NCBI GenBank assembly: GCA_031267755.1
Contig: JAIRYP010000004.1
Coordinates: 10,686 to 74,685 of the forward strand
Length of the DNA: 64,000 nucleotides
Reading direction: 5' to 3'
From: Clostridiales bacterium
Lineage (GTDB): Bacteria > Bacillota > Clostridia > Monoglobales > JAIRYP01
Part shown: positions 1 to 64,000 of the stretch, piece by piece
Layout of the letters: the number at the start of each line of letters is the position of its first letter
Numbering within the stretch: position 1 is the first letter of the stretch
Position numbers and translations under genes: made by a program
The notes under the pieces: model-generated
What the model was told of the DNA's origin: nothing
The model's database searches: none
Seen by the model: the letters and a program-made list of their open reading frames with translations, nothing else

Positions 1-1665
1 TGAATAGAGTAGGTGCAAAATTGCATGTTCTATTCCTCCTATATACTGATCAACATTCATCCAATAGTTTGCCTTGTTCGGACTAAACGGAACTTCTATA
101 TTATCTGAATCGCAAAATCTTAAAAAATACCATGAAGAACAAACAAAGGTATCCATCGTATCGACTTCTCTTTTAGCGTTTTTACCACATTTATGGCATG
201 TAGTATTGATAAATTCATCACAATCAGCTAGGGGAGATTTTTTATTTTTTGAAAATTTTACATTTTCGGGCAATTTAACAGGTAAATTTTTTTCAGATTC
301 AGCAATTATTCCACATTTTGGACAATAGATAATTGGTATAGGGGCACCCCAATATCTTTGACGAGAAATAAGCCAATCTCTGAGTTTATAGTTAATTTTT
401 CTTTTACCAAACTTTTTATTTTCTAAATAATGAGCTATTTTTTCAATTGCTTCAGTATTTTCTATTTCATTAAATTCTCTAGAGTTTTTTAGTATACCAT
501 TTGCCTCAAAGGCACAATTTGAAACTTCGAAATGTGGGTCTTCTTTAGGATAAATTACAGTTTTGATTGGAATGTTATAATTTTTGGCAAACTCAAAATC
601 TCGTGTATCGTGTGCTGGAACACCCATTACAACCCCTGTGCCATAGTCACAAAGTACATAATTTGTAATATAAATCGGAATTTTTTCTTCGTTTATTGGA
701 TTTATTGCATATGAACCCGTAAATACTCCATCTTTTTCTGTTTCAGAAGACGTTCTAATTATTTCACTTTGAAGTTTTGCTTTTTCAATAAAGATACGAC
801 ATTCGCTTTCGTTTTGTTTTCCATGAATAATTTTAAAAATATCGGGATGTTCGGGAGCTATTGCGATGTATGTTACTCCAAAAATCGTATCAGGTCTTGT
901 TGTGTAAACAGTTAAAAAATTTTCGCTCATTAATTTTGGTGAATTTAAAGTATTTATTTCATCAATCTTAAAATTAATTTCAACTCCAGTTGAACGTCCT
1001 ATCCAATTAGATTGCATATTTTTAACTTTATCAGACCAACCATCAAGTTTTTTAAGATCACTCAAGAGATTTTCTGCATAGTTTGTTATTTTAAAAAACC
1101 ATTGTTTAAGATTTTTTTTTCCAACAATGTTTTTACAACGCTCACATTTTCCACATACTACTTGTTCATTTGCAAGCACTGTTCTACAGCTTGGACACCA
1201 ATTCACAAAAGATTTTTTTTGATATGCAAGATTGTTTTCGAAAAGTTTTAAAAAAATCCATTGTGTGAATTTATAATATTTTTCTTCTGCAGTTATTATT
1301 TCTCTGCTCCAATCATAACTTGTTCCAATTTTTTTAATTTGTTTTTTCATGTTTTTAATGTTATCAAAAGTCCACTTTTGCGGATGTGTTTCATTTTTTA
1401 TCGCAGCGTTTTCGGCCGGAAGCCCGAAAGCATCCCAACCAATTGGATGAAGGACATTATATCCATTCATAATTTTATATCTTGCTAAAACATCGCCAAT
1501 CGTATAATTTCTTACATGTCCCATGTGTAAATTTCCAGAAGGATATGGAAACATTTCAAGAATATAGTATTTTGGTTTGTTACTTTTTTCATGCGCTTTA
1601 AAAGTTTTTGAATTTTCCCAAATTTTTTGCCATTTTTTTTCAACAATTTTAAAATAATATTGCAT
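1..1665 (-). CDS. leuS: leucyl-tRNA synthetase (first 555 codons; 3' end lies beyond the left edge of the window)
   Basis: Absent from the ORF track because it runs off the window edge. Hand translation from ATG at 1665-1663 gives [55 protein letters not shown], which contains the class-I HIGH-type signature. The last in-window codons (60..1) read [20 protein letters not shown], a conserved LeuRS block. GGAG lies 5 nt upstream of the ATG. Confidence 0.93.
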
Positions 1666-1683
1666 AATATCTCCTACAATTTT

Positions 1684-2274
1684 TCAGTTAACTTTCTTTT
1701 TAAATATTTTTATACTTTTTATGATTAAGTCATTCCTTGCTTGAAAAGTATTGGGGTGTATTAATGAATTTCTTGAAATCAATCTATTTATAGTTTCAGT
1801 AAGCACAACAAGCGAAGCTTTATTCAAATTGTTAAAACTTAATCTTCTCACATATGCAGTCGAATCGTGTTTTTTTGTTGGATCAATAGAATCGGATACA
1901 TAGATTATTTTTAATAAAGAGGACATATTTTCTTTTGCAGTTGTGTGATAACGAATCGCATCAAGAACCTGAGAATCTTTTATTCCATATTCTTCTCTGG
2001 CGACAATCGCACCAACGTGTGCGTGCAAAAGTTTATTTTCGTTCAAAGAGATTTTGTCTAGAGCAACGTTATGTTTTTTTAATATTTCAAGCGAATCTCT
2101 AACCGAAAACTCTTTTGCGCAATCGTGCATGATGCCCGCTAAGTAAGCAAGTTCAACTGGAACTTTATGAAATTTTGCAAGTTTTTCAGATTCTCGCGCA
2201 ACTGAAAGGGAATGCCTAAATCTATTTTCACTAAGAGTGTTCTTGAGTTTTTTTTCAATAATTTCTTTGTTCAT
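1684..2274 (-). CDS. yqeK: HD-domain phosphohydrolase, YqeK family (bis(5'-nucleosyl)-tetraphosphatase type)
   Basis: Carries RFRHSLSV, MHDCAKE (the HD motif), LDAIRYHT and YVSDSIDP blocks, colinear with Bacillus YqeK as I remember it. 196 aa. Confidence 0.85.
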   Translation of the reverse strand: MNKEIIEKKLKNTLSENRFRHSLSVARESEKLAKFHKVPVELAYLAGIMHDCAKEFSVRDSLEILKKHNVALDKISLNENKLLHAHVGAIVAREEYGIKDSQVLDAIRYHTTAKENMSSLLKIIYVSDSIDPTKKHDSTAYVRRLSFNNLNKASLVVLTETINRLISRNSLIHPNTFQARNDLIIKSIKIFKKKVN

Positions 2275-2485
2275 ATTATTTTCCTTAAAGTTGATTGCTA
2301 AAATTTATATGAAATTTAAATTATTAGTTGAAGAATAAAAACATGTTATATCAAAATGAATCTCTTTTAAACATTTTAAGCTTAGAATTGCTGAGAATTA
2401 ATTAAAAATACAAGAAACTTAAAATTTAGAGAAATATAAAATAAATTCAAAAAGTCAACTTTGTGTTTGGTTTTTAAACAATTCA

Positions 2486-3883
2486 TTAGTAACTAATTTC
2501 TTGAATTAAACGTTTAAATAAATTGCCACGCTCTTCAAAATTTTGAAACATATCAAAACTTGTACTTGCTGGAGAAAGAATTACAATATCTTCGGTGTGT
2601 GAGATTTTTTTCGCAATTTTTACAATCTCAACATAACTTGAGCATCTGAAAATCTCAGGACTTGTTACAATTTTGTTATCGAACAAATAATTTTTTAAAC
2701 TTTTTTCAATAAGATCTGCTGTATCTCCGATTAATATAAGTTTTTTAACTTTTTCTGCGATAACTCTTCCGAGTTCATCATAAGAATTTCCTTTACTTTG
2801 CCCTCCACATATAAGAACAACTTTTTTTTTAAAAACATTTAATGTGGCAATGGTTCTCTCGGGGCTCGAATCAATCGAGCTATTATAATAACTAACTCCT
2901 TGTATGTTTTTTATAAATTCTGCTCTATGAGGCAAACCTCTGAAATTCTTAGTTATTGTTTCGATATTTTCCATTTCAACTAAACTCATAACTGCGGCAA
3001 TTGCAGCCATGTAATTTTCAATATTATGTTTTCCCTTGATTAAAATATCGTGAATATTTATTATTTTTTTATATTTACCTTTTTCCTTATGGCAAATGCT
3101 ATCATCGTTTAATACAATTCCCGTTTCTAAATCATTATTTAAACTAAAAAATAAAATTTTTCCTTTATGTTTTTTTGAAAAATCACGAGTTATTTCATTA
3201 TCATAATTTAATATAAGTAAATTATTTTTGTTTTGGTGAACAAATATATTTTCCTTACATTTTATATATTCTTCATAATCTTTGTGCCAATTTAGGTGAT
3301 TTGGAGAGACATTTGTAATAACGGCCACATCTGGACTTTTGGTAAAAGACTGTAGTTGAAAACTCGAAAGTTCAACAATAATTTTTTCGTTGGGCATTAT
3401 ATTTTCAATATCGTATAAAAGCGGATTACCTATATTGCCACCGATTCTACATTTATAACCATAATTTTTCAAAATTTCATATATAAGAGTGGTTGTTGTG
3501 GATTTTCCATTGCTTCCAGTAATTCCAAAAATTGGAGCTTTACAATATTTGAAAAAAATTTCCATTTCTGAAGTTACGATGCTTCCCAATTTTTCAAGCG
3601 AACTTATTACATTCAGATCGCGTCTGATTCCAGGGCTTCTGAATATATATTGATACTGCTCATCTTCAAGTTTTGAAAAAGAATTTTCGCCAACTACAAA
3701 TCTGATTTTAGATTTAATAAAATTATTATGGATCCATTTAGATTTTATTTTTTCGTCAAAAATTGTAACGTAAGAACCGCATTTAACAAGCAATTTTACA
3801 AGAGGTTTATTACTGATTCCCAAACCAAGTACTGCTATTTTTTTTTTGTTGATATTTTTTTTAAATAATTCAAAATTTTCCAT
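2486..3883 (-). CDS. murD: UDP-N-acetylmuramoylalanine--D-glutamate ligase
   Basis: Has an N-terminal Rossmann segment (IAVLGLGISN), the Mur-ligase P-loop GITGSNGKSTTTTLI, and a C-terminal SPASTSFDMF block. 465 aa. Confidence 0.9.
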   Translation of the reverse strand: MENFELFKKNINKKKIAVLGLGISNKPLVKLLVKCGSYVTIFDEKIKSKWIHNNFIKSKIRFVVGENSFSKLEDEQYQYIFRSPGIRRDLNVISSLEKLGSIVTSEMEIFFKYCKAPIFGITGSNGKSTTTTLIYEILKNYGYKCRIGGNIGNPLLYDIENIMPNEKIIVELSSFQLQSFTKSPDVAVITNVSPNHLNWHKDYEEYIKCKENIFVHQNKNNLLILNYDNEITRDFSKKHKGKILFFSLNNDLETGIVLNDDSICHKEKGKYKKIINIHDILIKGKHNIENYMAAIAAVMSLVEMENIETITKNFRGLPHRAEFIKNIQGVSYYNSSIDSSPERTIATLNVFKKKVVLICGGQSKGNSYDELGRVIAEKVKKLILIGDTADLIEKSLKNYLFDNKIVTSPEIFRCSSYVEIVKIAKKISHTEDIVILSPASTSFDMFQNFEERGNLFKRLIQEISY

Positions 3884-4504
3884 TTCGTCAAACCAACTTT
3901 AGTTATTTTTTAACAATTTTATATTAAAAAAATATTCTTTATGTTTTATTTCTATAAAATATTTATATAAAATTTGAAAATTTAATTTATGAAATGACAT
4001 AAGCAAGTTTAAGATTAAGATTGATTTGTTTTTATAACATTGCAAATCAACAGAATTTTGTTTGAAATTTGAAAAATGTGACTTAAATCATCAATGTTTG
4101 GTTTAACCTTTACAAAAGCTCCAAATGAAAATACTTTTGTAATTTTGCATTCAAACGTATCTTAAATATTAAATACTTATATCTTTTCTGCTCGCCATTT
4201 TGAATAACTTAAAAAAAGTGAATTCTTCTTTTTTTATTAATTTTTAATAAAAATTTAAATTTTCATAATTTCTATTACTTTACATCTCAAAATCAAATTA
4301 TTGTTTAATATATTTTTTATTTTTTTGATTTTTGATAACGTCTCTTTAAACAGCAAAGTGGAATTTTTCTTGTGGTTTAAATTTAAAATTGATTTGATAT
4401 TCATTTAATAATATGTTAATTTATTGATGGCCTTATTGAAAAGTTAAAAATTTTTGAAGAATAGTTACCATAATTTTTAATTATTTTTTATTAAAATTCA
4501 ATTT

Positions 4505-5395
4505 TTATAAATCATATATTTTTGATAACTCGAACAAAACTTCTTTTACTGATGAATCGGGAGTTGATGCTCCTAAGGTTATTCCAACTTTTGATGTTTT
4601 ATTTATTAAATGTTTATATTTTTTTGTTTCTTCAGCGTTTTCTATTTTAAAAACATTCTCGCAAAATTCTTTACATATTTCAAATAATTTATTTGTGTTT
4701 GAACTTTTATTTCCTCCAATAACAAAAACAATATCAGAATTTTTAGCAATATCTTCGGATTCTTTTTGCCTTGTGGAGCTGGATTCACAAATTGTGTCAA
4801 AATATTTTATATTTTTTATTTTTTCCATTAATATATAGATTATTTTTTCAAAATATTTTTTATTAAACGTAGTTTGTGAAACTATACAAATATCAGAATT
4901 AAAATTTTTTATTTTTTTTAGAAAGATATCATCGATTTCGTGCTCGTGTTCAATAATTTCTGCACTATTTTCGCACCATCCGTTTATTCCCTTTACTTCA
5001 GAGTGTTTTTTATTGCCAATTATTATTATTTTTCTCATATTTTTAAATTCTTTTGAAACAATTTTATGAATTTTTTTAACATACGGGCAGGTTGCGTCTA
5101 CAATCGTTGCACCAATATTTATTATTTTATTATATTCAAGTTTTGATATTCCATGAGCCCTTATAATCAAAACATCATTTTTTGTTATTTTATCTATTTT
5201 GTTTACACACTGAATACCTTTTTTTTGTAAATTAAAAATTACATCATCATTATGAACAATTGGGCCATACATAAAAATTTTTTTATTTTCATTATTTGCA
5301 CAAGTATCGAGTGCGATTTTAATTGCTTGTTTGACGCCGTAGCAAAATTCTGTAGATTTAATGCTCTTGACAGTCGTAATTTCAAGCCCCCTCAT
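4505..5395 (-). CDS. ispH: 4-hydroxy-3-methylbut-2-enyl diphosphate reductase
   Basis: IspH/LytB blocks are present: GPIVHNDDV, IRAHG, DATCPYVKK, VSQTT, GGNKSSNTNKL. Confidence 0.9.
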   Translation of the reverse strand: MRGLEITTVKSIKSTEFCYGVKQAIKIALDTCANNENKKIFMYGPIVHNDDVIFNLQKKGIQCVNKIDKITKNDVLIIRAHGISKLEYNKIINIGATIVDATCPYVKKIHKIVSKEFKNMRKIIIIGNKKHSEVKGINGWCENSAEIIEHEHEIDDIFLKKIKNFNSDICIVSQTTFNKKYFEKIIYILMEKIKNIKYFDTICESSSTRQKESEDIAKNSDIVFVIGGNKSSNTNKLFEICKEFCENVFKIENAEETKKYKHLINKTSKVGITLGASTPDSSVKEVLFELSKIYDL

Positions 5396-6002
5396 AATTT
5401 TTATTCGAAATGCCCGAGAGCTCTGAAATGTTTTCCATAATCAAATTTGTAACCTCTCTAAGTATTTCTTTATTAATTTTTTTATTGAAATATTTAGATA
5501 AATCAATTTCTTTACCTATATTGACTGTGATCCTTTTAAAAGGTTTATAATTTCCTTTTATACCGATTGGTACGACATTTGTTTTAGACTTCAATGCAAT
5601 TAACGCACACCCCATTTTTCCTTCATCAAGAAATTGTTCTTTAACTCTTCTGCCTTCTGGAAACATCGTTAAAACATTTTCATTGTTTAAGACACTAATT
5701 GCTTTTTTAAAGGTTTCTATGCCTGCACCTGTTCTTCTAACTGGAAAACTGTAGAGGAGCCTAAAAAATTTATTTGAAAATTTGTTTTTAAACATTTCTT
5801 CTTTTGCCATAAAATGAAGTGTTCTTGGTGAAAAAGAAGCTAATACAACAACGTCAATGTTACTTTTATGATTTGCGCAAATTATACATTTACCCTTTTT
5901 TGGTATATTTTTTTTTCCGTTTATTTTTGGAAAGTGTAAAGTTATGCAAAATAAACGAAAGAAAAATACAACTATCCTATAAAGTAAATAATTTTCTTCC
6001 AT
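5382..6002 (-). CDS. plsC: 1-acyl-sn-glycerol-3-phosphate acyltransferase
   Basis: Contains the HX4D acyltransferase motif (NHKSNIDV) and the FPEGRR block. It overlaps ispH by 14 nt, which suggests an operon. Confidence 0.85.
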   Translation of the reverse strand: MEENYLLYRIVVFFFRLFCITLHFPKINGKKNIPKKGKCIICANHKSNIDVVVLASFSPRTLHFMAKEEMFKNKFSNKFFRLLYSFPVRRTGAGIETFKKAISVLNNENVLTMFPEGRRVKEQFLDEGKMGCALIALKSKTNVVPIGIKGNYKPFKRITVNIGKEIDLSKYFNKKINKEILREVTNLIMENISELSGISNKNYEGA

Positions 6003-6091
6003 TTTGAACCTTTCTAAAAAAACCTCGGTTTTTGATTAATTCACAATTAAAACTAAAAAATTTAAAAATTGAAGGCTTATATTTTTTATTT

Positions 6092-6895
6092 TTATTTTTT
6101 ATTATTTATTAGTTCTGATAGTTTATCTCTCACAATTTTTAAAATAGTGTCAACAGATTTTTCCAATGTATTTCCCGTCGTATCGATAATAAGTGCGTCT
6201 GTTGCAGGTTTTAAAGGTGACAAACTTCTTTTTGAATCATTTGTATCACGCTCTTTCATACTTTTTCTGACATATTCGAAATTAGTTTTAATTTCTTTTT
6301 TTTCAAGTTCTTCATATCTTCTTTTGGCACGTTCATCAAGACTTGCAGTTAAAAATATTTTTAAATCAGCATTTTTAAACACTTTTGTTCCGATGTCTCT
6401 TCCATCCATTATCACATTTTTGTCTTCGGCTATTTTTCTTTGCATATGAGTAAGTTTTTTTCTAACAAAAGGAAATTTAGAAATATAGGACGACAGAGAA
6501 GAAATTTTAGGACTTCTTAACTCATCAGTTACGTCTTCGCAATTTAAATAAATAAATTGTTTTCCTTCTAGAAATTTGATATCAATATTAATACTGTCTA
6601 ATAAAAATCGAATCTCTTTTTCATTTTTAAGATTAACGTTGAACCTTGAAATAGCGTATGCAATGACTCTATAAGTGGCACCTGTGTCAATATGTGTGAA
6701 ACCAATTTTGTGTGCTACAATTTCAGATATTGTGCTTTTTCCAGCTCCAGAGGGGCCGTCGATTGCAATTTTAGTTCCTACCAATTTATTCAGCACTCCA
6801 AAATTAGTTTTTGTAAATAAAAAATTAAGTATCGATATTTTCCAAAACCATTTGATTATTTCTTTTTTCAAAACCGATAGTAGTTTCCCATCCAT
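6092..6895 (-). CDS. cmk: cytidylate kinase (track ORF; the real start is probably the TTG at 6784)
   Basis: Has the P-loop IAIDGPSGAGKSTI plus DTGATYR and MDGRDIGT blocks. The first ~37 codons of the track ORF overlap the upstream MBL gene by 71 nt. An internal TTG at 6784 sits 9 nt after GGAGTG, removes the overlap, and places the start just before the P-loop. Confidence 0.85.
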   Translation of the reverse strand: MDGKLLSVLKKEIIKWFWKISILNFLFTKTNFGVLNKLVGTKIAIDGPSGAGKSTISEIVAHKIGFTHIDTGATYRVIAYAISRFNVNLKNEKEIRFLLDSINIDIKFLEGKQFIYLNCEDVTDELRSPKISSLSSYISKFPFVRKKLTHMQRKIAEDKNVIMDGRDIGTKVFKNADLKIFLTASLDERAKRRYEELEKKEIKTNFEYVRKSMKERDTNDSKRSLSPLKPATDALIIDTTGNTLEKSVDTILKIVRDKLSELINNKK

Positions 6896-7487
6896 GTCCA
6901 GGGTATACTTTTACGTCATTTTCCAAAACAAATAATTTATTTTTAATAGATTCGATTTCTTGTTTAAAATTTCCAGTTGGAATATCAGTTCTACCAATAG
7001 AATTGTAAAAGAGAGTATCTCCACTTATTAAAGTTTTTTCATTCTTAAAAAGAAAGCAACAACTATCATCAGAGTGACCGGGAGTATGAAATGATTTAAC
7101 TTTTATACCATCCAGTTCAATAGTATCACCGTCATTTAAAATTTTGTCAGCTTTGATCATATGTTTTTTTATTTCTAAGTCGTTCATATTAATTTCACAA
7201 AGTTTTATACAGTGTTTAAAACATTTTTTAAATGTCGCTTCACTTTCTGGTCTTAGAAAGACGACAGGATTCAATCTATTTTTCAGCGTGTTTAAAGCTA
7301 AAATATGATCAAAATGTGTGTGAGTTAAAGCTATAATTTTCAAATTGTAGTTATGATGATTTAAAAAACTATGAATTTCGTCTGCAGAATCAGCGGGGTC
7401 AAACAAAATAGCGTTTTTTGTTTTCTCACTGGCAACAATGTAACAATTAGTTCTGAGGGGTCCCAAAACTAACTTGTGTAATTTCAA
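6825..7487 (-). CDS. MBL-fold metallo-hydrolase (glyoxalase-II-like)
   Basis: Carries HxHxDH (THTHFDHI), HTPGHS, GDTLF and a late PGHG block. Confidence 0.85.
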   Translation of the reverse strand: MKLHKLVLGPLRTNCYIVASEKTKNAILFDPADSADEIHSFLNHHNYNLKIIALTHTHFDHILALNTLKNRLNPVVFLRPESEATFKKCFKHCIKLCEINMNDLEIKKHMIKADKILNDGDTIELDGIKVKSFHTPGHSDDSCCFLFKNEKTLISGDTLFYNSIGRTDIPTGNFKQEIESIKNKLFVLENDVKVYPGHGWETTIGFEKRNNQMVLENIDT

Positions 7488-7715
7488 TTTGCACCTTCCT
7501 TCTAATTTATTAAGTTATAATAAATTGAAATATTAAAAATCATTATAGATATTTATTCTTATAAAAATAATTTAACAAATTTTCAATGATATAATCATCA
7601 AATCATTTAAGTATACGTATAATTTTCAAATTTGAAAATACTTGAGTGATAGTAAATTTTTATAGAAATATAAAAAATTACTTTAAATATTTAAAAATTT
7701 ATGAGCAATTATATT

Positions 7716-9251
7716 TTAATTATTTAATTTTTGTTCAAGTTTGCGCAGAAGTTGTGTAACAGAAAATGTCATAACAAAATAAATTATGCTAACAATAAAA
7801 AAAGTTTGAAAAAAATGAAAATTTTGTCCTGCAATGGTTTTGGCTTCAAAAAATAATTCAGAGACAGATATAATATTTAAAACTGAAGTATCTTTTAAGT
7901 TTATCACGAATTCATTCCCAATTAAAGGAAGAGAGTTTCTTATAACCTGAGGCAGAATTATTTTTTTCATGCTGCGGAAATGAGGTATACCAATTGCTTT
8001 TGCAGCCTCAAATTGACCATTGTCAATCGCTTTCATTGCACCTCTAAAAATTTCTGTCATATAGCTTCCTGTATTTATTGATACTACTATAAGAGCCGCA
8101 ATCATTTTGTTCATATCAAATCCGAAAATTTGTGCAGTGCCATAATAAAAAACAACCAACTGTATAATCATTGGAGTACCACGAAAGATTTCAACATAAG
8201 TTGATGTAGTCCACAAAAAAATTTTAAAAATTAGTTGGGCGAATGTGTTTTCTGGTTGCTCTGCCGTTCTAATAATTTCAATCGAAATCCCGATAAACGC
8301 TCCAACAATAGTGCTCACTAAAGAAATAAACAAAGTTGTACATGCTCCTCTTAAGAGTTGCAAACCATTTTCTTTTAAAATTTGTAAAAACCAATTTTTG
8401 TTAATTTTTTTGACCGGTTGATTTTTCATTGCTTCGTACATAAAAATTTTTTTTTCATCTTCACTTATTTCTGAAAGCGTTTTATTTATCTCTGATAAAA
8501 TAGGATCATTTTTTCTCAAACCAATTGCAATTGTGCTTTCTTCATCATTTTTTATTTCAAAACCTTCTTCTTTAACAAATTCTACCATTTTAAAATTTTT
8601 ATTTAAAATTTCTGCAGTTGTTGCTTCCGGTTTTTCAGTGACATAGCCATCTATTATTCCAGATTCAAGCGCCACGCGCATTGATGGAAAATTTTCCATA
8701 GCTTTTTGTTTGTAAACATTTGGTATTTGGTCGATAATTTTATAATGCAATGTGTTCAATTGCGCTGTGATTTTAGAGTTACAAAATTCATGAAGATTTT
8801 TTGCGTTTTCATATTTGCTTCCTTTTTTGACTAAAATAACCAAATCTGAAACATAGTAATTATCTGAAAAATCTATAATTTCTTTTCGTGATTGTGTTGG
8901 AGACATTCCAGCAACTATTGCGTCAATTTTTTTAGAGATAAGTGCAGGTATTAAACCGTCCCATTCGGTTTTTACTATTATTAGTTTCTTATTAAGTTTT
9001 GCAGCAATAGAATTGGAAATCATTACGTCATATCCACCAGCAAATTGGTTACTATCTTGAATTTTAGCCGATTCTTTTGAATTTAAATTTTGAGTCCAAT
9101 TAAATGGCGGATAGTTTGCTTCCATGCCAACACGAAATTCTTCATTATTTTCTTTGGAATTAGATAATTTACAATAAAAAAATATATTTAAAAATACAAC
9201 AAAAAACGTTATAGCGAAAAATATGTTAGTTATGTTTGTTTTTGTTTTCAT
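7716..9251 (-). CDS. polar amino-acid ABC transporter, fused substrate-binding protein plus permease
   Basis: An N-terminal signal anchor is followed by a family-3 solute-binding-like domain (WDGLIPALISKKIDAIVAGMS). This is fused to a multi-TM permease with an EAA loop (EAAKAIGIPHFRSMKKIILPQ). Confidence 0.8.
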   Translation of the reverse strand: MKTKTNITNIFFAITFFVVFLNIFFYCKLSNSKENNEEFRVGMEANYPPFNWTQNLNSKESAKIQDSNQFAGGYDVMISNSIAAKLNKKLIIVKTEWDGLIPALISKKIDAIVAGMSPTQSRKEIIDFSDNYYVSDLVILVKKGSKYENAKNLHEFCNSKITAQLNTLHYKIIDQIPNVYKQKAMENFPSMRVALESGIIDGYVTEKPEATTAEILNKNFKMVEFVKEEGFEIKNDEESTIAIGLRKNDPILSEINKTLSEISEDEKKIFMYEAMKNQPVKKINKNWFLQILKENGLQLLRGACTTLFISLVSTIVGAFIGISIEIIRTAEQPENTFAQLIFKIFLWTTSTYVEIFRGTPMIIQLVVFYYGTAQIFGFDMNKMIAALIVVSINTGSYMTEIFRGAMKAIDNGQFEAAKAIGIPHFRSMKKIILPQVIRNSLPLIGNEFVINLKDTSVLNIISVSELFFEAKTIAGQNFHFFQTFFIVSIIYFVMTFSVTQLLRKLEQKLNN

Positions 9252-9627
9252 GCATACCCTTCCAATTTTTCTTTTGTGCGCAAAACGTTTGATGTTGATT
9301 TAAAACAAATTCATATTATTATTTTTTTGTTTTCAAGGTTTATTATAACATTCGAAACAACAAAGATTATAAACAATAAATATGTTTTGTTAAATACTAT
9401 TTTTTGAAGTTTGAGTTCATCTTTTATAATACGCATCGAAAATAATGTGTTTTTTGTTTAGTTAAAAAATAATTCTTGAATGAACCTTTTTTATAAGTTT
9501 AAATTATTTGAAGAATTAAACTACAAAAAATTTTATTTAGAAAAAGTCAATTTATTGCTCGAGGTTATTTAATTTTTAAAAAAAATTTGATCTTATACAT
9601 TTTAAGAAGGCGCATGAAGTAATTTTA

Positions 9628-10134
9628 TTAATCGTTTTTCTTTAAATTTGTTTCTTTTATGTCAATTATTTTGCAATTTACAACACAATATTTAGTTCTA
9701 AAGTAAAGATCTCTTCCAATTCCAATTTTTTTGTTTCCTTTAATCTTATAACAATTTTCATCTGCTTTACAATTTGATTTTATAGTTAATATAGCATCAT
9801 AAAGTTTTGGATTTTCCAATTGTACGATTGTACCATCATCAAATTTTTCATTTAAAAGAGATAAATTTTCTTTTATATTTAATATCTCACCTATTTTTTC
9901 ATTTGTTTCATAATCATAAATAATTTTAGAATTTTTTAGTGCTTCCAGTTTGCATTTTTTAATCTCATTAAGCTTTATTTTAAATTCTATGTTTACTTCT
10001 TTAGAAATTGGTTTTCCAAGTTTAAAATTGAGCCTTGCACATATGCCAAAATAAATTATGATTGAAATAAATATTGCGAGAATGTCTATTAAACTTATTT
10101 TTCCAAAAATTTTTCCCTCTTTATCAATAAACAT
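9628..10134 (-). CDS. DUF4330-like membrane-anchored protein (paralog 2)
   Basis: The track ORF extends to 10221, but the ATG at 10134 (MFIDKEGKIFGKISLIDILAIFISII) gives the family-typical N-terminus and an 11-nt overlap with the upstream paralog. The family assignment is from memory of the N-terminal pattern. Confidence 0.6.
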   Translation of the reverse strand: MFIDKEGKIFGKISLIDILAIFISIIIYFGICARLNFKLGKPISKEVNIEFKIKLNEIKKCKLEALKNSKIIYDYETNEKIGEILNIKENLSLLNEKFDDGTIVQLENPKLYDAILTIKSNCKADENCYKIKGNKKIGIGRDLYFRTKYCVVNCKIIDIKETNLKKND

Positions 10135-10621
10135 ATTCTTTTTCGTGCTCCTTTTTGCATTCAATTTCCATAACCCATGCTTCATACGAATACCCAAGAC
10201 CTTCAATAGGGACCTTTTCACCGATTAATATTTTGTTATTACCAATAATTATTGCATCATCACTTTCAATTCCTTTTGTTTCTAAAGTTATGATAACATC
10301 TAATTTGTTTGGAAATTTTGTTACAACATATTTTTTTTCTGTTTTATTTAATACGGTATCTTCATAATCAACAATTTCTACATTTTTTATAGTTGCCTTA
10401 TCTTTTTCGTTTGAACTTGTTTTGATAATATCATTAATTTTTAAGGGCATAAAAATTTCTGAATCTTGGTTTTGCAATTTTAATTTATAATTTATTATCA
10501 CTGGTTGGGGGTTTATTTTCTTTTTATCAACCTTAACCTTTAAAAATCCAAGATACATAATACACTGAATTATTACAATAATAATTAAAACATCAATTAA
10601 ATTAAATTTAATTTTTTTCAT
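10124..10621 (-). CDS. DUF4330-like membrane-anchored protein (paralog 1)
   Basis: MKKIKFNLIDVLIIIVII forms an N-terminal anchor followed by a beta-rich body. It has the same architecture as the downstream neighbour. Confidence 0.6.
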   Translation of the reverse strand: MKKIKFNLIDVLIIIVIIQCIMYLGFLKVKVDKKKINPQPVIINYKLKLQNQDSEIFMPLKINDIIKTSSNEKDKATIKNVEIVDYEDTVLNKTEKKYVVTKFPNKLDVIITLETKGIESDDAIIIGNNKILIGEKVPIEGLGYSYEAWVMEIECKKEHEKEYVY

Positions 10622-10725
10622 AATTGCTCCTATAATTTTTTAAAAGTGTAGTAAATTTTTAAAATTTTAAAAATTGTTCGAATTGTTTAAGATAAAAATA
10701 ATTTTATGTTTTTGAATTATTTTTA

Positions 10726-11853
10726 TTAATTAGCTGAAATATTGAAAATTTCTTCATAAATCTTTTCTATTTTTTCAGTCATTGTTTTTGCTGTAAATTT
10801 TTTTTTGAAAATTTCAATGCAAGATTTAGAGAATTTTAAATAAGTTTCGTCATCATTTAAAATCTTAATTAAGCATTCAGCCATTTTTTTAGGTTTTTTA
10901 ATTGGAACTACAAATCCATTTACTTCATTTTTAATGATTTTAGAATTGCCGCCAGCATCAGTTACAACACATGGTTTGCCAATACTTAAACCTTCAAGAA
11001 GCGAAAGACTTGTGGCTTCACCTTCGATTGAACAATTAACTTGAACATCAATTATGTTCATAATTTCTGTTACATTATCTAAAAATCCTGTCATTATTAC
11101 TAAATCTTCGAGGCATAATTTTTTAATTTTTTCCTTTAATGGTTTTTCCATTTTCCCGGAACCTGCAATTATAAAAATTATATTTTTAATTCCTAAATTT
11201 TTTATTGTTTTTATAGTTTCTAAAAAAAGCATATGTCCTTTTGATTGAGACAAACGAGCGATAATTCCAACAATTTTTTTATTTGGTTTTATCTTGTATT
11301 TTTCTTTTATTGCTTTTATTTCCAAAGGAGATAATTTTTTAAGTTCTGAAACTCCGTTTAAAATTACACATATTTTTTTTTCATCTATTCCTAATTTAAT
11401 CAAATTAGATTTTGCATCTTCAGCAACTGCGATTATTTTTTCGCACGTTTTAGTGTTTAAAGAGTTATTTATTTTTCTAAAGATTTTTTTAGTAAATATT
11501 TTTTTAGGTTCATAAACGCAATGTTTTGTGTAAATACTTTTTATGTTTAAAAATATAGCTGCAAGTCTTGAAGACAAAACAGAGCTTGTATGAACGATAT
11601 CAGGATTTATTTTTTTCATCAATCTAAGAGAATTTACGATTCCCGAAAAACTAAAAGATTTATCGCGAATTCCTTTAATTTGGTAAAGATCAACATTGTT
11701 AAATTTTTCAATATATTTTTTTAATTCGCTACCTTCGGGAATTGCAACCGATATTTTAAAACGTTCTTTATTATAATATTTTAAAAATTCAACAAGCCAC
11801 TTCCCAGCTCCTCCTACATTTGAATCCGACAAAACATGTAGAATTTTTATCAT
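10726..11853 (-). CDS. glycosyltransferase family 4 (GT-B, group 1)
   Basis: N-terminus reads ILHVLSDSNVGGAGKW. The C-terminal EX7E-type region reads EGEATSLSLLEGLSIGKPCVVTDAGGN. Confidence 0.85.
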   Translation of the reverse strand: MIKILHVLSDSNVGGAGKWLVEFLKYYNKERFKISVAIPEGSELKKYIEKFNNVDLYQIKGIRDKSFSFSGIVNSLRLMKKINPDIVHTSSVLSSRLAAIFLNIKSIYTKHCVYEPKKIFTKKIFRKINNSLNTKTCEKIIAVAEDAKSNLIKLGIDEKKICVILNGVSELKKLSPLEIKAIKEKYKIKPNKKIVGIIARLSQSKGHMLFLETIKTIKNLGIKNIIFIIAGSGKMEKPLKEKIKKLCLEDLVIMTGFLDNVTEIMNIIDVQVNCSIEGEATSLSLLEGLSIGKPCVVTDAGGNSKIIKNEVNGFVVPIKKPKKMAECLIKILNDDETYLKFSKSCIEIFKKKFTAKTMTEKIEKIYEEIFNISAN

Positions 11854-13733
11854 TCAAACTCACCTCCGTTTAATGTTTTATTTTCAATTATTGAACAATT
11901 TGCTAACCCAATTGCAATAATAATCCAAAACATTGTAGAAACTTTATGATTATAAAAAGCGTCATCAAAAAGCCCGTTTAAACAAAATGCCAAAACAGAT
12001 TCACCGATTGCGAGATTAATTAAGAAATGTTGTGATTTTATACAACTTTGTTTAGAAGAAATAATTATTTTTCTAAAGAAAAACAGCAGTAAAATAATAA
12101 AAATTATTAGATTTACAATTCCAGATTCTACAAAAATTTGAAGAAAAGTATTATGAGAGTGTGGCGCTGTTATTCCATTATATTGATAGTTTGAATAGAC
12201 AAAATTGAAATTTTTTTCACTTGGGCCAATTCCAAAAAGCCAAAAATTTTTTAACATTTTAAAAGTTCCAAACCATATGTAAACTCTGTACAAAGTTGAA
12301 GTATCAGAAATATTACCAATGCTTAGAAATCGTTCAAAAATAAAATTTGGTATAAATAAAGTTGATATTATAAACAAAACAGTTAAAATTATTAAAATTC
12401 TTTTATCTAAAATTAAAACGCAGATTAAAAAAGAAATTAAAAGGCCAACCCAACTTCCTCTTGAAAAAGTTAAAATTAAAGCAAAAAAAATCAATACAGC
12501 TGATGAAATATAGAAAAGTTTCATTAATTTATTTTTTTCTATGAAGAACATACAAATTGGAATAAAGAAAACGAGATTTAAATATTCGCCAAGAACGTTT
12601 GGATTGCTAAGAGTTGAATAAACTCTTACACTAATATTTTTAAACATTTCTTTATCAAGCCATGAATTAGAGTTTTCAATTTTTAAAAAGTATTGTAATA
12701 TTCCATACAACGAAACTAATAAAGCCGAAAAAGTGATTGTTTTCAAAACGTTTAAGAGCAAATTTTTGTTTTTTATTAAATTAGCTAAGATAAAATATGA
12801 TGAGATTAATATAATGCGCATACCTAAAATTTTTATGCTGTTTAGTTTAAAAAATGATGTAACAGAAGAAATAAGGGTTAAAAATAAAAAAACAATTATC
12901 AAAAATTCTGTTTCTTTGAAATTTATTTTAATATTTTCATTTGAAATTTTTAGGCAGAATGAAACTGCGCATATAGCACAAATGAATAAAATTATTTTTG
13001 TCGGAAGAATGGGAGTAGAAAAGACTATTACAAAAATTCCGAAGTAAGTATTATAAAAAATAAGCGCTGAAATAATTATTCCTATAACAATGGCTAAACC
13101 CATAGTAAAAGAAAATTGTGCTCCAAAAAATCCACCCACACAACCGATAATAACAGAATTTAACAAATAAATTAGATTTGATTTTTTGTTTTTTTGTTCG
13201 AGATTATAATCTATTTTATGATCTATAAATTTTTCCATTAAATTAAAAATGAAGGAATTTTTGCAGTATTTTAAAAAATTTATATCAAAAATTAAAAAAG
13301 GAATTAAAAAAATAATTATTAGAAATAAAGTCAACAACGAAATATTATATGAATTTTTAGCAAAAATTTTAGAAAAAACATAAAAAGACATAAAAAAAGA
13401 AATAAACAAACTGCTTATAAATTTTGAATTTATAGATAAAAAATAATGTGATATTGATTCTGTTTGTTTTTTAATAAAATTTAATATTAATGAATTATTA
13501 ATTTTTTTTTTAAAATTTTCAGATAGTTTTGAGGTTAATTTTGAATTAAAAATTTTTATTAATAGAGTTTCATCTAGAAAATTTTTTTTTGTAATATTTG
13601 AATTTAAAGTGTGTACAAAAAAGCTATTTTTAAAATTTTTATTTAAGCAAATATGTAATTTTTGAAATATTTTATATGTATAACTAAGTTTGAAAAATTT
13701 TAAATAATTCTCTTTAACATTTTCTCTAATCAT
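11850..13733 (-). CDS. O-antigen ligase / polymerase-like polytopic membrane protein
   Basis: Many TM segments. The loop motif TFSRGSWVGLL is typical of the Wzy_C/O-antigen-ligase domain. It shows 4-nt and 8-nt start/stop overlaps with its neighbours. Confidence 0.65.
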   Translation of the reverse strand: MIRENVKENYLKFFKLSYTYKIFQKLHICLNKNFKNSFFVHTLNSNITKKNFLDETLLIKIFNSKLTSKLSENFKKKINNSLILNFIKKQTESISHYFLSINSKFISSLFISFFMSFYVFSKIFAKNSYNISLLTLFLIIIFLIPFLIFDINFLKYCKNSFIFNLMEKFIDHKIDYNLEQKNKKSNLIYLLNSVIIGCVGGFFGAQFSFTMGLAIVIGIIISALIFYNTYFGIFVIVFSTPILPTKIILFICAICAVSFCLKISNENIKINFKETEFLIIVFLFLTLISSVTSFFKLNSIKILGMRIILISSYFILANLIKNKNLLLNVLKTITFSALLVSLYGILQYFLKIENSNSWLDKEMFKNISVRVYSTLSNPNVLGEYLNLVFFIPICMFFIEKNKLMKLFYISSAVLIFFALILTFSRGSWVGLLISFLICVLILDKRILIILTVLFIISTLFIPNFIFERFLSIGNISDTSTLYRVYIWFGTFKMLKNFWLFGIGPSEKNFNFVYSNYQYNGITAPHSHNTFLQIFVESGIVNLIIFIILLLFFFRKIIISSKQSCIKSQHFLINLAIGESVLAFCLNGLFDDAFYNHKVSTMFWIIIAIGLANCSIIENKTLNGGEFE

Positions 13734-15285
13734 TGATTTTTCTCCTAAAATATCTTTTAATTTCTATAAATTCTTCTATTTTAAAAATTTCACTCAGCCC
13801 CAAATAAATTATAAGACCAAAAGTTGATGATAAAATAATTTTAAGCGAAATGAAATTTTTTGAACATATTTTTTCAATCGCAAAATAAAAAAAATTATAG
13901 ATTAAAAATGTGATTAAATTGCAAAGAAATATCTTAGTTAAATTTAAAATTAATTTTTGTAAATTAAAAAATTTTATATTTTTGTGAAATGAAAAAATTA
14001 AATATATAGCAGAAACAACTATTGATAAAGCGGTTGAAAGAGATATTCCAATGATTTTAAGCTTCAAAAAAATTACAAAAAAAAGCATTAAAATAAAATT
14101 TGTAATTATTCCCAAAATAGAAGAGATCATAGGAATTATTCCATTTTTAACAGCGTAGAAACTTTTATTTAAAATTTCACATACTGCACTAGCAATCATG
14201 CCAAAATTTAGGTAAAAGAGAGATATAGCGGTAATTTTTGATGAATATTCGTCAAAATTCCCCCTCGCATAAACTATTTTTATAATTTGATGTGGAAATG
14301 ATAAAAAAATAGATGATATAAATGAAATTATATATAAAATAAAACTTATGAATTTGCTTACAATTTTTGAAAATTTTTCTTGTTCTTTTTTAAAATTTAA
14401 TTTTGAAATCTTAGGAAACATGAAATTTGAAACTGAATATGAAAATATTCCAACTATGATTAAAAAAATATTATTAGATAAATCAAATGAAGATACGGTT
14501 CCTTCGCCCATTTTTGAAGCAAATCTCATATTAATCATATAACATAATGGTTGAATCCACGAACTTATTAAGACATAATAAGACATTTTAAATGATTCGA
14601 TTATTGCTGAATTTTTGAGATCAAAAAAAAATTTATATTTAAAACACGTTTTTTGAATTGATGGAATTTGTATAATAAACTGAAGATTCCATCCGATTAA
14701 CATTGATAATGCAACACCAATTAAACCATATTTTTTTTTGAATAAAATTAAATAAGTTATTATAAATAAATTTGATATTAGGCTCATAATTGATGAAATT
14801 GTAAAATTTCCAAAAGATTGTAGTATTGCCGCAAGCACGAATGAAATTGATGTAAAAATTACCGATGGAAATAAAATTGAGAGAATTTTTGTTGTATATA
14901 TTTTTTTTTCTAAATTAAAATTTGGCACTATTAAATTAATTATTTGTTTTGAAAAAATGATACCTAATATCGATAAAATAATTGTAAAAATCATTATTAT
15001 TGTTATAAAATTATTTGCAAATTTGAAGGCAGCATCTTTATTTTTTTGTCCAATATACTTATTAAATATTGGTATAAAAACAGTAAATATAGTTGATCCA
15101 AGCGTCATATCGAAAAATAAAAATGGAATTTTGGATGCTGCAATTATAATATCACTTTCTGAACTTATTCCATATAACGAAGCAATTAAGGAGCTTCTAA
15201 CAAGCCCTGATATTTTAGAAAAAAACATTAAGACCATCATAAAAAAAATCGTCTCATATGTTTTATTTGGATTATTTTTGGGCAT
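13726..15285 (-). CDS. murJ: lipid II / polysaccharide flippase, MurJ (MviN) family
   Basis: A 519-aa protein with roughly 14 TM segments. The N-terminus (FFSKISGLVRSSLIASLYGISSESD) matches the MurJ/MviN pattern. Confidence 0.75.
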   Translation of the reverse strand: MPKNNPNKTYETIFFMMVLMFFSKISGLVRSSLIASLYGISSESDIIIAASKIPFLFFDMTLGSTIFTVFIPIFNKYIGQKNKDAAFKFANNFITIIMIFTIILSILGIIFSKQIINLIVPNFNLEKKIYTTKILSILFPSVIFTSISFVLAAILQSFGNFTISSIMSLISNLFIITYLILFKKKYGLIGVALSMLIGWNLQFIIQIPSIQKTCFKYKFFFDLKNSAIIESFKMSYYVLISSWIQPLCYMINMRFASKMGEGTVSSFDLSNNIFLIIVGIFSYSVSNFMFPKISKLNFKKEQEKFSKIVSKFISFILYIISFISSIFLSFPHQIIKIVYARGNFDEYSSKITAISLFYLNFGMIASAVCEILNKSFYAVKNGIIPMISSILGIITNFILMLFFVIFLKLKIIGISLSTALSIVVSAIYLIFSFHKNIKFFNLQKLILNLTKIFLCNLITFLIYNFFYFAIEKICSKNFISLKIILSSTFGLIIYLGLSEIFKIEEFIEIKRYFRRKIND

Positions 15286-15364
15286 TTTAACTCTCCAAAA
15301 AACATTAATGAAATATAAAATTAATTTAATCTTAACGCCAATGACTTAAAATTTTTTAAATAAA

Positions 15365-15613
15365 TTAAATTTGATTTTGTTCTATTGGTTCATATAAAAC
15401 TGAAACGTCTTTTTTTTGTTCTTTAAAACCTATAACTTTCACCTTAACATTTTTTTTACCTATTTTAATTTCTATTGTATCGTTAATTTTAACTTCATAG
15501 GAAGCTTTAGAAACTTTTCCGTTAACACTAATTTTCCCTGCATCACAAGCTTCATTTGCAATCGTTCTTCTTTTTATAAGTCTTGAAATTTTTAAATATT
15601 TGTCAAGTCTCAT
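15365..15613 (-). CDS. yabO: S4-domain RNA-binding protein YabO
   Basis: MRLDKYLKISRLIKRRTIANEACDAGKISVNGK is nearly colinear with Bacillus YabO as I remember it. 82 aa. Confidence 0.85.
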   Translation of the reverse strand: MRLDKYLKISRLIKRRTIANEACDAGKISVNGKVSKASYEVKINDTIEIKIGKKNVKVKVIGFKEQKKDVSVLYEPIEQNQI

Positions 15614-15646
15614 ACTTTCCTCTCTTAAATATTGTTTTAGATGAAA

Positions 15647-16312
15647 TTAATTTTGCCAATTTATAATTTCTTCGTTCATATCACTAAGTATTTTATTTAT
15701 AATAGAAAAATGTTTACATCCAAAAAAGCCGTTGTTGGCAGACAATGGGCTCGGATGCGCTGCTTCTAATATTTTATGTATTGGGTTGGTTATTAAACGT
15801 TTTTTAGTTAATGCATTTTTCCCCCACAGAACAAATATTACAGGCCGTGTTTTTTCATTCAGCAATGAAATAATTTTATCAGTAAAAATTTCCCAACCAA
15901 TTCCTTTATGGCTATTTGCGTTTTTGTGCCTTACGGTTAAGACGGTGTTAAGCAACAATACCCCTTGACATGCCCAGGCTGTAAGATCACCATGCTGTCT
16001 TAATTTAATACCAGTATTTTTTTCTAATTCTACAAAAATATTTTTAAGAGACGGGGGAAGTAAGGCGCCTTTTACGACTGAAAAACATAAGCCATGAGCT
16101 TGATTTTTGTCATGATACGGATCTTGACCAAGTATCACAACTTTAACTTTTTTGTAGGATGTAAATTTTAACGCATTGAATATTTCATTTGGTTTTGGAT
16201 GAATTTTAAAATTTTTGTATTCATAAACTAAAGTTTTTCTAAGGTTTTTATAATAATCTTTTTTAAATTCATTTTTGAGTTTTTCGCCCCAATCATTACC
16301 TAAATCAATCAT
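15647..16312 (-). CDS. ung: uracil-DNA glycosylase
   Basis: Contains GQDPYH, GVLLLNTVLTV and HPSPLSA motifs. Confidence 0.92.
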   Translation of the reverse strand: MIDLGNDWGEKLKNEFKKDYYKNLRKTLVYEYKNFKIHPKPNEIFNALKFTSYKKVKVVILGQDPYHDKNQAHGLCFSVVKGALLPPSLKNIFVELEKNTGIKLRQHGDLTAWACQGVLLLNTVLTVRHKNANSHKGIGWEIFTDKIISLLNEKTRPVIFVLWGKNALTKKRLITNPIHKILEAAHPSPLSANNGFFGCKHFSIINKILSDMNEEIINWQN

Positions 16313-16814
16313 AAATAAAAACCCTTCCTTTAGAAAGACTTTTTTGAACGTCTATGATTCTTTGATTTTTGCTTCCTCTGAATTTAAGAGTTAAATCCCT
16401 AAGAGTCTCATCGTATTTTCCATCGATAAGCAAATTACAATTTTTTAAAATTTTTATAACATTGTTTCCCATATTGATTAATTCTTCAAATGTATATCCA
16501 GAGTAAATGGTTATGTGATATTTCATTTTTTTTAGTATTTTTGAGATTTCAAGAATTTCATTCGCCTGGCAAAACGGTTCTCCGCCCGAAAAAGTAATAC
16601 CTTCGACAAGTTTATTTTTTGTAATAATTTCAATTATTTCTGAAATTTCCAAATAATAACCACCATAAAAACCGTGGGTTTGAGAATTATGACATCCTTT
16701 ACATTTGTGAGGACAACCTTGAACGAAAATTACCGTTCTAATTCCTGGGCCATCAACTATGGATTCGTTAATTATTTGAGAGATTCTTAATTTGGACACT
16801 AAAAGACACACCAA
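16305..16814 (-). CDS. nrdG: anaerobic ribonucleoside-triphosphate reductase activating protein
   Basis: Contains SIVDGPGIR, the radical-SAM cluster GCPHKCKGCHN, and FSGGEP. The exact start is uncertain (TTG at 16814 or a downstream GTG). Confidence 0.85.
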   Translation of the reverse strand: MVCLLVSKLRISQIINESIVDGPGIRTVIFVQGCPHKCKGCHNSQTHGFYGGYYLEISEIIEIITKNKLVEGITFSGGEPFCQANEILEISKILKKMKYHITIYSGYTFEELINMGNNVIKILKNCNLLIDGKYDETLRDLTLKFRGSKNQRIIDVQKSLSKGRVFIYD

Positions 16815-17063
16815 CTAGTTATTTTTTATATAAAAATCCATAATTTCTTCCAAAATTTCGTCTCTTTCAAGTTTTTGAATAATATTTCTTGCATCATTAT
16901 GCGCTGTAATATATGAAGGATCTCCAGACATTATATAGCCAATGATTTGTTTAATTGGCTTATAACCCTTTTCCTTGAGAGAATTATACACATGTTTTAT
17001 AATTTCTTTAGGATGATTAATAGAGCGATTTATAACGGTATCAAAATTCATAGTTTCGTTCAA
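16815..17063 (-). CDS. IreB-family regulatory phosphoprotein (UPF0297)
   Basis: An 82-aa protein. The block GYIMSGDPSYITAHNDARNIIQKLERDEILEE is typical of the family. Confidence 0.8.
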   Translation of the reverse strand: MNETMNFDTVINRSINHPKEIIKHVYNSLKEKGYKPIKQIIGYIMSGDPSYITAHNDARNIIQKLERDEILEEIMDFYIKNN

Positions 17064-17118
17064 AACATTTCAGCCCCCTTTATAATTAAATTTTTATTTT
17101 TTTAAATTTTCTTAAAAA

Positions 17119-19182
17119 TTATCTGAAACATGCATTAAATTCTTTAAACAGTTCTTTTGTCATTTTTTCGAAAAAAATATTAATTTCAAATTCTGTTAAA
17201 GTTCTTTCGCTTGATCTAAAAATTATCGAGTATGTGACACTTTTTGTATTAGGCGTCACTTGATTTCCAAAGTATATGTCAATTAATTTAATTTTCTCAA
17301 TAGTATCATTTTCTAACTTTTTTTTTGTAAAAAAATTTTCAATCTCAGAAATATCTATCTCATTTTTCACAAAAAAGGAAATATCTCTTACAATAGAAGG
17401 AAATTTTGAAACCGGAGAATATTTTCTATTTGAGTTGAAATTTTTTAGAATTTCTTCAAAACTGAGTTCACAAAGATATATTTCATAAGTGGCGCTAAAA
17501 TTTTTTATTTTGTGAGGGTGATATTGTCCAATAAACCCAGCACAAACACCATTTATTAAAACGGATGCTGCTTTTCCAGAATGAAGCAGTTTGTTGTCTT
17601 TCAATTTTTCAAATGAATAATTAAAAATTCCTAAATTTTCAAAAAGCTCTTGAATTGTTCCCTTTAAATCATAAAAATCACAATTTTTACACATGCCAAT
17701 AGATAAAAAAAGATTTTGAACGGGGAGTTTTGGTAAAATATTTTTTTTGTTCATGTTAACTTTATATTCGTTTTGATCTTGCGCTGTTTCGTTTAATCGA
17801 TATATGTTTCCCATTTCGAACAATCTAACTTCGTCGTTATTACAATTTATATTTTTTAAAATAACGTTAATCATAGAATCGATCAAACTTGTTCTCATAG
17901 ATTTACTTTCGTCGCCTGTTGGGTTTGAAATCTCCACTGCTTTACTTGAAACGAATGTATTTAATTTATTATTGGAAAAGGAAGAAGTAATTATTTCAAA
18001 ATAGCCTTGATGAACCAAAATATTTTTAATCTTGTCTTCAATTTCATGTTTTATAGTTTTTCCGTACATGTTAATTTCGCTGTTTATAGGAGTGGAAGGT
18101 ATTTTTTCATAACCATAAATTCTTGAAATTTCTTCAGCAACATCAAAAAAGTTTTCAATATCGTTTCTAAACCACGGGACTGTAATTTTATCGTTTTCAA
18201 CTTTAAAACCAAGTTTAGACAAAATATCTATCATGTCTTTTTTTTGTATGTTGCTTCCCAAAATTTTATTTATTTGATCGGCTTCGAGATTGATAATTTT
18301 TTCTTTGAAGACAGAATCAATTTTTTTAGTAATTGTACCTTCAAGTACGTTTCCACATCCAATATTTGAAATTAATTGGCATGCACGGTTAATTGCAAAA
18401 AATACGTTTTCTTGAAGAATATTTTTCTCAAAAAACGATGAAGCATTAGTTTTAATTCCAAGTTTTTTTGAAGTATTTTTAATTTTTTCTGCACTAAAAT
18501 TTGCTGCTTCTAATAAGATGGTTTTTGTGCTATTAGTTACAATTGTATTAAAACCACCCATAATTCCAGCAAGTCCTATAGCTTTTTTGTCATCACTGAT
18601 CACAATCATAGTTTCGTCAAGCTTTCTTTCTACTTTGTCTAAAGTTTTTAAAATTTCACCTTTATTTGCTAACCTTACAATAATTTTTTTGTTAGAAATA
18701 TTATTTAAATCATATGCATGCATTGGTTGTCCATACTCGAGCATAACATAATTAGTGATGTCTACAACGTTATTTATTGGTTTAATTCCAAAACATTTTA
18801 AACGATTTTGAAGCCATTCTGGAGATTCTTTTATACTAACATTTTTAATAACTTTGGCAGAAAATATAGAACATAGATCAAAATTTGTAATTTCAACAGA
18901 AATTTCATTTTCTATTTCTCCTGAAATTTGAACAAATTCCAAATCAGGAATTTTAAATTTCCTATCAAAAACTGCAGCAAATTCTCTTGAAATGCCAAAA
19001 ACACTTAAACAATCCGGTCGATTACTAGTTAATTCAATTTCTAAAACGTATTCATTTGTTTCTTTATTTTTTTCTATTTTTTCAACCTTGGTTCCGCTCA
19101 TAGTTAAAGCTTTAGAAATTTTCTCGTTTGTTATATTTTCAAGATCAACATAGTCGTTAATGCACGCAAGCGGAAATTTCAT
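17119..19182 (-). CDS. pheT: phenylalanyl-tRNA synthetase beta subunit (short form)
   Basis: The N-terminal MKFPLACINDYVDL is followed by the B3/4 region TSNRPDCLSVFGISRE, a B5 domain and a C-terminal FDX-ACB-like domain. It is 687 aa, and the usual OB-fold tRNA-binding insert is missing. Confidence 0.88.
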   Translation of the reverse strand: MKFPLACINDYVDLENITNEKISKALTMSGTKVEKIEKNKETNEYVLEIELTSNRPDCLSVFGISREFAAVFDRKFKIPDLEFVQISGEIENEISVEITNFDLCSIFSAKVIKNVSIKESPEWLQNRLKCFGIKPINNVVDITNYVMLEYGQPMHAYDLNNISNKKIIVRLANKGEILKTLDKVERKLDETMIVISDDKKAIGLAGIMGGFNTIVTNSTKTILLEAANFSAEKIKNTSKKLGIKTNASSFFEKNILQENVFFAINRACQLISNIGCGNVLEGTITKKIDSVFKEKIINLEADQINKILGSNIQKKDMIDILSKLGFKVENDKITVPWFRNDIENFFDVAEEISRIYGYEKIPSTPINSEINMYGKTIKHEIEDKIKNILVHQGYFEIITSSFSNNKLNTFVSSKAVEISNPTGDESKSMRTSLIDSMINVILKNINCNNDEVRLFEMGNIYRLNETAQDQNEYKVNMNKKNILPKLPVQNLFLSIGMCKNCDFYDLKGTIQELFENLGIFNYSFEKLKDNKLLHSGKAASVLINGVCAGFIGQYHPHKIKNFSATYEIYLCELSFEEILKNFNSNRKYSPVSKFPSIVRDISFFVKNEIDISEIENFFTKKKLENDTIEKIKLIDIYFGNQVTPNTKSVTYSIIFRSSERTLTEFEINIFFEKMTKELFKEFNACFR

Positions 19183-19191
19183 AATTTCTCC

Positions 19192-19785
19192 TTATATTTT
19201 TGTGTTCTTTAATCCTTTGTTTTTAAATTCTATTACGCGAAACATTTTTATTTTTTTTGAAATTATAGAACTCAAAACACAGAGTAAAAAATCGCTAGGC
19301 AAAAAAATCATAGACCAGTTTATTAAAAAATAAATTAATTTTTTTTGTATGTCAAGATAATAATTCATGATTAAATAACCATATAAAACTCCGAAAAAAT
19401 GAACTATCGTTAAGTTTATAAAACTTGCAATAATCATAACAGTCAAAGACTCAGTTTTAAATTTTTCGATTATTGTGCCGCAAACATATGAACCAAAAAT
19501 AAAACCTAATATGTATCCGAAAGTTGGTTTAAAAATATAACCAAATCCTCCGCCACAACTGAAAATCGGAAAACCCATTAAGCCGACCAAAACATAAGTT
19601 ATGATTGATAAACTTGCAAGTCTTCCACCTAAAATCAAAGCTGCAGCATTTGATATTGGAAATTGTAAAGTAAAAGGTACCATCCATGGAGTATTTATTT
19701 TAATAAATGAGCCAGCTGCAACAAGTGATGCAAACAAACTGCATAGCGCAATTTCTTTAACAAGTCTTTTTTGTTCTATAAACAA
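19192..19785 (-). CDS. bioY: biotin transporter BioY (ECF S component)
   Basis: 197 aa with 5-6 TM segments. It carries a BioY-like pattern (TPWMVPFTLQ, GGRLASLS, GFPIFSCGGG). Confidence 0.8.
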   Translation of the reverse strand: MFIEQKRLVKEIALCSLFASLVAAGSFIKINTPWMVPFTLQFPISNAAALILGGRLASLSIITYVLVGLMGFPIFSCGGGFGYIFKPTFGYILGFIFGSYVCGTIIEKFKTESLTVMIIASFINLTIVHFFGVLYGYLIMNYYLDIQKKLIYFLINWSMIFLPSDFLLCVLSSIISKKIKMFRVIEFKNKGLKNTKI

Positions 19786-19829
19786 CTCTCCTTTTCTCCT
19801 TATGTATTTTAAATAAGCATTTATATTAT

Positions 19830-21182
19830 TTACATTCTACTTTTAACAGTATTGTCTTTTTTTGACTTAGTGATTGTAGGATGCATAATTGTTGTTGGCA
19901 AATTTGAATCATCTTTGTCATATGTCAATTGTGTGCTAGAAACAGTTTCTTTTAAAGGACTATAATGAAACTGCTCTCCAAATCTTCGTGATAGTTTCAT
20001 CACATTCTTGGGCGAAGTTTCAGTTACCTTATCATCATTAACTTCAAACCATTTTCCATTAAGTTTAAGACACGTATAACTGTGTCCTCCCACTAGCCCC
20101 TTAACATTTTTGCCATAAGTTCTTATACGGACACCCGAACTATTGTATTTTGATATACTTCCATCAGGATGTCTCACAAACTTGCATTTTTCTTGGAATT
20201 CTTTATATGCTTTTGGATATTCTTCGCTAAGTTCTTTTGTTAAAAGTTCTCTTGTTTTTTCGCTATCCCCACTTTTATTGGGCGGTGAAAAAAGATAAAA
20301 AACTCCATTTCTACGTTTTTCAATATAACCTCCATCCTCTAAACAAAATCTATTATTTATATAAGTGACATTTATTGTAACCTGAGTCAATTCATGAGGT
20401 TTACCTTCAATTTCAAAAAATCTAGGCACTTCTCTTTCTTGCGTTTTCCACGGCATTCTCCCTAACCATTCTTCATCGTTGGTTTCATTTTCTGTTTTTT
20501 TTCCGCTAACAGCAGAAAAACCATATCCAAAATGAAGTCTTTCTTTTAAATCAAAAGTTTTTTTCACGATTTCTTCAGATACAGGAGAAATTGAATCTAT
20601 TTCTACAGGATTTTTATAAGCTGTCTGGCTTTCTTTAATAATTTTATTAACAAAAAGATTATAAGTAATAAGAAAATTTCCACCGCTTATTTTTTTAATT
20701 CCAACTAAGTTTAAAACTTTCCTCGCAATTTTCTTCATTTTTGATATTCCAAATTCTTCTTTATTTTCTACACTCGTAAAAATTTTTTTCATTTCATGAC
20801 AAAGAGGTTGTTCTTCTTCACTCCATTCTCCATATAACACCGGATGGTACATATTGCTGTTTATAATAGCATGAAAAACTGCATTTAAAAAACACGTACC
20901 TTCGCTGTTTGCAAACCTAGCTATGAGTTCTTTATTAAATTCTTTTGACAATAAATTTTTTTTATCTTCTTTTTCTGCTAAATCTTCACGCAATTTATAA
21001 CTTTTCATTTTTTCACTATTTTTATTTTTATCGAATCGATTATAAATTCCAAAACTGAGAATTAATAAAAGGAAATTAATAATCATTGAAGAAAAATATA
21101 AAAAAATATTAGAACGTGCACCGGTCTTTGACACACTTAACACCACGCATTTTAAGTAAAATAAATGTACAATAAATTTCAC
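19830..21182 (-). CDS. membrane-anchored USP-like (peptidase C19-like) cysteine protease, putative deubiquitinase-type enzyme
   Basis: Cys box FANSEGTCFLNAVFHAI (Cys97 at nt 20894-20892). His box VGGHSYTCLKLNGKWFEVNDDKV (His367 at nt 20084-20082). A hydrophobic segment spans about aa 26-47. The track start is GTG, and the true start is uncertain (ATG at 21086 is also possible). Confidence 0.6.
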   Translation of the reverse strand: MKFIVHLFYLKCVVLSVSKTGARSNIFLYFSSMIINFLLLILSFGIYNRFDKNKNSEKMKSYKLREDLAEKEDKKNLLSKEFNKELIARFANSEGTCFLNAVFHAIINSNMYHPVLYGEWSEEEQPLCHEMKKIFTSVENKEEFGISKMKKIARKVLNLVGIKKISGGNFLITYNLFVNKIIKESQTAYKNPVEIDSISPVSEEIVKKTFDLKERLHFGYGFSAVSGKKTENETNDEEWLGRMPWKTQEREVPRFFEIEGKPHELTQVTINVTYINNRFCLEDGGYIEKRRNGVFYLFSPPNKSGDSEKTRELLTKELSEEYPKAYKEFQEKCKFVRHPDGSISKYNSSGVRIRTYGKNVKGLVGGHSYTCLKLNGKWFEVNDDKVTETSPKNVMKLSRRFGEQFHYSPLKETVSSTQLTYDKDDSNLPTTIMHPTITKSKKDNTVKSRM

Positions 21183-21272
21183 TATAACAGCAACTATTGT
21201 ATATTATTTTATATAAAATTTTCAATCATGTTGTGAGTGTTAAAGGCAAAATTTTGTTTAAAAAATATAAAT

Positions 21273-22055
21273 TTAAGATATATTTTTAAGTTGCAATCTT
21301 AGTTTATCGGCAATCATAGCTATAAATTCAGAATTTGTAGGTTTCCCTTTAGTATTTGCAACAGTATAACCAAAAAAAGAATTTAAAATATTGATATCGC
21401 CCCTACTCCAGGCAACCTCTATTGCGTGCCTTATGGCGCGTTCTACACGACTTGGTGTTGTATCGTATTCTTTTGCGACCATTGGATACAGTTCTTTTGT
21501 TATTGAATTTACTGCATGTAAGTTGTTTATTACCATCATTATTGAACTTCTCACATATTGATAACCTTTAATGTGTGCAGGAATTCCTATTTCATGCATT
21601 ATATCGGTCACAAGCGTTTCGGTGTCAGCAATTTTTACAGATTTCATGCTCATTCCTTTGTTGCGCTCGTTTGAAGATTCATCTACTATATTTTTTATTC
21701 TGGTTACTAAACAATCAAAATTTATAGGTTTAATCATATAATATTTTGCACCGAGTTCCGTGCAAGTTTGAGCAATTTTTTCGTGCGACATTGATGTGAT
21801 TATTATAAATGTAACATTGAAATCAAGATCTATTCTGTTTATTCTCTCTAAAACTCCAATACCATCTAGATTTGGCATAACAACATCAAGTAGTACAACA
21901 TCTGGCTTAGTAATTTGTATTAATTCGATTGTTTCAATTCCGTCTGAACTTTCTCCAACAATTTCCATATTTCCTTCTGAAGAAAGAAATTGATGCAAAC
22001 TTTCTCTATAGCTTCTGTTATCATCAGCTATTAAAATTTTAATTTTTTTATTCAC
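21273..22055 (-). CDS. spo0A: sporulation master regulator Spo0A
   Basis: A receiver domain ([21 protein letters not shown]) is followed by the Spo0A C-terminal DNA-binding signature ([36 protein letters not shown]). Confidence 0.95.
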
Positions 22056-22350
22056 AAAAGTCTCCTCTATTAATTTATGTTTAAATACATTTCATAAATT
22101 AATTTAATTTTTGAACTTTGATTTATATTTTTTACAAATTTAAACATTATTTCCAAAATTTGTCAAGTTTTTTTAAAAAAATAATTAATATTTTTACCAA
22201 AAATTTATATTTTTTAATATGTTTTAATGGATTTTTTTATTTTATGAATATTTATGAGCTAAAATTAAGTTTTTAGTTTTTTTGTTTTTATTTTCAACTT
22301 ATGAAATTAAATATAAAAATAAATTTGCATCAACGTTTTAGGCAATATCT

Positions 22351-22605
22351 TCATTTACAGGAACATAGAAAAAGCTCAATAGATTTGGTTAGTAAATCAA
22401 TATAACTGTATGTTGTAAGCTTATCAAAATTGTTTTTTGAATCGATATCGAATCTAACAACAAATACGCTTGGATATACGGATATTATACTGCCCTTTTG
22501 TATGTTATTATCTTTTTTGTTTTTTTTAGAAACTAACGTTATTTTTTTTCCAATATTTTTTCTTATAGCATTTTTAATTTTTATTAAATCATTTTTATTA
22601 TACAA
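22351..22605 (-). CDS. veg: Veg protein
   Basis: An 84-aa protein. The blocks YPSVFVVRFD and TYSYIDLLTKSIEL match the Veg pattern. Confidence 0.85.
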   Translation of the reverse strand: MYNKNDLIKIKNAIRKNIGKKITLVSKKNKKDNNIQKGSIISVYPSVFVVRFDIDSKNNFDKLTTYSYIDLLTKSIELFLCSCK

Positions 22606-22824
22606 AAAGTTTTTCCTCCTCTGGCCATTAAAGAAATTTTAACATACAATTACTTTTTTGTAAATATATAACTTACATGAGATTCTTAATATTTTTTAGT
22701 AAAATATTTTAAAAATTTTCTTAGTATTTTTACAAATTTGATATATGTGGATTATCAAGAAAGTGTAAAATATTTTTGATGTGATGTTTGTGGTAATATA
22801 AATGAGTGTTAGGGGAGATTAAGT

Positions 22825-23457
22825 TTGGCCGAAGAAGGAAAGTTTATTGTTGTTGAAGGAATCGATGGAAGTGGTAAAACTAATTTATGCAAAAATATTG
22901 AAAGAGAACTTTTAAGTGAGGGTATCAAAACATTTTCAACTAAAGAGCCAACTGATCTTGAGACTGGAAAAATTATAAAAAAAATTCTTTCGGCTAACGT
23001 TTTACAAAATAGATTTTCACAGTCTGCACTGTTCTTGGCTGATAGAATTGAACACTTGGAACATCCAAAATATGGAATTAAAAAGCACTTAAAAAGAGGA
23101 TATGTAGTAGTATGCGATAGATATTATTATTCTTCTTTTGCATATCAAAGCCTAACAATGAGTTTGGATTGGGTTATGACTATAAATTTATCTTGTTCAA
23201 GAATAATAAAACCAGATTTATGTATTTTTTTAGATACTCCGCCAGTAATTTGTCGTGAAAGAATTTTTGAAAAAAGAAAAAAAATAGAGGTTTTTGAAAG
23301 AGATATTGAAACAATGAATGAAATTAGAGAAAATTATTTTAGAGTTTTTGACATACTTGGAAAAAATGAAAATGTTTTAATTGTTTCTAAAAAAATGACT
23401 GAAGAAAATGAAATTTTGCAGTTTGTAAAAAAGGAAATTTTAAAAATAATAGTTTAA
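22825..23457 (+). CDS. tmk: thymidylate kinase
   Basis: TTG start 7 nt after AGGGGAGA. Contains the P-loop VVEGIDGSGKT and a DRYYYSSFAYQ block. Confidence 0.85.
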   Translation: MAEEGKFIVVEGIDGSGKTNLCKNIERELLSEGIKTFSTKEPTDLETGKIIKKILSANVLQNRFSQSALFLADRIEHLEHPKYGIKKHLKRGYVVVCDRYYYSSFAYQSLTMSLDWVMTINLSCSRIIKPDLCIFLDTPPVICRERIFEKRKKIEVFERDIETMNEIRENYFRVFDILGKNENVLIVSKKMTEENEILQFVKKEILKIIV

Positions 23458-23491
23458 AATTTATTGTATTTGGACGATTTTTGAGGTTTAA

Positions 23492-24307
23492 ATGATTGTA
23501 TACGCTTTAGTTGGTGAAAGCGGAACCGGGAAAAGTTATAATAGTCTGCGAGTTGCTAAGGAAAATAATATATATTATGTTATAGATGACGGAATACTTA
23601 TTCACAAAAATAAAATTTTATGTGGAAAGTCTGCAAAAAAAGAGCGTACAAAAGTTGCTTCAGTAAAGTGCGCCTTATTTTTCGATAAAAAACATAGAGA
23701 TGATATGAAAAAAACAATAAAAGAAAAAAAGATAAATTTTCTTCTCATACTTGGAACATCAAAGAAAATGGTTGAAAAAATTGCTGAAAATTTGGGACCT
23801 TTTAAAATTTCAAAATTTATTAGTATGGAACAAATTTCATCTTCTGAAATTATTGAATACGCAAAGAAAATGAGGCAAGAGCAAGGCAAACATATTATTC
23901 CGGTTCCTACACTTGAAGTTAGGAAGCATTTTTTAGGATATTTTTTAGATCCTATAAAACTCAGTTTTATAAGAAAAAATAAAGTGATTGTTGAGGAAAA
24001 AACGGTAATTCGTCCGAGTTTTAGTTTTTTTGGAGAATATTTTGTCTCAAATAAAGTAATTTTTGATATTTGCGTTTATGAAATTCTGAAATTTAAAGAA
24101 GTTCAAAAGATTGTTAATGTCAGAATTTTTGGTATTAAAATTAAAAAGTTAAGCTTAGTAATTGATCTTATTTTATTGTATCCTTCTGATTTAAAAGGCG
24201 TTTGCAGTAAAGTTTCTAAAATACTTAGGAAAAAAATTGAAGATTTTACATCACTCAATGTAAAGAATATAAAAGTTAATGTAAAGACAATTGTTTTTAA
24301 AAAATAA
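23492..24307 (+). CDS. hypothetical fusion protein: N-terminal P-loop NTPase-like domain plus C-terminal Asp23/Gls24-like domain
   Basis: Walker A-like LVGESGTGKS occurs at aa 6-15. The C-terminal ~100 aa (GEYFVSNKVIFDICVYEILKFKEVQKIVNVRI to LNVKNIKVNVKTI) has the alternating pattern of Asp23-family proteins. Confidence 0.5.
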   Translation: MIVYALVGESGTGKSYNSLRVAKENNIYYVIDDGILIHKNKILCGKSAKKERTKVASVKCALFFDKKHRDDMKKTIKEKKINFLLILGTSKKMVEKIAENLGPFKISKFISMEQISSSEIIEYAKKMRQEQGKHIIPVPTLEVRKHFLGYFLDPIKLSFIRKNKVIVEEKTVIRPSFSFFGEYFVSNKVIFDICVYEILKFKEVQKIVNVRIFGIKIKKLSLVIDLILLYPSDLKGVCSKVSKILRKKIEDFTSLNVKNIKVNVKTIVFKK

Positions 24308-24345
24308 TAAAAACTTACATAAGAATAGATTTTGAGGTAATAAGT

Positions 24346-25203
24346 TTGAATAAAAAATGTGTGTTTAATATAGATAAAAAACATTTTAATATTGAACAAA
24401 TTTTTGAATGTGGACAATGTTTTAGGTGGGAAAGAAATTTATACGGAGGTTTTACAGGTGTTGTGCAAAATGAAGTTATCAATGTTTATACCGAAGGGAA
24501 TAAACTTTTTATTGTTGGGTCGTTACATCAGAAAAAATGGATCAAATACTTTGATTTATTGAGGGATTATAAAAAAATAAAAGAAATTCTTGAAGTAAAT
24601 TTAGTCATGAAGAAATGTATAAAAAAAGGCTATGGTATAAGAATTTTACAACAAGATTTTTGGGAGACTATTATTTCTTTTATAATTTCGGCAAACAACA
24701 ATATTCCGAGAATAAAGAAAATAATATTAAAATTTTGCGAATATTTTGGAGAAGAAATTGAAACGCCTGAATGTTTTTGTGGTAAAAAATATTATTCATT
24801 TCCAAAAATTGAAACAATTGCAAATTTAGAAACAAAAGATTTAGCGCCAATTTCTGCAGGTTTTAGAGATAAATATATCATCCAAACAGCAAGAAAAATA
24901 TTGAAATTGAAATATGAATTTTGTTCAATTGAAAGGGATTCAAATGAGGATATTTTTCAAAAACTTTTGAAATTGAATGGTGTTGGAGAAAAGATATCAA
25001 ATTGTGTTTTACTTTTTTCATTTGCTAGATATGAAGCTTTTCCGCAAGATGTTTGGATAAATAGAATTATGGAATCAGAATTTGGCATTAGTAAAAAAGA
25101 AGTGAAAAAATTTGTAGTTCAAAAATTTGGTAATTATGCAGGAATTGCTCAGCAATATCTCTATTATTATTTTAAAAAGAATAAAGTAATAACAAAAGTG
25201 TAA
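24346..25203 (+). CDS. ogg: 8-oxoguanine DNA glycosylase / HhH-GPD family (OGG type)
   Basis: TTG start. Contains GQCFRW at the N-terminus, the HhH element LNGVGEKISNCVLLF, and FPQDVWI with the catalytic Asp context. Confidence 0.8.
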   Translation: MNKKCVFNIDKKHFNIEQIFECGQCFRWERNLYGGFTGVVQNEVINVYTEGNKLFIVGSLHQKKWIKYFDLLRDYKKIKEILEVNLVMKKCIKKGYGIRILQQDFWETIISFIISANNNIPRIKKIILKFCEYFGEEIETPECFCGKKYYSFPKIETIANLETKDLAPISAGFRDKYIIQTARKILKLKYEFCSIERDSNEDIFQKLLKLNGVGEKISNCVLLFSFARYEAFPQDVWINRIMESEFGISKKEVKKFVVQKFGNYAGIAQQYLYYYFKKNKVITKV

Positions 25204-25218
25204 AGTTTGGAGTCCATT

Positions 25219-25842
25219 ATGATTTACAATGATGACAACGTTATTGTTTGTTTTTGTCCTGAGTGCGAAGAAATTTGCATTAAAGAAGTTTATTTTTTTA
25301 ATTTTCACACTTTAAAGGGAAAAACAATCATATGTGAAAATTGTAAATCTGTTGTGGTTGAAATAGTTGTTGAGAGTATGAAAAAATATAAAATGAGATT
25401 TTTATGTTGTGAATGTGGAAACATTCACGAAACATTTTTAAATCCGTCGATTTTTTGGAGAAGTGAAATTTTTATTTATAAATGTCAAGTTACTAATGGA
25501 GTTTCTTTAATTACGGGAGAAAAAAATAATGTTTTTAAATTTGTTGAAACTTTGAAAGAAACTCAAGACATAAATACTTCAAGTATTGAAAATCTTCTTG
25601 AAGAAAGAGGTGAAAATCATGTTGTGTTTGCTGAAATTGTAAATGTAATAAGAGAAATAAACAAAAATAATAGAATTGTTTGCGAATGTGAAAATAGAGA
25701 CATAATTTTAACATTGAACAAAAAAAATATTAAATTTTTGTGTGAAAAGTGTAAGAATGTGAAGATAATAAAAGTTACTAAAAAGGAACTTGTTAAATTA
25801 AAAAAAGATGGCAAAATACATGTGAAAAAAATTTATTTATAA
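25219..25842 (+). CDS. hypothetical Cys-rich protein with repeated zinc-ribbon-like CxxC pairs
   Basis: The track starts at TTG 25207, but the ATG at 25219 lies 6 nt after GGAG. Cys pairs: CFCPEC/CENC, CCEC with a distal C, and CEC/CEKC. Confidence 0.55.
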   Translation: MIYNDDNVIVCFCPECEEICIKEVYFFNFHTLKGKTIICENCKSVVVEIVVESMKKYKMRFLCCECGNIHETFLNPSIFWRSEIFIYKCQVTNGVSLITGEKNNVFKFVETLKETQDINTSSIENLLEERGENHVVFAEIVNVIREINKNNRIVCECENRDIILTLNKKNIKFLCEKCKNVKIIKVTKKELVKLKKDGKIHVKKIYL

Positions 25843-25971
25843 AGGAAGCTAAAATTATAAAAGTATAATTTTGGTTACTATAAATCGAATTATAAATTTT
25901 ATAAAATTCAACGTCTGTCTTTTTTTAAAGTATTACATATGTAAATATTTTGATGTGGAGGGAGTGTCATT

Positions 25972-26414
25972 ATGGAACTAACAAAAGAATATTTTGATAA
26001 TCGTTTTAATTCAATGTATGATCCTAGCACTTTTACTTTGCCATCTGAAATTGATAAACTTGATGAAGAAAAATTTTTAGAATTATTGGAAGAAAAGAAA
26101 ATTTTATACGGAATAGCAAATTTTATTGTACTCGGCGATTTAGAGCTTTCGGAAGGTTTTAAAAAAAACTTAATAAACAAAATGAAATTTTTAATTCACT
26201 TGACGATAAAGAACTTGTAGATTTATTTTGCAATATTCAAATACTTGCTTTAGGAGTATATCCTGAAATTTTTAAAGAAGGAGAAGTAATTCTAAAAAAA
26301 TTATTGCAGGGTTCAAATATAGAAGATGAAGAAATTTTAAAAATCTATTTAGATTATGCAAAAAATATGAAAATTTTAAACAATAAACCATATAATCAAC
26401 TAAATTTGAATTAA
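25972..26414 (+). pseudogene. hypothetical acidic helical protein split by a frameshift at an A8 tract (26161-26168)
   Basis: Frame 1 (25972..26220) ends soon after the A8 run. The shifted frame is open from 26163 to the TAA at 26412-26414. It reads KKLNKQNEIFNSLDDKELVDLFCNIQILALGVYPEIFKEGEVILKKLLQGSNIEDEEILKIYLDYAKNMKILNNKPYNQLNLN and has no start codon of its own. One extra A would fuse the two parts into a single ~147-aa ORF. Confidence 0.6.
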
Positions 26415-27086
26415 ACAGCGAAAAAATTTTGTATAAAACTTCGGGATCAATTAATGCCTAATTTTTTGATATTTAGGTTTATTGTGAAGATTTGGAATAA
26501 AGTTTGTGATTTTTTTAATTTTAAAACCCATAGGAACCAATCGGTGAAAGTTTTTAAACGTTTGTATATAAAATTTGAGGACATTGTGGAAAAAATAAAA
26601 TTTAGAGGACAATTATTATCGCCAGTTAGTTTTAGTTTTCCAAACGAGGTTAAATCTCCTAATGATCTGACAAAATAATGTATAAATAATTTTTAAACTT
26701 ATCTCTGGATTTTTATAAACGTTGAATGGGTTAAGAATTTTTATATTTAAAATTTTTTTTCAAGAAAAATGCCATGAAACAGTTTTGTATGTTATTATTA
26801 AGAGCTTGTTTTTGGCTTTTTGTCGTTATTTTTCGTTTATCTTCTTTTTAAAATTTTTTTTATTTATTGTTTAATAATATGATTATTGTTTAACATTTGG
26901 CGATTTTTGTTTTTTTAAAACCCAAATTATTAGTGGATTATTCTTATAACTAATATGTTTTATATTTGTAATTTTAAAATTTACCGGCTTTAAGTGTTAA
27001 ATGAATAATAAATTTAATCGAGTAATAAAAATTATAAAAACGTACAGATTATAAGATGCTGTTATTTTGATTGGAGTTGATGAGAT

Positions 27087-27938
27087 GTGTTAGTTACGGG
27101 AAAAGAAATTTTAAATGATGCACGCAAAAACGGTTATGCGGTTGGTGCTTTCAATGTAGTCAACATGGAAATGGCACAGGCTGTTGTTCGCGCTGCTGAA
27201 TACGAAAATTCTCCTGTTATAATTCAAACTACTGAAGGTGCACTTGAATATGCAGGCGTTAGTTTGATTTCAAAAATTGTTAAAAAATTAGCAAAAGGAA
27301 GCAATGTTCCTGTTGCTTTACATTTGGATCATGGCAAAAGCCTTGAAGTTGCAATGCAATGTATAAGGAGTGGGTACACGTCGGTTATGATTGATGGTTC
27401 ACATTTATCACTTAATGAAAATATTTTTTTAGCAGCAAGAGTGGCTGAAGTTGCTCATGCATGCAACGTATCAGTTGAAGCAGAACTTGGAAGACTTGGC
27501 GGAATTGAAGATAATGTAAACGTTTCTAAAGAAGACGAATTTTTTACTGATCCTGATGAAGCAATAACTTTTGTAAAAGAAACTGAAATTGATTATTTGG
27601 CAATTGCAATTGGAACTGCTCATGGAAAGTATAAAGGCATTCCAAAACTTGATTTTGATAGGCTTGAGATTATTAAGAAAAGTTTAGAAATTCCAATTGT
27701 TTTACATGGCGCATCAGGAGTTTCTGAAAAGGACATAAAAAAAGCTATAAAACTTGGAATAAACAAAATAAACATAGACACGGACTTGAGAGTTGCTTTT
27801 ACTGATAAAATTAAAGAAATAATTGCCCTAAATCCAGATGAATTTGATATAAGGAAAATTTTTGCACCAGCAAGAGAGAATGTCATAGAAACTGTGAGGC
27901 ATAAAATCAAATTATTTGGTTCAAGTGGAAAATATTAA
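27087..27938 (+). CDS. fba: class II fructose-1,6-bisphosphate aldolase
   Basis: GTG start after GGAGTTGATGAGAT. Contains GAFNV, LHLDHG, EAELG and VLHGASG blocks. Confidence 0.92.
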   Translation: MLVTGKEILNDARKNGYAVGAFNVVNMEMAQAVVRAAEYENSPVIIQTTEGALEYAGVSLISKIVKKLAKGSNVPVALHLDHGKSLEVAMQCIRSGYTSVMIDGSHLSLNENIFLAARVAEVAHACNVSVEAELGRLGGIEDNVNVSKEDEFFTDPDEAITFVKETEIDYLAIAIGTAHGKYKGIPKLDFDRLEIIKKSLEIPIVLHGASGVSEKDIKKAIKLGINKINIDTDLRVAFTDKIKEIIALNPDEFDIRKIFAPARENVIETVRHKIKLFGSSGKY

Positions 27939-27959
27939 CAAGTAGGACTATGTGTTTAT

Positions 27960-29492
27960 TTATGTTGCATAATCTGTGGTGCGGAATTCTCGTATTACGT
28001 TTACTTTAATTTGTCCAGGATAATCAATTTCATTTTCAATTCTTTCAGAAATTTTTCTTGCTAATATTATGCATTCATCATCATTTAAACTACATGGTTT
28101 TACTATAATTCTTACTTCTCTTCCTGCTTGTACAGCATATGCATTTTCAACGCCTTTATAAGAATTACAAATTTCTTCAATTTTTCTCAATCTTTCAATA
28201 TAATTTTCAACATTTTCTCTTCTTGCGCCTGGTCGTGCCGCGGAAATCGAATCAGCTGCTTGTACTAAATATGCAACAACTGAATTTGGTGTAACATCGT
28301 CATGATGAGACAAAATTGCATTTATAATTTCTTCACTTTCTCCATATTTTTTTGCAATTTTTGCACCAATTTCAATATGTGAACCTTCAGCTTCTCCATC
28401 TACTGCTTTGCCTATATCATGGAAAAGCCCACCACGTTTTGCAGAATCTACATTTTCTCCAAGTTCTGATGCCATAAATCCTGCAATAAGTGATACTTCA
28501 ATTGAATGTTTTAAAACATTTTGTCCAAAACTTGTTCTATATTTAAGTTTACCCAAAAGTTTTATTAATTCAGGATGGATACCATATACACATGTAACAA
28601 GAACAGCTTGTTCACCTTTTTGTTTTATAACTTCTTCTATTTCTTTTTTAGATTTTTTAATCATTTCTTCAATACGTGTTGGGTGTATTCTTCCATCAAG
28701 TATAAGTTTTTCAAGTGCAAGCCTTGCGATTTCTCTTCTAATTGGCTCAAAACCTGATAATACAACTGCTTCGGGAGTATCGTCAATTATTAAGTCAATT
28801 CCAGTTAATGTTTCAAAAGTTCTTATGTTTCTTCCTTCTCTGCCAATTATTCTTCCTTTTACTTCATCATTTGGAAGATGCACTACCGAAACTGTGGATT
28901 CGGTAACATAATCAAACGAACAGCGTTGTATTGCTCTTATGATGATTTCATTTGCTCTAGATTTCATTTTTTCTTTAGTTTTTTCTTCAAATTTTTTTAT
29001 TAGAAGAGCAAATTCATGTTTCATTTCATCTTCTGTTTTTTTTAACAAAAAACTTTTTGCTTCGATTACGGTCATTCTAGCGTTTTTTTCAAGAATTTTT
29101 TCTTGTTCAATTTTCATTATTTCAATTTTTTTTTCAATATTTTCAATGTTTTTATGTTTTATTTGCATTTCTTCTTCTTTTTTATCCATCATTTGACTTT
29201 TTTTTTCTAAAAATTCTTCTTTTTCAAGTATTCTTTTTTCTTGTTTTTGAAGATTTATTCGTCTTTCCTTTTCCTCATTTTCGTACTCAATTCTTTTTTT
29301 ATGAATTTCATCTCCCGCTTCAAAAATTTTTTCTTTTTTCAAGTTTTCAGCTTCTTTTTTTGCAGCCAAAATTATTTCTTCAGATTTTTTGTTTAATTCT
29401 TTTTTAATGTTTTTTTGCTTATTTTTTAAAAATATTTTTAATGGTAAATAAAGTAGCAATCCTGCCATAATAAATAAAGAGAATATTATCAA
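27960..29492 (-). CDS. rny: ribonuclease Y
   Basis: An N-terminal TM segment is followed by a Lys/Glu coiled coil, a KH domain ([12 protein letters not shown]) and an HD domain (HSIEVS, FHDIGKA). Confidence 0.95.
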
Positions 29493-29598
29493 AGAGATTG
29501 TTTGATTATTTATATTTTGTCACCTTCCTTATTTTCAGTTTATGATAATTAAAAAGCAATAAAAATACATTATTCAAAAATTATGTATTTTATTATAA

Positions 29599-32055
29599 TT
29601 AATGAAGTTCCTCAATTTTTTCTTTTTCTGAGTTTAATTTTGCGATTCCAACTAGTTTGGTGTTTTTAGAAAATTTCATAAGCTTCGCGCCAATTGTGTT
29701 TCTTCCTATTGTTCTTATATTTTCAGTATTCATTCTGATGATTGTTCCTTCAGAAGTTATAAGCATAATGTCATCTTTATCATTTACGATTTTAAAGCCT
29801 ATTACAAAACCAGTATTTTTTGAAATTTTATATGCTCTAAGTCCTTTTCCACCTCGATTTTGAACTTTAAAATCAGAAAGTTTTACTTTTTTACCAAAAC
29901 CATTTTCCGTAACAATTAAAAGTTTAGCGTTGTCTACAATATTATTCATGCTTATTGCAAAATCGTTTTCGTGAAACTTAATGCTTCTCACTCCACGTGC
30001 TTTTCGTCCCATTGATCTTACGTCTTTTTCATGAAATCTTATAATTAAACCGGTGCGAGTTCCAATTAATATTTCATCTTTTCCATTTGTAATTTTAACT
30101 TTTATAAGTTCATCATCTTCATCGAGTACGATTCCAATTTTGCCGTTTCTATTTATATTTTCAAATTCAATTAAGTTCGTTTTTTTTATAATTCCTTTTT
30201 TTGTTGCAATTATAAGAAATTTGCCTTCTTCATATTTTCTAATTGGAATTACAGTGGAAATTTTTTCGTTTTCTTCTAATTGCAATATGTTAACAATTGG
30301 CATACCTTTTGCTTGTCTTCCGGTTTCTGGAATTTGGTATGCCTTAAGTTTATAAACTTTGCCTTTGTTTGTAAAAAAGAGGATATGACAATGAGTTGTT
30401 GTAACAAACATTGTTTTAACAAAATCTTCTTCACGTGTTTGAATTCCTGTAACACCTTTTCCACCTTTAGCTTGAACTTTGTAGACATCTGTAGACATTC
30501 TTTTGATATAGTCAAATTGTGTTATGGTTATGACGTTATCAGTCTCTTCCATTAGATCTTCGATAAAAATTTCATCATCAAAAGGCTCGATTGAAGTTCT
30601 TCTTTCGTCACCAAATTTGTTTTTTATTTTTAAAAGATCTTCTTTGATATTTTCCAAAATTTTTTCTTCATTTCCAAGAGTTATTTCAATTTTTTTTATA
30701 ATTCCAACAAGTTCTTCATATTCTTTTTCGATTTTTTCAGTTTCAAGATTTGCAAGTTTTCCAAGACGCATTTCAACAATTGCCTTCGTTTGTAAGTTAT
30801 CCAAACCATATTTTAATTTTAAACTTTCTTCGGCGGTGATAATTGTTTTCGAAGTTTTGATTATTTTTATGATTTCATCTATTTTTTCTAGAGCAATTTT
30901 TATGCCTTCAAGCAAATGTTTACGATTTTCAGCTTTTTTTTTGTCGAAATTCAGTTTGCGAATTAAAATTTCTTTTTGAAAATTTAAATAATTAACTAAA
31001 ATTTCTTTTAAATTTAAAATTTTTGGCTCGTTATCAACAAGTGCAAGCATAATCACATTAAATGAATTTTCGAGTTCGGTAAATTTATAAAGTTGATTGA
31101 GTATTACTGATGAATTTACGTCACGTTTTAATTCAACTACAATTCTTAATCCTTCTTTTCCAGATTCGTCACGCATATCAGATATGCCTTCGATTTTTTT
31201 GTCACGAATTACATCAGCCATTTTTTCAATAAGTTTTGATTTGCTCAACATGTATGGGATTTCTGTGAAAACTATTCTTTGACGTTTTTCTTTCCAATTT
31301 TCAACTGCGCTTTTTGCTCGAATTATAAGTTTTCCGCGGCCTGTGTTGTAAGCGTTTTTTATTCCTTCTAACCCCATAATCGTAGCTCCAGTTGGAAAAT
31401 CTGGGGCTTTTATATATTCAATGAGTTCGTTTATTGTAATTTCGGGGTTTTCAATAAGTGCAATTATACCATCAATTAATTCTGAAATATTGTGAGGAGG
31501 TATATTTGTTGCCATTCCCACAGCAATGCCGCTTGAACCATTTGCAAGTAAGTTTGGAAATTTCGAAGGTAAAACTGAGGGTTCGGTTCTTGTGTCATCA
31601 TAATTTGGTACGTAATTTACTGTATTTTTTTCTATATCAACAAGCATTTCCATGGATAATTTTGACATTCTGGCTTCTGTGTAACGGTACGCTGCAGGCG
31701 CATCACCATCAATTGATCCAAAGTTTCCATGACCATTAATCAAAGGATATCTGAGAGAAAAGTTTTGCGCCATACGAACCAAACTGTCGTATATTGCGGC
31801 ATCACCATGAGGGTGATATCTTCCAAGGACGTTTCCAACAGTGGTTGCTGATTTTTTAAATGCCTTGTCAGCGTGAATACCATCTTCATTCATAGCATAT
31901 AAAATTCTTCTATGAACAGGTTTAAGGCCATCTCTTACGTCAGGCAACGCTCGGCCGATTATAATTGACATTGAATAATCTATATAGGATTTTTTCATTT
32001 CTTCATTTATTTCAACAGGAATTATTTTAAGCTTACTTTCATCAAAAAATTTCAT
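29599..32055 (-). CDS. gyrA: DNA gyrase subunit A
   Basis: Contains [16 protein letters not shown], the catalytic-Tyr block [10 protein letters not shown], the QRDR-like segment [10 protein letters not shown], and C-terminal beta-pinwheel repeats with a GyrA-box-like QAKGGKG. Confidence 0.96.
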
Positions 32056-32568
32056 TTATTTTAATTCACCATTCTAAATATAATTTAAATATTTCAAGCT
32101 TCATTATAACAAAATTGTATTAAAGATTATAAAAAGTTATTTTAGGAAAAATATGGAAATAAATAATTATTTTTTATGAATTAAAATTTTATTAGGATAT
32201 TGTTTGTTATAGAATTATTTTTGTAAATGAAAATTCTACAAAGTTTTTCAATAATAAACTTTATTGAAAAGGGGTTTGAATAAATAGATGAGAAAAAATA
32301 ATTGCCGAGATAAGGCGCGCAAAAACACGCGGAATGGCCGCCGAAAACATTGAGACCTTCCGTGTTTGAAAACATAAATATAAAGCTGTAATTCAATTGA
32401 AACTGATGTTAATATTTGTGAGGACTTATTAGGGCCTGTTGTTTTAGAATCAGTTACAGCAGTGTTACAAAGTTATTCAACTAAACTATTTTCAAAAAAG
32501 AAAAATAATGCTAAGCTTAACTATATAGATAAAAAATAATTATTTTAATTTTAGGAGGAATTTTAAAG

Positions 32569-33438
32569 TTGAGCGCAACGGAATCAATCGTTGAAAAATA
32601 TGGAATAAAAAATCTGTCTGATCTTGAAGAATTGATAGAAAATACTGAATTCGAAATAGATTCATTGGGAGAAGAAGCGGAAAATTATCCTGAAATGGAA
32701 AAATTTTTATCTAATTTATACAAATTACGTTTGAAATTGGAAAAGGAAAATGCTTCTCCTGAAGCACCACCTGAATCAACAGATGCGGAAACGTCTTCAG
32801 TTTGGGAAAATGAAACTGCCCCTCCTGAAGCATCACCTGAATCGGAAGAAATAGTTTTAGAATCACCTGCTGAATCGGCAGAATCGAAAACATTTTCTAT
32901 AGAAGAAGTAAACCTCGAAACATATCCTACTTGTGAAAGTAAAATTGCCTCTTCTGAAGTACCTCCAGTAGCACCACCTGCTATAGAAAATTTTAGAACA
33001 AAAGAAGAATTTCAAACTTTAATTCGAGAATGTGCTAAACAAGAGGAACCTGTGGATTGGAGTGTTGTAGACAGTTCAGACGAGTTGAGACGTTGTAGTG
33101 TTGATACTTTAGAGACGTATCTAGCGTATTCGGAGGTTATGGATTTTAAAATTGATCGTATCCTTAAACATGAAAATGAAAATGATTTGGAATTACTTTA
33201 CACATACTTTGGCAGACTTATTGAACTTATCTTTGAACAACTTAAATGTATCGAACATACCTTTGAACAACGTGAACGTATGGTATGTATATTGGGCCGA
33301 TGCGAATGTATTAGAAGTACCTTTGAACAAACGAAATGTACTGAATACAAAAAATTGTTAAGAGATGAAATTGGTAGGACCAGATTTTTTAGAGATTTGA
33401 ACGAGAGATGTCAAATAGTAAGAGCTACAAACAGATAA
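32569..33438 (+). CDS. orphan acidic protein with Pro/Glu/Ser repeats and a C-terminal Cys-containing FEQ repeat
   Basis: TTG start 10 nt after AGGAGG. A 22-nt near-repeat, ctcctgaagca(c/t)cacctgaatc, occurs at 32756-32777 and 32822-32843. ctttgaacaa occurs three times (33231, 33261, 33321), encoding (I/T)FEQ-x-KC-x-E. No signal peptide is visible. Confidence 0.65.
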   Translation: MSATESIVEKYGIKNLSDLEELIENTEFEIDSLGEEAENYPEMEKFLSNLYKLRLKLEKENASPEAPPESTDAETSSVWENETAPPEASPESEEIVLESPAESAESKTFSIEEVNLETYPTCESKIASSEVPPVAPPAIENFRTKEEFQTLIRECAKQEEPVDWSVVDSSDELRRCSVDTLETYLAYSEVMDFKIDRILKHENENDLELLYTYFGRLIELIFEQLKCIEHTFEQRERMVCILGRCECIRSTFEQTKCTEYKKLLRDEIGRTRFFRDLNERCQIVRATNR

Positions 33439-34210
33439 AGACGCCTGAAACAACTGGGCAAATTAAAACAAAGTAATCTTGAGAGGAAAAGAAAATTATC
33501 ACTTGAACTGTTATCATCTCAAATTGTAAGGAGAGAGTACAGAGAATTTTTAAAATAAAACAGATAAAACGAATGATAAACTGTTAAGTGATTTATTTCA
33601 AGAGAGTTAAACATTTGAAATTTTTTGTTTAAAAAAACATAATGTAAGATTGTCGAGTTTTGAATATATTAAAATAAAGATGAGATTGCAATTAAAGTCG
33701 CATTGAAAAAAATATCAGAGCAGATTTTACCATTTTCGTTTTTTTAATTTTATAAAGCTTACATTATTTGCGCTGAAGCAATGTTTTGCGATATTTTATG
33801 AAAAAAGAAATTTGATAGAACAAAAGGGAATTTATAGATCAATAAATTGTAATGATGATTCTTCAGCGTTACAGTCGCATAGTTACAGCAACAACACATT
33901 TTCCAGATTTTAATTTATTTGAGATTTGGTTTTGTTTTATTATTGAGTTATCAATTTATTTTTCATTTCATAGTACTTCTATAAATTTCAGTGAATTTCA
34001 TAGTATTCTTGTTTCTACGGTATGCCACAGTTTTATATTATTCGCCATTCGATAAATCTCTCAGGTTATTTGTTTTGCAGTTATTATGTTGAAATATATT
34101 ATTTTATAGCAGAATGTTTACATGAATATTTAAATGCACATAAGAAATAAACTAGACATAATATATAATAATAGCAATAAAATACCAACATTTCAAGGAG
34201 GGAGAATAAC

Positions 34211-34345
34211 ATGAATAAAAATTTTATTTACCCACCAAAGCATTATGAATACGGATATTTTAATAGAAAAATTACAAGCGAATTCATTAAAGGTTTGATA
34301 CTCAACAATTTATTTAGAGTGTATCATAGACCTTTTGAAAGATAA
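34211..34345 (+). CDS. candidate small protein (44 aa)
   Basis: It falls below the track's length cut-off. The ATG at 34211 lies about 8 nt after a near-perfect SD (AAGGAGGGAG). Product: MNKNFIYPPKHYEYGYFNRKITSEFIKGLILNNLFRVYHRPFER. It converges on the tRNA cluster. Confidence 0.4.
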   Translation: MNKNFIYPPKHYEYGYFNRKITSEFIKGLILNNLFRVYHRPFER

Positions 34346-34383
34346 AACTATAGATTGTATGCTATAAAACTTATAATTATTAG

Positions 34384-34457
34384 TGGAGGCGCCACCCAGA
34401 TTTGAACTGGGGATAAAGCTTTTGCAGAGCTTTGCCTTACCACTTGGCCATGGCGCC
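34384..34457 (-). tRNA. tRNA-Cys (anticodon GCA)
   Basis: The reverse complement GGCGCCATGGCCAAGTGGTAAGGCAAAGCTCTGCAAAAGCTTTATCCCCAGTTCAAATCTGGGTGGCGCCTCCA folds as a cloverleaf. The anticodon loop is CTGCAAA and CCA is encoded. Confidence 0.9.
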
Positions 34458-34485
34458 AATTATTAAGATAGCATTCCCTAAAAAA

Positions 34486-34560
34486 TGGAGCGGAAGACGA
34501 GGATCGAACTCGCGACTCTCACCTTGGCAAGGTGATGCTCTACCACTGAGCCACTTCCGC
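34486..34560 (-). tRNA. tRNA-Gly (anticodon GCC)
   Basis: The reverse complement is GCGGAAGTGGCTCAGTGGTAGAGCATCACCTTGCCAAGGTGAGAGTCGCGAGTTCGATCCTCGTCTTCCGCTCCA. The anticodon loop is TTGCCAA. Confidence 0.9.
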
Positions 34561-34714
34561 ATTGTTTCTTCAGTTTTATAATTTTAGTATACGTACAACC
34601 GCCGTAGAAGTGTAAAAAAATTAATTTTTTGTCTTTTGTAAATTTTTAAATAAATTCCTTTTAAAATATAATTATATGATTTTAATGCGAACGTTTTACA
34701 ATTGTTTACATTTT

Positions 34715-34790
<76 letters not shown>

Positions 34791-34801
34791 AACCATAAAA
34801 T

Positions 34802-34878
34802 TGGCGACCCGAAAGGGATTTGAACCCTCGACCTCCAGCGTGACAGGCTGGCATTCTAACCATCTGAACTATCGGGCC
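34802..34878 (-). tRNA. tRNA-Asp (anticodon GTC)
   Basis: The reverse complement is GGCCCGATAGTTCAGATGGTTAGAATGCCAGCCTGTCACGCTGGAGGTCGAGGGTTCAAATCCCTTTCGGGTCGCCA. The anticodon loop is CTGTCAC. Confidence 0.9.
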
Positions 34879-34881
34879 AAA

Positions 34882-34957
34882 TGGTAGGCACAACAGGGAT
34901 CGAACCTGTGACCCTCTGCTTGTAAGGCAGATGCTCTCCCAGCTGAGCTATGCGCCC
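34882..34957 (-). tRNA. tRNA-Val (anticodon TAC)
   Basis: The reverse complement is GGGCGCATAGCTCAGCTGGGAGAGCATCTGCCTTACAAGCAGAGGGTCACAGGTTCGATCCCTGTTGTGCCTACCA. The anticodon loop is CTTACAA. The acceptor stem has two G-U pairs. Confidence 0.85.
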
Positions 34958-35000
34958 TTAAAAATATCGAACATGCTTATCTTAAAATATTAAAGTTTGC

Positions 35001-35022
35001 TCTCCGGAAATTTAGCCGGAGA
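35001..35022 (-). terminator. GC-rich hairpin between csp and the tRNA cluster (probable csp terminator)
   Basis: TCTCCGG-aaatttag-CCGGAGA forms a 7-bp stem with T/A-rich flanks on both sides. Confidence 0.5.
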
Positions 35023-35040
35023 ATTTTATAATTTTTTTAT

Positions 35041-35253
35041 TTAATCGCAAGGACAAACTTCAGATGCCTGAGGGCCTTTGTGTCCATCTACGATATAGAA
35101 TTCAACGTTCGCTCCTTCTTCCAACGTTTTATAACCTTCTGCTTCAATTGCTGAAAAATGCACGAAAACATCCGAACCGGTTTCGCTTTCGATGAAACCA
35201 TAACCCTTTTCAGCATTAAACCACTTTACTTTTCCCTTTTGTTTCTTTACCAT
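35041..35253 (-). CDS. cold-shock protein (CspA family)
   Basis: Contains [15 protein letters not shown] (RNP1) and VFVHFSAI (RNP2). 70 aa. Confidence 0.95.
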
Positions 35254-35554
35254 TGCACAACCCCACTTTTTCGTTCAACGAACTTAAAATTTAGTGTCAA
35301 TAAAAACACTACGCCGGATACTATCATAATTATTTCTTGCAGTCAACACTGTTTAAATTTTTTTTAAAAATATTTTAATTTTTGTTTTAATAATTTATAA
35401 AATATTCCTATAGAATGTATTTTCATCATTTTTCATAAAATTTTATTATAAATTTTGATTTTTTAAATAATTCTTTACTTTTTATTTTATTTATGTAATA
35501 ATGAAGATTATTATTTTGAATATTTAAATTTTTTGAACTGTAGGGGTGAGTTGA

Positions 35555-38500
35555 ATGTTGTTAAATAATAATTATAAAGTTTATATTCGTTTTTCAGCAG
35601 ATGGTGCTGGTTTAAGCAGTGATTTTTTTAGCGATGAACAAAGAGGTGTAATTGATAATTTATTTAAAAATGTTATTTTAAATAATTTTTTTGAAGTTTT
35701 TTATAGAGTCAATGAAATAAAGGGAAATGGCGTTGTTTTTGCAAGACAAATTTTAGATTATTTAGAAGGTAGAAGTTCAGAAATTAAAAAAATTAAATTT
35801 ACATTGGATGGCGTTGAAATATTAGGTTTTTATTGTGATTCAAAAATATTTTCTGCTGATTTTAAACTATTATATGAATTTGATCATGAAGATGAGTTTT
35901 TTAAGAAATATGGTAGTGATGAACGGGTTAAAATTGATGGTTGCGGGCGTCCTTTATATATACCCCGTAATGAAAATTTTGACGATATTATTGCTATGCA
36001 ATTGTCATACGACTTCAAAGATCAAAACTTACCTATAATTCGAAATTTAATTAATGAATTGGAATTAAATTATTTAGATTTAAAGACATCACTTGAAAGT
36101 TTATACTCATACATAAAATTTTCACCAAGTAGTTGTGCTAATAATTTTAAACAAATGAAAAAAACATTAGTTGACGAAGATACTTTAAATTTTCTTCGAG
36201 GAAATAATTGTCTAGTAAGTTTTTTTTGTGAATATTTAGGTGATAGATTTAAAAGTGAATTTTTTAATGCATTGAAAAAAATTGAAAAAAACGAAGATGA
36301 TGGTTTAGAAATTTTTAATACTTATAGAATTTTAATAAATGGTGAATTAAAAACTGTTTACATTTGGGGAGAAAGCTTATTTGATGCAGAATCAGGAACT
36401 AGGTTATGCGGTTTTGATTTTTCTTATAAAAAAGCATTCGATGATTATGGAAATTTTGTTGAATTAAAGGATGTACTTGGTGAAGCGTTAGATCTTTCGA
36501 ATTTAAATGATGGAACTAGTGAGTGTTATCACTTAAATCGATCAATTTTTCTTCCAGTTCATAAACTTAATTATAATTTGGGAATTTTTAAAGAATTTTT
36601 TAATCTTTTTAGAAGAAATAATGTTGAATATTCATTTTCAATTATTTCACAAGAATTATTTGGATTTAATTTAAGTGAAAAATTTGAAAAATTTAAATTT
36701 ATTATTAATTCCGATGCTCTTTCAAACAGAGCATTAGGAAATAAAAGTTTTGGCGTTTATGATTCTTATTTTATAAAAGAATTTTCGAAACTTCTTTCAT
36801 TTCCTTTTTTTGATTGTATTTTAGAAAATATAGTTTCTAATAATACTAATATTGGTTCTAAGCATAACGCACTTTTTTTTATTTTAAAAGATATTTTTGA
36901 AAGAAATTATATTGATTTATTTTATTTTACGAAAATTGTTATTAATAATTCTGAGTTTTCTGTTTATAGAATAGGTAATGATTTATTTGATATTAAAACG
37001 TTAAAATTGGTTGCTAGTTTCAATCCAGATTCAGATAAATTTTTAGATTCAAGTTTAAATGAAATCAAAGTATACGTTAAAGATGAAGATGAAGATGAAA
37101 ATAAAGTTCTAGAAGTTTTAACTTTAGAAGATTTGGTTTTTAATAGTGATTGTTATAAATTGCCTGATTTTTTGCATCCCTTTCAATACTTGAATTTAAG
37201 TACTTTAGAAATTTTAAAAAGTTTTCATGATTACGCGGTTTCTAATCTGTCATCAATGTCAAATGAAATGTTTGAAAAAGTTTCTTTACGATTAAGTGAT
37301 ATTGAAGAAGTTAATGTTTTCAACGCCCATGAAAAAAAATTATTGAGTGAAATTGTAAAAAGTGATTATTGGGCGTTTTTGCATGGAATATTTACGAATA
37401 TTTCAGAAGATACCACAATCGATAATTTTATTTATTCTATTTCGCATAATGTTTTGTTTTTGGAATATAGTGCTAACGTTAATGGCTCAGATTGTACTAT
37501 ACATATTGATAAAAAACACGGTATTGTGTACGATAAGGATTTTAAACCTTTATTCTATGTAAATGAGTCTGGCAATTTTATAAATTTTTTTGGTGAAGAA
37601 ATTACTTTAATAATAAACGAAGAAGAAATTAAAGATTTAAATAATATTAATATGAATCAGCCTTCTGATAGAGAAATTTCTCCACTTGTACTTAGTTTGT
37701 TAGCTGATCGTAGTATTTTGGAAAGACTCTTAGTATTGTTTAAAGAACGTGGGGATGTAGCTTATGATGAATTTCAAGATTTTATGAATAATGAAATAAT
37801 AGAGTCAAAACGTATATTAGTTGAAGATGAATTTTTTGATATTATGGTACGTGAGATTGATGGTTTATCTTTTAAAAAGGCTTTTACAAAAGATCAAAGG
37901 GATATACTTGAAGCTTGCAAAAGTGACCCTTTTGTACTAAAAATTTTACCACTTTTGCAGGGCTTGGAGAATGTTGAAGAATTTGAAGAAACATGTTCTT
38001 ATTTTTTAAATGATAGATCGTTTAATGGTTTTGAAGTTGAAATTTCAGGTGTGAAAACAGAAGTAGTTGTGTTTGATAATGAAATTTATTCGGCGGTTTC
38101 TGGTGAAACTTTGGGTCGGATAGTGGGAAACGTTATAATGTCTGAGGGCCATCCTGATGTAGTTCTTAATGCGACAAAATTGGATGGCAATTCTCTTCTT
38201 ATTGAAATAGAAGGAGACTATGTTTTTGATATTGAAAATTTAGATCCTGCAGAGGGCAATCCTGCAGTATTTGAAAACTTAAAGAAATTACTTGGTTTTA
38301 GTGGAAGTGCACAAGAAGCTTTTTACGAACTTTTTAAAAAGGAAGAAGATATAGATGGAAGCACATTAGAACGAATGCAAAATGCATTAAGGAAAGATGT
38401 ACCAGGAGTAGAGTGGAATGATGGTGATGCAGAAGATGACGATGTAGAAGTTAAACACACGGATGATGAACATGCAGATGATGATGTAAAACACAGCAAA

Positions 38501-39268
38501 CATACAGATATTGTTGGAGATTCTCATGTTATAGCCGCACATATTCCAAAGGTTGTTAAAAATGAGTTAGAATCTGATCCTGTTTTTCCGTTATCATCGA
38601 ATCTTCCAAAACCAAATGATGAAACCAAATCGGTAGAAACTTTTGAATTGTGCGATAAACGTAAAGAAGAAATTTTTAAAATGCGTTCTAAAGCTTTTAT
38701 ACAAAAAGACTTTGAGACCCGTCGTAGTATTCTTTTGTCATTATATCAAACGCTTGGTTTAAACCATGATCAAGAAACTCTTTTTAAAAAAATATTTTTT
38801 TGTTATACGGTTGATTTGTTTGCAAAAAATGGAATTTTTAGCACAGAAGATAAAGAAAAAATTGAAGATATTTTTAAGAATAATCCTAAAGCACAAACTG
38901 ACTTATTTGAATTATTTGAAAATGGAAATGAAAAAGATTTCCTAGAATATTTTAAAAATTATAAACGATTTAGCTCGGGTCTAATTGGTAATTTAAAGCA
39001 GCTTTTTGTGATTGTTTTAAATGGTTTTTTGGATATATTTGGTTATAAAAAAAATCAACGCACTGTTGAAGCAGTGCAAAAAACTTTTTGTGAAACATGC
39101 GATTCAGATTTGTGTTTTTTATTTAATAAACCTGTGCTTTTAAATGAAAGAGTTTCTACATGTTTGTTTGTTAATGCAGATGAAATTGAAAAACATAGAG
39201 AGTTAGAGATTTTAGCTAAATTTCCAAAAGAAACTAAGGATAGGAGTGATGTTTTGCCCAAAATTTAA
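35555..39268 (+). CDS. orphan giant protein (1237 aa) built from five ~185-aa repeat units, an acidic His-rich linker and a helical C-terminal domain
   Basis: ATG lies 6 nt after GGGGTGAG. It is a single uninterrupted ORF with no Walker, HExxH or other catalytic motifs seen, no signal peptide and no TM segment. The repeated hairpin-like motif lies at aa 81-110, 257-290, 460-490, 636-670 and 826-860. Confidence 0.75.
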   Translation: MLLNNNYKVYIRFSADGAGLSSDFFSDEQRGVIDNLFKNVILNNFFEVFYRVNEIKGNGVVFARQILDYLEGRSSEIKKIKFTLDGVEILGFYCDSKIFSADFKLLYEFDHEDEFFKKYGSDERVKIDGCGRPLYIPRNENFDDIIAMQLSYDFKDQNLPIIRNLINELELNYLDLKTSLESLYSYIKFSPSSCANNFKQMKKTLVDEDTLNFLRGNNCLVSFFCEYLGDRFKSEFFNALKKIEKNEDDGLEIFNTYRILINGELKTVYIWGESLFDAESGTRLCGFDFSYKKAFDDYGNFVELKDVLGEALDLSNLNDGTSECYHLNRSIFLPVHKLNYNLGIFKEFFNLFRRNNVEYSFSIISQELFGFNLSEKFEKFKFIINSDALSNRALGNKSFGVYDSYFIKEFSKLLSFPFFDCILENIVSNNTNIGSKHNALFFILKDIFERNYIDLFYFTKIVINNSEFSVYRIGNDLFDIKTLKLVASFNPDSDKFLDSSLNEIKVYVKDEDEDENKVLEVLTLEDLVFNSDCYKLPDFLHPFQYLNLSTLEILKSFHDYAVSNLSSMSNEMFEKVSLRLSDIEEVNVFNAHEKKLLSEIVKSDYWAFLHGIFTNISEDTTIDNFIYSISHNVLFLEYSANVNGSDCTIHIDKKHGIVYDKDFKPLFYVNESGNFINFFGEEITLIINEEEIKDLNNINMNQPSDREISPLVLSLLADRSILERLLVLFKERGDVAYDEFQDFMNNEIIESKRILVEDEFFDIMVREIDGLSFKKAFTKDQRDILEACKSDPFVLKILPLLQGLENVEEFEETCSYFLNDRSFNGFEVEISGVKTEVVVFDNEIYSAVSGETLGRIVGNVIMSEGHPDVVLNATKLDGNSLLIEIEGDYVFDIENLDPAEGNPAVFENLKKLLGFSGSAQEAFYELFKKEEDIDGSTLERMQNALRKDVPGVEWNDGDAEDDDVEVKHTDDEHADDDVKHSKHTDIVGDSHVIAAHIPKVVKNELESDPVFPLSSNLPKPNDETKSVETFELCDKRKEEIFKMRSKAFIQKDFETRRSILLSLYQTLGLNHDQETLFKKIFFCYTVDLFAKNGIFSTEDKEKIEDIFKNNPKAQTDLFELFENGNEKDFLEYFKNYKRFSSGLIGNLKQLFVIVLNGFLDIFGYKKNQRTVEAVQKTFCETCDSDLCFLFNKPVLLNERVSTCLFVNADEIEKHRELEILAKFPKETKDRSDVLPKI

Positions 39269-39558
39269 TCATAATAAAATAAAAATTTAAGACATATGAT
39301 ATTATTATTTTAATTTTTTAAATTATTTTTAAAATTTTATTGAAATTTCAGTGTTGTTTAATATATAATAAGAATTAAAATTTTTAAAAAATATTGAAGG
39401 ATGGGGATGATATTTAAGATATTAGTAATAATAAATGTGTATTATAAATAATAAAATTTTTTGTAGTTTTATATTGATTTTTTAATTTATTTGTGCTATC
39501 ATGACTATGTTGTATTTTTTAGTTAGATGAATTTAAAATTTTTTGGAGGATGAATTTT

Positions 39559-41076
39559 ATGTTGAAAAAACTTTTTTTGTTAAAAGCTATAAGAGAATCA
39601 GGTTCAGCTGGTGCAGTACCAGCTGCAGCATCAGCTGCAGCATCAGCTGCAGGTGGTGTTGCAGCACCCGCGACAAAAGCGTTAACAGATACTCAAATTA
39701 CAACTATTACAAGTTTTGTTGCTCTGCCTGGCTCTGAACTATTACTTAAACGTTGGAATGATTTGGCAAAAACTGATCCAGCTGCTGCAAATGCTCAGTT
39801 ATTGAAAGATGCTACGCAATATAGTCTTAAATTAGGCGATGCCGAAGACGCTTCTCCATATTATGTAGTTGATGATTTAATCATTGCACAAGATGGAACT
39901 GTTGCAGGCGCGATTGTTGGAAATGAATTTAAGAGTTCAGATAAATCATCAGCTTTAGTTGTTAAGTTACCAACTGTTGATGAAGCGATTTTGCTAGGTG
40001 ATGATGCGAAACAACATTTGTCAAAATTAGGCGCTCCTATAACAGATGGTTCTCTATATAAAGCTGTTGATGCCTTTGTGAAAATTCCTGTCGATGAATT
40101 AAAATTAATTCAGGTTGAAATTGAAAAAGCTAAGGGTAAAACCGGTGCAGGCTTTTCAAATGAACTTTCTAAACTCAAACTTGAAGCACTTGTCAAGGCG
40201 CCGGCTGTAATTCCACCAGGAAAAGGTCCGGGCGATTCAGATCTATCAGCTCAACCACCAGGAAAAGGTCCGGGCGATTCAGATCTATCAGCTCAACCAC
40301 AAACTCTTGAACAAGTAAATGCTGAAATAGCAAGAATTGATTCTGAAATTGATGCTTTTCACAAAAGAATTGTGTCTGAAGGAACGTTTAATGTCGCAGC
40401 TTTGATTCAGAATCAAAAAGATTTTTTCGAAGTTGTTGATAAACCATATGATTCTTCAGTTGCATTGTTAGCTTTGGTGGTTGCTTCTTCAGCACTGGAA
40501 ATGAAAGACAAAAAAGTTGATGGCAAGGATCAAAAACTTATTAGTGTTGCTGACGCTCGTAAACTTAGAGCTATTCTTTCAGATGCAAAGAGTGATCCAA
40601 AAAAACTCGAGGCATATGGGAAACTTTTGAAAGAAGGTAAGGTAAAAGAGGCTGCTGCACTCATTACGGGCGACACTCATGATAATGCTATTGTACGTTT
40701 CATTATAGCAATTGGTTCTGCAATTGCAGGTGTGTTAGGACTTTGTGCCGAGAGAAGAAATTGGGAGATAATTAAAAAAGAGATTGTTGAAGCTTCTAAA
40801 GTAAAAGAAGTTACATTTAAAGTAGAACCATCCGATAAAGTTTATTCCATTTTTACTCCAAAACCAGAAGATGTTAAAGAACTGCAAGTAAAGACAAGAG
40901 AAAAAGAAGAACTTTCTAAAATTGCGCAAAAATTAGGAAGCGGTAAGGCATCGGGTGCTGATGCAGCAAAAGCCCCAACAGTAAAGCCTGCTGATGCAGC
41001 AAAAACCACAGCAAAGCCTGCGGGGGGTGCTGATGCAACAAAAACCACAGCAAAGCCTGCTGCTAATGGTAAATAA
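39559..41076 (+). CDS. orphan Ala/Lys/Pro-rich protein with one hydrophobic helix, internal tandem repeats and one copy of the giant-protein module
   Basis: The track start at 39550 directly abuts GGAGG, whereas the ATG at 39559 has 9-nt spacing. Features in track numbering: (AAAS)n near the N-terminus, the module at aa 45-125, PPGKGPGDSDLSAQ twice, a hydrophobic helix at aa ~380-400, and a C-terminal tail made of three imperfect ADA(A/T)K-x(2,3)-KPA units. Confidence 0.75.
   Translation: MLKKLFLLKAIRESGSAGAVPAAASAAASAAGGVAAPATKALTDTQITTITSFVALPGSELLLKRWNDLAKTDPAAANAQLLKDATQYSLKLGDAEDASPYYVVDDLIIAQDGTVAGAIVGNEFKSSDKSSALVVKLPTVDEAILLGDDAKQHLSKLGAPITDGSLYKAVDAFVKIPVDELKLIQVEIEKAKGKTGAGFSNELSKLKLEALVKAPAVIPPGKGPGDSDLSAQPPGKGPGDSDLSAQPQTLEQVNAEIARIDSEIDAFHKRIVSEGTFNVAALIQNQKDFFEVVDKPYDSSVALLALVVASSALEMKDKKVDGKDQKLISVADARKLRAILSDAKSDPKKLEAYGKLLKEGKVKEAAALITGDTHDNAIVRFIIAIGSAIAGVLGLCAERRNWEIIKKEIVEASKVKEVTFKVEPSDKVYSIFTPKPEDVKELQVKTREKEELSKIAQKLGSGKASGADAAKAPTVKPADAAKTTAKPAGGADATKTTAKPAANGK
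40213..40296 (+). repeat. perfect 42-bp tandem duplication inside the 508-aa ORF
   Basis: ccaccaggaaaaggtccgggcgattcagatctatcagctcaa occurs at 40213-40254 and again, identical, at 40255-40296. It is followed by ccac, the start of a third unit. The repeat is in frame (14 aa). Confidence 0.95.
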
Positions 41077-41094
41077 TTAAGATTTTAAATTTTA

Positions 41095-41132
41095 AATAAT
41101 CCAAGGCGTGAAAACGTCATGGATTATTTTTT
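41095..41132 (+). terminator. rho-independent terminator of the 508-aa gene
   Basis: AATAATCCA-aggcgtgaaaacgtca-TGGATTATT is followed by a T run, 19 nt after the stop codon. Confidence 0.75.
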
Positions 41133-41516
41133 ATGAATTAGATAATTTAATTGAATTTATGTTTTTAATAATTAACAAATTTAAAAAATAAAAAATGTTT
41201 CTATTAATTAAAATCTAAAAGTTTAATTAGAACTTGGGATTTTAAAAAGTTAATTTTAAATTAAATTTTGTTTGAAAAATAAATAAAGTTTATTTAAATA
41301 AAAATTTACCGTGATACAAATAGGGATGGCGTGGCAAAATGTTATGATAAATATAAAAAGAAGGCCAAAAGCAAAAATTAAATTGATATTAAAACTTGAT
41401 AAATATCAAAATTTTGGTTCTAACCTGATATTACAAACAGGAAATTGTTTCGCAAAATTTTATTATTTGTGATCAAAAAAAGTTTAGGTGTATAAAAATT
41501 AAAATTTTAAATTTTA

Positions 41517-41555
41517 AATAATCCAAAGCGTGAAAGTATCATGGATTATTTTTTT
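41517..41555 (+). terminator. second, near-identical copy of the same terminator, with no gene in front of it
   Basis: AATAATCCA-aagcgtgaaagtatca-TGGATTATT is followed by a T run. The ~50-nt block including the upstream aaattttaaattttaaat is repeated from 41081-41132. Confidence 0.7.
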
Positions 41556-41656
41556 GGAAAAAATGAATTTGAAAATTTTATTAATTTTTATTTAAATTAA
41601 TTTTAAAGAAAAATTATTTTAATACAGATTGTTTATGTGAAAAATCGAGGTTTTTT

Positions 41657-43354
41657 ATGTCTTTTAGATCGTTATATAGAAAATTTAGACCATCAACATT
41701 TGAAGAAATTGTTGGACAATCGCACGTGATCAAAAGTTTAAAAAACTCTATTAATTTTGAAAGAATTTCTCATGCATATTTATTTTGCGGTTCAAGAGGT
41801 ACTGGCAAAACTACAGTAGCAAGAATCTTTTCAAGAGCTGTAAATTGTGAAAAAACATGTGAAGGAAATCCTTGTAATGAATGTAAAACATGTCTTGCAA
41901 TATTAAACGAAAAAATTTTTGATGTTTATGAAATGGATGCAGCGAGCAATAATGGTGTTGACAATATTAGAAAAATAAATGATGAAATTTTATATAGAAC
42001 ATTTCAAACTAAGCATAAAATTTATATAATAGATGAAGTCCATATGCTATCTTCCGGTGCTTTTAATGCGCTTTTGAAAACTCTTGAGGAGCCGCCAGAG
42101 AATGTTGTGTTTATTTTGGCAACTACTGAGTGTCATAAAATTCCGGAAACAATAATTTCAAGATGTCAAAGGTTTGACTTTAAAAGAATTAAAACTGCAG
42201 AAATTGTGGCAAATATCGAAAGAATAGCAAAATTTGAAAATATCAATATAACGTTTGATGCAATTTGGATGATTTCTGAAATTTCAGATGGCTCAATGAG
42301 AGATGCTCTTAATTATTTGGACGTGTGCATGGTAGCAGGATGTGAAGTGACATATGATTATGTAGTAGAAATTTTTGGTTCGATAGATAAAAAATTCATT
42401 TTTAAAATGACTCAAGATATAAAAAATAAGGATATTAAAAATGTTTTAAAAACAAGTTATGAACTTTTAGATTTAGGAAAAGACTCGAGTAGGATTTTTG
42501 AATCAATTTTATCTTTTTTCGAAAATATCTTACATTATAAAACGATAGGTAATGCTAATGAAGTGATTCAAGATGGTTTGAGTACGTCCGAAAGATGTGC
42601 ATTTTTTGCAAAGGAGTTTTCTTTTCAAGAAATTTCCGAAACGATAAATATTTTAAACGAATATTTTTTATTATTAAACAGTAGCAAAAATTCTTCTCTT
42701 GCCTTGACTGCTGCTCTTATTAGAATATGCAGCAAAAAAAAATCATATGAAATTTTAGAAAAGAACTTTTGTGAGCTTGAAAAAGAAATTTTAAAAATTA
42801 AAAAAAATATTGAAATTGTTTTAAATAATAAAAATTTTAATGATGAAATATTAGATAATAATAAAAGGAACGAATGTGTTTCGAATTTTGAAAAAAGTTT
42901 TTTAAATGATATGGATTGTGAAGAAATGAATAAAAAAAATGAAAATTACGAAGAGAATGTTTTTAACATAACAGAAAATAAAAATTTTTGCGAAGGAGAA
43001 GTTTTGGAAAAAAATTTGAATGAAACAGCAGAACATAATAACTCTGGTGATTTGTGGAGTAGATTGCTTGAAAAAATAAGAAGTGAAAGTAAAAAACTTT
43101 TTAAAATTTTATATTCAGCAAAAGTGCAAATGCGAGATAATAAAATTATAATTTATTTAAGAGGTTTGGATTATATTAAAGTCAACACTTCAAAAGGAAA
43201 AAAATATCTTCGTGATGTTATTAGTGAAATTTCTTCAGAAGATTTTGAAGTGATAATAAATGATACAGAAGTAGATGGGAATAAAAACGAATCTTTAAAT
43301 GAAATTTTGAGCTTTAAGGATAAACTTCCGGGAGTAATGATGATTGAAGAATGA
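41657..43354 (+). CDS. dnaX: DNA polymerase III subunits gamma/tau
   Basis: Contains HAYLFCGSRGTGKTT (Walker A), a CxxC zinc module, IIDEVHMLS and SRCQRFDF. Confidence 0.95.
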   Translation: MSFRSLYRKFRPSTFEEIVGQSHVIKSLKNSINFERISHAYLFCGSRGTGKTTVARIFSRAVNCEKTCEGNPCNECKTCLAILNEKIFDVYEMDAASNNGVDNIRKINDEILYRTFQTKHKIYIIDEVHMLSSGAFNALLKTLEEPPENVVFILATTECHKIPETIISRCQRFDFKRIKTAEIVANIERIAKFENINITFDAIWMISEISDGSMRDALNYLDVCMVAGCEVTYDYVVEIFGSIDKKFIFKMTQDIKNKDIKNVLKTSYELLDLGKDSSRIFESILSFFENILHYKTIGNANEVIQDGLSTSERCAFFAKEFSFQEISETINILNEYFLLLNSSKNSSLALTAALIRICSKKKSYEILEKNFCELEKEILKIKKNIEIVLNNKNFNDEILDNNKRNECVSNFEKSFLNDMDCEEMNKKNENYEENVFNITENKNFCEGEVLEKNLNETAEHNNSGDLWSRLLEKIRSESKKLFKILYSAKVQMRDNKIIIYLRGLDYIKVNTSKGKKYLRDVISEISSEDFEVIINDTEVDGNKNESLNEILSFKDKLPGVMMIEE

Positions 43355-43389
43355 GAAAAATTAATTTATATAAATGAAAAGGAGATAAT

Positions 43390-43722
43390 ATGGGTGGTTT
43401 TTTTGGAAAAATAAAAGATATGGGTGGCATGATTAAGCAAGCTCAAGAAATGCAAAATAAGATAACTGAAATTAAATCTGAACTTGAGGAGAAAGAATAT
43501 GTTGGAACAAGTGGTGCAGGTGCAGTAGTTGTGGTGGCAACCGGAAAGATGAAAATTACAAAAATTGAAATTTCTCCCGAAACAATAAAAAACAACGATA
43601 AAGAAACACTTGAAGATTTAATTATGATCGCTATAAATAATGCTTTGGTTAAATCTAGCGAGGATATTGCGACTAAAATTGGCGCAGTTACAGGTGGTTT
43701 AAATATTCCAGGATTGATGTGA
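43390..43722 (+). CDS. ybaB: nucleoid-associated protein YbaB/EbfC
   Basis: A 110-aa protein. MIKQAQEMQNKI, GAGAVVVVATG and LEDLIMIAINNA match the family pattern. It sits in the canonical position after dnaX. Confidence 0.9.
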   Translation: MGGFFGKIKDMGGMIKQAQEMQNKITEIKSELEEKEYVGTSGAGAVVVVATGKMKITKIEISPETIKNNDKETLEDLIMIAINNALVKSSEDIATKIGAVTGGLNIPGLM

Positions 43723-43870
43723 ATAAATTAGAGATAAAATAAGAAAAAAATAAATAAAATTTTGATTGTGATAAATGAAAAAGGGTACGGAGAAAGTTGA
43801 AAGTGAAATTTTCTTTATAGATTTATAAGAGTGTTTTGGAAGTCAAAAAATAGAAAACAGTTATGAAAAT

Positions 43871-43945
43871 TGGTGACTCGTGGGGGAATTGAACCCCCGG
43901 TATCGCCGTGAGAGGGCGATGTCTTAACCTCTTGACCAACGAGCC
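43871..43945 (-). tRNA. tRNA-Glu (anticodon CTC)
   Basis: The reverse complement is GGCTCGTTGGTCAAGAGGTTAAGACATCGCCCTCTCACGGCGATACCGGGGGTTCAATTCCCCCACGAGTCACCA. The anticodon stem is TCGCC/GGCGA and the loop is CTCTCAC. Confidence 0.8.
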
Positions 43946-44082
43946 TAATTGCCAGGATAAAAAAATCTAAGCATATAAAAATAATTAAAACTTAAGTTTA
44001 AAAATTTTTAAACTGTTAAAGAGCATTATTTATGCTTTTATTTTGTTTGTCAAATGTATTTTAATTTTGTTAAAAAATAAAA

Positions 44083-45066
44083 TTAAAAATAGAAATTTAT
44101 GTTTTCCAAATTATTTATACCATTCGAGATATTAAACAAAATTTCCTCTACTTCATATATAACTTTCATTTTATTTATTTTTTCCTTTAAAGAATTGTTT
44201 AATTTTATTCCTTTTAAATACCAAAACAAATGCTTTCTAAATTCTCTTATCCCTCTTTTTTCTCCTTTATATTTAAGTAAAAATTTAGCGTGTTCTAAAG
44301 AAATATTTAATTTTTCTGTTAAAGTAGGCTTTTTGAGTTTTTTTTTATATTTCAAATAATAATTAATTTCTCTAAATATCCAAGGATTACCTCTTGAAGC
44401 GCGCCCGATCATTATTGCATCACATTTTGTTTTTTTAATGAAATTTTCGGCTGATTCTTCGTCAATTATATCTCCGTTTCCAATAATAGGAATTTTTACA
44501 TTTTCTTTTATTTTTTTTATTATTCCTAAATCAACTTGTCCCTTAAAAAATTGTTCCCTGGTTCTTCCATGAACTATGATCGCTGTTGAACCACTTTCTT
44601 CTAATATTTTAGAAAATTCCACAGCATTCGTTAAATTTTCATTCCAACCATTTCTAATTTTAACTGAGACTGGAACATCCGATACCTTTACTACAGCTTT
44701 TACAATTTCTTCCGCTAATTTTGGTTCTTTCATCAAATAACATCCGTCTTTATTTTTAACGATTTTAGGTGCCGGACATCCCATATTTATATTTATAAAT
44801 TTTGCTTTACCGTTTAATTTTTCGTAAGTAATTTTTTGCATTACTGTTGGATTGTGACCAAAAATTTGAATTCCAACCATGCCTTCTTGATTTGATATTT
44901 CCAAATATTCTTCAGTTTTTTTATTGTTAAAAAACAAACCCTCACAGCTTACCATTTCAGTAAAACTGATAGCGGGCTCAAATTTTTTTGCAATAATTCG
45001 AAATGCTTTATCAGTAATTCCGGCCATTGGTGCAAGCCAAACGCTGTTTTTAAAAAGTTTTTCCAC
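44083..45066 (-). CDS. dusB: tRNA-dihydrouridine synthase
   Basis: Contains LAPMAGITD, NMGCPAPK (catalytic Cys), VSVKIR, VHGRT and MIGRA blocks. Confidence 0.9.
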   Translation of the reverse strand: MEKLFKNSVWLAPMAGITDKAFRIIAKKFEPAISFTEMVSCEGLFFNNKKTEEYLEISNQEGMVGIQIFGHNPTVMQKITYEKLNGKAKFININMGCPAPKIVKNKDGCYLMKEPKLAEEIVKAVVKVSDVPVSVKIRNGWNENLTNAVEFSKILEESGSTAIIVHGRTREQFFKGQVDLGIIKKIKENVKIPIIGNGDIIDEESAENFIKKTKCDAIMIGRASRGNPWIFREINYYLKYKKKLKKPTLTEKLNISLEHAKFLLKYKGEKRGIREFRKHLFWYLKGIKLNNSLKEKINKMKVIYEVEEILFNISNGINNLENINFYF

Positions 45067-45805
45067 TTGTTATGGTCCCAAATTGGTATATATTTTTCTT
45101 TTTCTTTTTTGTGATCAAAATAAATGTTTTTATGCTTAAATGAAGAAGTGAAATTTCTACAGGAAATAAAAAAATATTTTTTGCGGTTCTGAGCGAAAAC
45201 CACAAACAAATGTTTTCGTCTACGAAATGAGACAAACAAATAGAATTTGCAACTATATTAACGAATAAAGTTGTGCAAAACTTTGACAGAAAAATTCTCC
45301 AGAAAACAATATCTCTTTCATAAAAAAACATTCCATATATTATACCTGAAAACAAAGAATTTATAAATAGCATGGGAGTAAAAAAAACTTCTCGGGAAAA
45401 TACAAATCTCACAACTTCGTTGATTGCACAAAAAGCTCCTCCAATTACAGGCCCATAAAACATTGATACAAAAGCGTTTACTAAGAAATTTAAATGAAAT
45501 TCTATATCGTTACAAATTTCTATTACAAAATAAATTCTACTTAATATTAAATTTATAATTGACAATATGAGACAATTTATGATAAATTTTTTGTTTATAA
45601 AGTTTTTTAGTGAATGTCTGTAATTTTCTATGCAAAGCGCTAACAAAATTATTACAATTAATAATATCAAAAAATTTCCGTATTTTAAAAAAATCTTTAA
45701 AAAATTTTCTATAAAATTAAAGGCAGTGTACAAATTTTCCTTTAGAAATAAATAAGTATTTAAATAAAAGGATGAAATTACATCTGAAAAATTCGTACAA
45801 GACAC
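45050..45805 (-). CDS. ECF transporter S component, folate-family-like membrane protein
   Basis: NFLVNAFVSMFYGPVIGGAFCAINEVVRF, FSGIIYGMFFY, TTLFVNIVANSI and RTAKNIFLFPVEISLL are colinear with FolT-type S components as I remember them. The N-terminal extent is uncertain. Confidence 0.55.
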   Translation of the reverse strand: MSCTNFSDVISSFYLNTYLFLKENLYTAFNFIENFLKIFLKYGNFLILLIVIILLALCIENYRHSLKNFINKKFIINCLILSIINLILSRIYFVIEICNDIEFHLNFLVNAFVSMFYGPVIGGAFCAINEVVRFVFSREVFFTPMLFINSLFSGIIYGMFFYERDIVFWRIFLSKFCTTLFVNIVANSICLSHFVDENICLWFSLRTAKNIFLFPVEISLLHLSIKTFILITKKKKKNIYQFGTITSGKTF

Positions 45806-45854
45806 CTCACTTATTTATCGAAGTATAATACTAGTACAAAAATGCCTTAAACTT

Positions 45855-46631
45855 TTAGTCAAAAGTGTTAAAAAAACCGCTTGCTTTAGATTTAATTATT
45901 TCAATTTTTGGAAATTTTTTGGTTAAAAAATCAAACATAAAATCACAAAATAAATTTTCTGTTTCAAAATGTCCGGCATCTATGATGTTTAAATTAAGTT
46001 CAGAAGCCAATATGGCATCATGATGTCTAATATCAGATGTTAAATAAACGTCTGTTCCAATTGAGAAAATATTTTCTATAAAATTTGCTCCTGAACCACT
46101 GCACACAGCAACTTTTTTTATTTTTGAGTCTTTGTTGCCTATAAATCTGAGCGCTTTGCAATTTAAAATTTTTTTTATGTGTTTAGCGAAATCTTCTAAA
46201 GTTTTTTCATTTTCAAGTATACCAATTCTTCCGATAAAAGAATTATACTTTTTTATATCTTTTAAACCAATCTTTTTTGCCAATATATCATTTAAACCTT
46301 TATCTGCAATGTCAAAATTTGTATGAGCGCAATAAAAAGAAGTCTTGTTCTCAATAAGTTTAATAATGGCATAGCACTTATAATCGGTGTCTACAATTTT
46401 TTTAATAGGGGTAAAAATAATAGGATGGTGTGAAATAATTAAATCTGCACTGTAATCTAGCGCGTCTGAAATATTTTGTTTTGTTGCTTCTAGGCATAAA
46501 AATATTTTTTTGATATTAGCGTTTTTAGAACCAATTAGCAATCCCGTATTATCGAATTCCATTGCAAGACCAATGGGAAACAAATTTTCAATCTCTTTTA
46601 TTATGTTGTGACAATTTACGTCTGACATCAC
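45855..46631 (-). CDS. Nif3-like dinuclear metal center protein
   Basis: Contains LIISHHPIIF, HTNFD and a C-terminal GHFETE block. 258 aa. Confidence 0.85.
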   Translation of the reverse strand: MMSDVNCHNIIKEIENLFPIGLAMEFDNTGLLIGSKNANIKKIFLCLEATKQNISDALDYSADLIISHHPIIFTPIKKIVDTDYKCYAIIKLIENKTSFYCAHTNFDIADKGLNDILAKKIGLKDIKKYNSFIGRIGILENEKTLEDFAKHIKKILNCKALRFIGNKDSKIKKVAVCSGSGANFIENIFSIGTDVYLTSDIRHHDAILASELNLNIIDAGHFETENLFCDFMFDFLTKKFPKIEIIKSKASGFFNTFD

Positions 46632-46735
46632 TAATCCTTATTTTATTGCTTATTAAAATTAAAATTTTTAAAAAACGTGAATTTATAAAACTAAAAATTT
46701 TAATGCTTATTGACTGAACAAAAATTAAAACAATA

Positions 46736-46822
46736 TGGTACCGATGGCCGGATTCGAACCGGCACGATTGTAACATCGGCGGATTTTGAGTCCGCTACGT
46801 CTACCAATTCCATCACATCGGC
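46736..46822 (-). tRNA. tRNA-Leu (anticodon CAA)
   Basis: The reverse complement is GCCGATGTGATGGAATTGGTAGACGTAGCGGACTCAAAATCCGCCGATGTTACAATCGTGCCGGTTCGAATCCGGCCATCGGTACCA. It is a type II tRNA with a long variable arm. The anticodon loop is CTCAAAA. Confidence 0.88.
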
Positions 46823-46971
46823 GTCCCAACATCATAACATTAATTTAAAAATTTTTCATTATAAAATTTAGAAAATAATATAATTTAAAATTGAGAATAA
46901 AAGTTTAAAACTTTTGATAATTTTTGTTGTTTTTGTTTTTAAAAATATTTAAATATACAGAAATTTACTTA

Positions 46972-47436
46972 TTAATTATTATTCCACTTCCTGTTGTTAT
47001 TATAACCGCCATTGCTTCTTCCCTTTTTTTCAGCACGAACTCGAACAGATTTAAGCTTTTCTTCAGAGTCTGCTTTAAATTTATTAATTTGTTCGTCAAG
47101 TGTAATTGTTCTGTGGTATTTATTTTTTTTCTGAGCAGTTTTAATATTATTTGGTATTTCTCGACCATCTTTTTTCGGCAACATTCTTCTTAACGATATT
47201 TTACCATTATTAACTGATATTACTTCTACTATTATTCTATCACCTATCTTTAAATGATCATTAATGTTTTTCACATATCCGTTTGAAACTTCTGAAATAT
47301 GCACCATCCCAATTTGATTTTTACCAAATCTTACAAATACTCCGTAATCTTTGATTGCAATTACTTTTCCTTCATGAATAGAGCCTATAGCTATATTTGT
47401 TTCACTTGTGTTATTTTTTCCAACTATAAATTGCAT
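46972..47436 (-). CDS. yabR: S1-domain RNA-binding protein YabR
   Basis: Contains GSIHEGKVIAIKDYGVFVRF and GMVHISEV (S1 fold) plus a basic C-terminal tail. It sits downstream of divIC, as in Bacillus. Confidence 0.85.
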   Translation of the reverse strand: MQFIVGKNNTSETNIAIGSIHEGKVIAIKDYGVFVRFGKNQIGMVHISEVSNGYVKNINDHLKIGDRIIVEVISVNNGKISLRRMLPKKDGREIPNNIKTAQKKNKYHRTITLDEQINKFKADSEEKLKSVRVRAEKKGRSNGGYNNNRKWNNN

Positions 47437-47468
47437 ATGAACGTCCCCCTCAATTTTGGAGTTTTATA

Positions 47469-47783
47469 TTAAAACTCGTATTTCATCTTTGAAGAATCTC
47501 TAAAGATGCATTCATTTTTTTCTATTAAATTAAATTTTTCTTTTCCAATTTTTTTTAAGATGTCTAAATTATTAATATCAGATAATTTCCTATTTAATTT
47601 TTTTTGCTCAAGTTCTGCTTCCTTTATTTTTATTTCATATTTTGAAATTTCTTTTAAATTTTTTTTTATAAGAATACATTGAGTTATTATTTCGTAGCAA
47701 AAATATAAAGAAAAAATAATCAATAAGACATTTTTTAAAAATTTATAAAAATTGAAACTTCTTATAAAAATATTTTTTTTCAA
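47469..47783 (-). CDS. divIC: septum formation initiator (DivIC/FtsB family)
   Basis: 104 aa with a single N-terminal TM segment followed by a coiled coil and a C-terminal KEKFNLIEKNECIF block. Confidence 0.7.
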   Translation of the reverse strand: MKKNIFIRSFNFYKFLKNVLLIIFSLYFCYEIITQCILIKKNLKEISKYEIKIKEAELEQKKLNRKLSDINNLDILKKIGKEKFNLIEKNECIFRDSSKMKYEF

Positions 47784-48000
47784 ATGTTAACAACTCATCT
47801 TATTCTAAAATTTATTTTACTTTCTCGAAATTTATAATAAAAATTTTTAAATATAAGTCTTTTTATAAATTTTTGTTCTTTTTTATATTTTTTTGTTATG
47901 TGTCACGAAAATTGAAAGTTTTTTTAATAAAATTACTTAATTTAATGTTAAAAATAAAGATGTTATTATTAAATTTTTAAAATAAGTTAGTGTAATGAAA

Positions 48001-48984
48001 TTAATCTTCGAAACCATTAGGATGATTTTTATGCCATTTCCACGCACTTAAAATCATTTTTTGTAAATCGTATTTTGGCTTCCATTTTAATTCTTTTTCG
48101 ATTTTTTTACATTTTGCAACTAAAACGTCTGGGTCGCCTGCTCTTCGAGGTTTTACTTCGCCCTTTATATTAGTTTTTGTAATTTTGCGTACAGTTTCAA
48201 TGATTTCATTTACCGAAAAGCCACATCCACTTCCCAAATTATAAATAGATGCAACGTTTTCTTTTCTAATTTTCTCTAATGATAAAATATGCGCAAAAGC
48301 CAAATCTGTTACATGTACATAATCTCTGATGCACGTTCCATCCCTTGTATTATAATCGTTTCCAAATATTTCAACTTTGTTTTCTTTTTTAAGAATAGAT
48401 TTTAGAATAAGCGGTATCAAATGAGTTTCTGGTTTATGGCACTCTCCAATTTTCCCGTTGCTATGTGCACCACAAGCATTAAAATATCTAAGGGAAATAT
48501 AACTCATATCATGTGCAATGTTATACCATTTTAAAATTTTTTCAACGGCAAGTTTTGTTTCGCCATATGGGTTTATGGGTGTTTCTGGGCTATTTTCATC
48601 TATTGGAGTTATTGTTGGATTTCCATAAATTGCAGCAGTAGATGAAAATACTATTTTTCTAACATCGTATTTTATCATTTTTTCAATTAATTTCAATGTT
48701 GAAAAAATATTATTTTCATAATATTTATAAAGTTTTAAAGCGCTTTCTTCGACTTCGGAATATGCCGCAAAATGAATCACAGCTTCTATGGAATTTTTTT
48801 TAAATATATTTTCTAAAAATTCGTCATTTCTTAAATCACCAACTGAAAGATATCCACCTAAAACTGCTTTTTGGTGACCCCTTTCCAGATTATCTATAAC
48901 AATAATTTTTTCATTTCTGGCTAAAAGTTCTACGATTGTGTGGCTTCCTACGTAACCTGCACCGCCAGTAACCAAAATTGCCAT
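48001..48984 (-). CDS. galE: UDP-glucose 4-epimerase
   Basis: Contains ILVTGGAGYVGSH, SSTAAIYG and YGETK (YxxxK). Confidence 0.92.
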   Translation of the reverse strand: MAILVTGGAGYVGSHTIVELLARNEKIIVIDNLERGHQKAVLGGYLSVGDLRNDEFLENIFKKNSIEAVIHFAAYSEVEESALKLYKYYENNIFSTLKLIEKMIKYDVRKIVFSSTAAIYGNPTITPIDENSPETPINPYGETKLAVEKILKWYNIAHDMSYISLRYFNACGAHSNGKIGECHKPETHLIPLILKSILKKENKVEIFGNDYNTRDGTCIRDYVHVTDLAFAHILSLEKIRKENVASIYNLGSGCGFSVNEIIETVRKITKTNIKGEVKPRRAGDPDVLVAKCKKIEKELKWKPKYDLQKMILSAWKWHKNHPNGFED

Positions 48985-49003
48985 TTTTAATTCAACCTTC
49001 TTT

Positions 49004-49720
49004 TTAAAAATCTTTTTCTGTTTTTTCTAAATATTCTTTAAATATTTTTTTTTTTAGTTTCATGATTGCTTTTTTTTCTATTCTAGATACGTAAGATCTT
49101 GATATACCAAGTTTCCTAGCAATTTCTCTTTGAGTAAGTTTTTTTGAACAACAAAGGCCATATCTAAATTTTAAAACTTTTATTTCTCTTTCATCTAGTT
49201 CTGATTTAATTTTTTCGTATAAACTTTTGATTTGGTCATTTAAAATAATTGATTCAAATATTTCATTGTCATCTGTGCTCATTATACTGAAAAGTGTGAA
49301 TTCATTTCCTTCTTTATCAATTCCAACTGTTTCTTCGAGCGAAGTATCGTTTAGCATTTTTTTATTTTGTCTTATAAGCATAAGAATTTCATTTTCTATA
49401 CATCTGGACACATATGTAGATATTTTTGAAGATTTGGAAGGATCAAAACTTTCAATGCCCTTCATAAGCCCAATAGTACCTATTGAAATTAAATCTTCAC
49501 TATCTTTAACACTTTGAATGTACTTTTTTGAGATGTGCGCAACCAATCTTAAATTATGCTCAATGAGCTTATTTCTTGCCTTAATATCACCTTGTTTATA
49601 TTTTTCAAAGTATAATTGTTCGTCTTTTGGCGATAAAGGTTTTGGAAAAGAATTATTATCGGATATATAAGATATTAAAAATAATATAGGTCTTAATAAA
49701 ACTATTGATAAATTAAGCAC
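49004..49720 (-). CDS. sigK: sporulation sigma factor sigma-K (pro-protein, uninterrupted)
   Basis: FLISYISDNNSFPKPLS, LIEHNLRLVAHI, IGLMKGIESF, IDKEGNE and ISRSYVSRIEKKA match SigK rather than SigE. The GTG at 49720 lies 5 nt after GGAGG and gives a ~20-aa pro-sequence. The track's extension to 49807 runs into the probable hup terminator hairpin (AATGC/GCATT plus T run, about 49797-49824). Confidence 0.88.
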   Translation of the reverse strand: MLNLSIVLLRPILFLISYISDNNSFPKPLSPKDEQLYFEKYKQGDIKARNKLIEHNLRLVAHISKKYIQSVKDSEDLISIGTIGLMKGIESFDPSKSSKISTYVSRCIENEILMLIRQNKKMLNDTSLEETVGIDKEGNEFTLFSIMSTDDNEIFESIILNDQIKSLYEKIKSELDEREIKVLKFRYGLCCSKKLTQREIARKLGISRSYVSRIEKKAIMKLKKKIFKEYLEKTEKDF

Positions 49721-49869
49721 AATTACCTCCGCAGAAAAGACATCAGTGAATTTTATGCGAAATCGTTTCACTGCGTGCAAGTCCACGGAAGAGAAATATA
49801 AAAACAATGCGCAAATAAAGCATTACGAAGCATAATTAATATATTTGAAGTATGCGCTTAAAGTAATTT

Positions 49870-50166
49870 CTACTCGGATTCGTTTTCATTTCTACCATTT
49901 ACTAAATCCTTAAAATTTTTTCCTGCTTTGAATACAGGTACATTTGTTGCAGGAATAATTATTTCGCTTCCATCTCTTGGATTTCTACCAATTCTTTTTG
50001 CTCTTTGCTTAACTTCAAATGTACCAAAACCAACAATAACAAGTTTTTCTCCTTTAATAAGAGCTTCTTGCACAGATTCTGTAAAACAATTGATTATTTT
50101 TTCGACATCTTTTTTCTTTATCTCTGATTTTGTTGCAACTGATGAAACTAATTCTTGTTTGTTCAT
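49870..50166 (-). CDS. hup: DNA-binding protein HU
   Basis: Contains MNKQELV, GFGTFEVKQRAKRIGRNPRDG and PATNVPVFKAGK. It has a short acidic C-terminal tail. Confidence 0.95.
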   Translation of the reverse strand: MNKQELVSSVATKSEIKKKDVEKIINCFTESVQEALIKGEKLVIVGFGTFEVKQRAKRIGRNPRDGSEIIIPATNVPVFKAGKNFKDLVNGRNENESE

Positions 50167-50424
50167 TTTTTCTCCTCATAATGCATAAAATAATTAAGTT
50201 TCGCATACAATACTATGTTTTAAAAGGCTTTGCAAGCTTTTTAAAAAACAAATGTACTATATTTTGAGATATTAAAAATAATATTTTATTATTTTTATCT
50301 TAAAAATTTCAAAATAACATTAAAAATAATTAAAAACGACTTAAAATAAGCCGCATAATTATTTATTTTAATTTAAATTAAACTTAATTTCATATTATAA
50401 TTTTTAAAAAGCTTTATTTTTAAT

Positions 50425-51939
50425 TTATAATATTATACATATTAATCCTCCACTTCCTTCATTTATAATTTTTTGAAGTGTTTCTTGAAGTTTAAATTGA
50501 GCATCTTCTGGCATTTTGTACAATTTATTGTGAAGACCTTCGTTAACTAGTTCATGTAATGATTTTCCAAAAATATTTGATTCCCAAATTTTTTTAGGGT
50601 CAACTTCAAATTCTTTAAGAAGATAATGGACCAGCTCTTCACTTTGTTTTTCGGTTCCCACAATTGGGCTTACTTCGGTTTCAATATCTGCACGAATCAT
50701 GTGTATTGATGGTGCCGATGCTTTGAGCTTAACACCAAATTTGTTACCTTGCTTAACTATCTCTGGTTCTTCAAGTGTTAATTCATCAATGGTCGGCGAA
50801 ACTATTCCATAGCCTTTTCTCGATACTTCATCAAGTGCACCTGAAATTTTGTCATATTTTTTCTTTATTAGCGATAATTCACTCATAAAGTTAATAATTT
50901 CTTCTTGGCCGTTTATTAAAAAGCCCGAAGTTTCTTCAATTATTTTATAAAATAAAGTTTCAAGAGTTTTGATGTCAATCGTAGCATTTCCTTCGCCGAG
51001 ATTAATTTGTTTTATTAAAACTTTTTCCGTATTTTCAAATTCTTCAAGTTGCTCGGTAATACTTTTAATTTCTTTAATTTTAGAAATATTTTTGACAGAT
51101 TTTAAAATATTTTCTTTTATAGACGCTTTAAGCCAATGTTTATCATCGAGGTTATTTACCCACTTTGGAATATTTATACTAATTTCAGTTAAAGGAAATT
51201 CGAATAAAACTGTTTCCATTATATTACTTATATCTTCTGCTTCAAGTTCTTTACAATTTATATTAATTACTGAAATATTATGTTTTTCTTCAATTTGTTT
51301 CTTTGCATTTTTTGCACTTTCAGAATTTGGATCAATTGTATTTAAAACAACTATAAAAGGTTTATTAAGTTCTTTAAGTTCATTTATAACTTTGTCTTCG
51401 GCGTCTATATAATCTTCTCTATCAATGTCGGTAATTGTTCCATCGGTTGTAACGACGATTCCAATTGTTGAATGTTCAGTTATTACTTTTTTTGTTCCGA
51501 TTTCTGCAGCTTGAGAAAATGGCATAGGTTCTGTGCTCCATGGAGTAATCACCATTCTTGGTGCACCGTTTTCAACACTACCTAAAGAATTATTTACCAC
51601 ATATCCGACACAATCAATTAGGCGAGCTTTGAATGAAATGTTTTCTCCTAAAGTTTTATTTTCATCAGAAGTATTTTTGCCTAAAAAAATTTCAACAGCT
51701 TCATTTGGAATAAACTTAGGTTCTGTTGTCATAATTGTTTTTCCACCTGAGCTTTGAGGAAGTTCATCGATTGCTCTCGCTCTTGCAAGGTCATTTTCGA
51801 TATTTGGTATGATAAAAATGTTCATAATTTTTTGTATAATTGTGGATTTTCCAGTTCTGGCTGGTCCAACAAACCCTATATATATATTTCCGTCTGTTCT
51901 AATTGCGATATCTTCATAAACATTTCTATAATTGTTCAA
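50425..51939 (-). CDS. spoIVA: stage IV sporulation protein A
   Basis: Contains DIAIRTDGNIYIGFVGPARTGKST (Walker A) and ends in GLICIIL. 504 aa, colinear with SpoIVA. Confidence 0.95.
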   Translation of the reverse strand: MNNYRNVYEDIAIRTDGNIYIGFVGPARTGKSTIIQKIMNIFIIPNIENDLARARAIDELPQSSGGKTIMTTEPKFIPNEAVEIFLGKNTSDENKTLGENISFKARLIDCVGYVVNNSLGSVENGAPRMVITPWSTEPMPFSQAAEIGTKKVITEHSTIGIVVTTDGTITDIDREDYIDAEDKVINELKELNKPFIVVLNTIDPNSESAKNAKKQIEEKHNISVININCKELEAEDISNIMETVLFEFPLTEISINIPKWVNNLDDKHWLKASIKENILKSVKNISKIKEIKSITEQLEEFENTEKVLIKQINLGEGNATIDIKTLETLFYKIIEETSGFLINGQEEIINFMSELSLIKKKYDKISGALDEVSRKGYGIVSPTIDELTLEEPEIVKQGNKFGVKLKASAPSIHMIRADIETEVSPIVGTEKQSEELVHYLLKEFEVDPKKIWESNIFGKSLHELVNEGLHNKLYKMPEDAQFKLQETLQKIINEGSGGLICIIL

Positions 51940-52133
51940 AGTTTATCCTCCAAAAACGTTGCAAATTAAAAATTTATTAATTATACTTTCTAAATATAAA
52001 ATTTAGAACTATGCAAAAATTTTATTTTTTGTAAGTTTTATATTTTTTAATGATATAAAATTTTTTAAAATATTAAAATATTAGTTTTATGGTATACGAG
52101 GTTTTATGAAGCGCAAAAACACAGGAGTTTGAA

Positions 52134-52940
52134 TTGCGATTAAAATTTAAAAATAAAGTGAAACGAGAAATTAAAAGAAACAAAAAAAAAAAAAATAAAA
52201 AAAAGTTATTAAAAGAATTTATTTTTATTTTTATTATTTTTTTTACAACCTTTAAGATTTTAACCCATCCTTACTTTAGTGTGAAAGAAATTTATTGCAA
52301 CGATGGAAATAGTGTGTCTTCTGAATTTATTCTGAATGAATTACATTTTAAAGTTGGGAAAAGTATTTTTTTGATAAACTCTTGGTTGTCTAAAAAAAGA
52401 ATTTTTAAAAATCCTTACATAAAAATTGTGAAAATAAAAAAAGTTTTTCCAAATAAAATATTTGTTAATATAAATGAAAGAAAAAAATTTATTAAAATTT
52501 TAAATTCAAATGGAAATTTTTTTATAGATGACGAAGGTTTTGTGCTTGAATTTTTACATAATGAAAAAGAAAGATGTGAATTACAAGAAAGTTTTGATGT
52601 TGATAAATGTTGGCTGACAAGTGTATTGGGTTTAGAATTGGAACCTGTTATCGGTAAAAAAATTTCTCCGAAAAATGTTGAGTGTGTTGAATTTTTAACT
52701 TGTGTTAAAGCGCTTGAAAGAAAAAACGTACTAAATAAAATAGTTTATATAGATTTAAGTGATCTTAAGGACATAAAATTAAACTATATGAATAAAATTT
52801 TTGTAACCATTGGAGATACTTCAAATATTCCATATAAAATTAGGTTTATGTGTCAAATTTTAGAAGATTACATTAGCGGCGAAAGTGGTGAATTAGCATT
52901 TTTAAATAATGATTTTTATTTTAAGATAATATATGAATGA
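52134..52940 (+). CDS. ftsQ: cell division protein FtsQ/DivIB
   Basis: TTG start. A Lys-rich N-terminus is followed by a TM segment and a POTRA-like region (FSVKEIYCNDGNSVSSEFILNELHFKVGKSIF to VFPNKIFVNINERK). Confidence 0.72.
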   Translation: MRLKFKNKVKREIKRNKKKKNKKKLLKEFIFIFIIFFTTFKILTHPYFSVKEIYCNDGNSVSSEFILNELHFKVGKSIFLINSWLSKKRIFKNPYIKIVKIKKVFPNKIFVNINERKKFIKILNSNGNFFIDDEGFVLEFLHNEKERCELQESFDVDKCWLTSVLGLELEPVIGKKISPKNVECVEFLTCVKALERKNVLNKIVYIDLSDLKDIKLNYMNKIFVTIGDTSNIPYKIRFMCQILEDYISGESGELAFLNNDFYFKIIYE

Positions 52941-52972
52941 ATTAAAAATAGTATTTTTTAAAAAGGCAAAAT

Positions 52973-53686
52973 ATGAATAAATTAAAATTTCAGTTTTCAA
53001 TTGCTCTCGTTTGTTTTTTTCTTTCTTTTGCGATTACTTGGCAATATAGAGGAGTTCGGAAATTTTCAAGAGCAACTGAGCAGACTTCAGCAAGAATTGA
53101 TAAACTTCAGGAAGATTATAAGCAAGAAATTGAAAAAAATTTTAGTTTGCAAAAGCAAAATGAGGAATTAAAAGAAGAAATAGAAAATTATAAAGAAAAA
53201 AATTCGAGCGGAAGTAATTTTATAAATATTCTTAAGAATGAGCTTGAGAAAATTGAAATGGATGCAGGGATTGTAGATATATCTGGTCCGGGAGTTATTG
53301 TCACTCTTTCTGAAAAAAAGGAAGCATTTTCACCAGTTGAAAATGGAAATTTGTTTGTCGTACATGATACGAATTTGTTAGATACATTGAATGAACTTTG
53401 TGCTGCTGGAGCTGAAGCACTGTCTTTAAATGATGAGAGAATTATTTCGACAAGTGAAATTCGTTGTGTTGGGCCAACGGTGTGTATAAATAATACTCGC
53501 TATACTTCCCCTTTTGAAATAAAAGCTATTGGGGACCCGATAACTCTCGAGAATTCTTTGAAAATGCGTGGTGGAATAGTTGATAATATGGAATATTTTA
53601 TAGATATAAAAATAAAAAAAGTAAGCAGCATGACAATTAAAAAGTTTAAAGGAGCAAAACAATATAAATTTGGCAAAAAGCAATGA
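52973..53686 (+). CDS. DUF881 (YlxW/YlxX-like) division/sporulation-associated protein
   Basis: A TM segment and a coiled coil are followed by ISGPGVIVTL, VHDTNLLDTLNELCAAGAEALSLNDERI and SPFEIKAIGDP. Confidence 0.8.
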   Translation: MNKLKFQFSIALVCFFLSFAITWQYRGVRKFSRATEQTSARIDKLQEDYKQEIEKNFSLQKQNEELKEEIENYKEKNSSGSNFINILKNELEKIEMDAGIVDISGPGVIVTLSEKKEAFSPVENGNLFVVHDTNLLDTLNELCAAGAEALSLNDERIISTSEIRCVGPTVCINNTRYTSPFEIKAIGDPITLENSLKMRGGIVDNMEYFIDIKIKKVSSMTIKKFKGAKQYKFGKKQ

Positions 53687-53799
53687 TATTTATTTAAGAT
53701 TAAAATTTTAAAAATAAAACAATTTTTCTGCAAGAAACAAATGCAATTTTTTGATTAAAAAATTAGTAAAAGTTTTGAAGTGGTTGTGTATTATATATT

Positions 53800-54432
53800 A
53801 TGAGTGAAAATAATGATAAAACAAAGAGAATTTTATTATGTTTTTTAAGCGTTATGTTACTAGGAATGAGCACAGCACTGTGTATGAAATCAGGTTTTGG
53901 AACAAATTCAGTTGCAACGCTTTTTAGCGGAATTTCGAAAGTTACAAAATTAAACATTGGTTTTACAGCCAATACTATTAACACGGTACTGTCGATTGTT
54001 ATTTTTATTAAAAATAAAAAATATATAAATATTGGAACGATAGTTTATGCAGTATTTATGGGACATGCGATAAATTTTATAATTTTTTTGTATGATTTTT
54101 TGAATATACCAAATATTTTAGTTATTAAAATATTTGATTCTATCGTAGGATGTTTTTTATGCTTTCTTTCAGTTGGAATGTTTGTTGCCGCTGGAGTTGG
54201 TGTTAATCCTTGGGCGGCGCTTGGTTTAATTCTTAGAGATAAATTTGGCAAATCCTTTGGGATTATGAAAATGGTGGTCGATGTTTCTGCATTAATAATT
54301 GGTTATTTGTTAGGCGGGAAAATTGGAATCATCACAATTGTTACTGCATTTCTAACGGGACCATGTGCAGAGAAAATTTCAAATAATATTCGTAATTTTT
54401 TAAGTAAAAATGGTGCGGGTGGAGAGACTTGA
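53800..54432 (+). CDS. YczE/DUF6198-like membrane protein
   Basis: It appears to be two internally similar halves. The second half reads GVGVNPWAALGLILRDKFGKSFGIMKMVVDVSALIIGYLLGGKIGIITIVTAFLTGP. The last 22 nt overlap tRNA-Leu on the opposite strand. Confidence 0.5.
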   Translation: MSENNDKTKRILLCFLSVMLLGMSTALCMKSGFGTNSVATLFSGISKVTKLNIGFTANTINTVLSIVIFIKNKKYINIGTIVYAVFMGHAINFIIFLYDFLNIPNILVIKIFDSIVGCFLCFLSVGMFVAAGVGVNPWAALGLILRDKFGKSFGIMKMVVDVSALIIGYLLGGKIGIITIVTAFLTGPCAEKISNNIRNFLSKNGAGGET

Positions 54433-54494
54433 ACTCCCACGTCAATGACACTAGATCCTAAGTCTAGCGCGTCTGCCGATTCCGCCACACCCGC
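54411..54494 (-). tRNA. tRNA-Leu (anticodon TAG)
   Basis: The reverse complement is GCGGGTGTGGCGGAATCGGCAGACGCGCTAGACTTAGGATCTAGTGTCATTGACGTGGGAGTTCAAGTCTCTCCACCCGCACCA. It is type II. The anticodon loop is CTTAGGA. Confidence 0.88.
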
Positions 54495-54715
54495 ACATTT
54501 TGACAATGTATCATAGAAATTTGGTTTTTGCAATATAAAAAAATATTCTAATTATTTTTATATAAAACGTACTTCAGAGAGCAAAAAACTTTAAGTGAGT
54601 TCGTTTAAATTTATTTTAAAGTAATTTTTAAAATAATGTTGGTTGTTAGCACAGGTTTTATTCATACGGTAATCTCATTTTAATATACTAGTAAAAATAT
54701 TTATATAAAAATTAA

Positions 54716-55015
54716 ATGGGAGAATTGATGGAAGAAAAAAGACAACCTAATCAGAAAATACATTCTATAATGATTGAAAATCGCGAAAAAATGATTATAA
54801 CAAGTATTGAGGATGTTGAAAGTTTTGATGAAGAATCGATTATCATATACACTTCTATGGGAATTTTGGAAATAAAAGGAAGCAATTTTAGGATAAATAG
54901 ATTAAACGTTGAAGACGGTGAAGTTGTTATTGAAGGCGTAATTGATTCTATAAATTATAGCGATAAAAATTTTAAAGAAAAAAAAATAGGTTTTTTTTCT
55001 AGGATTTTTAAATGA
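54716..55015 (+). CDS. yabP: sporulation protein YabP
   Basis: HSIMIENREKMIITSIEDVESFDEESIIIYTSMGILEIKGSNFRINRLNVEDGEVVIEG matches the YabP pattern. The start may instead be the ATG at 54728. Confidence 0.85.
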   Translation: MGELMEEKRQPNQKIHSIMIENREKMIITSIEDVESFDEESIIIYTSMGILEIKGSNFRINRLNVEDGEVVIEGVIDSINYSDKNFKEKKIGFFSRIFK

Positions 55016-55117
55016 TTGTTTTATTAAATTATTAAACATTTTGTTTAAAATTAATTTATAATGACGAAATTTTGTTTTAAAAAAATAAAAAATTATTTTT
55101 TATGAAAGGCATCAAAA

Positions 55118-55630
55118 TTGGAAGAAACCTTGTATGGGCAGATATGTTTTTTTTTGTGGTCAATATTTGCAGGTTTTATTTTGGCGTTTATTTATGATGT
55201 GTTTCGAATATATAGAAAGTTGATTAAAACTAATGATTTTTTTGTTACAATTCAAGATATATCTTTTTTTTTAGTCTCCGCATTAATTATTTTTTTTGTT
55301 GCCTACAAGTTAAATAGTTCAAGAATGAGGATGTTTGAGTTTTTTGCAATTTTATTAGGTATGATTTTTTATAAAATAATATTTAAAGATTTTATTTTAA
55401 TTATAAGTGTAAAATTTATAAACATATTAATTAAAATTTCTTTATGGTTTTGGAAAAAATTAACTTATCCAGTTGTTTTTTTATGGAAAATATTAAAAAA
55501 ACCTTGTAGATTAGTAATTTGGTATTCTAAAAGGAGTATAGAAAAAGTTAAATATGTTGCTAAATTAGAAAATAGTATATTTAAGAATTATTTAAAATCA
55601 ATAAAGGGTTATCAAAAAAATAATAAATAA
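55118..55630 (+). CDS. yabQ: spore cortex biosynthesis protein YabQ
   Basis: TTG start. FAGFILAFIYDVFRIYRK matches the YabQ pattern, with further TM segments. It follows yabP. Confidence 0.78.
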   Translation: MEETLYGQICFFLWSIFAGFILAFIYDVFRIYRKLIKTNDFFVTIQDISFFLVSALIIFFVAYKLNSSRMRMFEFFAILLGMIFYKIIFKDFILIISVKFINILIKISLWFWKKLTYPVVFLWKILKKPCRLVIWYSKRSIEKVKYVAKLENSIFKNYLKSIKGYQKNNK

Positions 55631-55633
55631 TTT

Positions 55634-56620
55634 TTATTTCGTTTCTATAGCTTTAGCTTTTATAATTTTTTTATCTTTACCGTTTGAAAAAAATTTTTCA
55701 ATAAAAAATTGTTGAACTATTTGAAATAAATTACTAATTATCCAGTAAATTCCAAGACCTGCAGGCGTAGAAAAAGTTATCCAAGCGCTAAGTATTGGAG
55801 CGAGCCATTTCATGGATGAATTCATTGAATTTGTCACATCGATATTTTCGGAATTTGGAGTGGTGTTTTGGGATTGCTTTAGCGTTAGTTTGTTTGAAAA
55901 ATAAGTTGTAATTCCTGAAAAAAACGGAATTGTTAAAAGCATTATTTCATTTAAATTTCCCTTCCATTTTAAAAAAAAGAGATTCGTAACACTTATAAAA
56001 TTTGGTGTACTTGATAGATCCATACCTAAAAAATTGAAATTTATAAGAGTTATGTTTTTAAAAAGATTTGGAGTTATTATTTCGTTTTTTAAAATTTCTG
56101 GATGGAGAAACATTTGTCTTGCAATTTCAATTTCATGTATACCAAAATTTGCAATGCTGAGATCGTTTAACATTTCGATTGATTTTGATGAGTTACCATT
56201 GTTTTTTATATATGAAGTTGCCCATTCATTACATGCGCGTACAATTCGCCAAACTTCAGAGTAATCGACTCCCATAATGTATATGATGGGTTTTTTTATT
56301 ACCCAATATAGAGAAAAAATAATGAGTGGTTGCATTAAAGAAGTTATACAGCTGCTCATTGGATTCAACTTATGTTCTTTGTAAAGGTTTGCAATTTCTA
56401 AATTCTTTTTTTCTTTATCGTTTTTGTATTTTTCTTGTATTTCTTTAATTTTGGGGTTTATTTCCTTATTTTTTTTCATAGCTTTTACTTGATTCAAAGC
56501 AAGTGGCAAGACTGCAACTTTTGCAAAAATTGTGAGAAGTATTATGGATATTCCATAATTTTTTGTAAATCTGTAAAAAATTTCTAAAAAATGTCCAAGA
56601 ATTTTCATTATAAAATTCAT
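55634..56620 (-). CDS. yidC: membrane protein insertase YidC/SpoIIIJ family
   Basis: Contains GISIILLTIFAKVAVLPL, QVKAMKK, NPMSSC, and a C-terminal PAGLGIYWIISNLFQIVQQ block. Confidence 0.85.
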   Translation of the reverse strand: MNFIMKILGHFLEIFYRFTKNYGISIILLTIFAKVAVLPLALNQVKAMKKNKEINPKIKEIQEKYKNDKEKKNLEIANLYKEHKLNPMSSCITSLMQPLIIFSLYWVIKKPIIYIMGVDYSEVWRIVRACNEWATSYIKNNGNSSKSIEMLNDLSIANFGIHEIEIARQMFLHPEILKNEIITPNLFKNITLINFNFLGMDLSSTPNFISVTNLFFLKWKGNLNEIMLLTIPFFSGITTYFSNKLTLKQSQNTTPNSENIDVTNSMNSSMKWLAPILSAWITFSTPAGLGIYWIISNLFQIVQQFFIEKFFSNGKDKKIIKAKAIETK

Positions 56621-56747
56621 TTATGTAGCCTTTCTAAATTTATTTCATAATTTTTAATAATTTTATTAAATTTGCTTACAATTATTTCTATAAAATATTT
56701 TAATGTAGCGGAGTTTGAACTTTTATAAATTATTTTTATATTTGATT

Positions 56748-57713
56748 TTAAGGAAAATCTTCTAATTTATTGAAAACGTTTAAATTTATTTTAAGTAAAA
56801 TTTTTGTGTATTTTACGATTGAGTCAGCATTGATTTCGTAAATTTTAAAAAGTTCTGTGGGTTTTCCTGAAATTCCAAACAAATCTTGAATTCCAATTCT
56901 TTTCATAAGAATTGGATTTTCCTCGCATAAAATTTCAGATACCGCACTTCCTAGTCCTCCAATTATGTTATGTTCTTCAACGGTTACAACGGCACCAGTT
57001 TCTTCTGAAGATTTAATGATAATTTCTTTATCAATTGGTTTAATTGTGTGAATATTTATAACTTTTGCCGAAATTCCATCTTGACGCAAAATCTTTCTTG
57101 CTTCGAGTGCAAAAAACACGGTGAGACCTGTTGCTATGATAGTTACATCTTTGCCATCTTCAAGCAATATACCTTTTCCAAGATTAAAATTATAGGAATC
57201 ATTGAATATGTTATCGACTGCTAATCTTCCAAGTCTTATATAAAAAGGTCCATCGATATACGCTGAACTTTTAATCAAAAATTTTGCTTCATAATAATCC
57301 GATGGACTCACAATGGTCATATTTGGAATCGTTCGCATAATTCCAATATCTTCATTACATTGGTGTGAGCCTCCATCCTCTCCAACCGAAATTCCTGCAT
57401 GGCTTGCACAGATTTTTACATTTAAATTTGGATGAGCAACAGAATTTCTAATTTGTTCAAATGCCCTTCCTGCAGCAAACATGGCAAATGAGCTTGCGAA
57501 AACAACTTTCCCTGCAGAACTGAGACCTGCAGCAGTTGAAATCATATTGCCTTCAGCAATTCCGCAATTAAAAAAGCGAAGTGGATATTTTTTTTTAAAA
57601 ACGCAAGTTCTTGTAGAGTTAGATAGATCAGAATCTAAAACAACTATCTTTTTATCGTCTCCGATTTCTAAAAGAGCATCGCCATACCCTTCTCTCGTCG
57701 CTCGCTTAGACAT
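56748..57713 (-). CDS. transketolase, C-terminal (pyrimidine-binding plus C-terminal domain) subunit
   Basis: The ATG at 57713 lies 4 nt after GGAGGAG and forms an ATGTCTAA-type overlap with the upstream subunit's stop. The product begins MSKRATREGYGDALLE. The track's extension to 57755 is unlikely to be real. Confidence 0.88.
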   Translation of the reverse strand: MSKRATREGYGDALLEIGDDKKIVVLDSDLSNSTRTCVFKKKYPLRFFNCGIAEGNMISTAAGLSSAGKVVFASSFAMFAAGRAFEQIRNSVAHPNLNVKICASHAGISVGEDGGSHQCNEDIGIMRTIPNMTIVSPSDYYEAKFLIKSSAYIDGPFYIRLGRLAVDNIFNDSYNFNLGKGILLEDGKDVTIIATGLTVFFALEARKILRQDGISAKVINIHTIKPIDKEIIIKSSEETGAVVTVEEHNIIGGLGSAVSEILCEENPILMKRIGIQDLFGISGKPTELFKIYEINADSIVKYTKILLKINLNVFNKLEDFP

Positions 57714-58536
57714 ATTTCTCCTCCAACTCTCGTATCGCTTTTTCGAATTGTTCACTGTTTGGAGCAGTTCCGTGCCAATTGGGATTATTTTCCATAAAAC
57801 TTACGCCTTTTCCTTTAATACTTTTAGCTATCACAACAGTTGGTTTTTTCTTTATTAACTTAACCTGATTTAAACCTGTTTCAATTTCTAAAAAATCATG
57901 AGCATCAATTTCTATAGTCTTAAAACCAAATGAAGCGAACTTTTGCTCAATTGGAGAGATATTCATGATTTCTTCGGTTTTACCATCGATCTGCAATCCA
58001 TTCAAATCTATTATGTAAGTAATATTATCAAGCTTATAATGACTTGCAAACATCGCAGCTTCCCATACTTGGCCCTCTTGAAGTTCGCCGTCACCTATTA
58101 AAACATAAACTCTAAAATCCATTTTATCAATTTTCCCGGCAAGTGCTATTCCATTTGCAGCGCTTACCCCTTGACCGAGCGAACCTGTTGACATGTCAAC
58201 TCCTGGAGTTCTTTTCATGTCTGGATGGCCTTGAAGAATGCTTGAGCATTGTCTGAAATCTTTTAAAATATGTTGTGGTAAGAAATTTTTAATTGAAAGA
58301 ATTGCGTATAATGCACTTGACGCATGACCTTTAGATAATACAAATCTGTCGCGAAATGGGTCGAGTGGATTTTGTGAATCAATATTTAAAACTTCCATAT
58401 ATAAAAAAGTTAAAACATCTGCACAAGAAAGTGAACCTCCAGGATGGCCACTTTGCGCACTATATATCTCAAGAAGTATTTTTTTTCTTACATCTTTCGC
58501 AGTTTCTTTAAGAAATTTTAATTTTTCCTGATTCAT
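57706..58536 (-). CDS. transketolase, N-terminal (TPP-binding) subunit
   Basis: Contains GHPGGSLS, SKGHASSALY and GDGELQEGQVWEA (TPP motif). Confidence 0.9.
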   Translation of the reverse strand: MNQEKLKFLKETAKDVRKKILLEIYSAQSGHPGGSLSCADVLTFLYMEVLNIDSQNPLDPFRDRFVLSKGHASSALYAILSIKNFLPQHILKDFRQCSSILQGHPDMKRTPGVDMSTGSLGQGVSAANGIALAGKIDKMDFRVYVLIGDGELQEGQVWEAAMFASHYKLDNITYIIDLNGLQIDGKTEEIMNISPIEQKFASFGFKTIEIDAHDFLEIETGLNQVKLIKKKPTVVIAKSIKGKGVSFMENNPNWHGTAPNSEQFEKAIRELEEKYV

Positions 58537-58836
58537 TATAAGCCCTTTTAAAACTTACTTGGTATAGAGATTAAGCTACAAAATTTAAAATCATCTGAAA
58601 GAAACCGAAATTTTCATTATCCTTTGAAACAATATTAGTTTTTATAGCGTTAGTCAATAATATATTATTATTTTATTTTTTGAATTATATTTTAGGGCGA
58701 TTTACAAAAAAATATTTAATGCAAAAGAAACGTAACAATTTTTAAAACTTCAAATTTATTTTAATATATTTGTTTTTAATTTTTACTTTAAATGTATAAT
58801 TTTGAAATTTTTTTCTTTGATTTTTATCATTATAAA

Positions 58837-61800
58837 TTATTCAAAAAATGTTATTTGGCTGCTTTCGGGTAAGCATTTAAAGCAGCCATTTTTTTCAAAA
58901 AGAGCCATAACGTTTTTATTTAATTTGGCGCGTTGTTTCAAATCTTCTTGTGATAAAAATACTCCATCTTTTCGTGATTGCATAATATTTTCGGCTGCAG
59001 TCACCCCAAGCCCCGGTAAGCTGTTCAAAGGCGGAAGTATCGCGTCTTCTATTTTTTGAAAATTAAAAGCATGTGATTTATACAGATCAATTGGAAGAAA
59101 TTTTATTCCTCTCAAGTACATCTCAAAACAAACTTTTAAAATTGTAAGCATTTCCTTTTCCCTAAAACTTGCTTCTTTTCCTTTTGATTCTATGTCATTC
59201 ATTGCTTTTTTAACTTTTTCTTTTCCGTGTATCATATGCTCTGCATCAAACACGTTTGCTCTTATTGTAAAATATGTTATATAAAACTCAATGGGGTAGT
59301 ATATTTTAAAATAAGCAACTTTAAATGCCATGATTACATAAGCTGCTGCATGAGCTTTAGGGAACATATATTTTATTTTTTTACATGACTCAATGTACCA
59401 ATTTGGAACATTATTTTTTTTCATAATATTTTCTTGTTCTAAGTTTAATCCTTTACCTTTTCTAACATTTTCGGTTATTTCAAACGAAATATTTGATTCT
59501 AAACCTTTACGCATTAAATACAGCATTATATCATCACGTACACAAATAACTTCAGCAAGACTTGCAGTTCTTTCTTTAATTAAATCTTGCGCATTATTCG
59601 TCCAAACATTTTCTCCATGCGACATTCCAGAAATTAAAATAAGTTCGGAAAAAGTGGTGGGAAGAGTTTTGGCAAGTATTTGCATTACAAATTTTGTACC
59701 AAATTCAGGAATGCCAGTTGTTCCAACATCATCTTCAAAATCCTCAGATTCCACATCCAGGTTTAAAATTTCATTTGAACTAAAAAGCGACATGGTACCT
59801 TTATCATCAAGTGGAATAGTTTTTGAATCTACCTTTGTTAAATTTTCAAGCATTTTAATTGTAGTTGGATCATCATGACCGAGAATATCGAGTTTAAGAA
59901 GATTATCATGAATAGAATGAAAATCAAAATGTGTTGTTATCACGTCGCTTCCCGTATCATCAGCCGGTCGTTGTACAGGGCAAAAATCATATATTTCCAT
60001 GTTTTTTGGACATACTATAATTCCTCCCGGGTGTTGTCCTGTAGTTCTTTTAACGCCTATGCTACCGATTGAGACACGTTTTATTTCAGCATTACTCGGT
60101 GGATTTTCTCCTTTTTTTTCGTAGTATTTTTTTGCAAACATTTGAGCAGTTTTATCAGCTATGGTTCCAATTGTACCTGCCCTAAAAACATAACCTTCAC
60201 CAAAAAGGGTTTCGACATATTTATGAGCTTTGGCTTGATATTCCCCCGAAAAATTCAAATCAATGTCAGGTATTTTATCGCCGTTAAATCCCAAAAATGT
60301 CTCAAAGGGAATATCGAAACCATCTTTTTTAAATTCAATCCCACACTCACAAACTTTATTAGGTAAATCTATTCCACTTTTATATTTGTTATCTTTAATA
60401 AATTCACTTTTTTTGCAAATTGGGCAAACGTAATGAGGAGAAAGTGCATTTATTTCAGTTATTCCTGCTAAAAATGCTATAAATGACGAACCAACAGAAC
60501 CTCGAGAACCTACCAAATATCCTTCATCATTTGATTTTTTCACTAGTTTTTGAGCAATTATATACATAACTGCAAATTCATATTTAAGTATACATCCAAG
60601 TTCACGATTAAATCTGTCTTCAACAATTTCAGGTAATTTCTCGCCATAAATTTCATGAACTTTTTTTTTACATATTTCCATTAATTCCTTTTCAGAATTT
60701 TCAATTTTTGGAGGATACAAACCATCAGGTATTGGTTTTATTTCTTCAATATCATCACATATATCAACTGTATTTGTTATCACACATTCATGTGCTTCTT
60801 CGCCCAAATATGAAAATTCCTCGAGCATCTCTTCAGTTGTTTTTATATAAAGCGGAGCTTGATCATCTGCGTCCTTATAACCTTGCCCACCAAACAAAAC
60901 ACGTCTATATACTTCATCTTCCGGATTTAAAAAATGTGAATCGCAAGTTGCAACAACTCTTTTTTTAAACTTTTTCCCAAGTTGCACTATTTTTTTATTA
61001 ATATCTTTGAGTTCCTCTTCATTTGTTACATTTCCATTTTTTATTAAAAAATTGTTATTACCTAACGGTTGAATTTCAAGATAATCATAAAAAGATGCAA
61101 TTCTTTCAATTTCTATTTCACTTCTGTTTTCAAGTATTGCTCTGTACAATTCACCAGATTCACAAGCAGATCCCAATATTAAACCTTCTCTGTAAAGATT
61201 TAAAACACTTTTTGGAATCTTAGGTTTTTTATAAAAATATTCTAAATTAGAAAGCGATATTAATTTATACAAATTTTTAAGACCAATTTTATTTTTAACA
61301 AGAATAATAATGTGATAAGACATTTGTTTAATAATGCTTTTGTCGACAATTTTATCATGTTTTTGAATTAAGTCATCTTTTTTTTCTTTTATTTCTAAAA
61401 GTTTTAAAAATATCTTTGCGGTGCACGTAGCATCATCTACTGCTCTATGGTGATTATCAAGAGCTATTCCAAGATGCTTTGCAACAACGTCAAGTTTATG
61501 CTTATTTAAATTTTTAAGCATTGCTCTTGACATTGCAAGCGTGTCTATTATTTTAAAATCAAACGGAAGGTTTAATTTATTTGCATTTTCTCTAATAAAA
61601 CCAGCATCGAAATTAGCATTATGAGCAACAAGTGTACTACCTTTGCAAAAATTTAAAAATTTTGGTAAAATTTCGGAAATAATTGGTTTATCTTTAAGCA
61701 TATAATCCGTTATTCCAGTGAGCTCAGTTATTTTTGGAGGCACGGGTTTTCCGGGATTTATAAGAGCACTAAAAGCATCCAAAAATTCCGAACCAAAAAT

Positions 61801-63108
61801 TTTAACAGCTCCTATTTCAGTTATGGCATCATTTCTATTGTTGAGTCCAGTTGTTTCAATATCAAACACAACATATGTTTCATTTAAATTTATTTCATTC
61901 TCTTTAGTTATAGATTCATCATTTACAAAATATCCTTCCATGCCATATATAATCTTAATGCCAAATTTTTTCCCTGCATTATATGCATCTGGAAATGCTT
62001 GAGCACAACCGTGATCAGTTATTGCAATTGCTTTATGATTCCATCGTGATGCGCATTCTATTAATTCTTTAACATCAACCATTCCATCCATTGCGCTCAT
62101 TTTTGTATGAGCGTGAAGTTCAACTCTTTTTGTTCCTGTAAAATTATCCATTCTTTGGGGTGGGGAATCGAGAAATTCTATAGCTTTTACGTTTATGCAA
62201 ACTTCTCTTGAATATTTATCATAGACCGCTTCTCCTCTGACTTTTACGTGCGCATCTTTTTTGATTTTTTCTTTATAGTTCGAATCTCTTTTGCTAATTA
62301 TTTTACATACAATGGAATAAGTATTATCGAATATGTAAAAAACAATAAGTGTTTTTTCGTCCTTAAAATCACGTGTTTCGACACAAAAAATTTTTCCTTG
62401 AACATTTACTTTGCCACTTTCTGAAGTAATTTGTATTATCGGTGTTTTGTTTTCTAACTTTTTTTTATTATAATTTGAAATTTCTTTAACCTTAAAAGGT
62501 AAACTACTATTTTTAATTTCTTCGCCTAATTTTAAATTTTTAATTTTTTCTTTTGTTTCGTTATTTAAATTAATTTCTTCTTCTGTAGTTTGTTTTCTTA
62601 TATGATATTCTTCATTAACATATTTCTTACACTCAAATATTACTTGAACGTTTATATTCATTTCTTCAGCAATAATTTCTTGTATGATATTCTTTACATT
62701 ATATTTTTCTAAAAAATATATCGGACCACACAAGTTTTTCAATTTAACAGTATTACCATCAATATCTAAAATTGCGCCTGATATAAAAGGTTTTATAATA
62801 GGCAATCTTAATAAAATAATTTTTAAAACATTTGACAAATATTCTTTATTTAATAAACATTCTAAATATTTAATTTTAATATTGAATTCTTTTAAGGAAT
62901 ACTCATTTTTAACTTGTATTTTAAAATTTTCTAATTCATTCACATCAATCAACACATTTGATATGATCTCAAGAAGTATTGATTGTTTTTTTGTATTAAC
63001 AATTATTTTAGATATTTCTTGATTTTTAAGTATGGATTCAAGTTCTTTCGGAATTTTTGTTCTTGAAAAAATTTCTGGTACTGCCACGTTCAAACAATTC
63101 ATCCTCAC
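58837..63108 (-). CDS. polC: DNA polymerase III PolC-type
   Basis: 1423 aa. Contains a PHP domain (VELHAHTKMSAMDG), the inserted 3'-5' exonuclease (YVVFDIETTGL, HRAVDDA) and the polymerase core (GSRGSVGSSF, PDIDLNF). Confidence 0.96.
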   Translation of the reverse strand: MRMNCLNVAVPEIFSRTKIPKELESILKNQEISKIIVNTKKQSILLEIISNVLIDVNELENFKIQVKNEYSLKEFNIKIKYLECLLNKEYLSNVLKIILLRLPIIKPFISGAILDIDGNTVKLKNLCGPIYFLEKYNVKNIIQEIIAEEMNINVQVIFECKKYVNEEYHIRKQTTEEEINLNNETKEKIKNLKLGEEIKNSSLPFKVKEISNYNKKKLENKTPIIQITSESGKVNVQGKIFCVETRDFKDEKTLIVFYIFDNTYSIVCKIISKRDSNYKEKIKKDAHVKVRGEAVYDKYSREVCINVKAIEFLDSPPQRMDNFTGTKRVELHAHTKMSAMDGMVDVKELIECASRWNHKAIAITDHGCAQAFPDAYNAGKKFGIKIIYGMEGYFVNDESITKENEINLNETYVVFDIETTGLNNRNDAITEIGAVKIFGSEFLDAFSALINPGKPVPPKITELTGITDYMLKDKPIISEILPKFLNFCKGSTLVAHNANFDAGFIRENANKLNLPFDFKIIDTLAMSRAMLKNLNKHKLDVVAKHLGIALDNHHRAVDDATCTAKIFLKLLEIKEKKDDLIQKHDKIVDKSIIKQMSYHIIILVKNKIGLKNLYKLISLSNLEYFYKKPKIPKSVLNLYREGLILGSACESGELYRAILENRSEIEIERIASFYDYLEIQPLGNNNFLIKNGNVTNEEELKDINKKIVQLGKKFKKRVVATCDSHFLNPEDEVYRRVLFGGQGYKDADDQAPLYIKTTEEMLEEFSYLGEEAHECVITNTVDICDDIEEIKPIPDGLYPPKIENSEKELMEICKKKVHEIYGEKLPEIVEDRFNRELGCILKYEFAVMYIIAQKLVKKSNDEGYLVGSRGSVGSSFIAFLAGITEINALSPHYVCPICKKSEFIKDNKYKSGIDLPNKVCECGIEFKKDGFDIPFETFLGFNGDKIPDIDLNFSGEYQAKAHKYVETLFGEGYVFRAGTIGTIADKTAQMFAKKYYEKKGENPPSNAEIKRVSIGSIGVKRTTGQHPGGIIVCPKNMEIYDFCPVQRPADDTGSDVITTHFDFHSIHDNLLKLDILGHDDPTTIKMLENLTKVDSKTIPLDDKGTMSLFSSNEILNLDVESEDFEDDVGTTGIPEFGTKFVMQILAKTLPTTFSELILISGMSHGENVWTNNAQDLIKERTASLAEVICVRDDIMLYLMRKGLESNISFEITENVRKGKGLNLEQENIMKKNNVPNWYIESCKKIKYMFPKAHAAAYVIMAFKVAYFKIYYPIEFYITYFTIRANVFDAEHMIHGKEKVKKAMNDIESKGKEASFREKEMLTILKVCFEMYLRGIKFLPIDLYKSHAFNFQKIEDAILPPLNSLPGLGVTAAENIMQSRKDGVFLSQEDLKQRAKLNKNVMALFEKNGCFKCLPESSQITFFE

Positions 63109-63209
63109 TTTAAAATTATTAAAATTTTTTTCAAATCAATCATTTGATACTTTTATAAATTATTTGAATTTTCTATGATTTAAAAAAATACTTAATTTAT
63201 TTTTCAAAA

Positions 63210-64000
63210 TTAAGTAAATATTTCGTTAATTTCAATTTTATTGCCATTTAAATAATCTTTTACTTTCATTTTGTTCTTGCCCGGAAATTGAATTTCTTTG
63301 ATAGAAACAATTTCATTATTTCCAACAAAAACATGGATTGAATCATCTTTAAAATTTATAATTTGCCCAGGAACATACTCTTTCTGAAAAATATCTAATT
63401 CCAAAAAAAATTTTTCCAAATTTTTTTTTACTTGAGCTTTAAAAAATTTTACAGGTCTTCCTTTGTATACTGTCCAAGCGCCAGGATATGGATTCATTGA
63501 CCTTATAAGATTTATTATTTCTTTCGATGTATTTCTCCATAATATTTTCGATGTTTCTTTATTTATTAACGGAGCATATGTAGCATATAAATTGTTTTGC
63601 TTCACCTTATCAATTTTTTTGCTTTCTATTTGTTTTAAAGTTTCAACTAATAAATCAGAACCCACGACGGATAATCTTGAATGGAGTTTTCCGAAAGTTT
63701 CATTTTCATCTATTTTTATTTTGACTTGTGAAATAATATCTCCCGTATCAAGCCCTTCATCCATTTGCATGATAGTAACGCCAGTTTCTTTTTCATCATT
63801 CATTATGCTCCATTGAATTGGCGCAGCTCCGCGATATTTTGGAAGAAGAGATGCATGAACGTTTATGCAGCCATATTTAGGAAAATTAAGAATATATTCT
63901 GGAAGAATCTTTCCATATGCAACAACAACTATAATATCGGGTTTTAACAAAAAAAGCTTCGAACTAAAAATTTTATTTTTTAAAGATTCAGGCTGATAAA
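63210..64000 (-). CDS. fmt: methionyl-tRNA formyltransferase (5' end beyond the right edge)
   Basis: Contains PDIIVVVAYGKILP and NVHASLLPKYRGAAPIQW. The reading frame stays open upstream of the track's TTG at 63950 through to base 64000 (reads YQPESLKNKIFSSKLF). The gene therefore starts outside the window. Confidence 0.9.
   Translation of the reverse strand, partial: YQPESLKNKIFSSKLFLLKPDIIVVVAYGKILPEYILNFPKYGCINVHASLLPKYRGAAPIQWSIMNDEKETGVTIMQMDEGLDTGDIISQVKIKIDENETFGKLHSRLSVVGSDLLVETLKQIESKKIDKVKQNNLYATYAPLINKETSKILWRNTSKEIINLIRSMNPYPGAWTVYKGRPVKFFKAQVKKNLEKFFLELDIFQKEYVPGQIINFKDDSIHVFVGNNEIVSIKEIQFPGKNKMKVKDYLNGNKIEINEIFT

What the first reader, a model, noticed from the sequence alone, without database searches (positions are those of the whole stretch)
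19830..21182. Eukaryote-type ubiquitin-specific-protease (USP, C19-like) catalytic signatures in a membrane-anchored bacterial protein
The product carries both hallmark blocks of the USP fold in the correct order. The Cys box is ARFANSEGTCFLNAVFHAIIN (Cys97, with Asn at -5). Compare human USP7 as I remember it: GLKNQGATCYMNSLLQTLF. The His box is GLVGGHSYTCLKLNGKWFEVNDDKVTETSPKNV (His367, Asn382, Asp383/384). Compare USP7: [33 protein letters not shown]. About 270 residues separate the boxes, which is within the USP core range. A hydrophobic segment (aa ~26-47) suggests a signal anchor and so an extracytoplasmic or exported catalytic domain. Bacteria lack ubiquitin, and USP-like enzymes are rare in them. 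Where known, for example Burkholderia TssM, they act on host ubiquitin pathways. In a host-associated spore former this is a candidate effector or host-interface enzyme. The gene is embedded between spo0A and bioY and is as AT-rich as its neighbours, which argues for long residence rather than a fresh transfer.
Basis: partly seen in the sequence, partly recalled or inferred. Interest (0 to 1): 0.8.

Follow-up and report, generated by a model that had tools for sequence, protein, structure and literature searches.

The report
Divergent USP-like protease in a Clostridia genome
An orphan gene between spo0A and bioY in an AT-rich, spore-forming Clostridia genome probably encodes a very diverged, membrane-tethered relative of eukaryotic ubiquitin-specific proteases, but its fold and any activity on ubiquitin remain unproven.

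Summary
A 450-codon ORF (19830..21182, minus strand) carries a USP-type Cys box (N92...C97) and His box (H367...N382/D383), 270 residues apart, after one hydrophobic helix.

The match is more than chance:
- Pfam UCH is the only family hit (E=4e-5), at 23.8 bits against a 23.9-bit cut-off.
- hhalign against a USP profile scores 39-44; 200 shuffles reached at most 24.7.
- Each box motif occurs once in 1.86 million six-frame residues.

It is not proven to be a USP:
- No homologue exists in about 15 billion proteins, so there is no family alignment.
- AlphaFold failed on the single sequence (pLDDT 38). With a borrowed USP7 alignment, only the His-box palm was modelled confidently.
- The aromatic gatekeeper that marks Gly-Gly-specific DUBs is absent (His-Ser-Tyr, not His-Tyr).
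- The start codon and membrane topology are ambiguous.
- All neighbours are housekeeping genes: no E1/E2/Ubl, no secretion system.
- Host association could not be checked.

Verdict: a likely (about 0.55) USP-like cysteine peptidase. It would be a new variant beside Burkholderia TssM and Simkania SnUSP1-3. Deubiquitinase or effector function is only about 0.2 likely.

The parts
19830..21182 (-). Maximal ORF (450 codons from GTG, stop included) encoding the USP-like protein
   Evidence: numbering checked; codon-position GC 0.399/0.328/0.196 is typical of the window's genes
21132..21134 (-). Candidate start GTG (aa 17), giving a 434-aa product that includes the hydrophobic helix; this is the IMG gene call
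   Evidence: P0122 is 434 aa; a partial SD 'GGTG' lies 6 nt upstream; the frame stays open for 65 codons upstream of M59 against 0-24 for 23 other genes
21006..21008 (-). Alternative start ATG (aa 59), giving a 392-aa product without the helix; this is the NCBI PGAP call (MDR1391669.1, LBJ09_00530)
   Evidence: only a weak SD-like 'GTGA' lies upstream
21042..21113 (-). Hydrophobic segment, aa 24-47 (NIFLYFSSMIINFLLLILSFGIY): putative signal anchor or signal-peptide core
   Evidence: Kyte-Doolittle 19-residue windows exceed 1.6 at aa 24-30, with a maximum of 2.26; sequence
20859..20921 (-). Cys box, aa 88-108 (ARFANSEGTCFLNAVFHAIIN), with the proposed oxyanion-hole residue Asn92
   Evidence: aligned on the USP Cys box by MAFFT, by the second hhalign alignment and by the local HMM
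20892..20894 (-). Codon of the proposed catalytic Cys97
   Evidence: an invariant column with the USP catalytic Cys
20001..20099 (-). His box, aa 362-394 (GLVGGHSYTCLKLNGKWFEVNDDKVTETSPKNV)
   Evidence: Pfam UCH best stretch 364-394 on profile positions 211-244; hhalign; USP14 and USP36 PDB alignments
20082..20084 (-). Codon of the proposed catalytic His367, followed by Ser368-Tyr369 where USPs have His-Tyr
   Evidence: G-H-Y is invariant in 60 USP7-family sequences; gatekeeper definition from PMC7391069
20034..20039 (-). Codons of Asn382-Asp383, the proposed third catalytic residue, 15-16 residues after the His
   Evidence: aligned to the USP7 'FDDD' and USP14 'FDDDKV' segments
19899..20201 (-). 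Palm-like C-terminal region, aa 328-428: the only part modelled with confidence (pLDDT about 76-93 over most of it)
   Evidence: AF2 with the USP7-family alignment; Foldseek top hits are all USPs over about 100 columns; the model is biased by the borrowed alignment
21273..22055 (-). Upstream neighbour spo0A
   Evidence: Pfam Spo0A_C 4.6e-45 and Response_reg
19192..19785 (-). Downstream neighbour bioY, 44 bp after the stop, followed by pheT (17119..19182)
   Evidence: Pfam BioY 5.1e-32; PheT domains

Best explanation
The gene encodes a lineage-specific, extremely diverged USP-like (clan CA, C19-like) cysteine peptidase.

Inferred mechanism: Cys97 is the nucleophile at the start of the Cys-box helix. 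His367 is the general base. Asn382 (or Asp383) orients the His. Asn92 contributes to the oxyanion hole. The 270-residue Cys-His spacing implies a full-length USP-type core with thumb, a shortened finger-like beta region and palm, not a fingerless core like that of TssM.

The enzyme is most likely tethered to the cytoplasmic membrane by one N-terminal helix, followed by a charged linker of about 40 residues. Which side the catalytic domain faces is unresolved.

The USP domain is essentially eukaryotic, and the gene has the host genome's codon usage. The likeliest origin is therefore an old transfer from a eukaryote, followed by amelioration and rapid divergence.

The substrate is unknown. My best guess is hydrolysis at the C-terminus of a ubiquitin-like or other small-residue-terminated polypeptide. 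Because the S2 gatekeeper is His-Ser-Tyr instead of His-Tyr, specificity is probably relaxed or shifted away from strict Gly-Gly.

Shown: the ORF, the motifs, the profile similarity, native composition, housekeeping context and orphan status. Inferred: the fold, the catalytic roles, membrane tethering, origin and substrate.
For: - Pfam UCH is the only family reported at E<=10: E=4e-5, two stretches, His box on profile positions 211-244 of 254. The C-terminal half alone scores 15.4 bits, so the N-terminal half adds about 8 bits.
- A local HMM of 119 USP7-family proteins scores 14.7 bits against a best of 6.9 in 2000 shuffles. Its alignment runs from the His box to the terminal 'LTY' strand.
- hhalign gives probability 52-70%, E 4e-5 to 1.4e-4. 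A second, collinear alignment places the Cys box on the USP Cys box with high posterior confidence, score 26.7. The best scores of 200 shuffles have mean 15.7 and maximum 24.7.
- The His-box fragment searched against PDB returns 8 hits at E<=10. Six are USP14 or USP36, with His on the catalytic His.
- MAFFT against USP7, USP2, USP14 and USP21 gives invariant N, T, C, N and G, H, W, D, V and L, Y columns. It also lines up 'PWKTQEREVPRFFEIEG' with 'MWRKYLEREDSRIGDLFVG' and 'GVFYLFSPP' with 'GVKFLTLPP'.
- Both motif regexes are unique in 1.86 million residues and rare in shuffles.
- With a USP7 alignment, AF2 models the palm at pLDDT 76-93, and every top Foldseek hit is a USP.
- The 450-codon ORF is intact in a 27% GC genome, where about 8% of random codons are stops, and codon usage is native.
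- Membrane helix: the frame is open for 65 codons upstream of M59 (P about 0.004; other genes 0-24), and the Kyte-Doolittle maximum is 2.26. The IMG call includes the helix.
- Precedent: the Simkania USPs also carry hydrophobic regions (PMC10643670).
Against: - The Pfam score (23.8) is just under the gathering cut-off (23.9). The N-terminal half alone matches nothing, and the Cys-box fragment finds no PDB sequence.
- There is no homologue anywhere, so conservation of the proposed catalytic residues cannot be tested.
- Single-sequence AF2 failed (pLDDT 37.6) and its Foldseek hits are meaningless.
- The MSA-based model is biased by the borrowed USP7 rows. It is poor for residues 1-37 and 105-248 of the 392-aa form, and it puts the Cys inside a long low-confidence helix. 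The USP matches cover only about 100 columns at TM about 0.2.
- The gatekeeper aromatic residue is absent.
- The 'QQDxxE' acidic thumb motif is not evident in the alignment.
- From my recollection of the PROSITE USP patterns, neither would be matched in full.
Confidence: 0.55

Rival explanations
1. One reading: a true ubiquitin- or Ubl-specific deubiquitinase, displayed on or released from the cell, that acts on the ubiquitin system of a eukaryotic host as an effector or host-interface enzyme.
For: - All the USP-similarity evidence applies.
- Every characterised bacterial USP-type enzyme is a DUB aimed at host ubiquitin: TssM and SnUSP1-3.
- SnUSPs also have hydrophobic regions.
- The full-length Cys-His spacing leaves room for a ubiquitin-binding fingers region.
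Against: - His367 is followed by Ser, not the His-[FYW] gatekeeper that contacts Ub Gly75 and is near-universal in Gly-Gly-cleaving DUBs.
- The conserved acidic thumb motif is not evident.
- The window shows an ordinary sporulating Clostridia chromosome (Spo0A, SpoIVA, PolC, GyrA, MurJ) with no injection or secretion system and no other eukaryote-like genes.
- Known bacterial USPs come from intracellular Gram-negatives.
- Habitat and host association are unverified.
- Flanking charges favour a cytoplasmic catalytic domain.
Confidence: 0.2
2. No homology. An orphan membrane protein of unrelated fold happens to carry two short USP-like motifs, and the profile scores are inflated by the K/N/E-rich composition of an AT-rich genome.
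For: - The score is below Pfam's curated cut-off.
- Each box alone is weak: 15.4 bits at E=0.015, and nothing at all.
- hhalign probability is only 43-70%.
- There is no unbiased structural support.
- There is no family to show conservation.
- The same segment produced spurious hits to NHL and WG repeat proteins.
Against: - Two independent motifs occur in the correct order and at USP-typical spacing.
- Shuffles that preserve composition never approach the real scores.
- UCH is the only Pfam family hit among 24,736.
- Six of 8 PDB hits for the His-box fragment are USPs aligned on the catalytic His.
- Further collinear matches appear in the interior and at the C-terminal strand.
Confidence: 0.25
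3. A USP-derived relic or pseudoenzyme. The fold is retained but catalysis is lost or irrelevant, and the protein serves a structural or binding role, or is drifting.
For: It shows extreme divergence, orphan status, altered residues next to the active site (His-Ser-Tyr; His in place of the Cys-box Gln), and no functional partners nearby.
Against: Every catalytic position (Asn, Cys, His, Asn/Asp) is retained despite overall identity of about 18% to USPs. A 450-codon ORF cannot stay open by chance at 27% GC. Codon-position GC is that of an expressed native gene.
Confidence: 0.1
4. A deconjugating peptidase of an endogenous bacterial ubiquitin-like (Bil/Bub-type) pathway.
For: Bacteria do possess E1/E2/Ubl conjugation operons with dedicated peptidases (bioRxiv 10.1101/2023.09.26.559546 and 10.1101/2023.09.04.556158, listed).
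Against: Those peptidases are JAB/JAMM or DUF6527 serine proteases encoded in the same operon as E1, E2 and Ubl. Here the neighbours are spo0A, bioY, pheT, veg and tmk. No E1/E2/Ubl domain appears in the 40 window ORFs scanned, and PADLOC finds nothing.
Confidence: 0.03

Closest known systems
Eukaryotic ubiquitin-specific proteases (USP/UBP; MEROPS C19; Pfam PF00443 UCH), e.g. USP7, USP14, USP21
   Same: Same: a Cys box with Asn at -5, Thr at -1 and 'C-F-L-N-A' after the Cys. From my recollection of USP21, 'TCFLNAV' is identical to its Cys box. Also a His box 'GGH...GKW..(V)NDDKV', a third residue 15-16 positions after the His, a terminal 'L-x-Y' strand, and a Cys-His spacing of 270 (241 in my USP7 bait). 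Evidence.
   Different: Different: overall identity is only about 18%, and the Pfam score falls 0.1 bit below the cut-off. The protein has His-Ser-Tyr instead of the invariant His-Tyr gatekeeper. It has His instead of the Cys-box Gln, and no clear QQDxxE motif. The predicted finger region is about 24 residues shorter than in USP7 and has no zinc-ribbon cysteines. It is bacterial, has an N-terminal hydrophobic helix, and has no accessory UBL, MATH or similar domains.
Burkholderia TssM (fingerless USP-type effector; PMC10719079)
   Same: Same: a bacterial protein related to the USP family, very divergent from eukaryotic USPs, with a Cys/His/Asp(Asn) triad and His-to-third-residue spacing of 15 (H442 to D457; here H367 to N382).
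   Different: Different: TssM lacks the whole Fingers subdomain, so its Cys308-His442 spacing is 134 against 270 here. It has an N-terminal Ig-like domain rather than a transmembrane helix, comes from a Gram-negative intracellular pathogen and is exported by type II secretion. No sequence similarity to TssM could be tested here.
Simkania negevensis SnUSP1-3 (PMC10643670)
   Same: Same: bacterial USP-type proteins with a full-length USP domain (SnUSP1 C193/H476, spacing 283) and hydrophobic regions thought to mediate membrane attachment.
   Different: Different: the SnUSPs show 'obvious similarity' over the whole USP domain and keep the aromatic gatekeeper. They are experimentally active on Ub-PA and Ub-AMC and come from a Chlamydia-like obligate intracellular bacterium. 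The present protein is far more diverged, lacks the gatekeeper, is untested, and sits in a sporulating Clostridia genome.
Bacterial Bil/Bub ubiquitin-like conjugation operons and their peptidases
   Same: Same only in the broad sense of a possible Ubl-deconjugating activity inside bacteria.
   Different: Different: another protease class (JAB/JAMM metalloprotease or DUF6527 serine protease), and always operon-linked to E1, E2 and Ubl. None is present near this gene.

Membership tests
USP / peptidase C19 (Pfam PF00443 UCH) | Cys box: catalytic Cys preceded by the oxyanion-hole Asn (N-x-G-x-T-C-[FYW]-[LM]-N-[SA]) | tested here: met
   N92-S-E-G-T-C97-F-L-N-A. It aligns with the USP Cys box in MAFFT and in the second hhalign alignment with high posterior confidence. 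The core regex is found in 15 of 300,000 shuffles. Deviations: Glu-Gly instead of Gly-Asn/Ala at -3/-2, and His instead of Gln at +7.
USP / peptidase C19 (Pfam PF00443 UCH) | His box: catalytic His, with Asp/Asn about 15-17 residues downstream in a W-x3-[ND]-D-x-x-V context | tested here: met
   G-G-H367...W378-F-E-V-N382-D-D-K-V. Pfam best stretch 364-394 on profile positions 211-244; hhalign E 4e-5; aligned on the USP14 and USP36 catalytic His in PDB.
USP / peptidase C19 (Pfam PF00443 UCH) | Whole-protein score at or above Pfam's curated gathering threshold | tested here: not met
   23.8 bits against a cut-off of 23.9 (E=4e-5). The miss is 0.1 bit, which is marginal rather than a clear failure. 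NCBIfam has no match.
USP / peptidase C19 (Pfam PF00443 UCH) | Aromatic gatekeeper directly after the catalytic His (His-[Phe/Tyr/Trp]), contacting Ub Gly75 | tested here: not met
   The sequence is His367-Ser368-Tyr369. G-H-Y is invariant in 60 USP7-family sequences. The motif definition and its role are in PMC7391069. Tyr at +2 might substitute only if there is a beta-bulge, which could not be tested.
USP / peptidase C19 (Pfam PF00443 UCH) | Thumb-Fingers-Palm fold with Cys and His juxtaposed | tested here: inconclusive
USP / peptidase C19 (Pfam PF00443 UCH) | Cys-to-His spacing of a complete USP core (about 240-320 residues) | tested here: met
   The spacing is 270 residues.
USP / peptidase C19 (Pfam PF00443 UCH) | Acidic thumb motif (QQDxxE) that binds Ub Arg72/Arg74 | tested here: inconclusive
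   In alignment A3 the segment 'FVNKIIKES' lies opposite 'FMQHDVQEL'. The Glu may be kept but the Asp is not, and the alignment is unreliable in this region.
USP / peptidase C19 (Pfam PF00443 UCH) | Hydrolysis of ubiquitin/Ubl C-terminal (iso)peptide bonds | not testable with these tools
   This needs recombinant protein and Ub/Ubl probes.
TssM-type fingerless bacterial USP | Internal deletion of the Fingers subdomain (Cys-His spacing about 134) with a Littlefinger loop | tested here: not met
   The spacing here is 270, against C308/H442 in TssM.
Bil/Bub bacterial Ubl-pathway peptidase | JAB/JAMM or DUF6527 peptidase encoded in an operon with E1, E2 and Ubl | tested here: not met
   There is no JAB or DUF6527 match. 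The neighbours are spo0A, bioY, pheT, veg and tmk. PADLOC has no match. Operon definition.
Other membrane-anchored Gram-positive cysteine peptidases (sortase, C39, NlpC/P60, CHAP, YabG) | A profile match to the family; His-before-Cys order (sortase) or short Cys-His spacing | tested here: not met
   No such Pfam family appears even at E<=10. The order is Cys before His with 270 residues between them. The family properties are from general knowledge.

The most novel reading that the evidence does not exclude
[quoted passage not shown] That would make it the first USP-type deubiquitinase in Firmicutes, and the first from a bacterium with no known route into a host cytosol.
Probability: 0.2. Interest if true: 0.7.

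Novelty: new variant of a known kind. Interest (0 to 1): 0.45.

Why it matters
Only two sets of bacterial USP-type enzymes have been described: Burkholderia TssM and Simkania SnUSP1-3. Both come from intracellular Gram-negatives and both are aimed at host ubiquitin.

A USP-derived protease in a sporulating Clostridia, native in codon usage and with a changed gatekeeper, would extend the reach of this eukaryotic fold in bacteria. It would also offer a natural test of the gatekeeper rule for Gly-Gly specificity.

Two things limit the impact. Everything rests on one sequence from one uncultured genome. The evidence also stops at borderline profile similarity.

Tried and rejected
**Homologue searches, all empty**
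- The 5.8-billion-protein word-index search, run twice and up to E<=10, found only the protein itself.
- Exhaustive phmmer over 1.84 billion representatives found only the protein itself plus P0002. P0002 is an NHL-repeat protein whose score is inflated by five repeats matching one 30-residue segment, so it is spurious.
- JGI metagenome contigs gave nothing, either by protein or by an exact 45-mer.
- IMG/VR viral contigs, phage records and plasmid records gave nothing.
- The look-up of encoding contigs has neither gene call on record.

**Profile search with baits**
- It retrieved only eukaryotic USP7-family proteins and no bacterial intermediates.

**Synteny**
- Eighty spo0A loci from GTDB representative genomes were fetched. 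The best Spo0A identity is only 56% (Ructibacterium gallinarum), and the window's own genome is not among them.
- None of the loci encodes a relative. The one weak hit, in L057, is a WG-repeat protein.

**Structure**
- Single-sequence AF2 and its Foldseek search were useless.

**Other libraries and scans**
- NCBIfam, PADLOC, and PDB phmmer with the whole protein found nothing relevant.
- PHROGs gave only a weak hit of the Cys-box region to phrog_4438, of unknown function (E=0.0085).
- The promoter scan is uninformative in this AT-rich DNA: 22 sites found against 22.9 expected.

**Considered and rejected**
- Sortase, C39, NlpC/P60, CHAP and YabG-type peptidases: no profile match, and the residue order or spacing is wrong.
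- A replication-origin reading of the GC-skew switch near 22.5 kb: the skew simply follows gene orientation across the window.
- Eukaryotic contamination of the contig: the gene lies between spo0A and bioY and has native codon usage.

**Habitat**
- A literature search for the locus-tag prefix returned only unrelated grant numbers.
Full report
**1. What is there**

The window holds an uninterrupted 450-codon ORF on the minus strand, 19830..21182, counted from a GTG.
- A single strongly hydrophobic stretch lies near the N-terminus (aa 24-47). Its 19-residue Kyte-Doolittle maximum is 2.26.
- The gene sits in a run of minus-strand housekeeping genes: MurJ, a UDG-family glycosylase, a radical-SAM protein, IreB, PheT, BioY, this ORF, Spo0A and Veg. 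Thymidylate kinase diverges on the other strand.
- The rest of the window is also core chromosome: PolC, GyrA, DnaX, RNase Y, SpoIVA, a sigma factor, YidC, LytB, Cmk and others. So this is a sporulating member of the Clostridia.
- The window is 27.4% GC. The gene has GC 0.308 and GC3 0.196, inside the range of the other genes (0.125-0.259), and unremarkable codon usage. It is not contamination and not a recent arrival.

**2. Whose gene it is**

The sequence is in GenBank as MDR1391669.1, 'MAG: hypothetical protein LBJ09_00530 [Clostridiales bacterium]', on a 106,772-bp contig.
- The genome is not among the GTDB species representatives searched. The closest Spo0A there is only 56% identical (Ructibacterium gallinarum), followed by assorted gut Clostridia MAGs. 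The lineage is therefore poorly sampled.
- I could not establish the habitat, so 'host-associated' remains unverified.

**3. Start codon and the hydrophobic helix**

The two public gene calls disagree. PGAP starts at Met59 (392 aa, no helix). IMG starts at the GTG of codon 17 (434 aa, with the helix).
- No candidate start has the clear Shine-Dalgarno sequence that most genes of the window show. GTG17 has 'GGTG' six bases upstream, and ATG59 has only 'GTGA'.
- The reading frame stays open for 65 codons upstream of Met59. For 23 well-defined genes of the window the equivalent number is 0-24, and at this composition 65 open codons have a probability of about 0.004.
- I therefore think the helix is part of the protein (inference). 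One caveat applies: T-rich non-coding DNA also translates into hydrophobic peptides.
- Topology is open. With a start at codon 17, the N-flank has 2 Lys/Arg and the 15 residues after the helix have 5. By the positive-inside rule (general knowledge) this favours a cytoplasmic catalytic domain.
- A cleavable signal peptide ('SFG' then 'IY') cannot be excluded.

**4. Is the USP resemblance more than chance?**

Yes, but it sits at the edge of detection.
- **Pfam.** UCH (PF00443) is the only Pfam family reported even at E<=10. It scores E=4e-5 and 23.8 bits in two stretches, against a curated cut-off of 23.9. Split in two, the C-terminal half scores 15.4 bits (E=0.015) and the N-terminal half passes no filter. 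The Cys box therefore contributes only about 8 bits.
- **Local HMM.** An HMM I built from 119 retrieved USP7-family proteins scores 14.7 bits, against a best of 6.9 in 2000 composition-preserving shuffles. Its alignment runs from the His box to the C-terminal 'LTY' strand.
- **hhalign.** Against USP alignments it gives probability 52-70% and E between 1.4e-4 and 4e-5 for the His-box region. Its second, collinear alignment puts the Cys box on the USP Cys box with high posterior confidence, score 26.7. The best scores of 200 shuffles average 15.7 and never exceed 24.7.
- **PDB.** A 92-residue His-box fragment searched against PDB returns 8 sequences at E<=10. Six are USP14 or USP36, aligned His-on-His. 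The Cys-box fragment returns nothing.
- **Motif regexes.** Simple regex versions of the two boxes occur once each, in this ORF, in 1.86 million six-frame residues of the window plus 80 related loci. They occur in 15 and 6 of 300,000 shuffles. I wrote these patterns knowing the sequence.
- **Interior matches.** MAFFT also lines up 'PWKTQEREVPRFFEIEG' with USP2/USP21 'MWRKYLEREDSRIGDLFVG', and 'GVFYLFSPP' with USP7 'GVKFLTLPP'.
- **Bait sequences.** The USP7 bait is validated by retrieving USP7 orthologues at E=8e-114, and the USP14 His-box segment agrees with the PDB alignment.

**5. What could not be shown**

- **No family.** Nothing is related in about 15 billion proteins, whether by word-index search or exhaustive phmmer (the second hit is a repeat artefact). 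Nothing is related in metagenome, viral, phage or plasmid DNA, or next to spo0A in 80 other Clostridia. Conservation of the proposed catalytic residues therefore cannot be tested.
- **Structure prediction starved.** The single sequence gave pLDDT 37.6 and meaningless fold matches. Using 60 USP7-family rows as a surrogate alignment gave pLDDT 54.4 and pTM 0.46.
  - Confidence was high only for residues of about 270-370 of the 392-aa form, which is the palm with the His box. It was low for the Cys box and poor for the middle.
  - Foldseek then returns only USPs (USP46, USP12, USP35, USP28, Ubp8, USP4, USP18, USP7), but over about 100 columns with TM about 0.2. That result is biased by the alignment I supplied.

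**6. A feature that argues against a classical deubiquitinase**

Hermanns et al. (PMC7391069) showed that DUBs and other Gly-Gly-cleaving proteases have an aromatic residue directly after the catalytic His.
- That residue packs against ubiquitin Gly75. It both supports catalysis and excludes larger side chains.
- The motif is invariant (G-H-Y) in the 60 USP7-family proteins aligned here. It is present in the three Simkania USPs.
- The present protein has His367-Ser368-Tyr369. On a beta-strand the +2 side chain points the other way.
- So either a bulge restores the contact, or the S2 pocket is open and specificity differs from Gly-Gly.
- The conserved acidic thumb motif is also not evident, though the alignment is unreliable there.

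**7. Most likely mechanism**

I think this is a very diverged USP-like, clan CA cysteine peptidase, with confidence of about 0.55.
- Cys97 is the nucleophile, His367 the base, Asn382/Asp383 the orienting residue, and Asn92 part of the oxyanion hole.
- The 270-residue spacing matches a complete USP core. SnUSP1 has 283. The fingerless TssM has 134.
- The region aligned to the Fingers is about 24 residues shorter than in USP7 and lacks zinc-ribbon cysteines. Shortened fingers are therefore plausible.
- The enzyme is probably tethered to the membrane by its N-terminal helix through a charged linker of about 40 residues.
- The USP domain is essentially eukaryotic and the gene is fully ameliorated. 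An old eukaryote-to-bacterium transfer followed by rapid divergence is the simplest history (inference).
- The substrate is unknown. I give about 0.2 to ubiquitin or Ubl hydrolysis directed at a eukaryote.
- I give about 0.25 to the motifs being a coincidence, about 0.1 to a relic or pseudoenzyme, and about 0.03 to a role in an endogenous Bil/Bub-type pathway. Such pathways use JAB or DUF6527 peptidases in E1/E2/Ubl operons, which are absent here.

**8. Comparison with known systems**

The protein resembles the USP/C19 family. I do not file it as a member.
- Two tested criteria are not met: the Pfam cut-off (by 0.1 bit) and the gatekeeper motif. The fold test is inconclusive.
- Among bacterial precedents it is unlike TssM, which is fingerless, has an Ig-like N-terminal domain and uses type II secretion.
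- It is architecturally closest to Simkania SnUSP1-3, which have a full USP domain plus hydrophobic regions. Those show obvious USP similarity, keep the gatekeeper and are proven DUBs of an obligate intracellular bacterium.
- As of 2023 those were the only bacterial USP-type enzymes described. My searches found nothing newer.

**9. Verdict**

- The finding is a plausible new variant of a known kind: a bacterial USP-like protease in Firmicutes.
- It rests on a single orphan sequence with borderline profile evidence and no structural or functional proof.
- Interest is moderate (0.45). It would rise to about 0.7 if the enzyme proved to be an active ubiquitin or Ubl protease with a remodelled S2 gate.

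Noticed in passing
window 32569-41076 (+), beside a tRNA cluster at 34384-34957 (-): Three consecutive ORFs have no Pfam family at E<=1e-5: a 289-aa acidic protein with 'APPE'-type repeats, a 1237-aa protein, and a 508-aa Ala-rich protein. The last has unusually high GC (0.39; GC1 0.57) and a tandem duplication 'PPGKGPGDSDLSAQP'. They flank five tRNA genes (Cys, Gly, Phe, Asp, Val). They may be lineage-specific surface or island genes.
   Followed up: partly
window 21006-21134 (-): The two public annotations of this gene disagree on the start: PGAP gives 392 aa from ATG59, IMG gives 434 aa from GTG17. Only the IMG call includes the hydrophobic helix. The frame is open for 65 codons upstream of ATG59, against 0-24 for other genes.
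   Followed up: yes
window 20808-20957 (-), aa 76-125 of the ORF: The Cys-box region gives a weak match (E=0.0085, 17.3 bits) to phrog_4438, a 158-position phage protein family of unknown function. This may be chance, or that PHROG may be a small papain-like peptidase.
   Followed up: no
window 23492-24307 (+), 25207-25842 (+), 45050-45805 (-), 53800-54432 (+): Four further ORFs of 210-271 aa have no Pfam match at the thresholds used. Many lineage-specific genes would fit the isolated phylogenetic position of this genome, whose best Spo0A identity is 56%.
   Followed up: no
whole window: GC skew changes sign with gene orientation throughout: negative under minus-strand gene blocks and positive under plus-strand blocks. 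The switch at about 22.5 kb next to the gene is therefore a transcription-divergence point, not evidence of a replication origin.
   Followed up: yes
window 17119-19182 (-): The PheT orthologue is 687 aa and the first matched Pfam domain is only a weak B1 hit. This looks shorter than I recall for typical bacterial PheT, about 800 aa with an N-terminal tRNA-binding domain, which might indicate genome streamlining.
   Followed up: no

Follow-up and report, generated by a model that had tools for sequence, protein, structure and literature searches.

Coat and exosporium proteins of Firmicutes spores, such as SpoVID, SafA and CotE of Bacillus and SipL and CdeC of Clostridioides, have no signal peptides, and many of them are strongly acidic, contain Cys or are repetitive; they show little conservation across spore-forming lineages. 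SpoIVA is the basal coat ATPase. The gyrA-dnaX interval described here lies within a 64-kb stretch of DNA, the whole of which was analysed (the "window"), that includes genes for Spo0A, SpoIVA, YabQ and a sporulation-type sigma factor. The organism is by these genes a real endospore former, and this keeps the idea of a spore-layer role for the interval's genes alive; its description as host-associated, with a reduced genome, is an assumption. The first-pass annotation correctly placed three plus-strand open reading frames (ORFs) here, 32569-33438 (gene A, 289 aa), 35555-39268 (gene B, 1237 aa) and 39550-41076 (gene C, 508 aa), and the elements that it found interleaved with them, five tRNA genes, a cold-shock gene, long spacers and a duplicated terminator, are indeed present. 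We think it likely that the interval is ordinary native chromosome, in which three unrelated, taxonomically restricted genes stand among conserved ones (the five tRNAs and csp). They would have come to lie there by chance, in an uncultured, deeply branching endospore-forming lineage of Clostridia.

A, B and C are real protein-coding genes with native codon usage, since ORFs of these lengths are far beyond chance (stop-free runs at this base composition have chances of 1e-10 to 1e-45, ~1e-45 being that of B), their codon-position composition is gene-like (GC1 > GC2 > GC3 in all three, like the neighbouring genes), and they have ribosome-binding sites. The Shine-Dalgarno sequences had been called good for all three; those of A and C are strong, but that of B is only moderate. 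The three appear to be separate transcription units.

Gene A (NCBI MDR1391680.1, hypothetical) has a TTG start codon and an AGGAGG ribosome-binding site, and its protein is acidic as reported (net charge -31, 18% Glu). It begins with a conserved helical region at the N-terminus, followed by a probably disordered stretch of acidic repeats rich in Pro and Glu (APPEAPPES-like, about amino acids 60-140) and by C-terminal Cys-containing repeats of ~10 residues with the pattern xxTFEQxKC; at the DNA level the gene contains repeat families D4, D6 and D11. The same MAG encodes a single paralog of A, P0006. The two are alike in residues 1-135 at ~64% identity and unrelated in sequence beyond residue 135. 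A is one of a two-member family within this genome with a conserved N-terminus and interchangeable C-termini.

Gene B (MDR1391682.1, hypothetical) encodes a Phe/Asn-rich protein that is, as had been noted, acidic (net charge -80). Neither a transmembrane segment nor a signal-like N-terminus was found in it, and it is predicted to be a large acidic soluble protein without an export signal that, like A, looks cytoplasmic. Its description as a "modular giant" holds for one internal duplication, with copies at 36200-36634 (plus strand, residues about 216-360) and 36812-37264 (plus strand, residues about 420-570), but not for further module copies. A Smith-Waterman alignment of residues 228-348 with 433-557 has z = 4.2, a score matched by one of 200 shuffles, and a profile built from both copies detected no further one that exceeded the shuffle background; B grew partly through this one ancient duplication. 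An Asp/His-rich low-complexity linker (38405-38554, plus strand, residues about 951-1000) precedes a mostly helical C-terminal region; this block of 50 residues has a net charge of -12 and is without called secondary structure in an AlphaFold model of low confidence.

Gene C (MDR1391683.1, hypothetical; plus strand, ending at 41076) encodes 505 aa from the ATG at 39559 or 508 aa from that at 39550. The GGAGG at 39545-39549 abuts the upstream ATG and lies 9 nt before the downstream one, which is the start used by NCBI and probably the correct one. The product is 15.6% Ala and 11.8% Lys, in agreement with its first description, and the Ala-richness is maintained despite a strong AT bias. At 40213-40296 (plus strand) the 42-nt sequence PPGKGPGDSDLSAQ occurs twice in tandem (repeat family D9, 100% identity); this perfect duplication of 14 residues is a recent in-frame expansion and indicates that C is still changing. 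The protein also has a strong predicted transmembrane helix, FIIAIGSAIAGVLGLCA (40699-40749, plus strand, residues 384-400 in 508-aa numbering), which the first-pass annotation did not describe. The 19-residue Kyte-Doolittle maximum there is 2.25 (residues 381-399), the only such segment among the three proteins, and the helix sits within a longer modelled helix; the two structure predictions, with pLDDT of 33.8 and 40.6, are unusable. C is thus a predicted single-pass membrane protein that would have about 375-380 residues on one side of the membrane and, on the other, a ~105-residue Lys/Ala/Pro/Thr-rich tail, whose Ala/Lys/Pro/Thr-rich C-terminal part (40942-41073, plus strand) carries repeats such as A(D)A(T/A)KTTAKPA (family D2). 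One Lys or Arg flanks the helix on its N side and four on its C side, so the positive-inside rule favours an N-terminal domain outside, yet there is no convincing signal peptide and the topology is ambiguous.

The three proteins had been called orphans, and none of them matches Pfam, NCBIfam, PHROGs, PADLOC or PDB sequences; judged by their sequences, none belongs to any described family. For B and C the orphan status is stronger than could be known at first, as they have no homolog among billions of proteins: each finds only itself among 5.8 billion protein clusters, and B has no counterpart in phages, plasmids or IMG/VR. The lineage itself is deeply branching and very poorly sampled. The nearest GyrA is 61% identical among species-representative genomes and 53% identical among metagenome contigs, so sparse sampling accounts for part of the absence of homologs. 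At such a distance average proteins would be close to, or past, the point where homology can still be detected, divergence is hastened by AT bias and low-complexity sequence, and the rest of the window, said to be recognisable throughout, is only roughly so, with four more ORFs (210-450 aa) that have no Pfam family. A, B and C might on these grounds be extremely diverged homologs of known proteins (of the coat, division or envelope, for example) whose similarity has eroded in an isolated, AT-rich lineage that evolves fast. However, more than 35 neighbouring ORFs of at least 120 aa match Pfam or NCBIfam with E values of 1e-7 to 1e-208, while B, despite its 1237 residues, has no Pfam match even at E <= 1, and an exhaustive phmmer (HMMER) search of 1.84 billion representatives with its residues 1-1200 returned only itself. 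We consider this origin unlikely, with a real chance of being right nonetheless.

B and C had also been said to share a sequence module, and the genes to look like one evolving family. Neither claim is supported. BLASTP between B and C gives E = 0.51, and an equally good score arises in 11 of 200 whole-protein shuffles; their best similarity, 17 identities in 65 positions (p about 0.05), may represent a genuine short motif. No similarity among A, B and C reaches significance, and as far as their sequences can tell they are without detectable relation to each other. This weighs against a single evolving and functionally linked system, a lineage-specific attachment, antigen or spore-layer apparatus whose members have modules in common and act together. 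Three of the window's seven family-less ORFs do lie inside 9 kb, on one strand, which may reflect some shared history or function, and low-complexity and Cys-containing repeats, a basic tail, the weak B-C motif similarity and a spore-forming organism would all suit such a system. So would the swapped C-terminus of the A paralog and the recent in-frame duplication in C, both of them traits seen in surface or structural proteins that change fast. But conserved genes in the opposite orientation separate A from B, so that the three are not one operon, nothing indicates co-regulation, the remaining four family-less ORFs are elsewhere in the window, and A, B and C have no LPXTG motif or recognised cell-wall-binding domain. 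Nor do they have signal peptides, as had been stated (none was found for A and B, and none that convinces for C). We regard a linked system as improbable.

Taking A, B and C as unrelated genes, we infer from their low-complexity repeats, extreme charge and lack of catalytic motifs that they evolve fast and have structural or scaffold roles, not enzymatic ones. Our best guess, a tentative one with well under an even chance, places them in the spore envelope (as coat or exosporium components) or in the cell envelope. Coat and exosporium proteins are made in the mother cell and therefore would have no signal peptides, and C might serve as a membrane anchor.

The interval had been presented as a compositionally atypical island. 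The hand counts behind this are exact (28, 35, 14 and 7 G+C in four 60-nt lines) and local GC peaks exist, but the GC-rich lines are tRNAs or Ala/Pro/Gly codons, the interval as a whole has 29.9% GC against 27.4% for the window, and GC3 and synonymous codon usage of A, B and C are typical of the window. Their GC3 is 0.146-0.201, against 0.196 +/- 0.026 in 42 other ORFs, and their synonymous-codon log-likelihood deviations (-0.042, +0.049 and -0.032, respectively) are within the spread of the window (sd 0.044). The GC expected from amino-acid content and native codon preferences is 0.342, 0.287 and 0.388, and that observed is 0.346, 0.271 and 0.390, so each gene's GC is explained by its amino-acid content. 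The region bears no mark of mobility or foreign origin. There are no further plausible ORFs in it and hence no integrase or transposase, no similarity to phages or plasmids was found, and its sole long direct repeat flanks a spacer of ~300 nt rather than the whole region.

Between A and B stand the five conserved tRNA genes (Cys-GCA, Gly-GCC, Phe-GAA, Asp-GTC and Val-TAC; 34384-34957, minus strand, found by ARAGORN, with Rfam tRNA matches of 66-69 bits) and csp, which encodes a 70-aa cold-shock protein (35041-35253, minus strand; Pfam CSD, E = 1.4e-28) and is transcribed divergently from B; a cspA thermoregulator match over it (34995-35353) is sub-threshold at 31.6 bits (gathering threshold 78). 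A foreign cassette acquired horizontally near a tRNA cluster, bringing in host-interaction or surface genes, could account for the position of that cluster, the local GC peaks, the lower coding density with its long spacers and the lack of relatives of A, B and C in related taxa. With conserved tRNAs and csp in its middle, no bounding direct repeats, native codon usage and GC peaks that fall on tRNAs or Ala/Pro codons, such an island is very unlikely here, and an ancient, since ameliorated transfer may be compatible with the native codon usage.

The spacers of the interval are 513, 772, 290 and 580 nt long and its coding density is 71%, to be compared with 85%; ORF-free spacers of 500-1244 nt are also present at other places in the window. 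The AT-rich 772-nt spacer that follows A (33439-34210) has no convincing ORF, its longest being 67 aa, in keeping with the ORF-free DNA reported there. In it blastx against A, B, C and P0006 found no gene remnant and Rfam gave no match, and its fold z-score is -1.8. It is followed by a small ORF of 44 aa, AAGGAGGG (34211-34345, plus strand), with a strong ribosome-binding site and a weak resemblance to B residues 30-51, whose status is uncertain; neither it nor the small ORF at 41311-41472 has a Pfam match. The duplicated terminator is present as described, within a 120-nt repeat. Copy 1 (about 41095-41132, plus strand, repeat D1), a terminator-like hairpin with a T-run directly 3' of C, is missed by a simple terminator scan because of its AT-rich stem, and copy 2 (41520-41555, plus strand) is a similar hairpin 100 nt upstream of dnaX. 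They share a ~60-nt core that is ~90% identical, and the ~390 nt between them have no Rfam match and a weak fold signal (z = -2.0). Partial decay or loss of function of the DNA here, with ORFs that are relics or annotation artefacts and spacers that are dead genes, would fit the long spacers, the low coding density, the unmatched small ORFs and the local rearrangement suggested by the duplicated terminator, but is scarcely credible given intact A, B and C of far more than chance length with gene-like composition and ribosome-binding sites, the Ala-richness that C keeps against the AT bias, spacers free of coding remnants and comparable spacers throughout the window.

Among known systems, Gram-positive surface and adhesin proteins (LPXTG, SLH, choline-binding) resemble A, B and C in their low-complexity repeats, Pro-rich segments and Lys/Ala/Pro/Thr-rich tail, but differ in having signal peptides, LPXTG motifs or wall-binding domains, and A and B look cytoplasmic. 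Like genomic islands inserted at tRNA genes, the interval adjoins tRNAs, has cargo without known function and is less densely coding; unlike them it has native composition and codon usage, no integrase or flanking repeats, and its tRNAs inside rather than at an edge. With spore coat and exosporium proteins there is the parallel that SpoIVA is present in this organism, but A, B and C resemble none of them in sequence, carry neither LysM nor another coat-associated domain and show no sign of sigma-E or sigma-K control, and the transmembrane helix of C would be unusual for such proteins. Against bacterial orphan (ORFan) genes, B, at 1237 aa, has a size unusual for a strict orphan, and three such genes lie inside 9 kb; in other respects A, B and C are like them, with no homolog outside the genome, native codon usage, positions among conserved genes, and low-complexity, repeat-rich, fast-changing sequences.

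The window has a G+C content of 27.4% and is part of a 106.8 kb contig of the MAG "Clostridiales bacterium" (locus tags LBJ09_). Its gyrA-dnaX interval (32569–41555) contains three plus-strand genes for hypothetical proteins, here called A, B and C, which are probably three independent, native and lineage-restricted genes, and neither an acquired island nor a family. Gene gyrA (29599–32055, minus strand) is separated by a 513 nt spacer (32056–32568) from gene A (32569–33438, 289 amino acids), which is followed by a 772 nt spacer with no ORF longer than 67 amino acids (33439–34210), a 44-codon plus-strand ORF with a strong ribosome binding site (34211–34345), a minus-strand cluster of five tRNA genes (Cys, Gly, Phe, Asp and Val; 34384–34957) and the minus-strand cold-shock gene csp (35041–35253; Pfam CSD, 1e-28). 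Next come gene B (35555–39268, 1237 amino acids), a 290 nt spacer (39269–39558), gene C (39550 or 39559 to 41076) and two near-identical plus-strand terminator-like hairpins (about 41095–41132 and 41520–41555), which lie on either side of a spacer of about 390 nt (about 41133–41519); dnaX begins at 41657 on the plus strand. The first-pass annotation inventoried these features correctly, and its four G+C counts, made by hand, all agree with our recount; it is accurate for the most part as observation, and its reading of the region as an atypical island that encodes one family is unsupported. The 44-codon ORF has a near-perfect ribosome binding site (AAGGAGGG), and its residues 19–40 weakly resemble B residues 30–51 (ILNNxFxVxxR; E = 3e-4 in a pairwise comparison uncorrected for composition); the ORF may represent either a small gene or part of a B-like gene. 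Across csp and its leader (34995–35353, minus strand) Rfam gives a hit to the cspA thermoregulator that, at 31.6 bits (E = 3.5e-5), falls below the gathering threshold of 78.

All three ORFs are genes, as judged by the probability of such open frames arising by chance, by codon-position GC and by their Shine-Dalgarno sites. Given that stops occur at a rate of 0.081 per codon, the chance of an open frame of 289, 505 or 1237 codons is about 1e-10.6, 1e-18 and 1e-45, respectively, and in each gene GC is highest at the first codon position and lowest at the third, matching the neighbouring housekeeping genes. Good Shine-Dalgarno sites had been claimed for all three; those of A and C are indeed strong, but that of B is only moderate. 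In C the sequence GGAGG (39545–39549) abuts the first ATG (39550), and a second ATG, which is the start chosen by NCBI, lies 9 nt downstream (39559); this spacing and the NCBI choice make a protein of 505 amino acids, and not 508, most likely.

The region was originally described as compositionally atypical, and its overall G+C is in fact 29.9%, but at the 1 kb scale values of 0.36–0.38 occur in the interval only at the tRNA genes and the 3' half of C. GC3 is 0.201 in A, 0.146 in B and 0.181 in C, compared with 0.196 ± 0.026 in 42 other ORFs, and the corresponding synonymous-codon deviations of -0.042, +0.049 and -0.032 are inside the window's spread (sd 0.044 among the other ORFs). When the window's own synonymous preferences are applied to the amino acid sequences, the GC contents predicted for A, B and C (0.342, 0.287 and 0.388) match those observed (0.346, 0.271 and 0.390), indicating that the visible shifts reflect tRNA genes and proteins rich in Ala, Pro, Gly and Glu, and do not point to a separate origin. 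Alanine still makes up 15.6% of protein C despite the 27% GC of the genome, which argues for selection on the protein.

The idea of a genomic island is not supported: the composition is native, and the interval has no mobility genes or bounding repeats and has conserved genes inside it. The tRNA genes and csp, which are conserved and on the opposite strand, separate A from B; no integrase or transposase is present in the interval, where the only plausible ORFs are A, B, C, csp and small ORFs; and no tRNA fragment is duplicated, nor is there an attachment site where a tRNA gene ends. The sole long direct repeat (41072–41191 and 41494–41613) brackets a spacer of about 300 nt before dnaX and not the region as a whole. 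An ancient transfer, by which the genes would have been acquired long ago and have since ameliorated, would agree with the lack of homologs of B and C described below, and must be weighed against the absence of any match to A, B or C among PHROGs, phages, plasmids and IMG/VR; it is an unlikely origin. Homologs of A, B or C were not found near gyrA in the first 80 loci compared (the genome-contig set; a further 80 metagenome-contig loci lie outside this comparison), and gene synteny is not comparable with that of the nearest GyrA relatives, given their distance (61% and 53% identity).

That the genes form "one evolving family", as first proposed, is likewise not demonstrable. BLASTP gives E ≥ 0.5 for every pair, and in whole-protein Smith-Waterman shuffles the B-C comparison reaches only z = 2.0 (11 of 200 shuffles score as well), with z = -0.1 for B-A and -0.2 for C-A. 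The best B-C alignment pairs B residues 982–1046 with C residues 403–461 (17 of 65 identical; "ESDPVF...PKPNDE...KEE" and "EPSDKVY...PKPEDV...KEE") and is probably the shared module reported previously; the two stretches may have a brief motif in common, and the alignment does not establish common descent. An unlikely alternative is that A, B and C are a single linked system; their common strand and close placement speak for it, and the conserved genes between A and B and the family-less genes elsewhere in the window speak against it. Four other ORFs in the window lack a solid family match: 19830–21182 and the three plus-strand ORFs 23492–24307, 25207–25842 and 53800–54432 (210–271 amino acids, no Pfam or NCBIfam family), so such genes are scattered through the genome and also occur outside the flagged region. 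The first of these (minus strand, 450 amino acids) adjoins spo0A, and its only match is a borderline one to PF00443, ubiquitin C-terminal hydrolase (residues 364–394; E = 4e-5), whose 23.8 bits fall just short of the cutoff of 23.9; if true, the presence of a eukaryote-like deubiquitinase in a member of the Clostridia would hint at an association with a eukaryote.

The claim that the three proteins are orphans is upheld: nothing above noise was found for A, B or C among Pfam, NCBIfam, PHROGs and PADLOC models or PDB sequences, and only irrelevant papers were found by locus tag or accession. For B and C this status is strict and solid. Both match only themselves in a word-indexed search of 5.8 billion clusters, and an exhaustive phmmer search of 1.84 billion representatives with B residues 1–1200 returned B alone. 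Across about 15 billion predicted proteins, this 1237 amino acid protein has no relative. Protein A has a single relative, its paralog P0006 (LBJ09_03955), which is encoded on a different contig of this MAG; their residues 1–135, which comprise a well-conserved helical N-terminus and APPEAPPESTDAET repeats, are about 64% identical, and beyond residue 135 the two are unrelated. Extreme divergence from known families is a less likely alternative explanation here. The closest GyrA proteins, those of two Ructibacterium MAGs among 185,579 species-representative genomes, are only 61% identical, and the closest among metagenome contigs is 53% identical, a distance at which homologs of low-complexity proteins that evolve fast would be expected to escape detection, and orphan status should be read against this isolation. 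However, family matches with E-values of 1e-7 to 1e-208 are found for more than 35 ORFs in the neighbourhood, and the 1237 residues of B give no match even at E ≤ 1, indicating that B is a real outlier.

The ORF-free stretch after A, which had been listed among the features of the region, exists but is not special: AT-rich spacers without ORFs of at least 120 amino acids are numerous in the window (25843–27086, 22056–22824, 3884–4504 and others; 560–1244 nt, 17–24% GC). Coding density is lower in the interval (71% against 85%), and only about 83% in the window overall. Long spacers and low coding density would fit ongoing gene decay in this genome, but decay is a very unlikely explanation for A, B and C. 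The three frames are genuine genes, and no gene remnants were found in the 772 nt spacer. Nor do the spacers contain recognizable RNA genes, as there is no Rfam match even with permissive settings and no strong fold signal; the segment between the terminator copies (41133–41519) gives only a weak one (z = -2.0). In Bacillus an SRP RNA gene lies upstream of dnaX; none is found anywhere in this window at gathering thresholds. A 53-codon ORF without a family (41311–41472) lies in the segment between the terminator copies. A GC-richer patch in the gyrA-A spacer (32285–32450) has no Rfam match, no fold signal on either strand and a single, implausible minus-strand ORF of 71 codons. A replication origin was considered, as gyrA and A diverge and the spacers are AT-rich, but DnaA boxes are not enriched (15 matches, 19 expected). 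We note that elsewhere two adjacent, overlapping minus-strand ORFs (9628–10221 and 10124–10621) both match DUF4330 (E = 3e-22 and 1e-15); they could be tandem copies or one gene interrupted by a frameshift.

Protein A is acidic (net charge -31, 18% Glu), with a Pro/Glu-rich repeat region and, near its C-terminus, a unit of about 10 residues that contains Cys and occurs three or four times. Protein B has a net charge of -80, 9% Phe and no hydrophobic segments worth calling. It had been called modular, and one internal duplication is in fact supported (residues about 216–360 and 420–570, z = 4.2), but a profile of this pair finds no further copies above the shuffle null; a model of five modules of about 190 amino acids, built from recurring motifs, was therefore rejected, only one pair being significant. 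In B, a predicted helical C-terminal region follows an Asp/His-rich linker (about 951–1000). Protein C carries a perfect 42 nt tandem duplication, a Lys/Ala/Pro/Thr-rich tail and a strongly predicted transmembrane helix (residues 384–400, 508 amino acid numbering) that was missed previously; the 19-residue Kyte-Doolittle maximum of 2.25 at residues 381–399 is the only such segment, so C is a predicted bitopic (single-pass) membrane protein. The flanking charges (one K/R residue on the N-terminal side and four on the C-terminal side) would favour a cytoplasmic tail, though C shows no convincing signal peptide. Structure prediction failed for B and C because they have no homologs (AlphaFold2 with single-sequence input, mean pLDDT 33.8 for B residues 1–1200 and 40.6 for C), and fold matches of models with such low pLDDT are meaningless. 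Apart from one CxxC in B, catalytic or export motifs (Walker A, HExxH, GxSxG, LPXTG, WxG and twin-arginine) are absent from all three proteins.

Several traits suggest that A, B and C may have structural or scaffold roles: repeats, sequence of low complexity, extreme charge, an in-frame expansion of recent date, the swapped C-terminus of the paralog and the lack of enzyme motifs. They do not resemble the surface proteins that Gram-positive bacteria attach to the wall, covalently or not (no LPXTG, no SLH, CWB or LysM domain, no signal-like N-termini) or type VII secretion substrates of the WXG100/LXG type (no W-x-G, no Pfam match), and none has a Pfam or NCBIfam match to coat proteins or coat-associated domains such as LysM, CotH and collagen-like repeats. 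Besides housekeeping genes that include those for PolC, PheT and RNase Y, the window encodes Spo0A, SpoIVA, YabQ, a sporulation-type sigma factor, a DivIB-like protein and YidC; Spo0A, SpoIVA, YabQ and the sigma factor mark the organism as a true endospore former. Sporulation promoter motifs sought by eye are uninformative, since in spacers of 20% GC chance alone should produce AT-rich motifs of this length. The best guess for function, made with low confidence, is a role in the spore or cell envelope, in which C would be the member bound to the membrane. It is quite unlikely that A (with its paralog), B and C make up a lineage-specific structural apparatus, such as a structure for attachment or a new layer of the spore envelope, anchored in the membrane by C and with the giant acidic protein B as its scaffold, with folds that have no known relatives.

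The main value of this analysis is corrective, in that neither a foreign or compositionally atypical island nor a gene family should be recorded for the region. What remains, genuine orphan genes in an under-sampled lineage without close sequenced relatives and among them the unusually large B, is of modest interest; A, B and C become informative only with sister genomes or expression data, and are a pointer for sampling and not a discovery. It is in orphan genes that biology specific to a lineage sits, for example in the spore surface and envelope architecture. Proteins A and B have no hydrophobic N-terminus and are encoded in the same window as SpoIVA and a sporulation-type sigma factor; coat proteins are not alone in lacking a signal peptide, and in spore formers fast-evolving proteins made without signal peptides are typical of the coat and exosporium layers.

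Follow-up and report, generated by a model that had tools for sequence, protein, structure and literature searches.

A window of 64 kb, the whole stretch of DNA analyzed here and part of a 107-kb contig from a Clostridiales metagenome-assembled genome (MAG), carries a true, native bacterial gene whose 1237-aa product is a strict ORFan, without detectable relative. The gene is tentatively explained, with a probability of about 0.4, as a native, single-copy, lineage-specific ORFan of an uncultured lineage of AT-rich spore-forming Clostridia, in which acidic tandem alpha/beta modules, a linker, and a Cys-bearing helical domain would together make up a scaffold protein. The features of the gene, with the proposed units and their candidate beta cores, are as follows.

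35542..35549, forward strand: Shine-Dalgarno-like site AGGGGTGA, 5 nt 5' of the ATG, read from the sequence
35555..39268, forward strand: coding sequence of the 1237-aa ORFan, from the ORF list, ATG start
35555..36142, forward strand: proposed unit 1 (U1), aa 1-196, beta core aa 76-146 (nt 35780-35992)
36143..36745, forward strand: proposed unit 2 (U2), aa 197-397, beta core aa 252-322 (nt 36308-36520)
36746..37285, forward strand: proposed unit 3 (U3), aa 398-577, beta core aa 454-526 (nt 36914-37132); the unit chosen for the AlphaFold2 model
37286..37846, forward strand: proposed unit 4 (U4), aa 578-764, beta core aa 634-702 (nt 37454-37660)
37847..38404, forward strand: proposed unit 5 (U5), aa 765-950, beta core aa 821-896 (nt 38015-38242)
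38405..38584, forward strand: acidic, His-rich linker, aa 951-1010, pI 4.3, net charge -14
38585..39265, forward strand: predicted helical C-terminal domain, aa 1011-1237, helices at aa 1028-1191 in the single-sequence model

The 1237-aa ORF that an earlier note had placed at 35555-39268 was recovered in the ORF list with its ATG start, and its product is identical to MDR1391682.1 (LBJ09_00620) of a Clostridiales MAG. The chance of a stop-free ORF of this length is 9e-54 (about 1e-53), the other five frames hold 44 to 220 stops, GC content at codon positions 1, 2, and 3 is 0.41, 0.25, and 0.15, respectively, and the codon log-likelihood is on par with that of the housekeeping genes gyrA, polC, and dnaX. 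Upstream lies an AT-rich intergenic region of 300 nt that is shared with a divergent cspA gene. A dead gene is disfavored because the ORF is intact, its codon usage is native, and a Shine-Dalgarno-like site is present.

The product has a mass of 143 kDa, a pI of 4.69, and a net charge of about -79. No enzymatic motif, transmembrane (TM) segment, or signal peptide had been noticed on first reading, and these absences held: the Walker A motif [AG]x4GK[ST] occurs nowhere in the protein and no Pfam or NCBIfam domain was matched, the top Kyte-Doolittle 19-mer reaches 1.59 and has charged residues in it, and the N-terminus (MLLNNNYKVYIRFSADGAGLSS) is not hydrophobic and, judged by hydropathy, not signal-like. 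A Pfam scan likewise found no SLH, CWB2, LPXTG, or LysM domains, and classification as a secreted, surface, or membrane protein was rejected on the lack of a signal-like N-terminus, TM helix, or wall-anchoring domain. We infer that the product is soluble; it is most likely a soluble, non-enzymatic protein of tandemly duplicated alpha/beta modules.

Among 5.8 billion proteins searched through a word index, only the protein itself was matched, and an exhaustive phmmer search of 1.84 billion representatives gave the same outcome. The module-based profile search that had been proposed was run with the repeat units and again recovered this protein alone. No relative was found in the PDB or among phages, plasmids, viral contigs, and metagenome contigs. 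Moreover, the whole protein matched 0 families at E<=1 in Pfam, NCBIfam, PHROGs, and PADLOC, scans of the single units at the looser limit of E<=10 turned up nothing beyond noise (lowest E 0.033, far under family cut-offs), and the five beta cores concatenated matched 0 families. These searches agree with the original remark that the protein belongs to no recognizable family, and the family HMM scans gave no confident match to a known multidomain family.

Three ORFans adjoin at this locus (289, 1237, and 508 aa), such that both neighbors of the 1237-aa gene are also orphans, and the downstream one has a predicted TM segment. One more orphan is less surprising because several further ORFs in the window are also without any family. 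The host lineage has no close genome, its dnaX product being at most 53% identical to that of any species representative, and much of the strangeness of the 1237-aa gene reflects this unsampled, fast-evolving lineage rather than the gene itself. As a singleton in 5.8 billion proteins that is flanked by ORFans, the gene resembles generic ORFans of poorly sampled AT-rich lineages, but it differs from these in its unusual length and in its detectable internal duplication.

The earlier note had described five repeat units of ~185 aa built on a conserved core of ~85 aa that combined a helical motif with a beta-hairpin. All eleven peptides that it listed are present at or very near the positions given, with two slips in coordinates: motif 2 spans aa 257-288 (nt 36323-36418) rather than aa 257-290, and motif 5 spans aa 826-859 (nt 38030-38131) rather than aa 826-860. 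The hairpins are regularly spaced, as had been claimed (176, 203, 176, and 190 aa). The helix-plus-hairpin module itself did not stand, since the conserved part is a beta core of ~70 aa and the helical motif is at chance, the helical N-flanks lacking in-register similarity above it (Fisher p=0.41). An upstream distance of 80-85 aa for this motif is obtained only when measured to the end of the hairpin, whereas the gap between starts is ~50 aa (aa 25 to 81, 205 to 257, 590 to 636, and 777 to 826). The ~70-aa beta core starts at the hairpin of the earlier note and probably takes in a second hairpin ~43 aa downstream, and the short beta-hairpin motif is probably present twice per unit.

At least one ancient internal duplication, that of U2 and U3, is statistically supported by sequence comparison: the two align in register over ~125 aa (aa 228-348 vs 433-557; Smith-Waterman z=3.9, 1/200 shuffles), with a pairwise hhalign P of 0.006. 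The recurrence of the hairpin motif also exceeds chance: when five ungapped sites of a shared motif were sought without prior positions, the real sequence beat 60/60 shuffles (z about 3.2). The proposal of five homologous units survives in part, and homology of all five is only plausible because whole-protein repeat detection, the yardstick that the earlier note had itself chosen, is not significant. Self-BLAST at E<=100 gave no off-diagonal match, and the best off-diagonal values of whole-protein self-hhalign are P=0.07 (U2-U3) and P=0.2 (U2-U5). The duplications would be old because no DNA-level repeats survive in the gene. It should be noted that the composition of the protein, rich in F, N, I, K, D, and E, is AT-driven and raises chance similarity.

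It is possible, though doubtful, that the protein does not contain five repeats, and that a single true duplication (U2/U3) sits in a string of unrelated orphan domains, the other copies being instances of a common beta-hairpin pattern (h-x-h-[DN]-G-...-h-[FY]-D) that this biased composition yields by chance. The whole-protein results and the chance-level N-flanks favor such a reading, as does the failure of an HMM built from U2/U3 to find U1, U4, or U5. Leave-one-out HMMs recovered U2 alone (9/500 shuffles) and were not significant for U1, U3, U4, and U5 (94-330/500). In addition, the five sites from the unbiased search (aa 124, 258, 460, 827, and 873) include three of the five motifs of the earlier note, omit its motifs 1 and 4, and are irregularly spaced. 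Against this reading, the uneven spacing of these sites is compatible with units that each carry two hairpins: aa 124 corresponds to hairpin B of U1, and aa 827 and 873 to hairpins A and B of U5. Outside the five sites on which it was trained, the nine highest-scoring matches of a PSSM included the predicted sites aa 81, 675, 639, and 511; two of these (aa 675 and 639) fall in U4, and the first (aa 81, hairpin A of U1) is the top non-training match, with a score of 10.0 that alone is not significant. Similarity beyond U2/U3 is also seen in the beta cores, with p-values of 0.002 (U2-U3), 0.004 (U2-U5), 0.011 (U2-U4), and 0.036 (U1-U4) for core boundaries that were set using the same similarity later tested. 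The U2-U4 cores align in register (aa 253-318 vs 634-699), as do U2 and U5 (hhalign P=0.022), and the top hhalign matches of U1-U4, U3-U5, and U4-U5 each lie ~11 aa or less off register. Combined, the cores give a Fisher p of 4e-4, a value for regions picked by similarity, for which random five-segment controls reached 0.003. In this network of sequence similarity U2 appears as the hub, and U1 is the weakest of the five units. Lastly, predicted strand regions return every ~185 aa.

This last observation comes from a low-confidence single-sequence model, in which strand regions are spaced periodically, at ~188 and 366 aa, and the autocorrelation of the strand track peaks at 188, 366, and 540 aa. 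The same model places strands at aa 650-686 in U4 and at aa 826-837 and 871-885 in U5, again at low confidence. For U3, AlphaFold2 run with the five-unit alignment gave a model of moderate confidence (pLDDT 65.5, pTM 0.57), a gain over the single-sequence run that may be due to U2 alone or to the modeling of a short segment in isolation. Residues 457-507, in the beta core, reach a pLDDT of 83-90, and the model consists of three helices, about seven short strands, and then helices. The modular, roughly periodic layout of the first description is thus supported as alpha/beta by the secondary structure of both models. The structural check that had been called for yielded this moderate model, for which Foldseek found no matching fold in either PDB or BFVD; its top matches were non-significant (E>=0.77, TM<=0.22).

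Among known folds, the blades of beta-propellers (PQQ-like/BamB-type, WD40, sialidase) bear some likeness to these cores. The motif (e.g., RILINGELKTVYIWGESLFDAESGTRLCGF) reads as a meander of four strands that turns at Gly/Asn residues and has an 'h-[FY]-x-x-D-x-x-[ST]-G' turn, the ~43-aa distance between paired motifs is a blade-like length, and the non-significant top Foldseek matches are enriched in propellers (NanB sialidase, DCAF1 WD40, prolyl endopeptidase). However, no Pfam propeller or repeat family was matched even with the cores concatenated, and the meanders are split by helical stretches of ~100 aa, such that no contiguous closed ring is formed. A propeller of the PQQ-like, WD40, Kelch, or BNR type, which would be a ring of four to ten adjoining blades of ~40-50 aa each, was rejected on the lack of a blade HMM match, the non-contiguous meanders, and the Foldseek values. 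The proposed organization also recalls polyimmunity arrays (SUKH/SMI1-KNR4, Imm), which are cytoplasmic, non-enzymatic, and rapidly diverging tandems of alpha+beta modules of ~100-180 aa. Unlike these, the ORFan has no SUKH or Imm match in Pfam and no fold match in the PDB, which includes SUKH structures, and no polymorphic-toxin gene lies beside it among the neighbors scanned.

The earlier note had also pointed to an acidic, His-rich linker and a C-terminal Cys cluster, and both are present. The acidic His-rich peptide sits at aa 956-985, within a region (aa 948-1027) that has no secondary structure in the low-confidence model, and the linker is probably disordered. The single-sequence model is at its best in the C-terminal domain, where pLDDT nevertheless reaches only about 50-57, and this domain is unmatched in Pfam, PHROGs, PADLOC, and PDB. 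Its four cysteines (C1179, C1182, C1187, and C1203) are spaced C-x2-C-x4-C-x15-C (aa 1179-1203, nt 39089-39163).

A more specific function, which would be a sub-case of the preferred reading, is morphogenesis or scaffolding of the spore coat or exosporium, by a protein that would be produced without a signal peptide in the mother cell and would assemble on the surface of the forespore, its modules providing multivalent contacts and its His/Cys-rich C-terminal part cross-linking or metal binding. Coat proteins of the SpoVID, SafA, SipL, and CdeC class are typically large or modular, acidic, fast-evolving, often lineage-restricted, and without a signal peptide, and the ORFan is large, very acidic, and lineage-specific, with neither a signal peptide nor a TM segment. 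Such scaffolds occur in organisms that have spo0A and spoIVA. As circumstantial evidence, the same window carries these two genes along with a sporulation-type sigma factor. However, the ORFan has no homology to a known coat protein or domain (LysM, SPOCS, CotH), it is not adjacent or otherwise linked to the sporulation genes, and pattern matching in its intergenic region of ~15% GC found a crude sigma-E-like promoter pattern only at chance frequency. A coat role is considered rather unlikely.

Less probable still is that the bacterium lives in association with a host and exports the protein non-classically, as a secreted or host-directed effector or as a surface protein. The ORFan cluster, the predicted TM segment of the downstream neighbor, and the AT-rich, fast-evolving lineage would be in keeping with an effector, but the protein lacks WXG/LXG and other export or anchoring domains in addition to those listed above, and the scanned ORFs included no genes of a secretion system. 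It is highly improbable that the gene encodes a known large enzyme in extremely diverged or degenerate form, such as an AddB/RecB-like helicase-nuclease, or that it is a non-functional ORF: the helices FSDEQRGVI and FTKDQRDIL resemble the SF1 helicase Q motif ('F-[ST]-x-[DE]-Q-R'), the C-terminal C-x2-C-x4-C is similar to the Fe-S cysteines of AddB (C-x2-C-x5-C), both leads only, and the protein is a database singleton, but the lack of a P-loop, the lack of any helicase, PD-(D/E)XK, or other Pfam/NCBIfam signal even at E<=10, and a Cys spacing set in a domain predicted to be all-helical largely refute an SF1 or AddB-type enzyme.

The preferred reading is that of a soluble, strongly acidic protein without a catalytic signature, for which we infer a scaffold function, a two-hairpin core, and five-unit homology. 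Its modules of ~180-200 aa would have arisen by tandem duplication, each comprising about three N-terminal helices, a beta-meander core with two hairpin motifs, and C-terminal helices, and the duplications would be so ancient that extended similarity is left in U2/U3 only. The modules would be followed by the disordered linker and the helical domain with its four Cys. Such a protein may act in non-enzymatic, multivalent binding or as a scaffold within the cell or the cytoplasm of the mother cell, with the repeated beta cores serving as interaction surfaces and the C-terminal domain as an anchor or metal binder.

As a singleton from one MAG, the gene is of limited practical value, more a curiosity than a discovery. 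It is unlikely, but conceivable, that the ~180-aa unit, above all its double-hairpin core, represents a domain or fold not seen before. The protein would then be the founder of a new repeat-scaffold family restricted to an unsampled lineage of AT-rich spore-forming Clostridia, e.g., a scaffold for assembly at the spore surface or inside the cell, its five modules binding equivalently. Should the modules be homologous and their fold unmatched, a new domain family would be gained. If true, a very large protein would have been invented, or have diverged past recognition, in a single bacterial lineage, which would bear on how ORFans originate and grow via internal duplication.

An uninterrupted open reading frame (ORF) of 1237 codons with an ATG start runs from 35555 to 39268 of the window (+), and its product is identical to MDR1391682.1 ('MAG: hypothetical protein LBJ09_00620 [Clostridiales bacterium]'), encoded on a contig of 106,772 bp. 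At the local base composition, 1237 stop-free codons have a chance probability of ~9e-54, while the other five frames contain 44-220 stops. The GC content at codon positions 1, 2, and 3 is 0.41, 0.25, and 0.15, and the codon-usage log-likelihood is -3.60 in frame versus -4.34 and -4.73 out of frame. The ORF is certainly coding and, since its codon-position GC and codon log-likelihood are indistinguishable from those of gyrA, polC, dnaX, and rny in the window, it is a native gene and neither a relic nor a recent import. One signal was read from the sequence at its start, preceded by a 300-nt AT-rich spacer that is common to this ORF and the divergent cspA gene:

5 nt upstream of the ATG (+): SD-like site AGGGGTGA

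An earlier note had proposed that the protein is built from five ~185-aa repeat units (here U1 to U5), each with a hairpin-like motif that, in most units, is preceded by a helical motif. All of the peptides that it quoted are present (11/11), and its coordinates hold save for two end positions that are wrong by 1-2 residues. The distance of 80-85 aa upstream given for the helical motif is correct from the end of the hairpin but not from its start, relative to which the motif lies ~50 aa upstream. The standard whole-protein repeat tests speak against five repeats: self-BLAST of the 1237-aa protein returned the diagonal only at E ≤ 100, and the best off-diagonal matches in whole-protein self-hhalign were U2-U3 (P = 0.07) and then U2-U5 (P = 0.2). 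No repeats were found in the ORF at the DNA level.

More is recovered when the units are cut at the proposed spacing (U1, 1-196; U2, 197-397; U3, 398-577; U4, 578-764; U5, 765-950) and compared in pairs. By Smith-Waterman alignment with shuffles, only U2-U3 stands out (z = 3.9; 1/200), aligning in register over aa 228-348 versus 433-557, and hhalign likewise aligned U2-U3 (P = 0.006) and U2-U5 (P = 0.022) in register. The best hhalign matches for U1-U4, U3-U5, and U4-U5 fall within ~11 aa of register, each being insignificant alone. A hidden Markov model (HMM) of U2/U3 did not recover U1, U4, or U5, and leave-one-out HMMs succeeded for U2 only (9/500). When the best set of five ungapped 20-mers was sought without bias, it scored 188 versus 138.6 ± 15.4 in shuffles, exceeding 60 of 60, and comprised the following sites:

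aa 124: motif site, RVKIDGCGRPLYIPRNENFD
aa 258: motif site
aa 460: motif site
aa 827: motif site
aa 873: motif site, ATKLDGNSLLIEIEGDYVFD

Three of these are hairpin motifs already described, and two are new. Because the new sites fall 43-46 aa past the first and fifth of the described motifs, they suggest that each unit carries two hairpins. A position-specific scoring matrix (PSSM) built from the five sites supports this idea, in that its nine best other matches include aa 81 (the first described motif), 675, 639 (unit 4), and 511 (unit 3, second hairpin), none of which is significant individually. The proposed helical motif is not above chance, because, with the hairpin excluded, no similarity in register is seen between the helical N-flanks (Fisher p = 0.41); similarity of the C-flanks in register is marginal (p = 0.044). 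The element that does recur is a short beta motif.

Comparison was also made of the ~70-aa beta cores of the units (aa 76-146, 252-322, 454-526, 634-702, and 821-896), giving p = 0.002 for U2-U3, 0.004 for U2-U5, 0.011 for U2-U4 (aa 253-318 versus 634-699, in register and over the full length), and 0.036 for U1-U4. The combined p is 4e-4, a value to be read in light of the cores having been chosen by the similarity that is tested, the ten pairs being non-independent, and random five-segment controls having reached 0.003. A single duplication giving rise to U2/U3 can be taken as established, and the competing reading holds that it is the only true one, the other copies being due to chance. A five-member family of beta cores joined through U2 is likely, and homology over the full ~185 aa of the units is plausible but not proven. 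The repeat observation is thus confirmed in part: the U2/U3 duplication stands, whereas self-BLAST and whole-protein self-hhalign do not bear out five repeats.

A single-sequence AlphaFold2 model of aa 1-1200 (pLDDT 33.7) is unusable save for rough secondary structure. In it, helical stretches alternate with short strand clusters at aa 124-137, 460-523, 650-686, and 826-889, autocorrelation of the smoothed strand track is seen at 188, 366, and 540 aa, aa 948-1027 are without structure, and aa 1028-1191 are all-helical. When the five-unit alignment was supplied with U3 as target, pLDDT was 65.5 and pTM 0.57, with residues 457-507 at 83-90, and the predicted fold runs from three helices through a meander of ~seven short strands to further helices. 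This gain is supportive, but modelling a short segment in isolation, or the contribution of U2 by itself, could account for it.

A word-indexed HMMER search of the full-length protein against 5.8 billion proteins returned no sequence other than the query, and neither did phmmer when aa 1-1200 were run exhaustively against 1.84 billion representatives, nor a five-unit profile run at E ≤ 10. No family in Pfam, NCBIfam, PHROGs, or PADLOC matched the whole protein, its units taken singly, its C-terminal domain, or its beta cores in concatenated form. Likewise, no match to the protein was found among PDB sequences, in a metagenome contig scan, in phage and plasmid tblastn and viral-contig scans, or in a contig look-up by the exact protein, and the 64-kb window contains no paralogues. 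Across these collections, the protein is without a detectable relative and belongs to no known family.

The protein has a mass of 143 kDa, a pI of 4.69, and a net charge of ~ -79, with no transmembrane (TM) segment and no Walker A motif. Histidines are concentrated at aa 968-996, and cysteines occur at 1179, 1182, 1187, and 1203 (C-x2-C-x4-C-x15-C). Its build would be a soluble, acidic multi-module part joined by a disordered linker, rich in acidic residues and His, to a small helical end domain that bears the cysteines. Given this build and the lack of a catalytic motif, we infer that the protein is probably a non-enzymatic multivalent binding or scaffold protein, enlarged by ancient tandem duplication, this being the most economical reading. 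This reading agrees with the structural or scaffolding role suggested earlier, an interpretation that is supported in part.

A more specific possibility is that the protein is a spore-surface scaffold. It is a concrete candidate because the host retains spo0A and spoIVA and because coat proteins are typically acidic, modular, lineage-specific, and free of signal peptides, traits that match; overall, it is considered unlikely. Comparison with the DNA upstream of spoIVA for sigma-E/K promoters was uninformative in ~15% GC DNA, and promoter matching was at chance level in this AT-rich DNA. Membership in a beta-propeller family was rejected after Pfam scans of units and concatenated cores and a structure search. 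An AddB/SF1-helicase, prompted by Q-motif-like helices and the Cys cluster, was dismissed because the protein lacks a Walker A motif and any nuclease signal and because its C-terminal domain is predicted to be all-helical. The architecture is of a familiar kind, in which duplicated modules in tandem array are followed by a disordered linker and then an end domain; its module is unmatched.

Both flanking genes are also singletons. One encodes an acidic protein of 289 aa and the other an Ala-rich protein of 508 aa that has a C-terminal TM segment, and the three orphans form a cluster between gyrA and dnaX. The 289-aa ORF (32569-33438, +), without family or relatives, carries APPE[AS]PES-type repeats and, at its C-terminus, a series of Cys-containing C-x-x-[ST]-F-E-Q motifs. 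The 508-aa ORF (39550-41076, +; 505 aa in the NCBI version) has an Ala-rich N-terminus, a perfect tandem of two copies of PPGKGPGDSDLSAQ, a hydrophobic segment near the C-terminus (FIIAIGSAIAGVLGLCA), and a tail rich in Lys, Ala, and Thr. GC at its first and second codon positions (0.57 and 0.42) is unusually high for the host genome, and a strong promoter-like site of its own, TTGAAA-18-TATAAT, is present at 39340-39369. Positions 33439-34383 form ~950 bp without a long ORF in an otherwise dense genome; Rfam gave no match there at E ≤ 1, and the stretch includes a 44-aa ORF (34211-34345; MNKNFIYPPKHYEYGYF...) with a strong ribosome-binding site, AAGGAGGGAG, before its start. Divergently transcribed from the 1237-aa gene is a block at 34384-35353 (-) of five tRNAs (Cys-GCA, Gly-GCC, Phe-GAA, Asp-GTC, Val-TAC) and then a gene for a 70-aa cold-shock protein (35041-35253); the cspA thermoregulator 5'UTR is matched there below threshold, over 34995-35353 (31.6 bits versus a gathering score of 78). 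Elsewhere, the most AT-rich stretch of the window (GC 0.205 over 12-14 kb) contains a gene for a Wzy_C (O-antigen ligase-like) membrane protein (11850-13733, -) with a GC of only 0.24 at codon position 1; MurJ and a group-1 glycosyltransferase belong to the cell-envelope cluster around it.

No Pfam domain was found (E ≤ 1e-5) in another four of the window's ORFs, which are 211-450 aa long:

19830-21182 (-): ORF without a Pfam domain, adjoining spo0A
23492-24307 (+): ORF without a Pfam domain
25207-25842 (+): ORF without a Pfam domain
45050-45805 (-): ORF without a Pfam domain

The place next to spo0A in Firmicutes is usually that of spoIVB.

PolC, RNase Y, GyrA, DnaX, Spo0A, SpoIVA, and a sporulation-type sigma factor place the host (GC ~27%) in the spore-forming Firmicutes/Clostridia. 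Scanning ~186,000 species-representative genomes with its DnaX (41657-43354, +) returned distant genomes only, with best identities of 45-53% in the conserved N-terminal part, and the lineage-specific C-terminal 186 aa had no match in the metagenome collection. Because no species representative exceeds 53% identity, the lineage is essentially unsampled, with no close relative available for comparison. A large share of its proteins has diverged past recognition; orphans are common in this genome, and any single one is therefore less surprising. Singleton status in an unsampled, fast-evolving lineage accounts for most of the apparent strangeness of the 1237-aa protein. Spo0A, a sigma-70-family factor (possibly a sporulation sigma), and SpoIVA are encoded at 21273-22055 (-), 49004-49807 (-), and 50425-51939 (-), and the host appears to have kept endospore formation even though its GC is 27% and many of its genes are unrecognisable.
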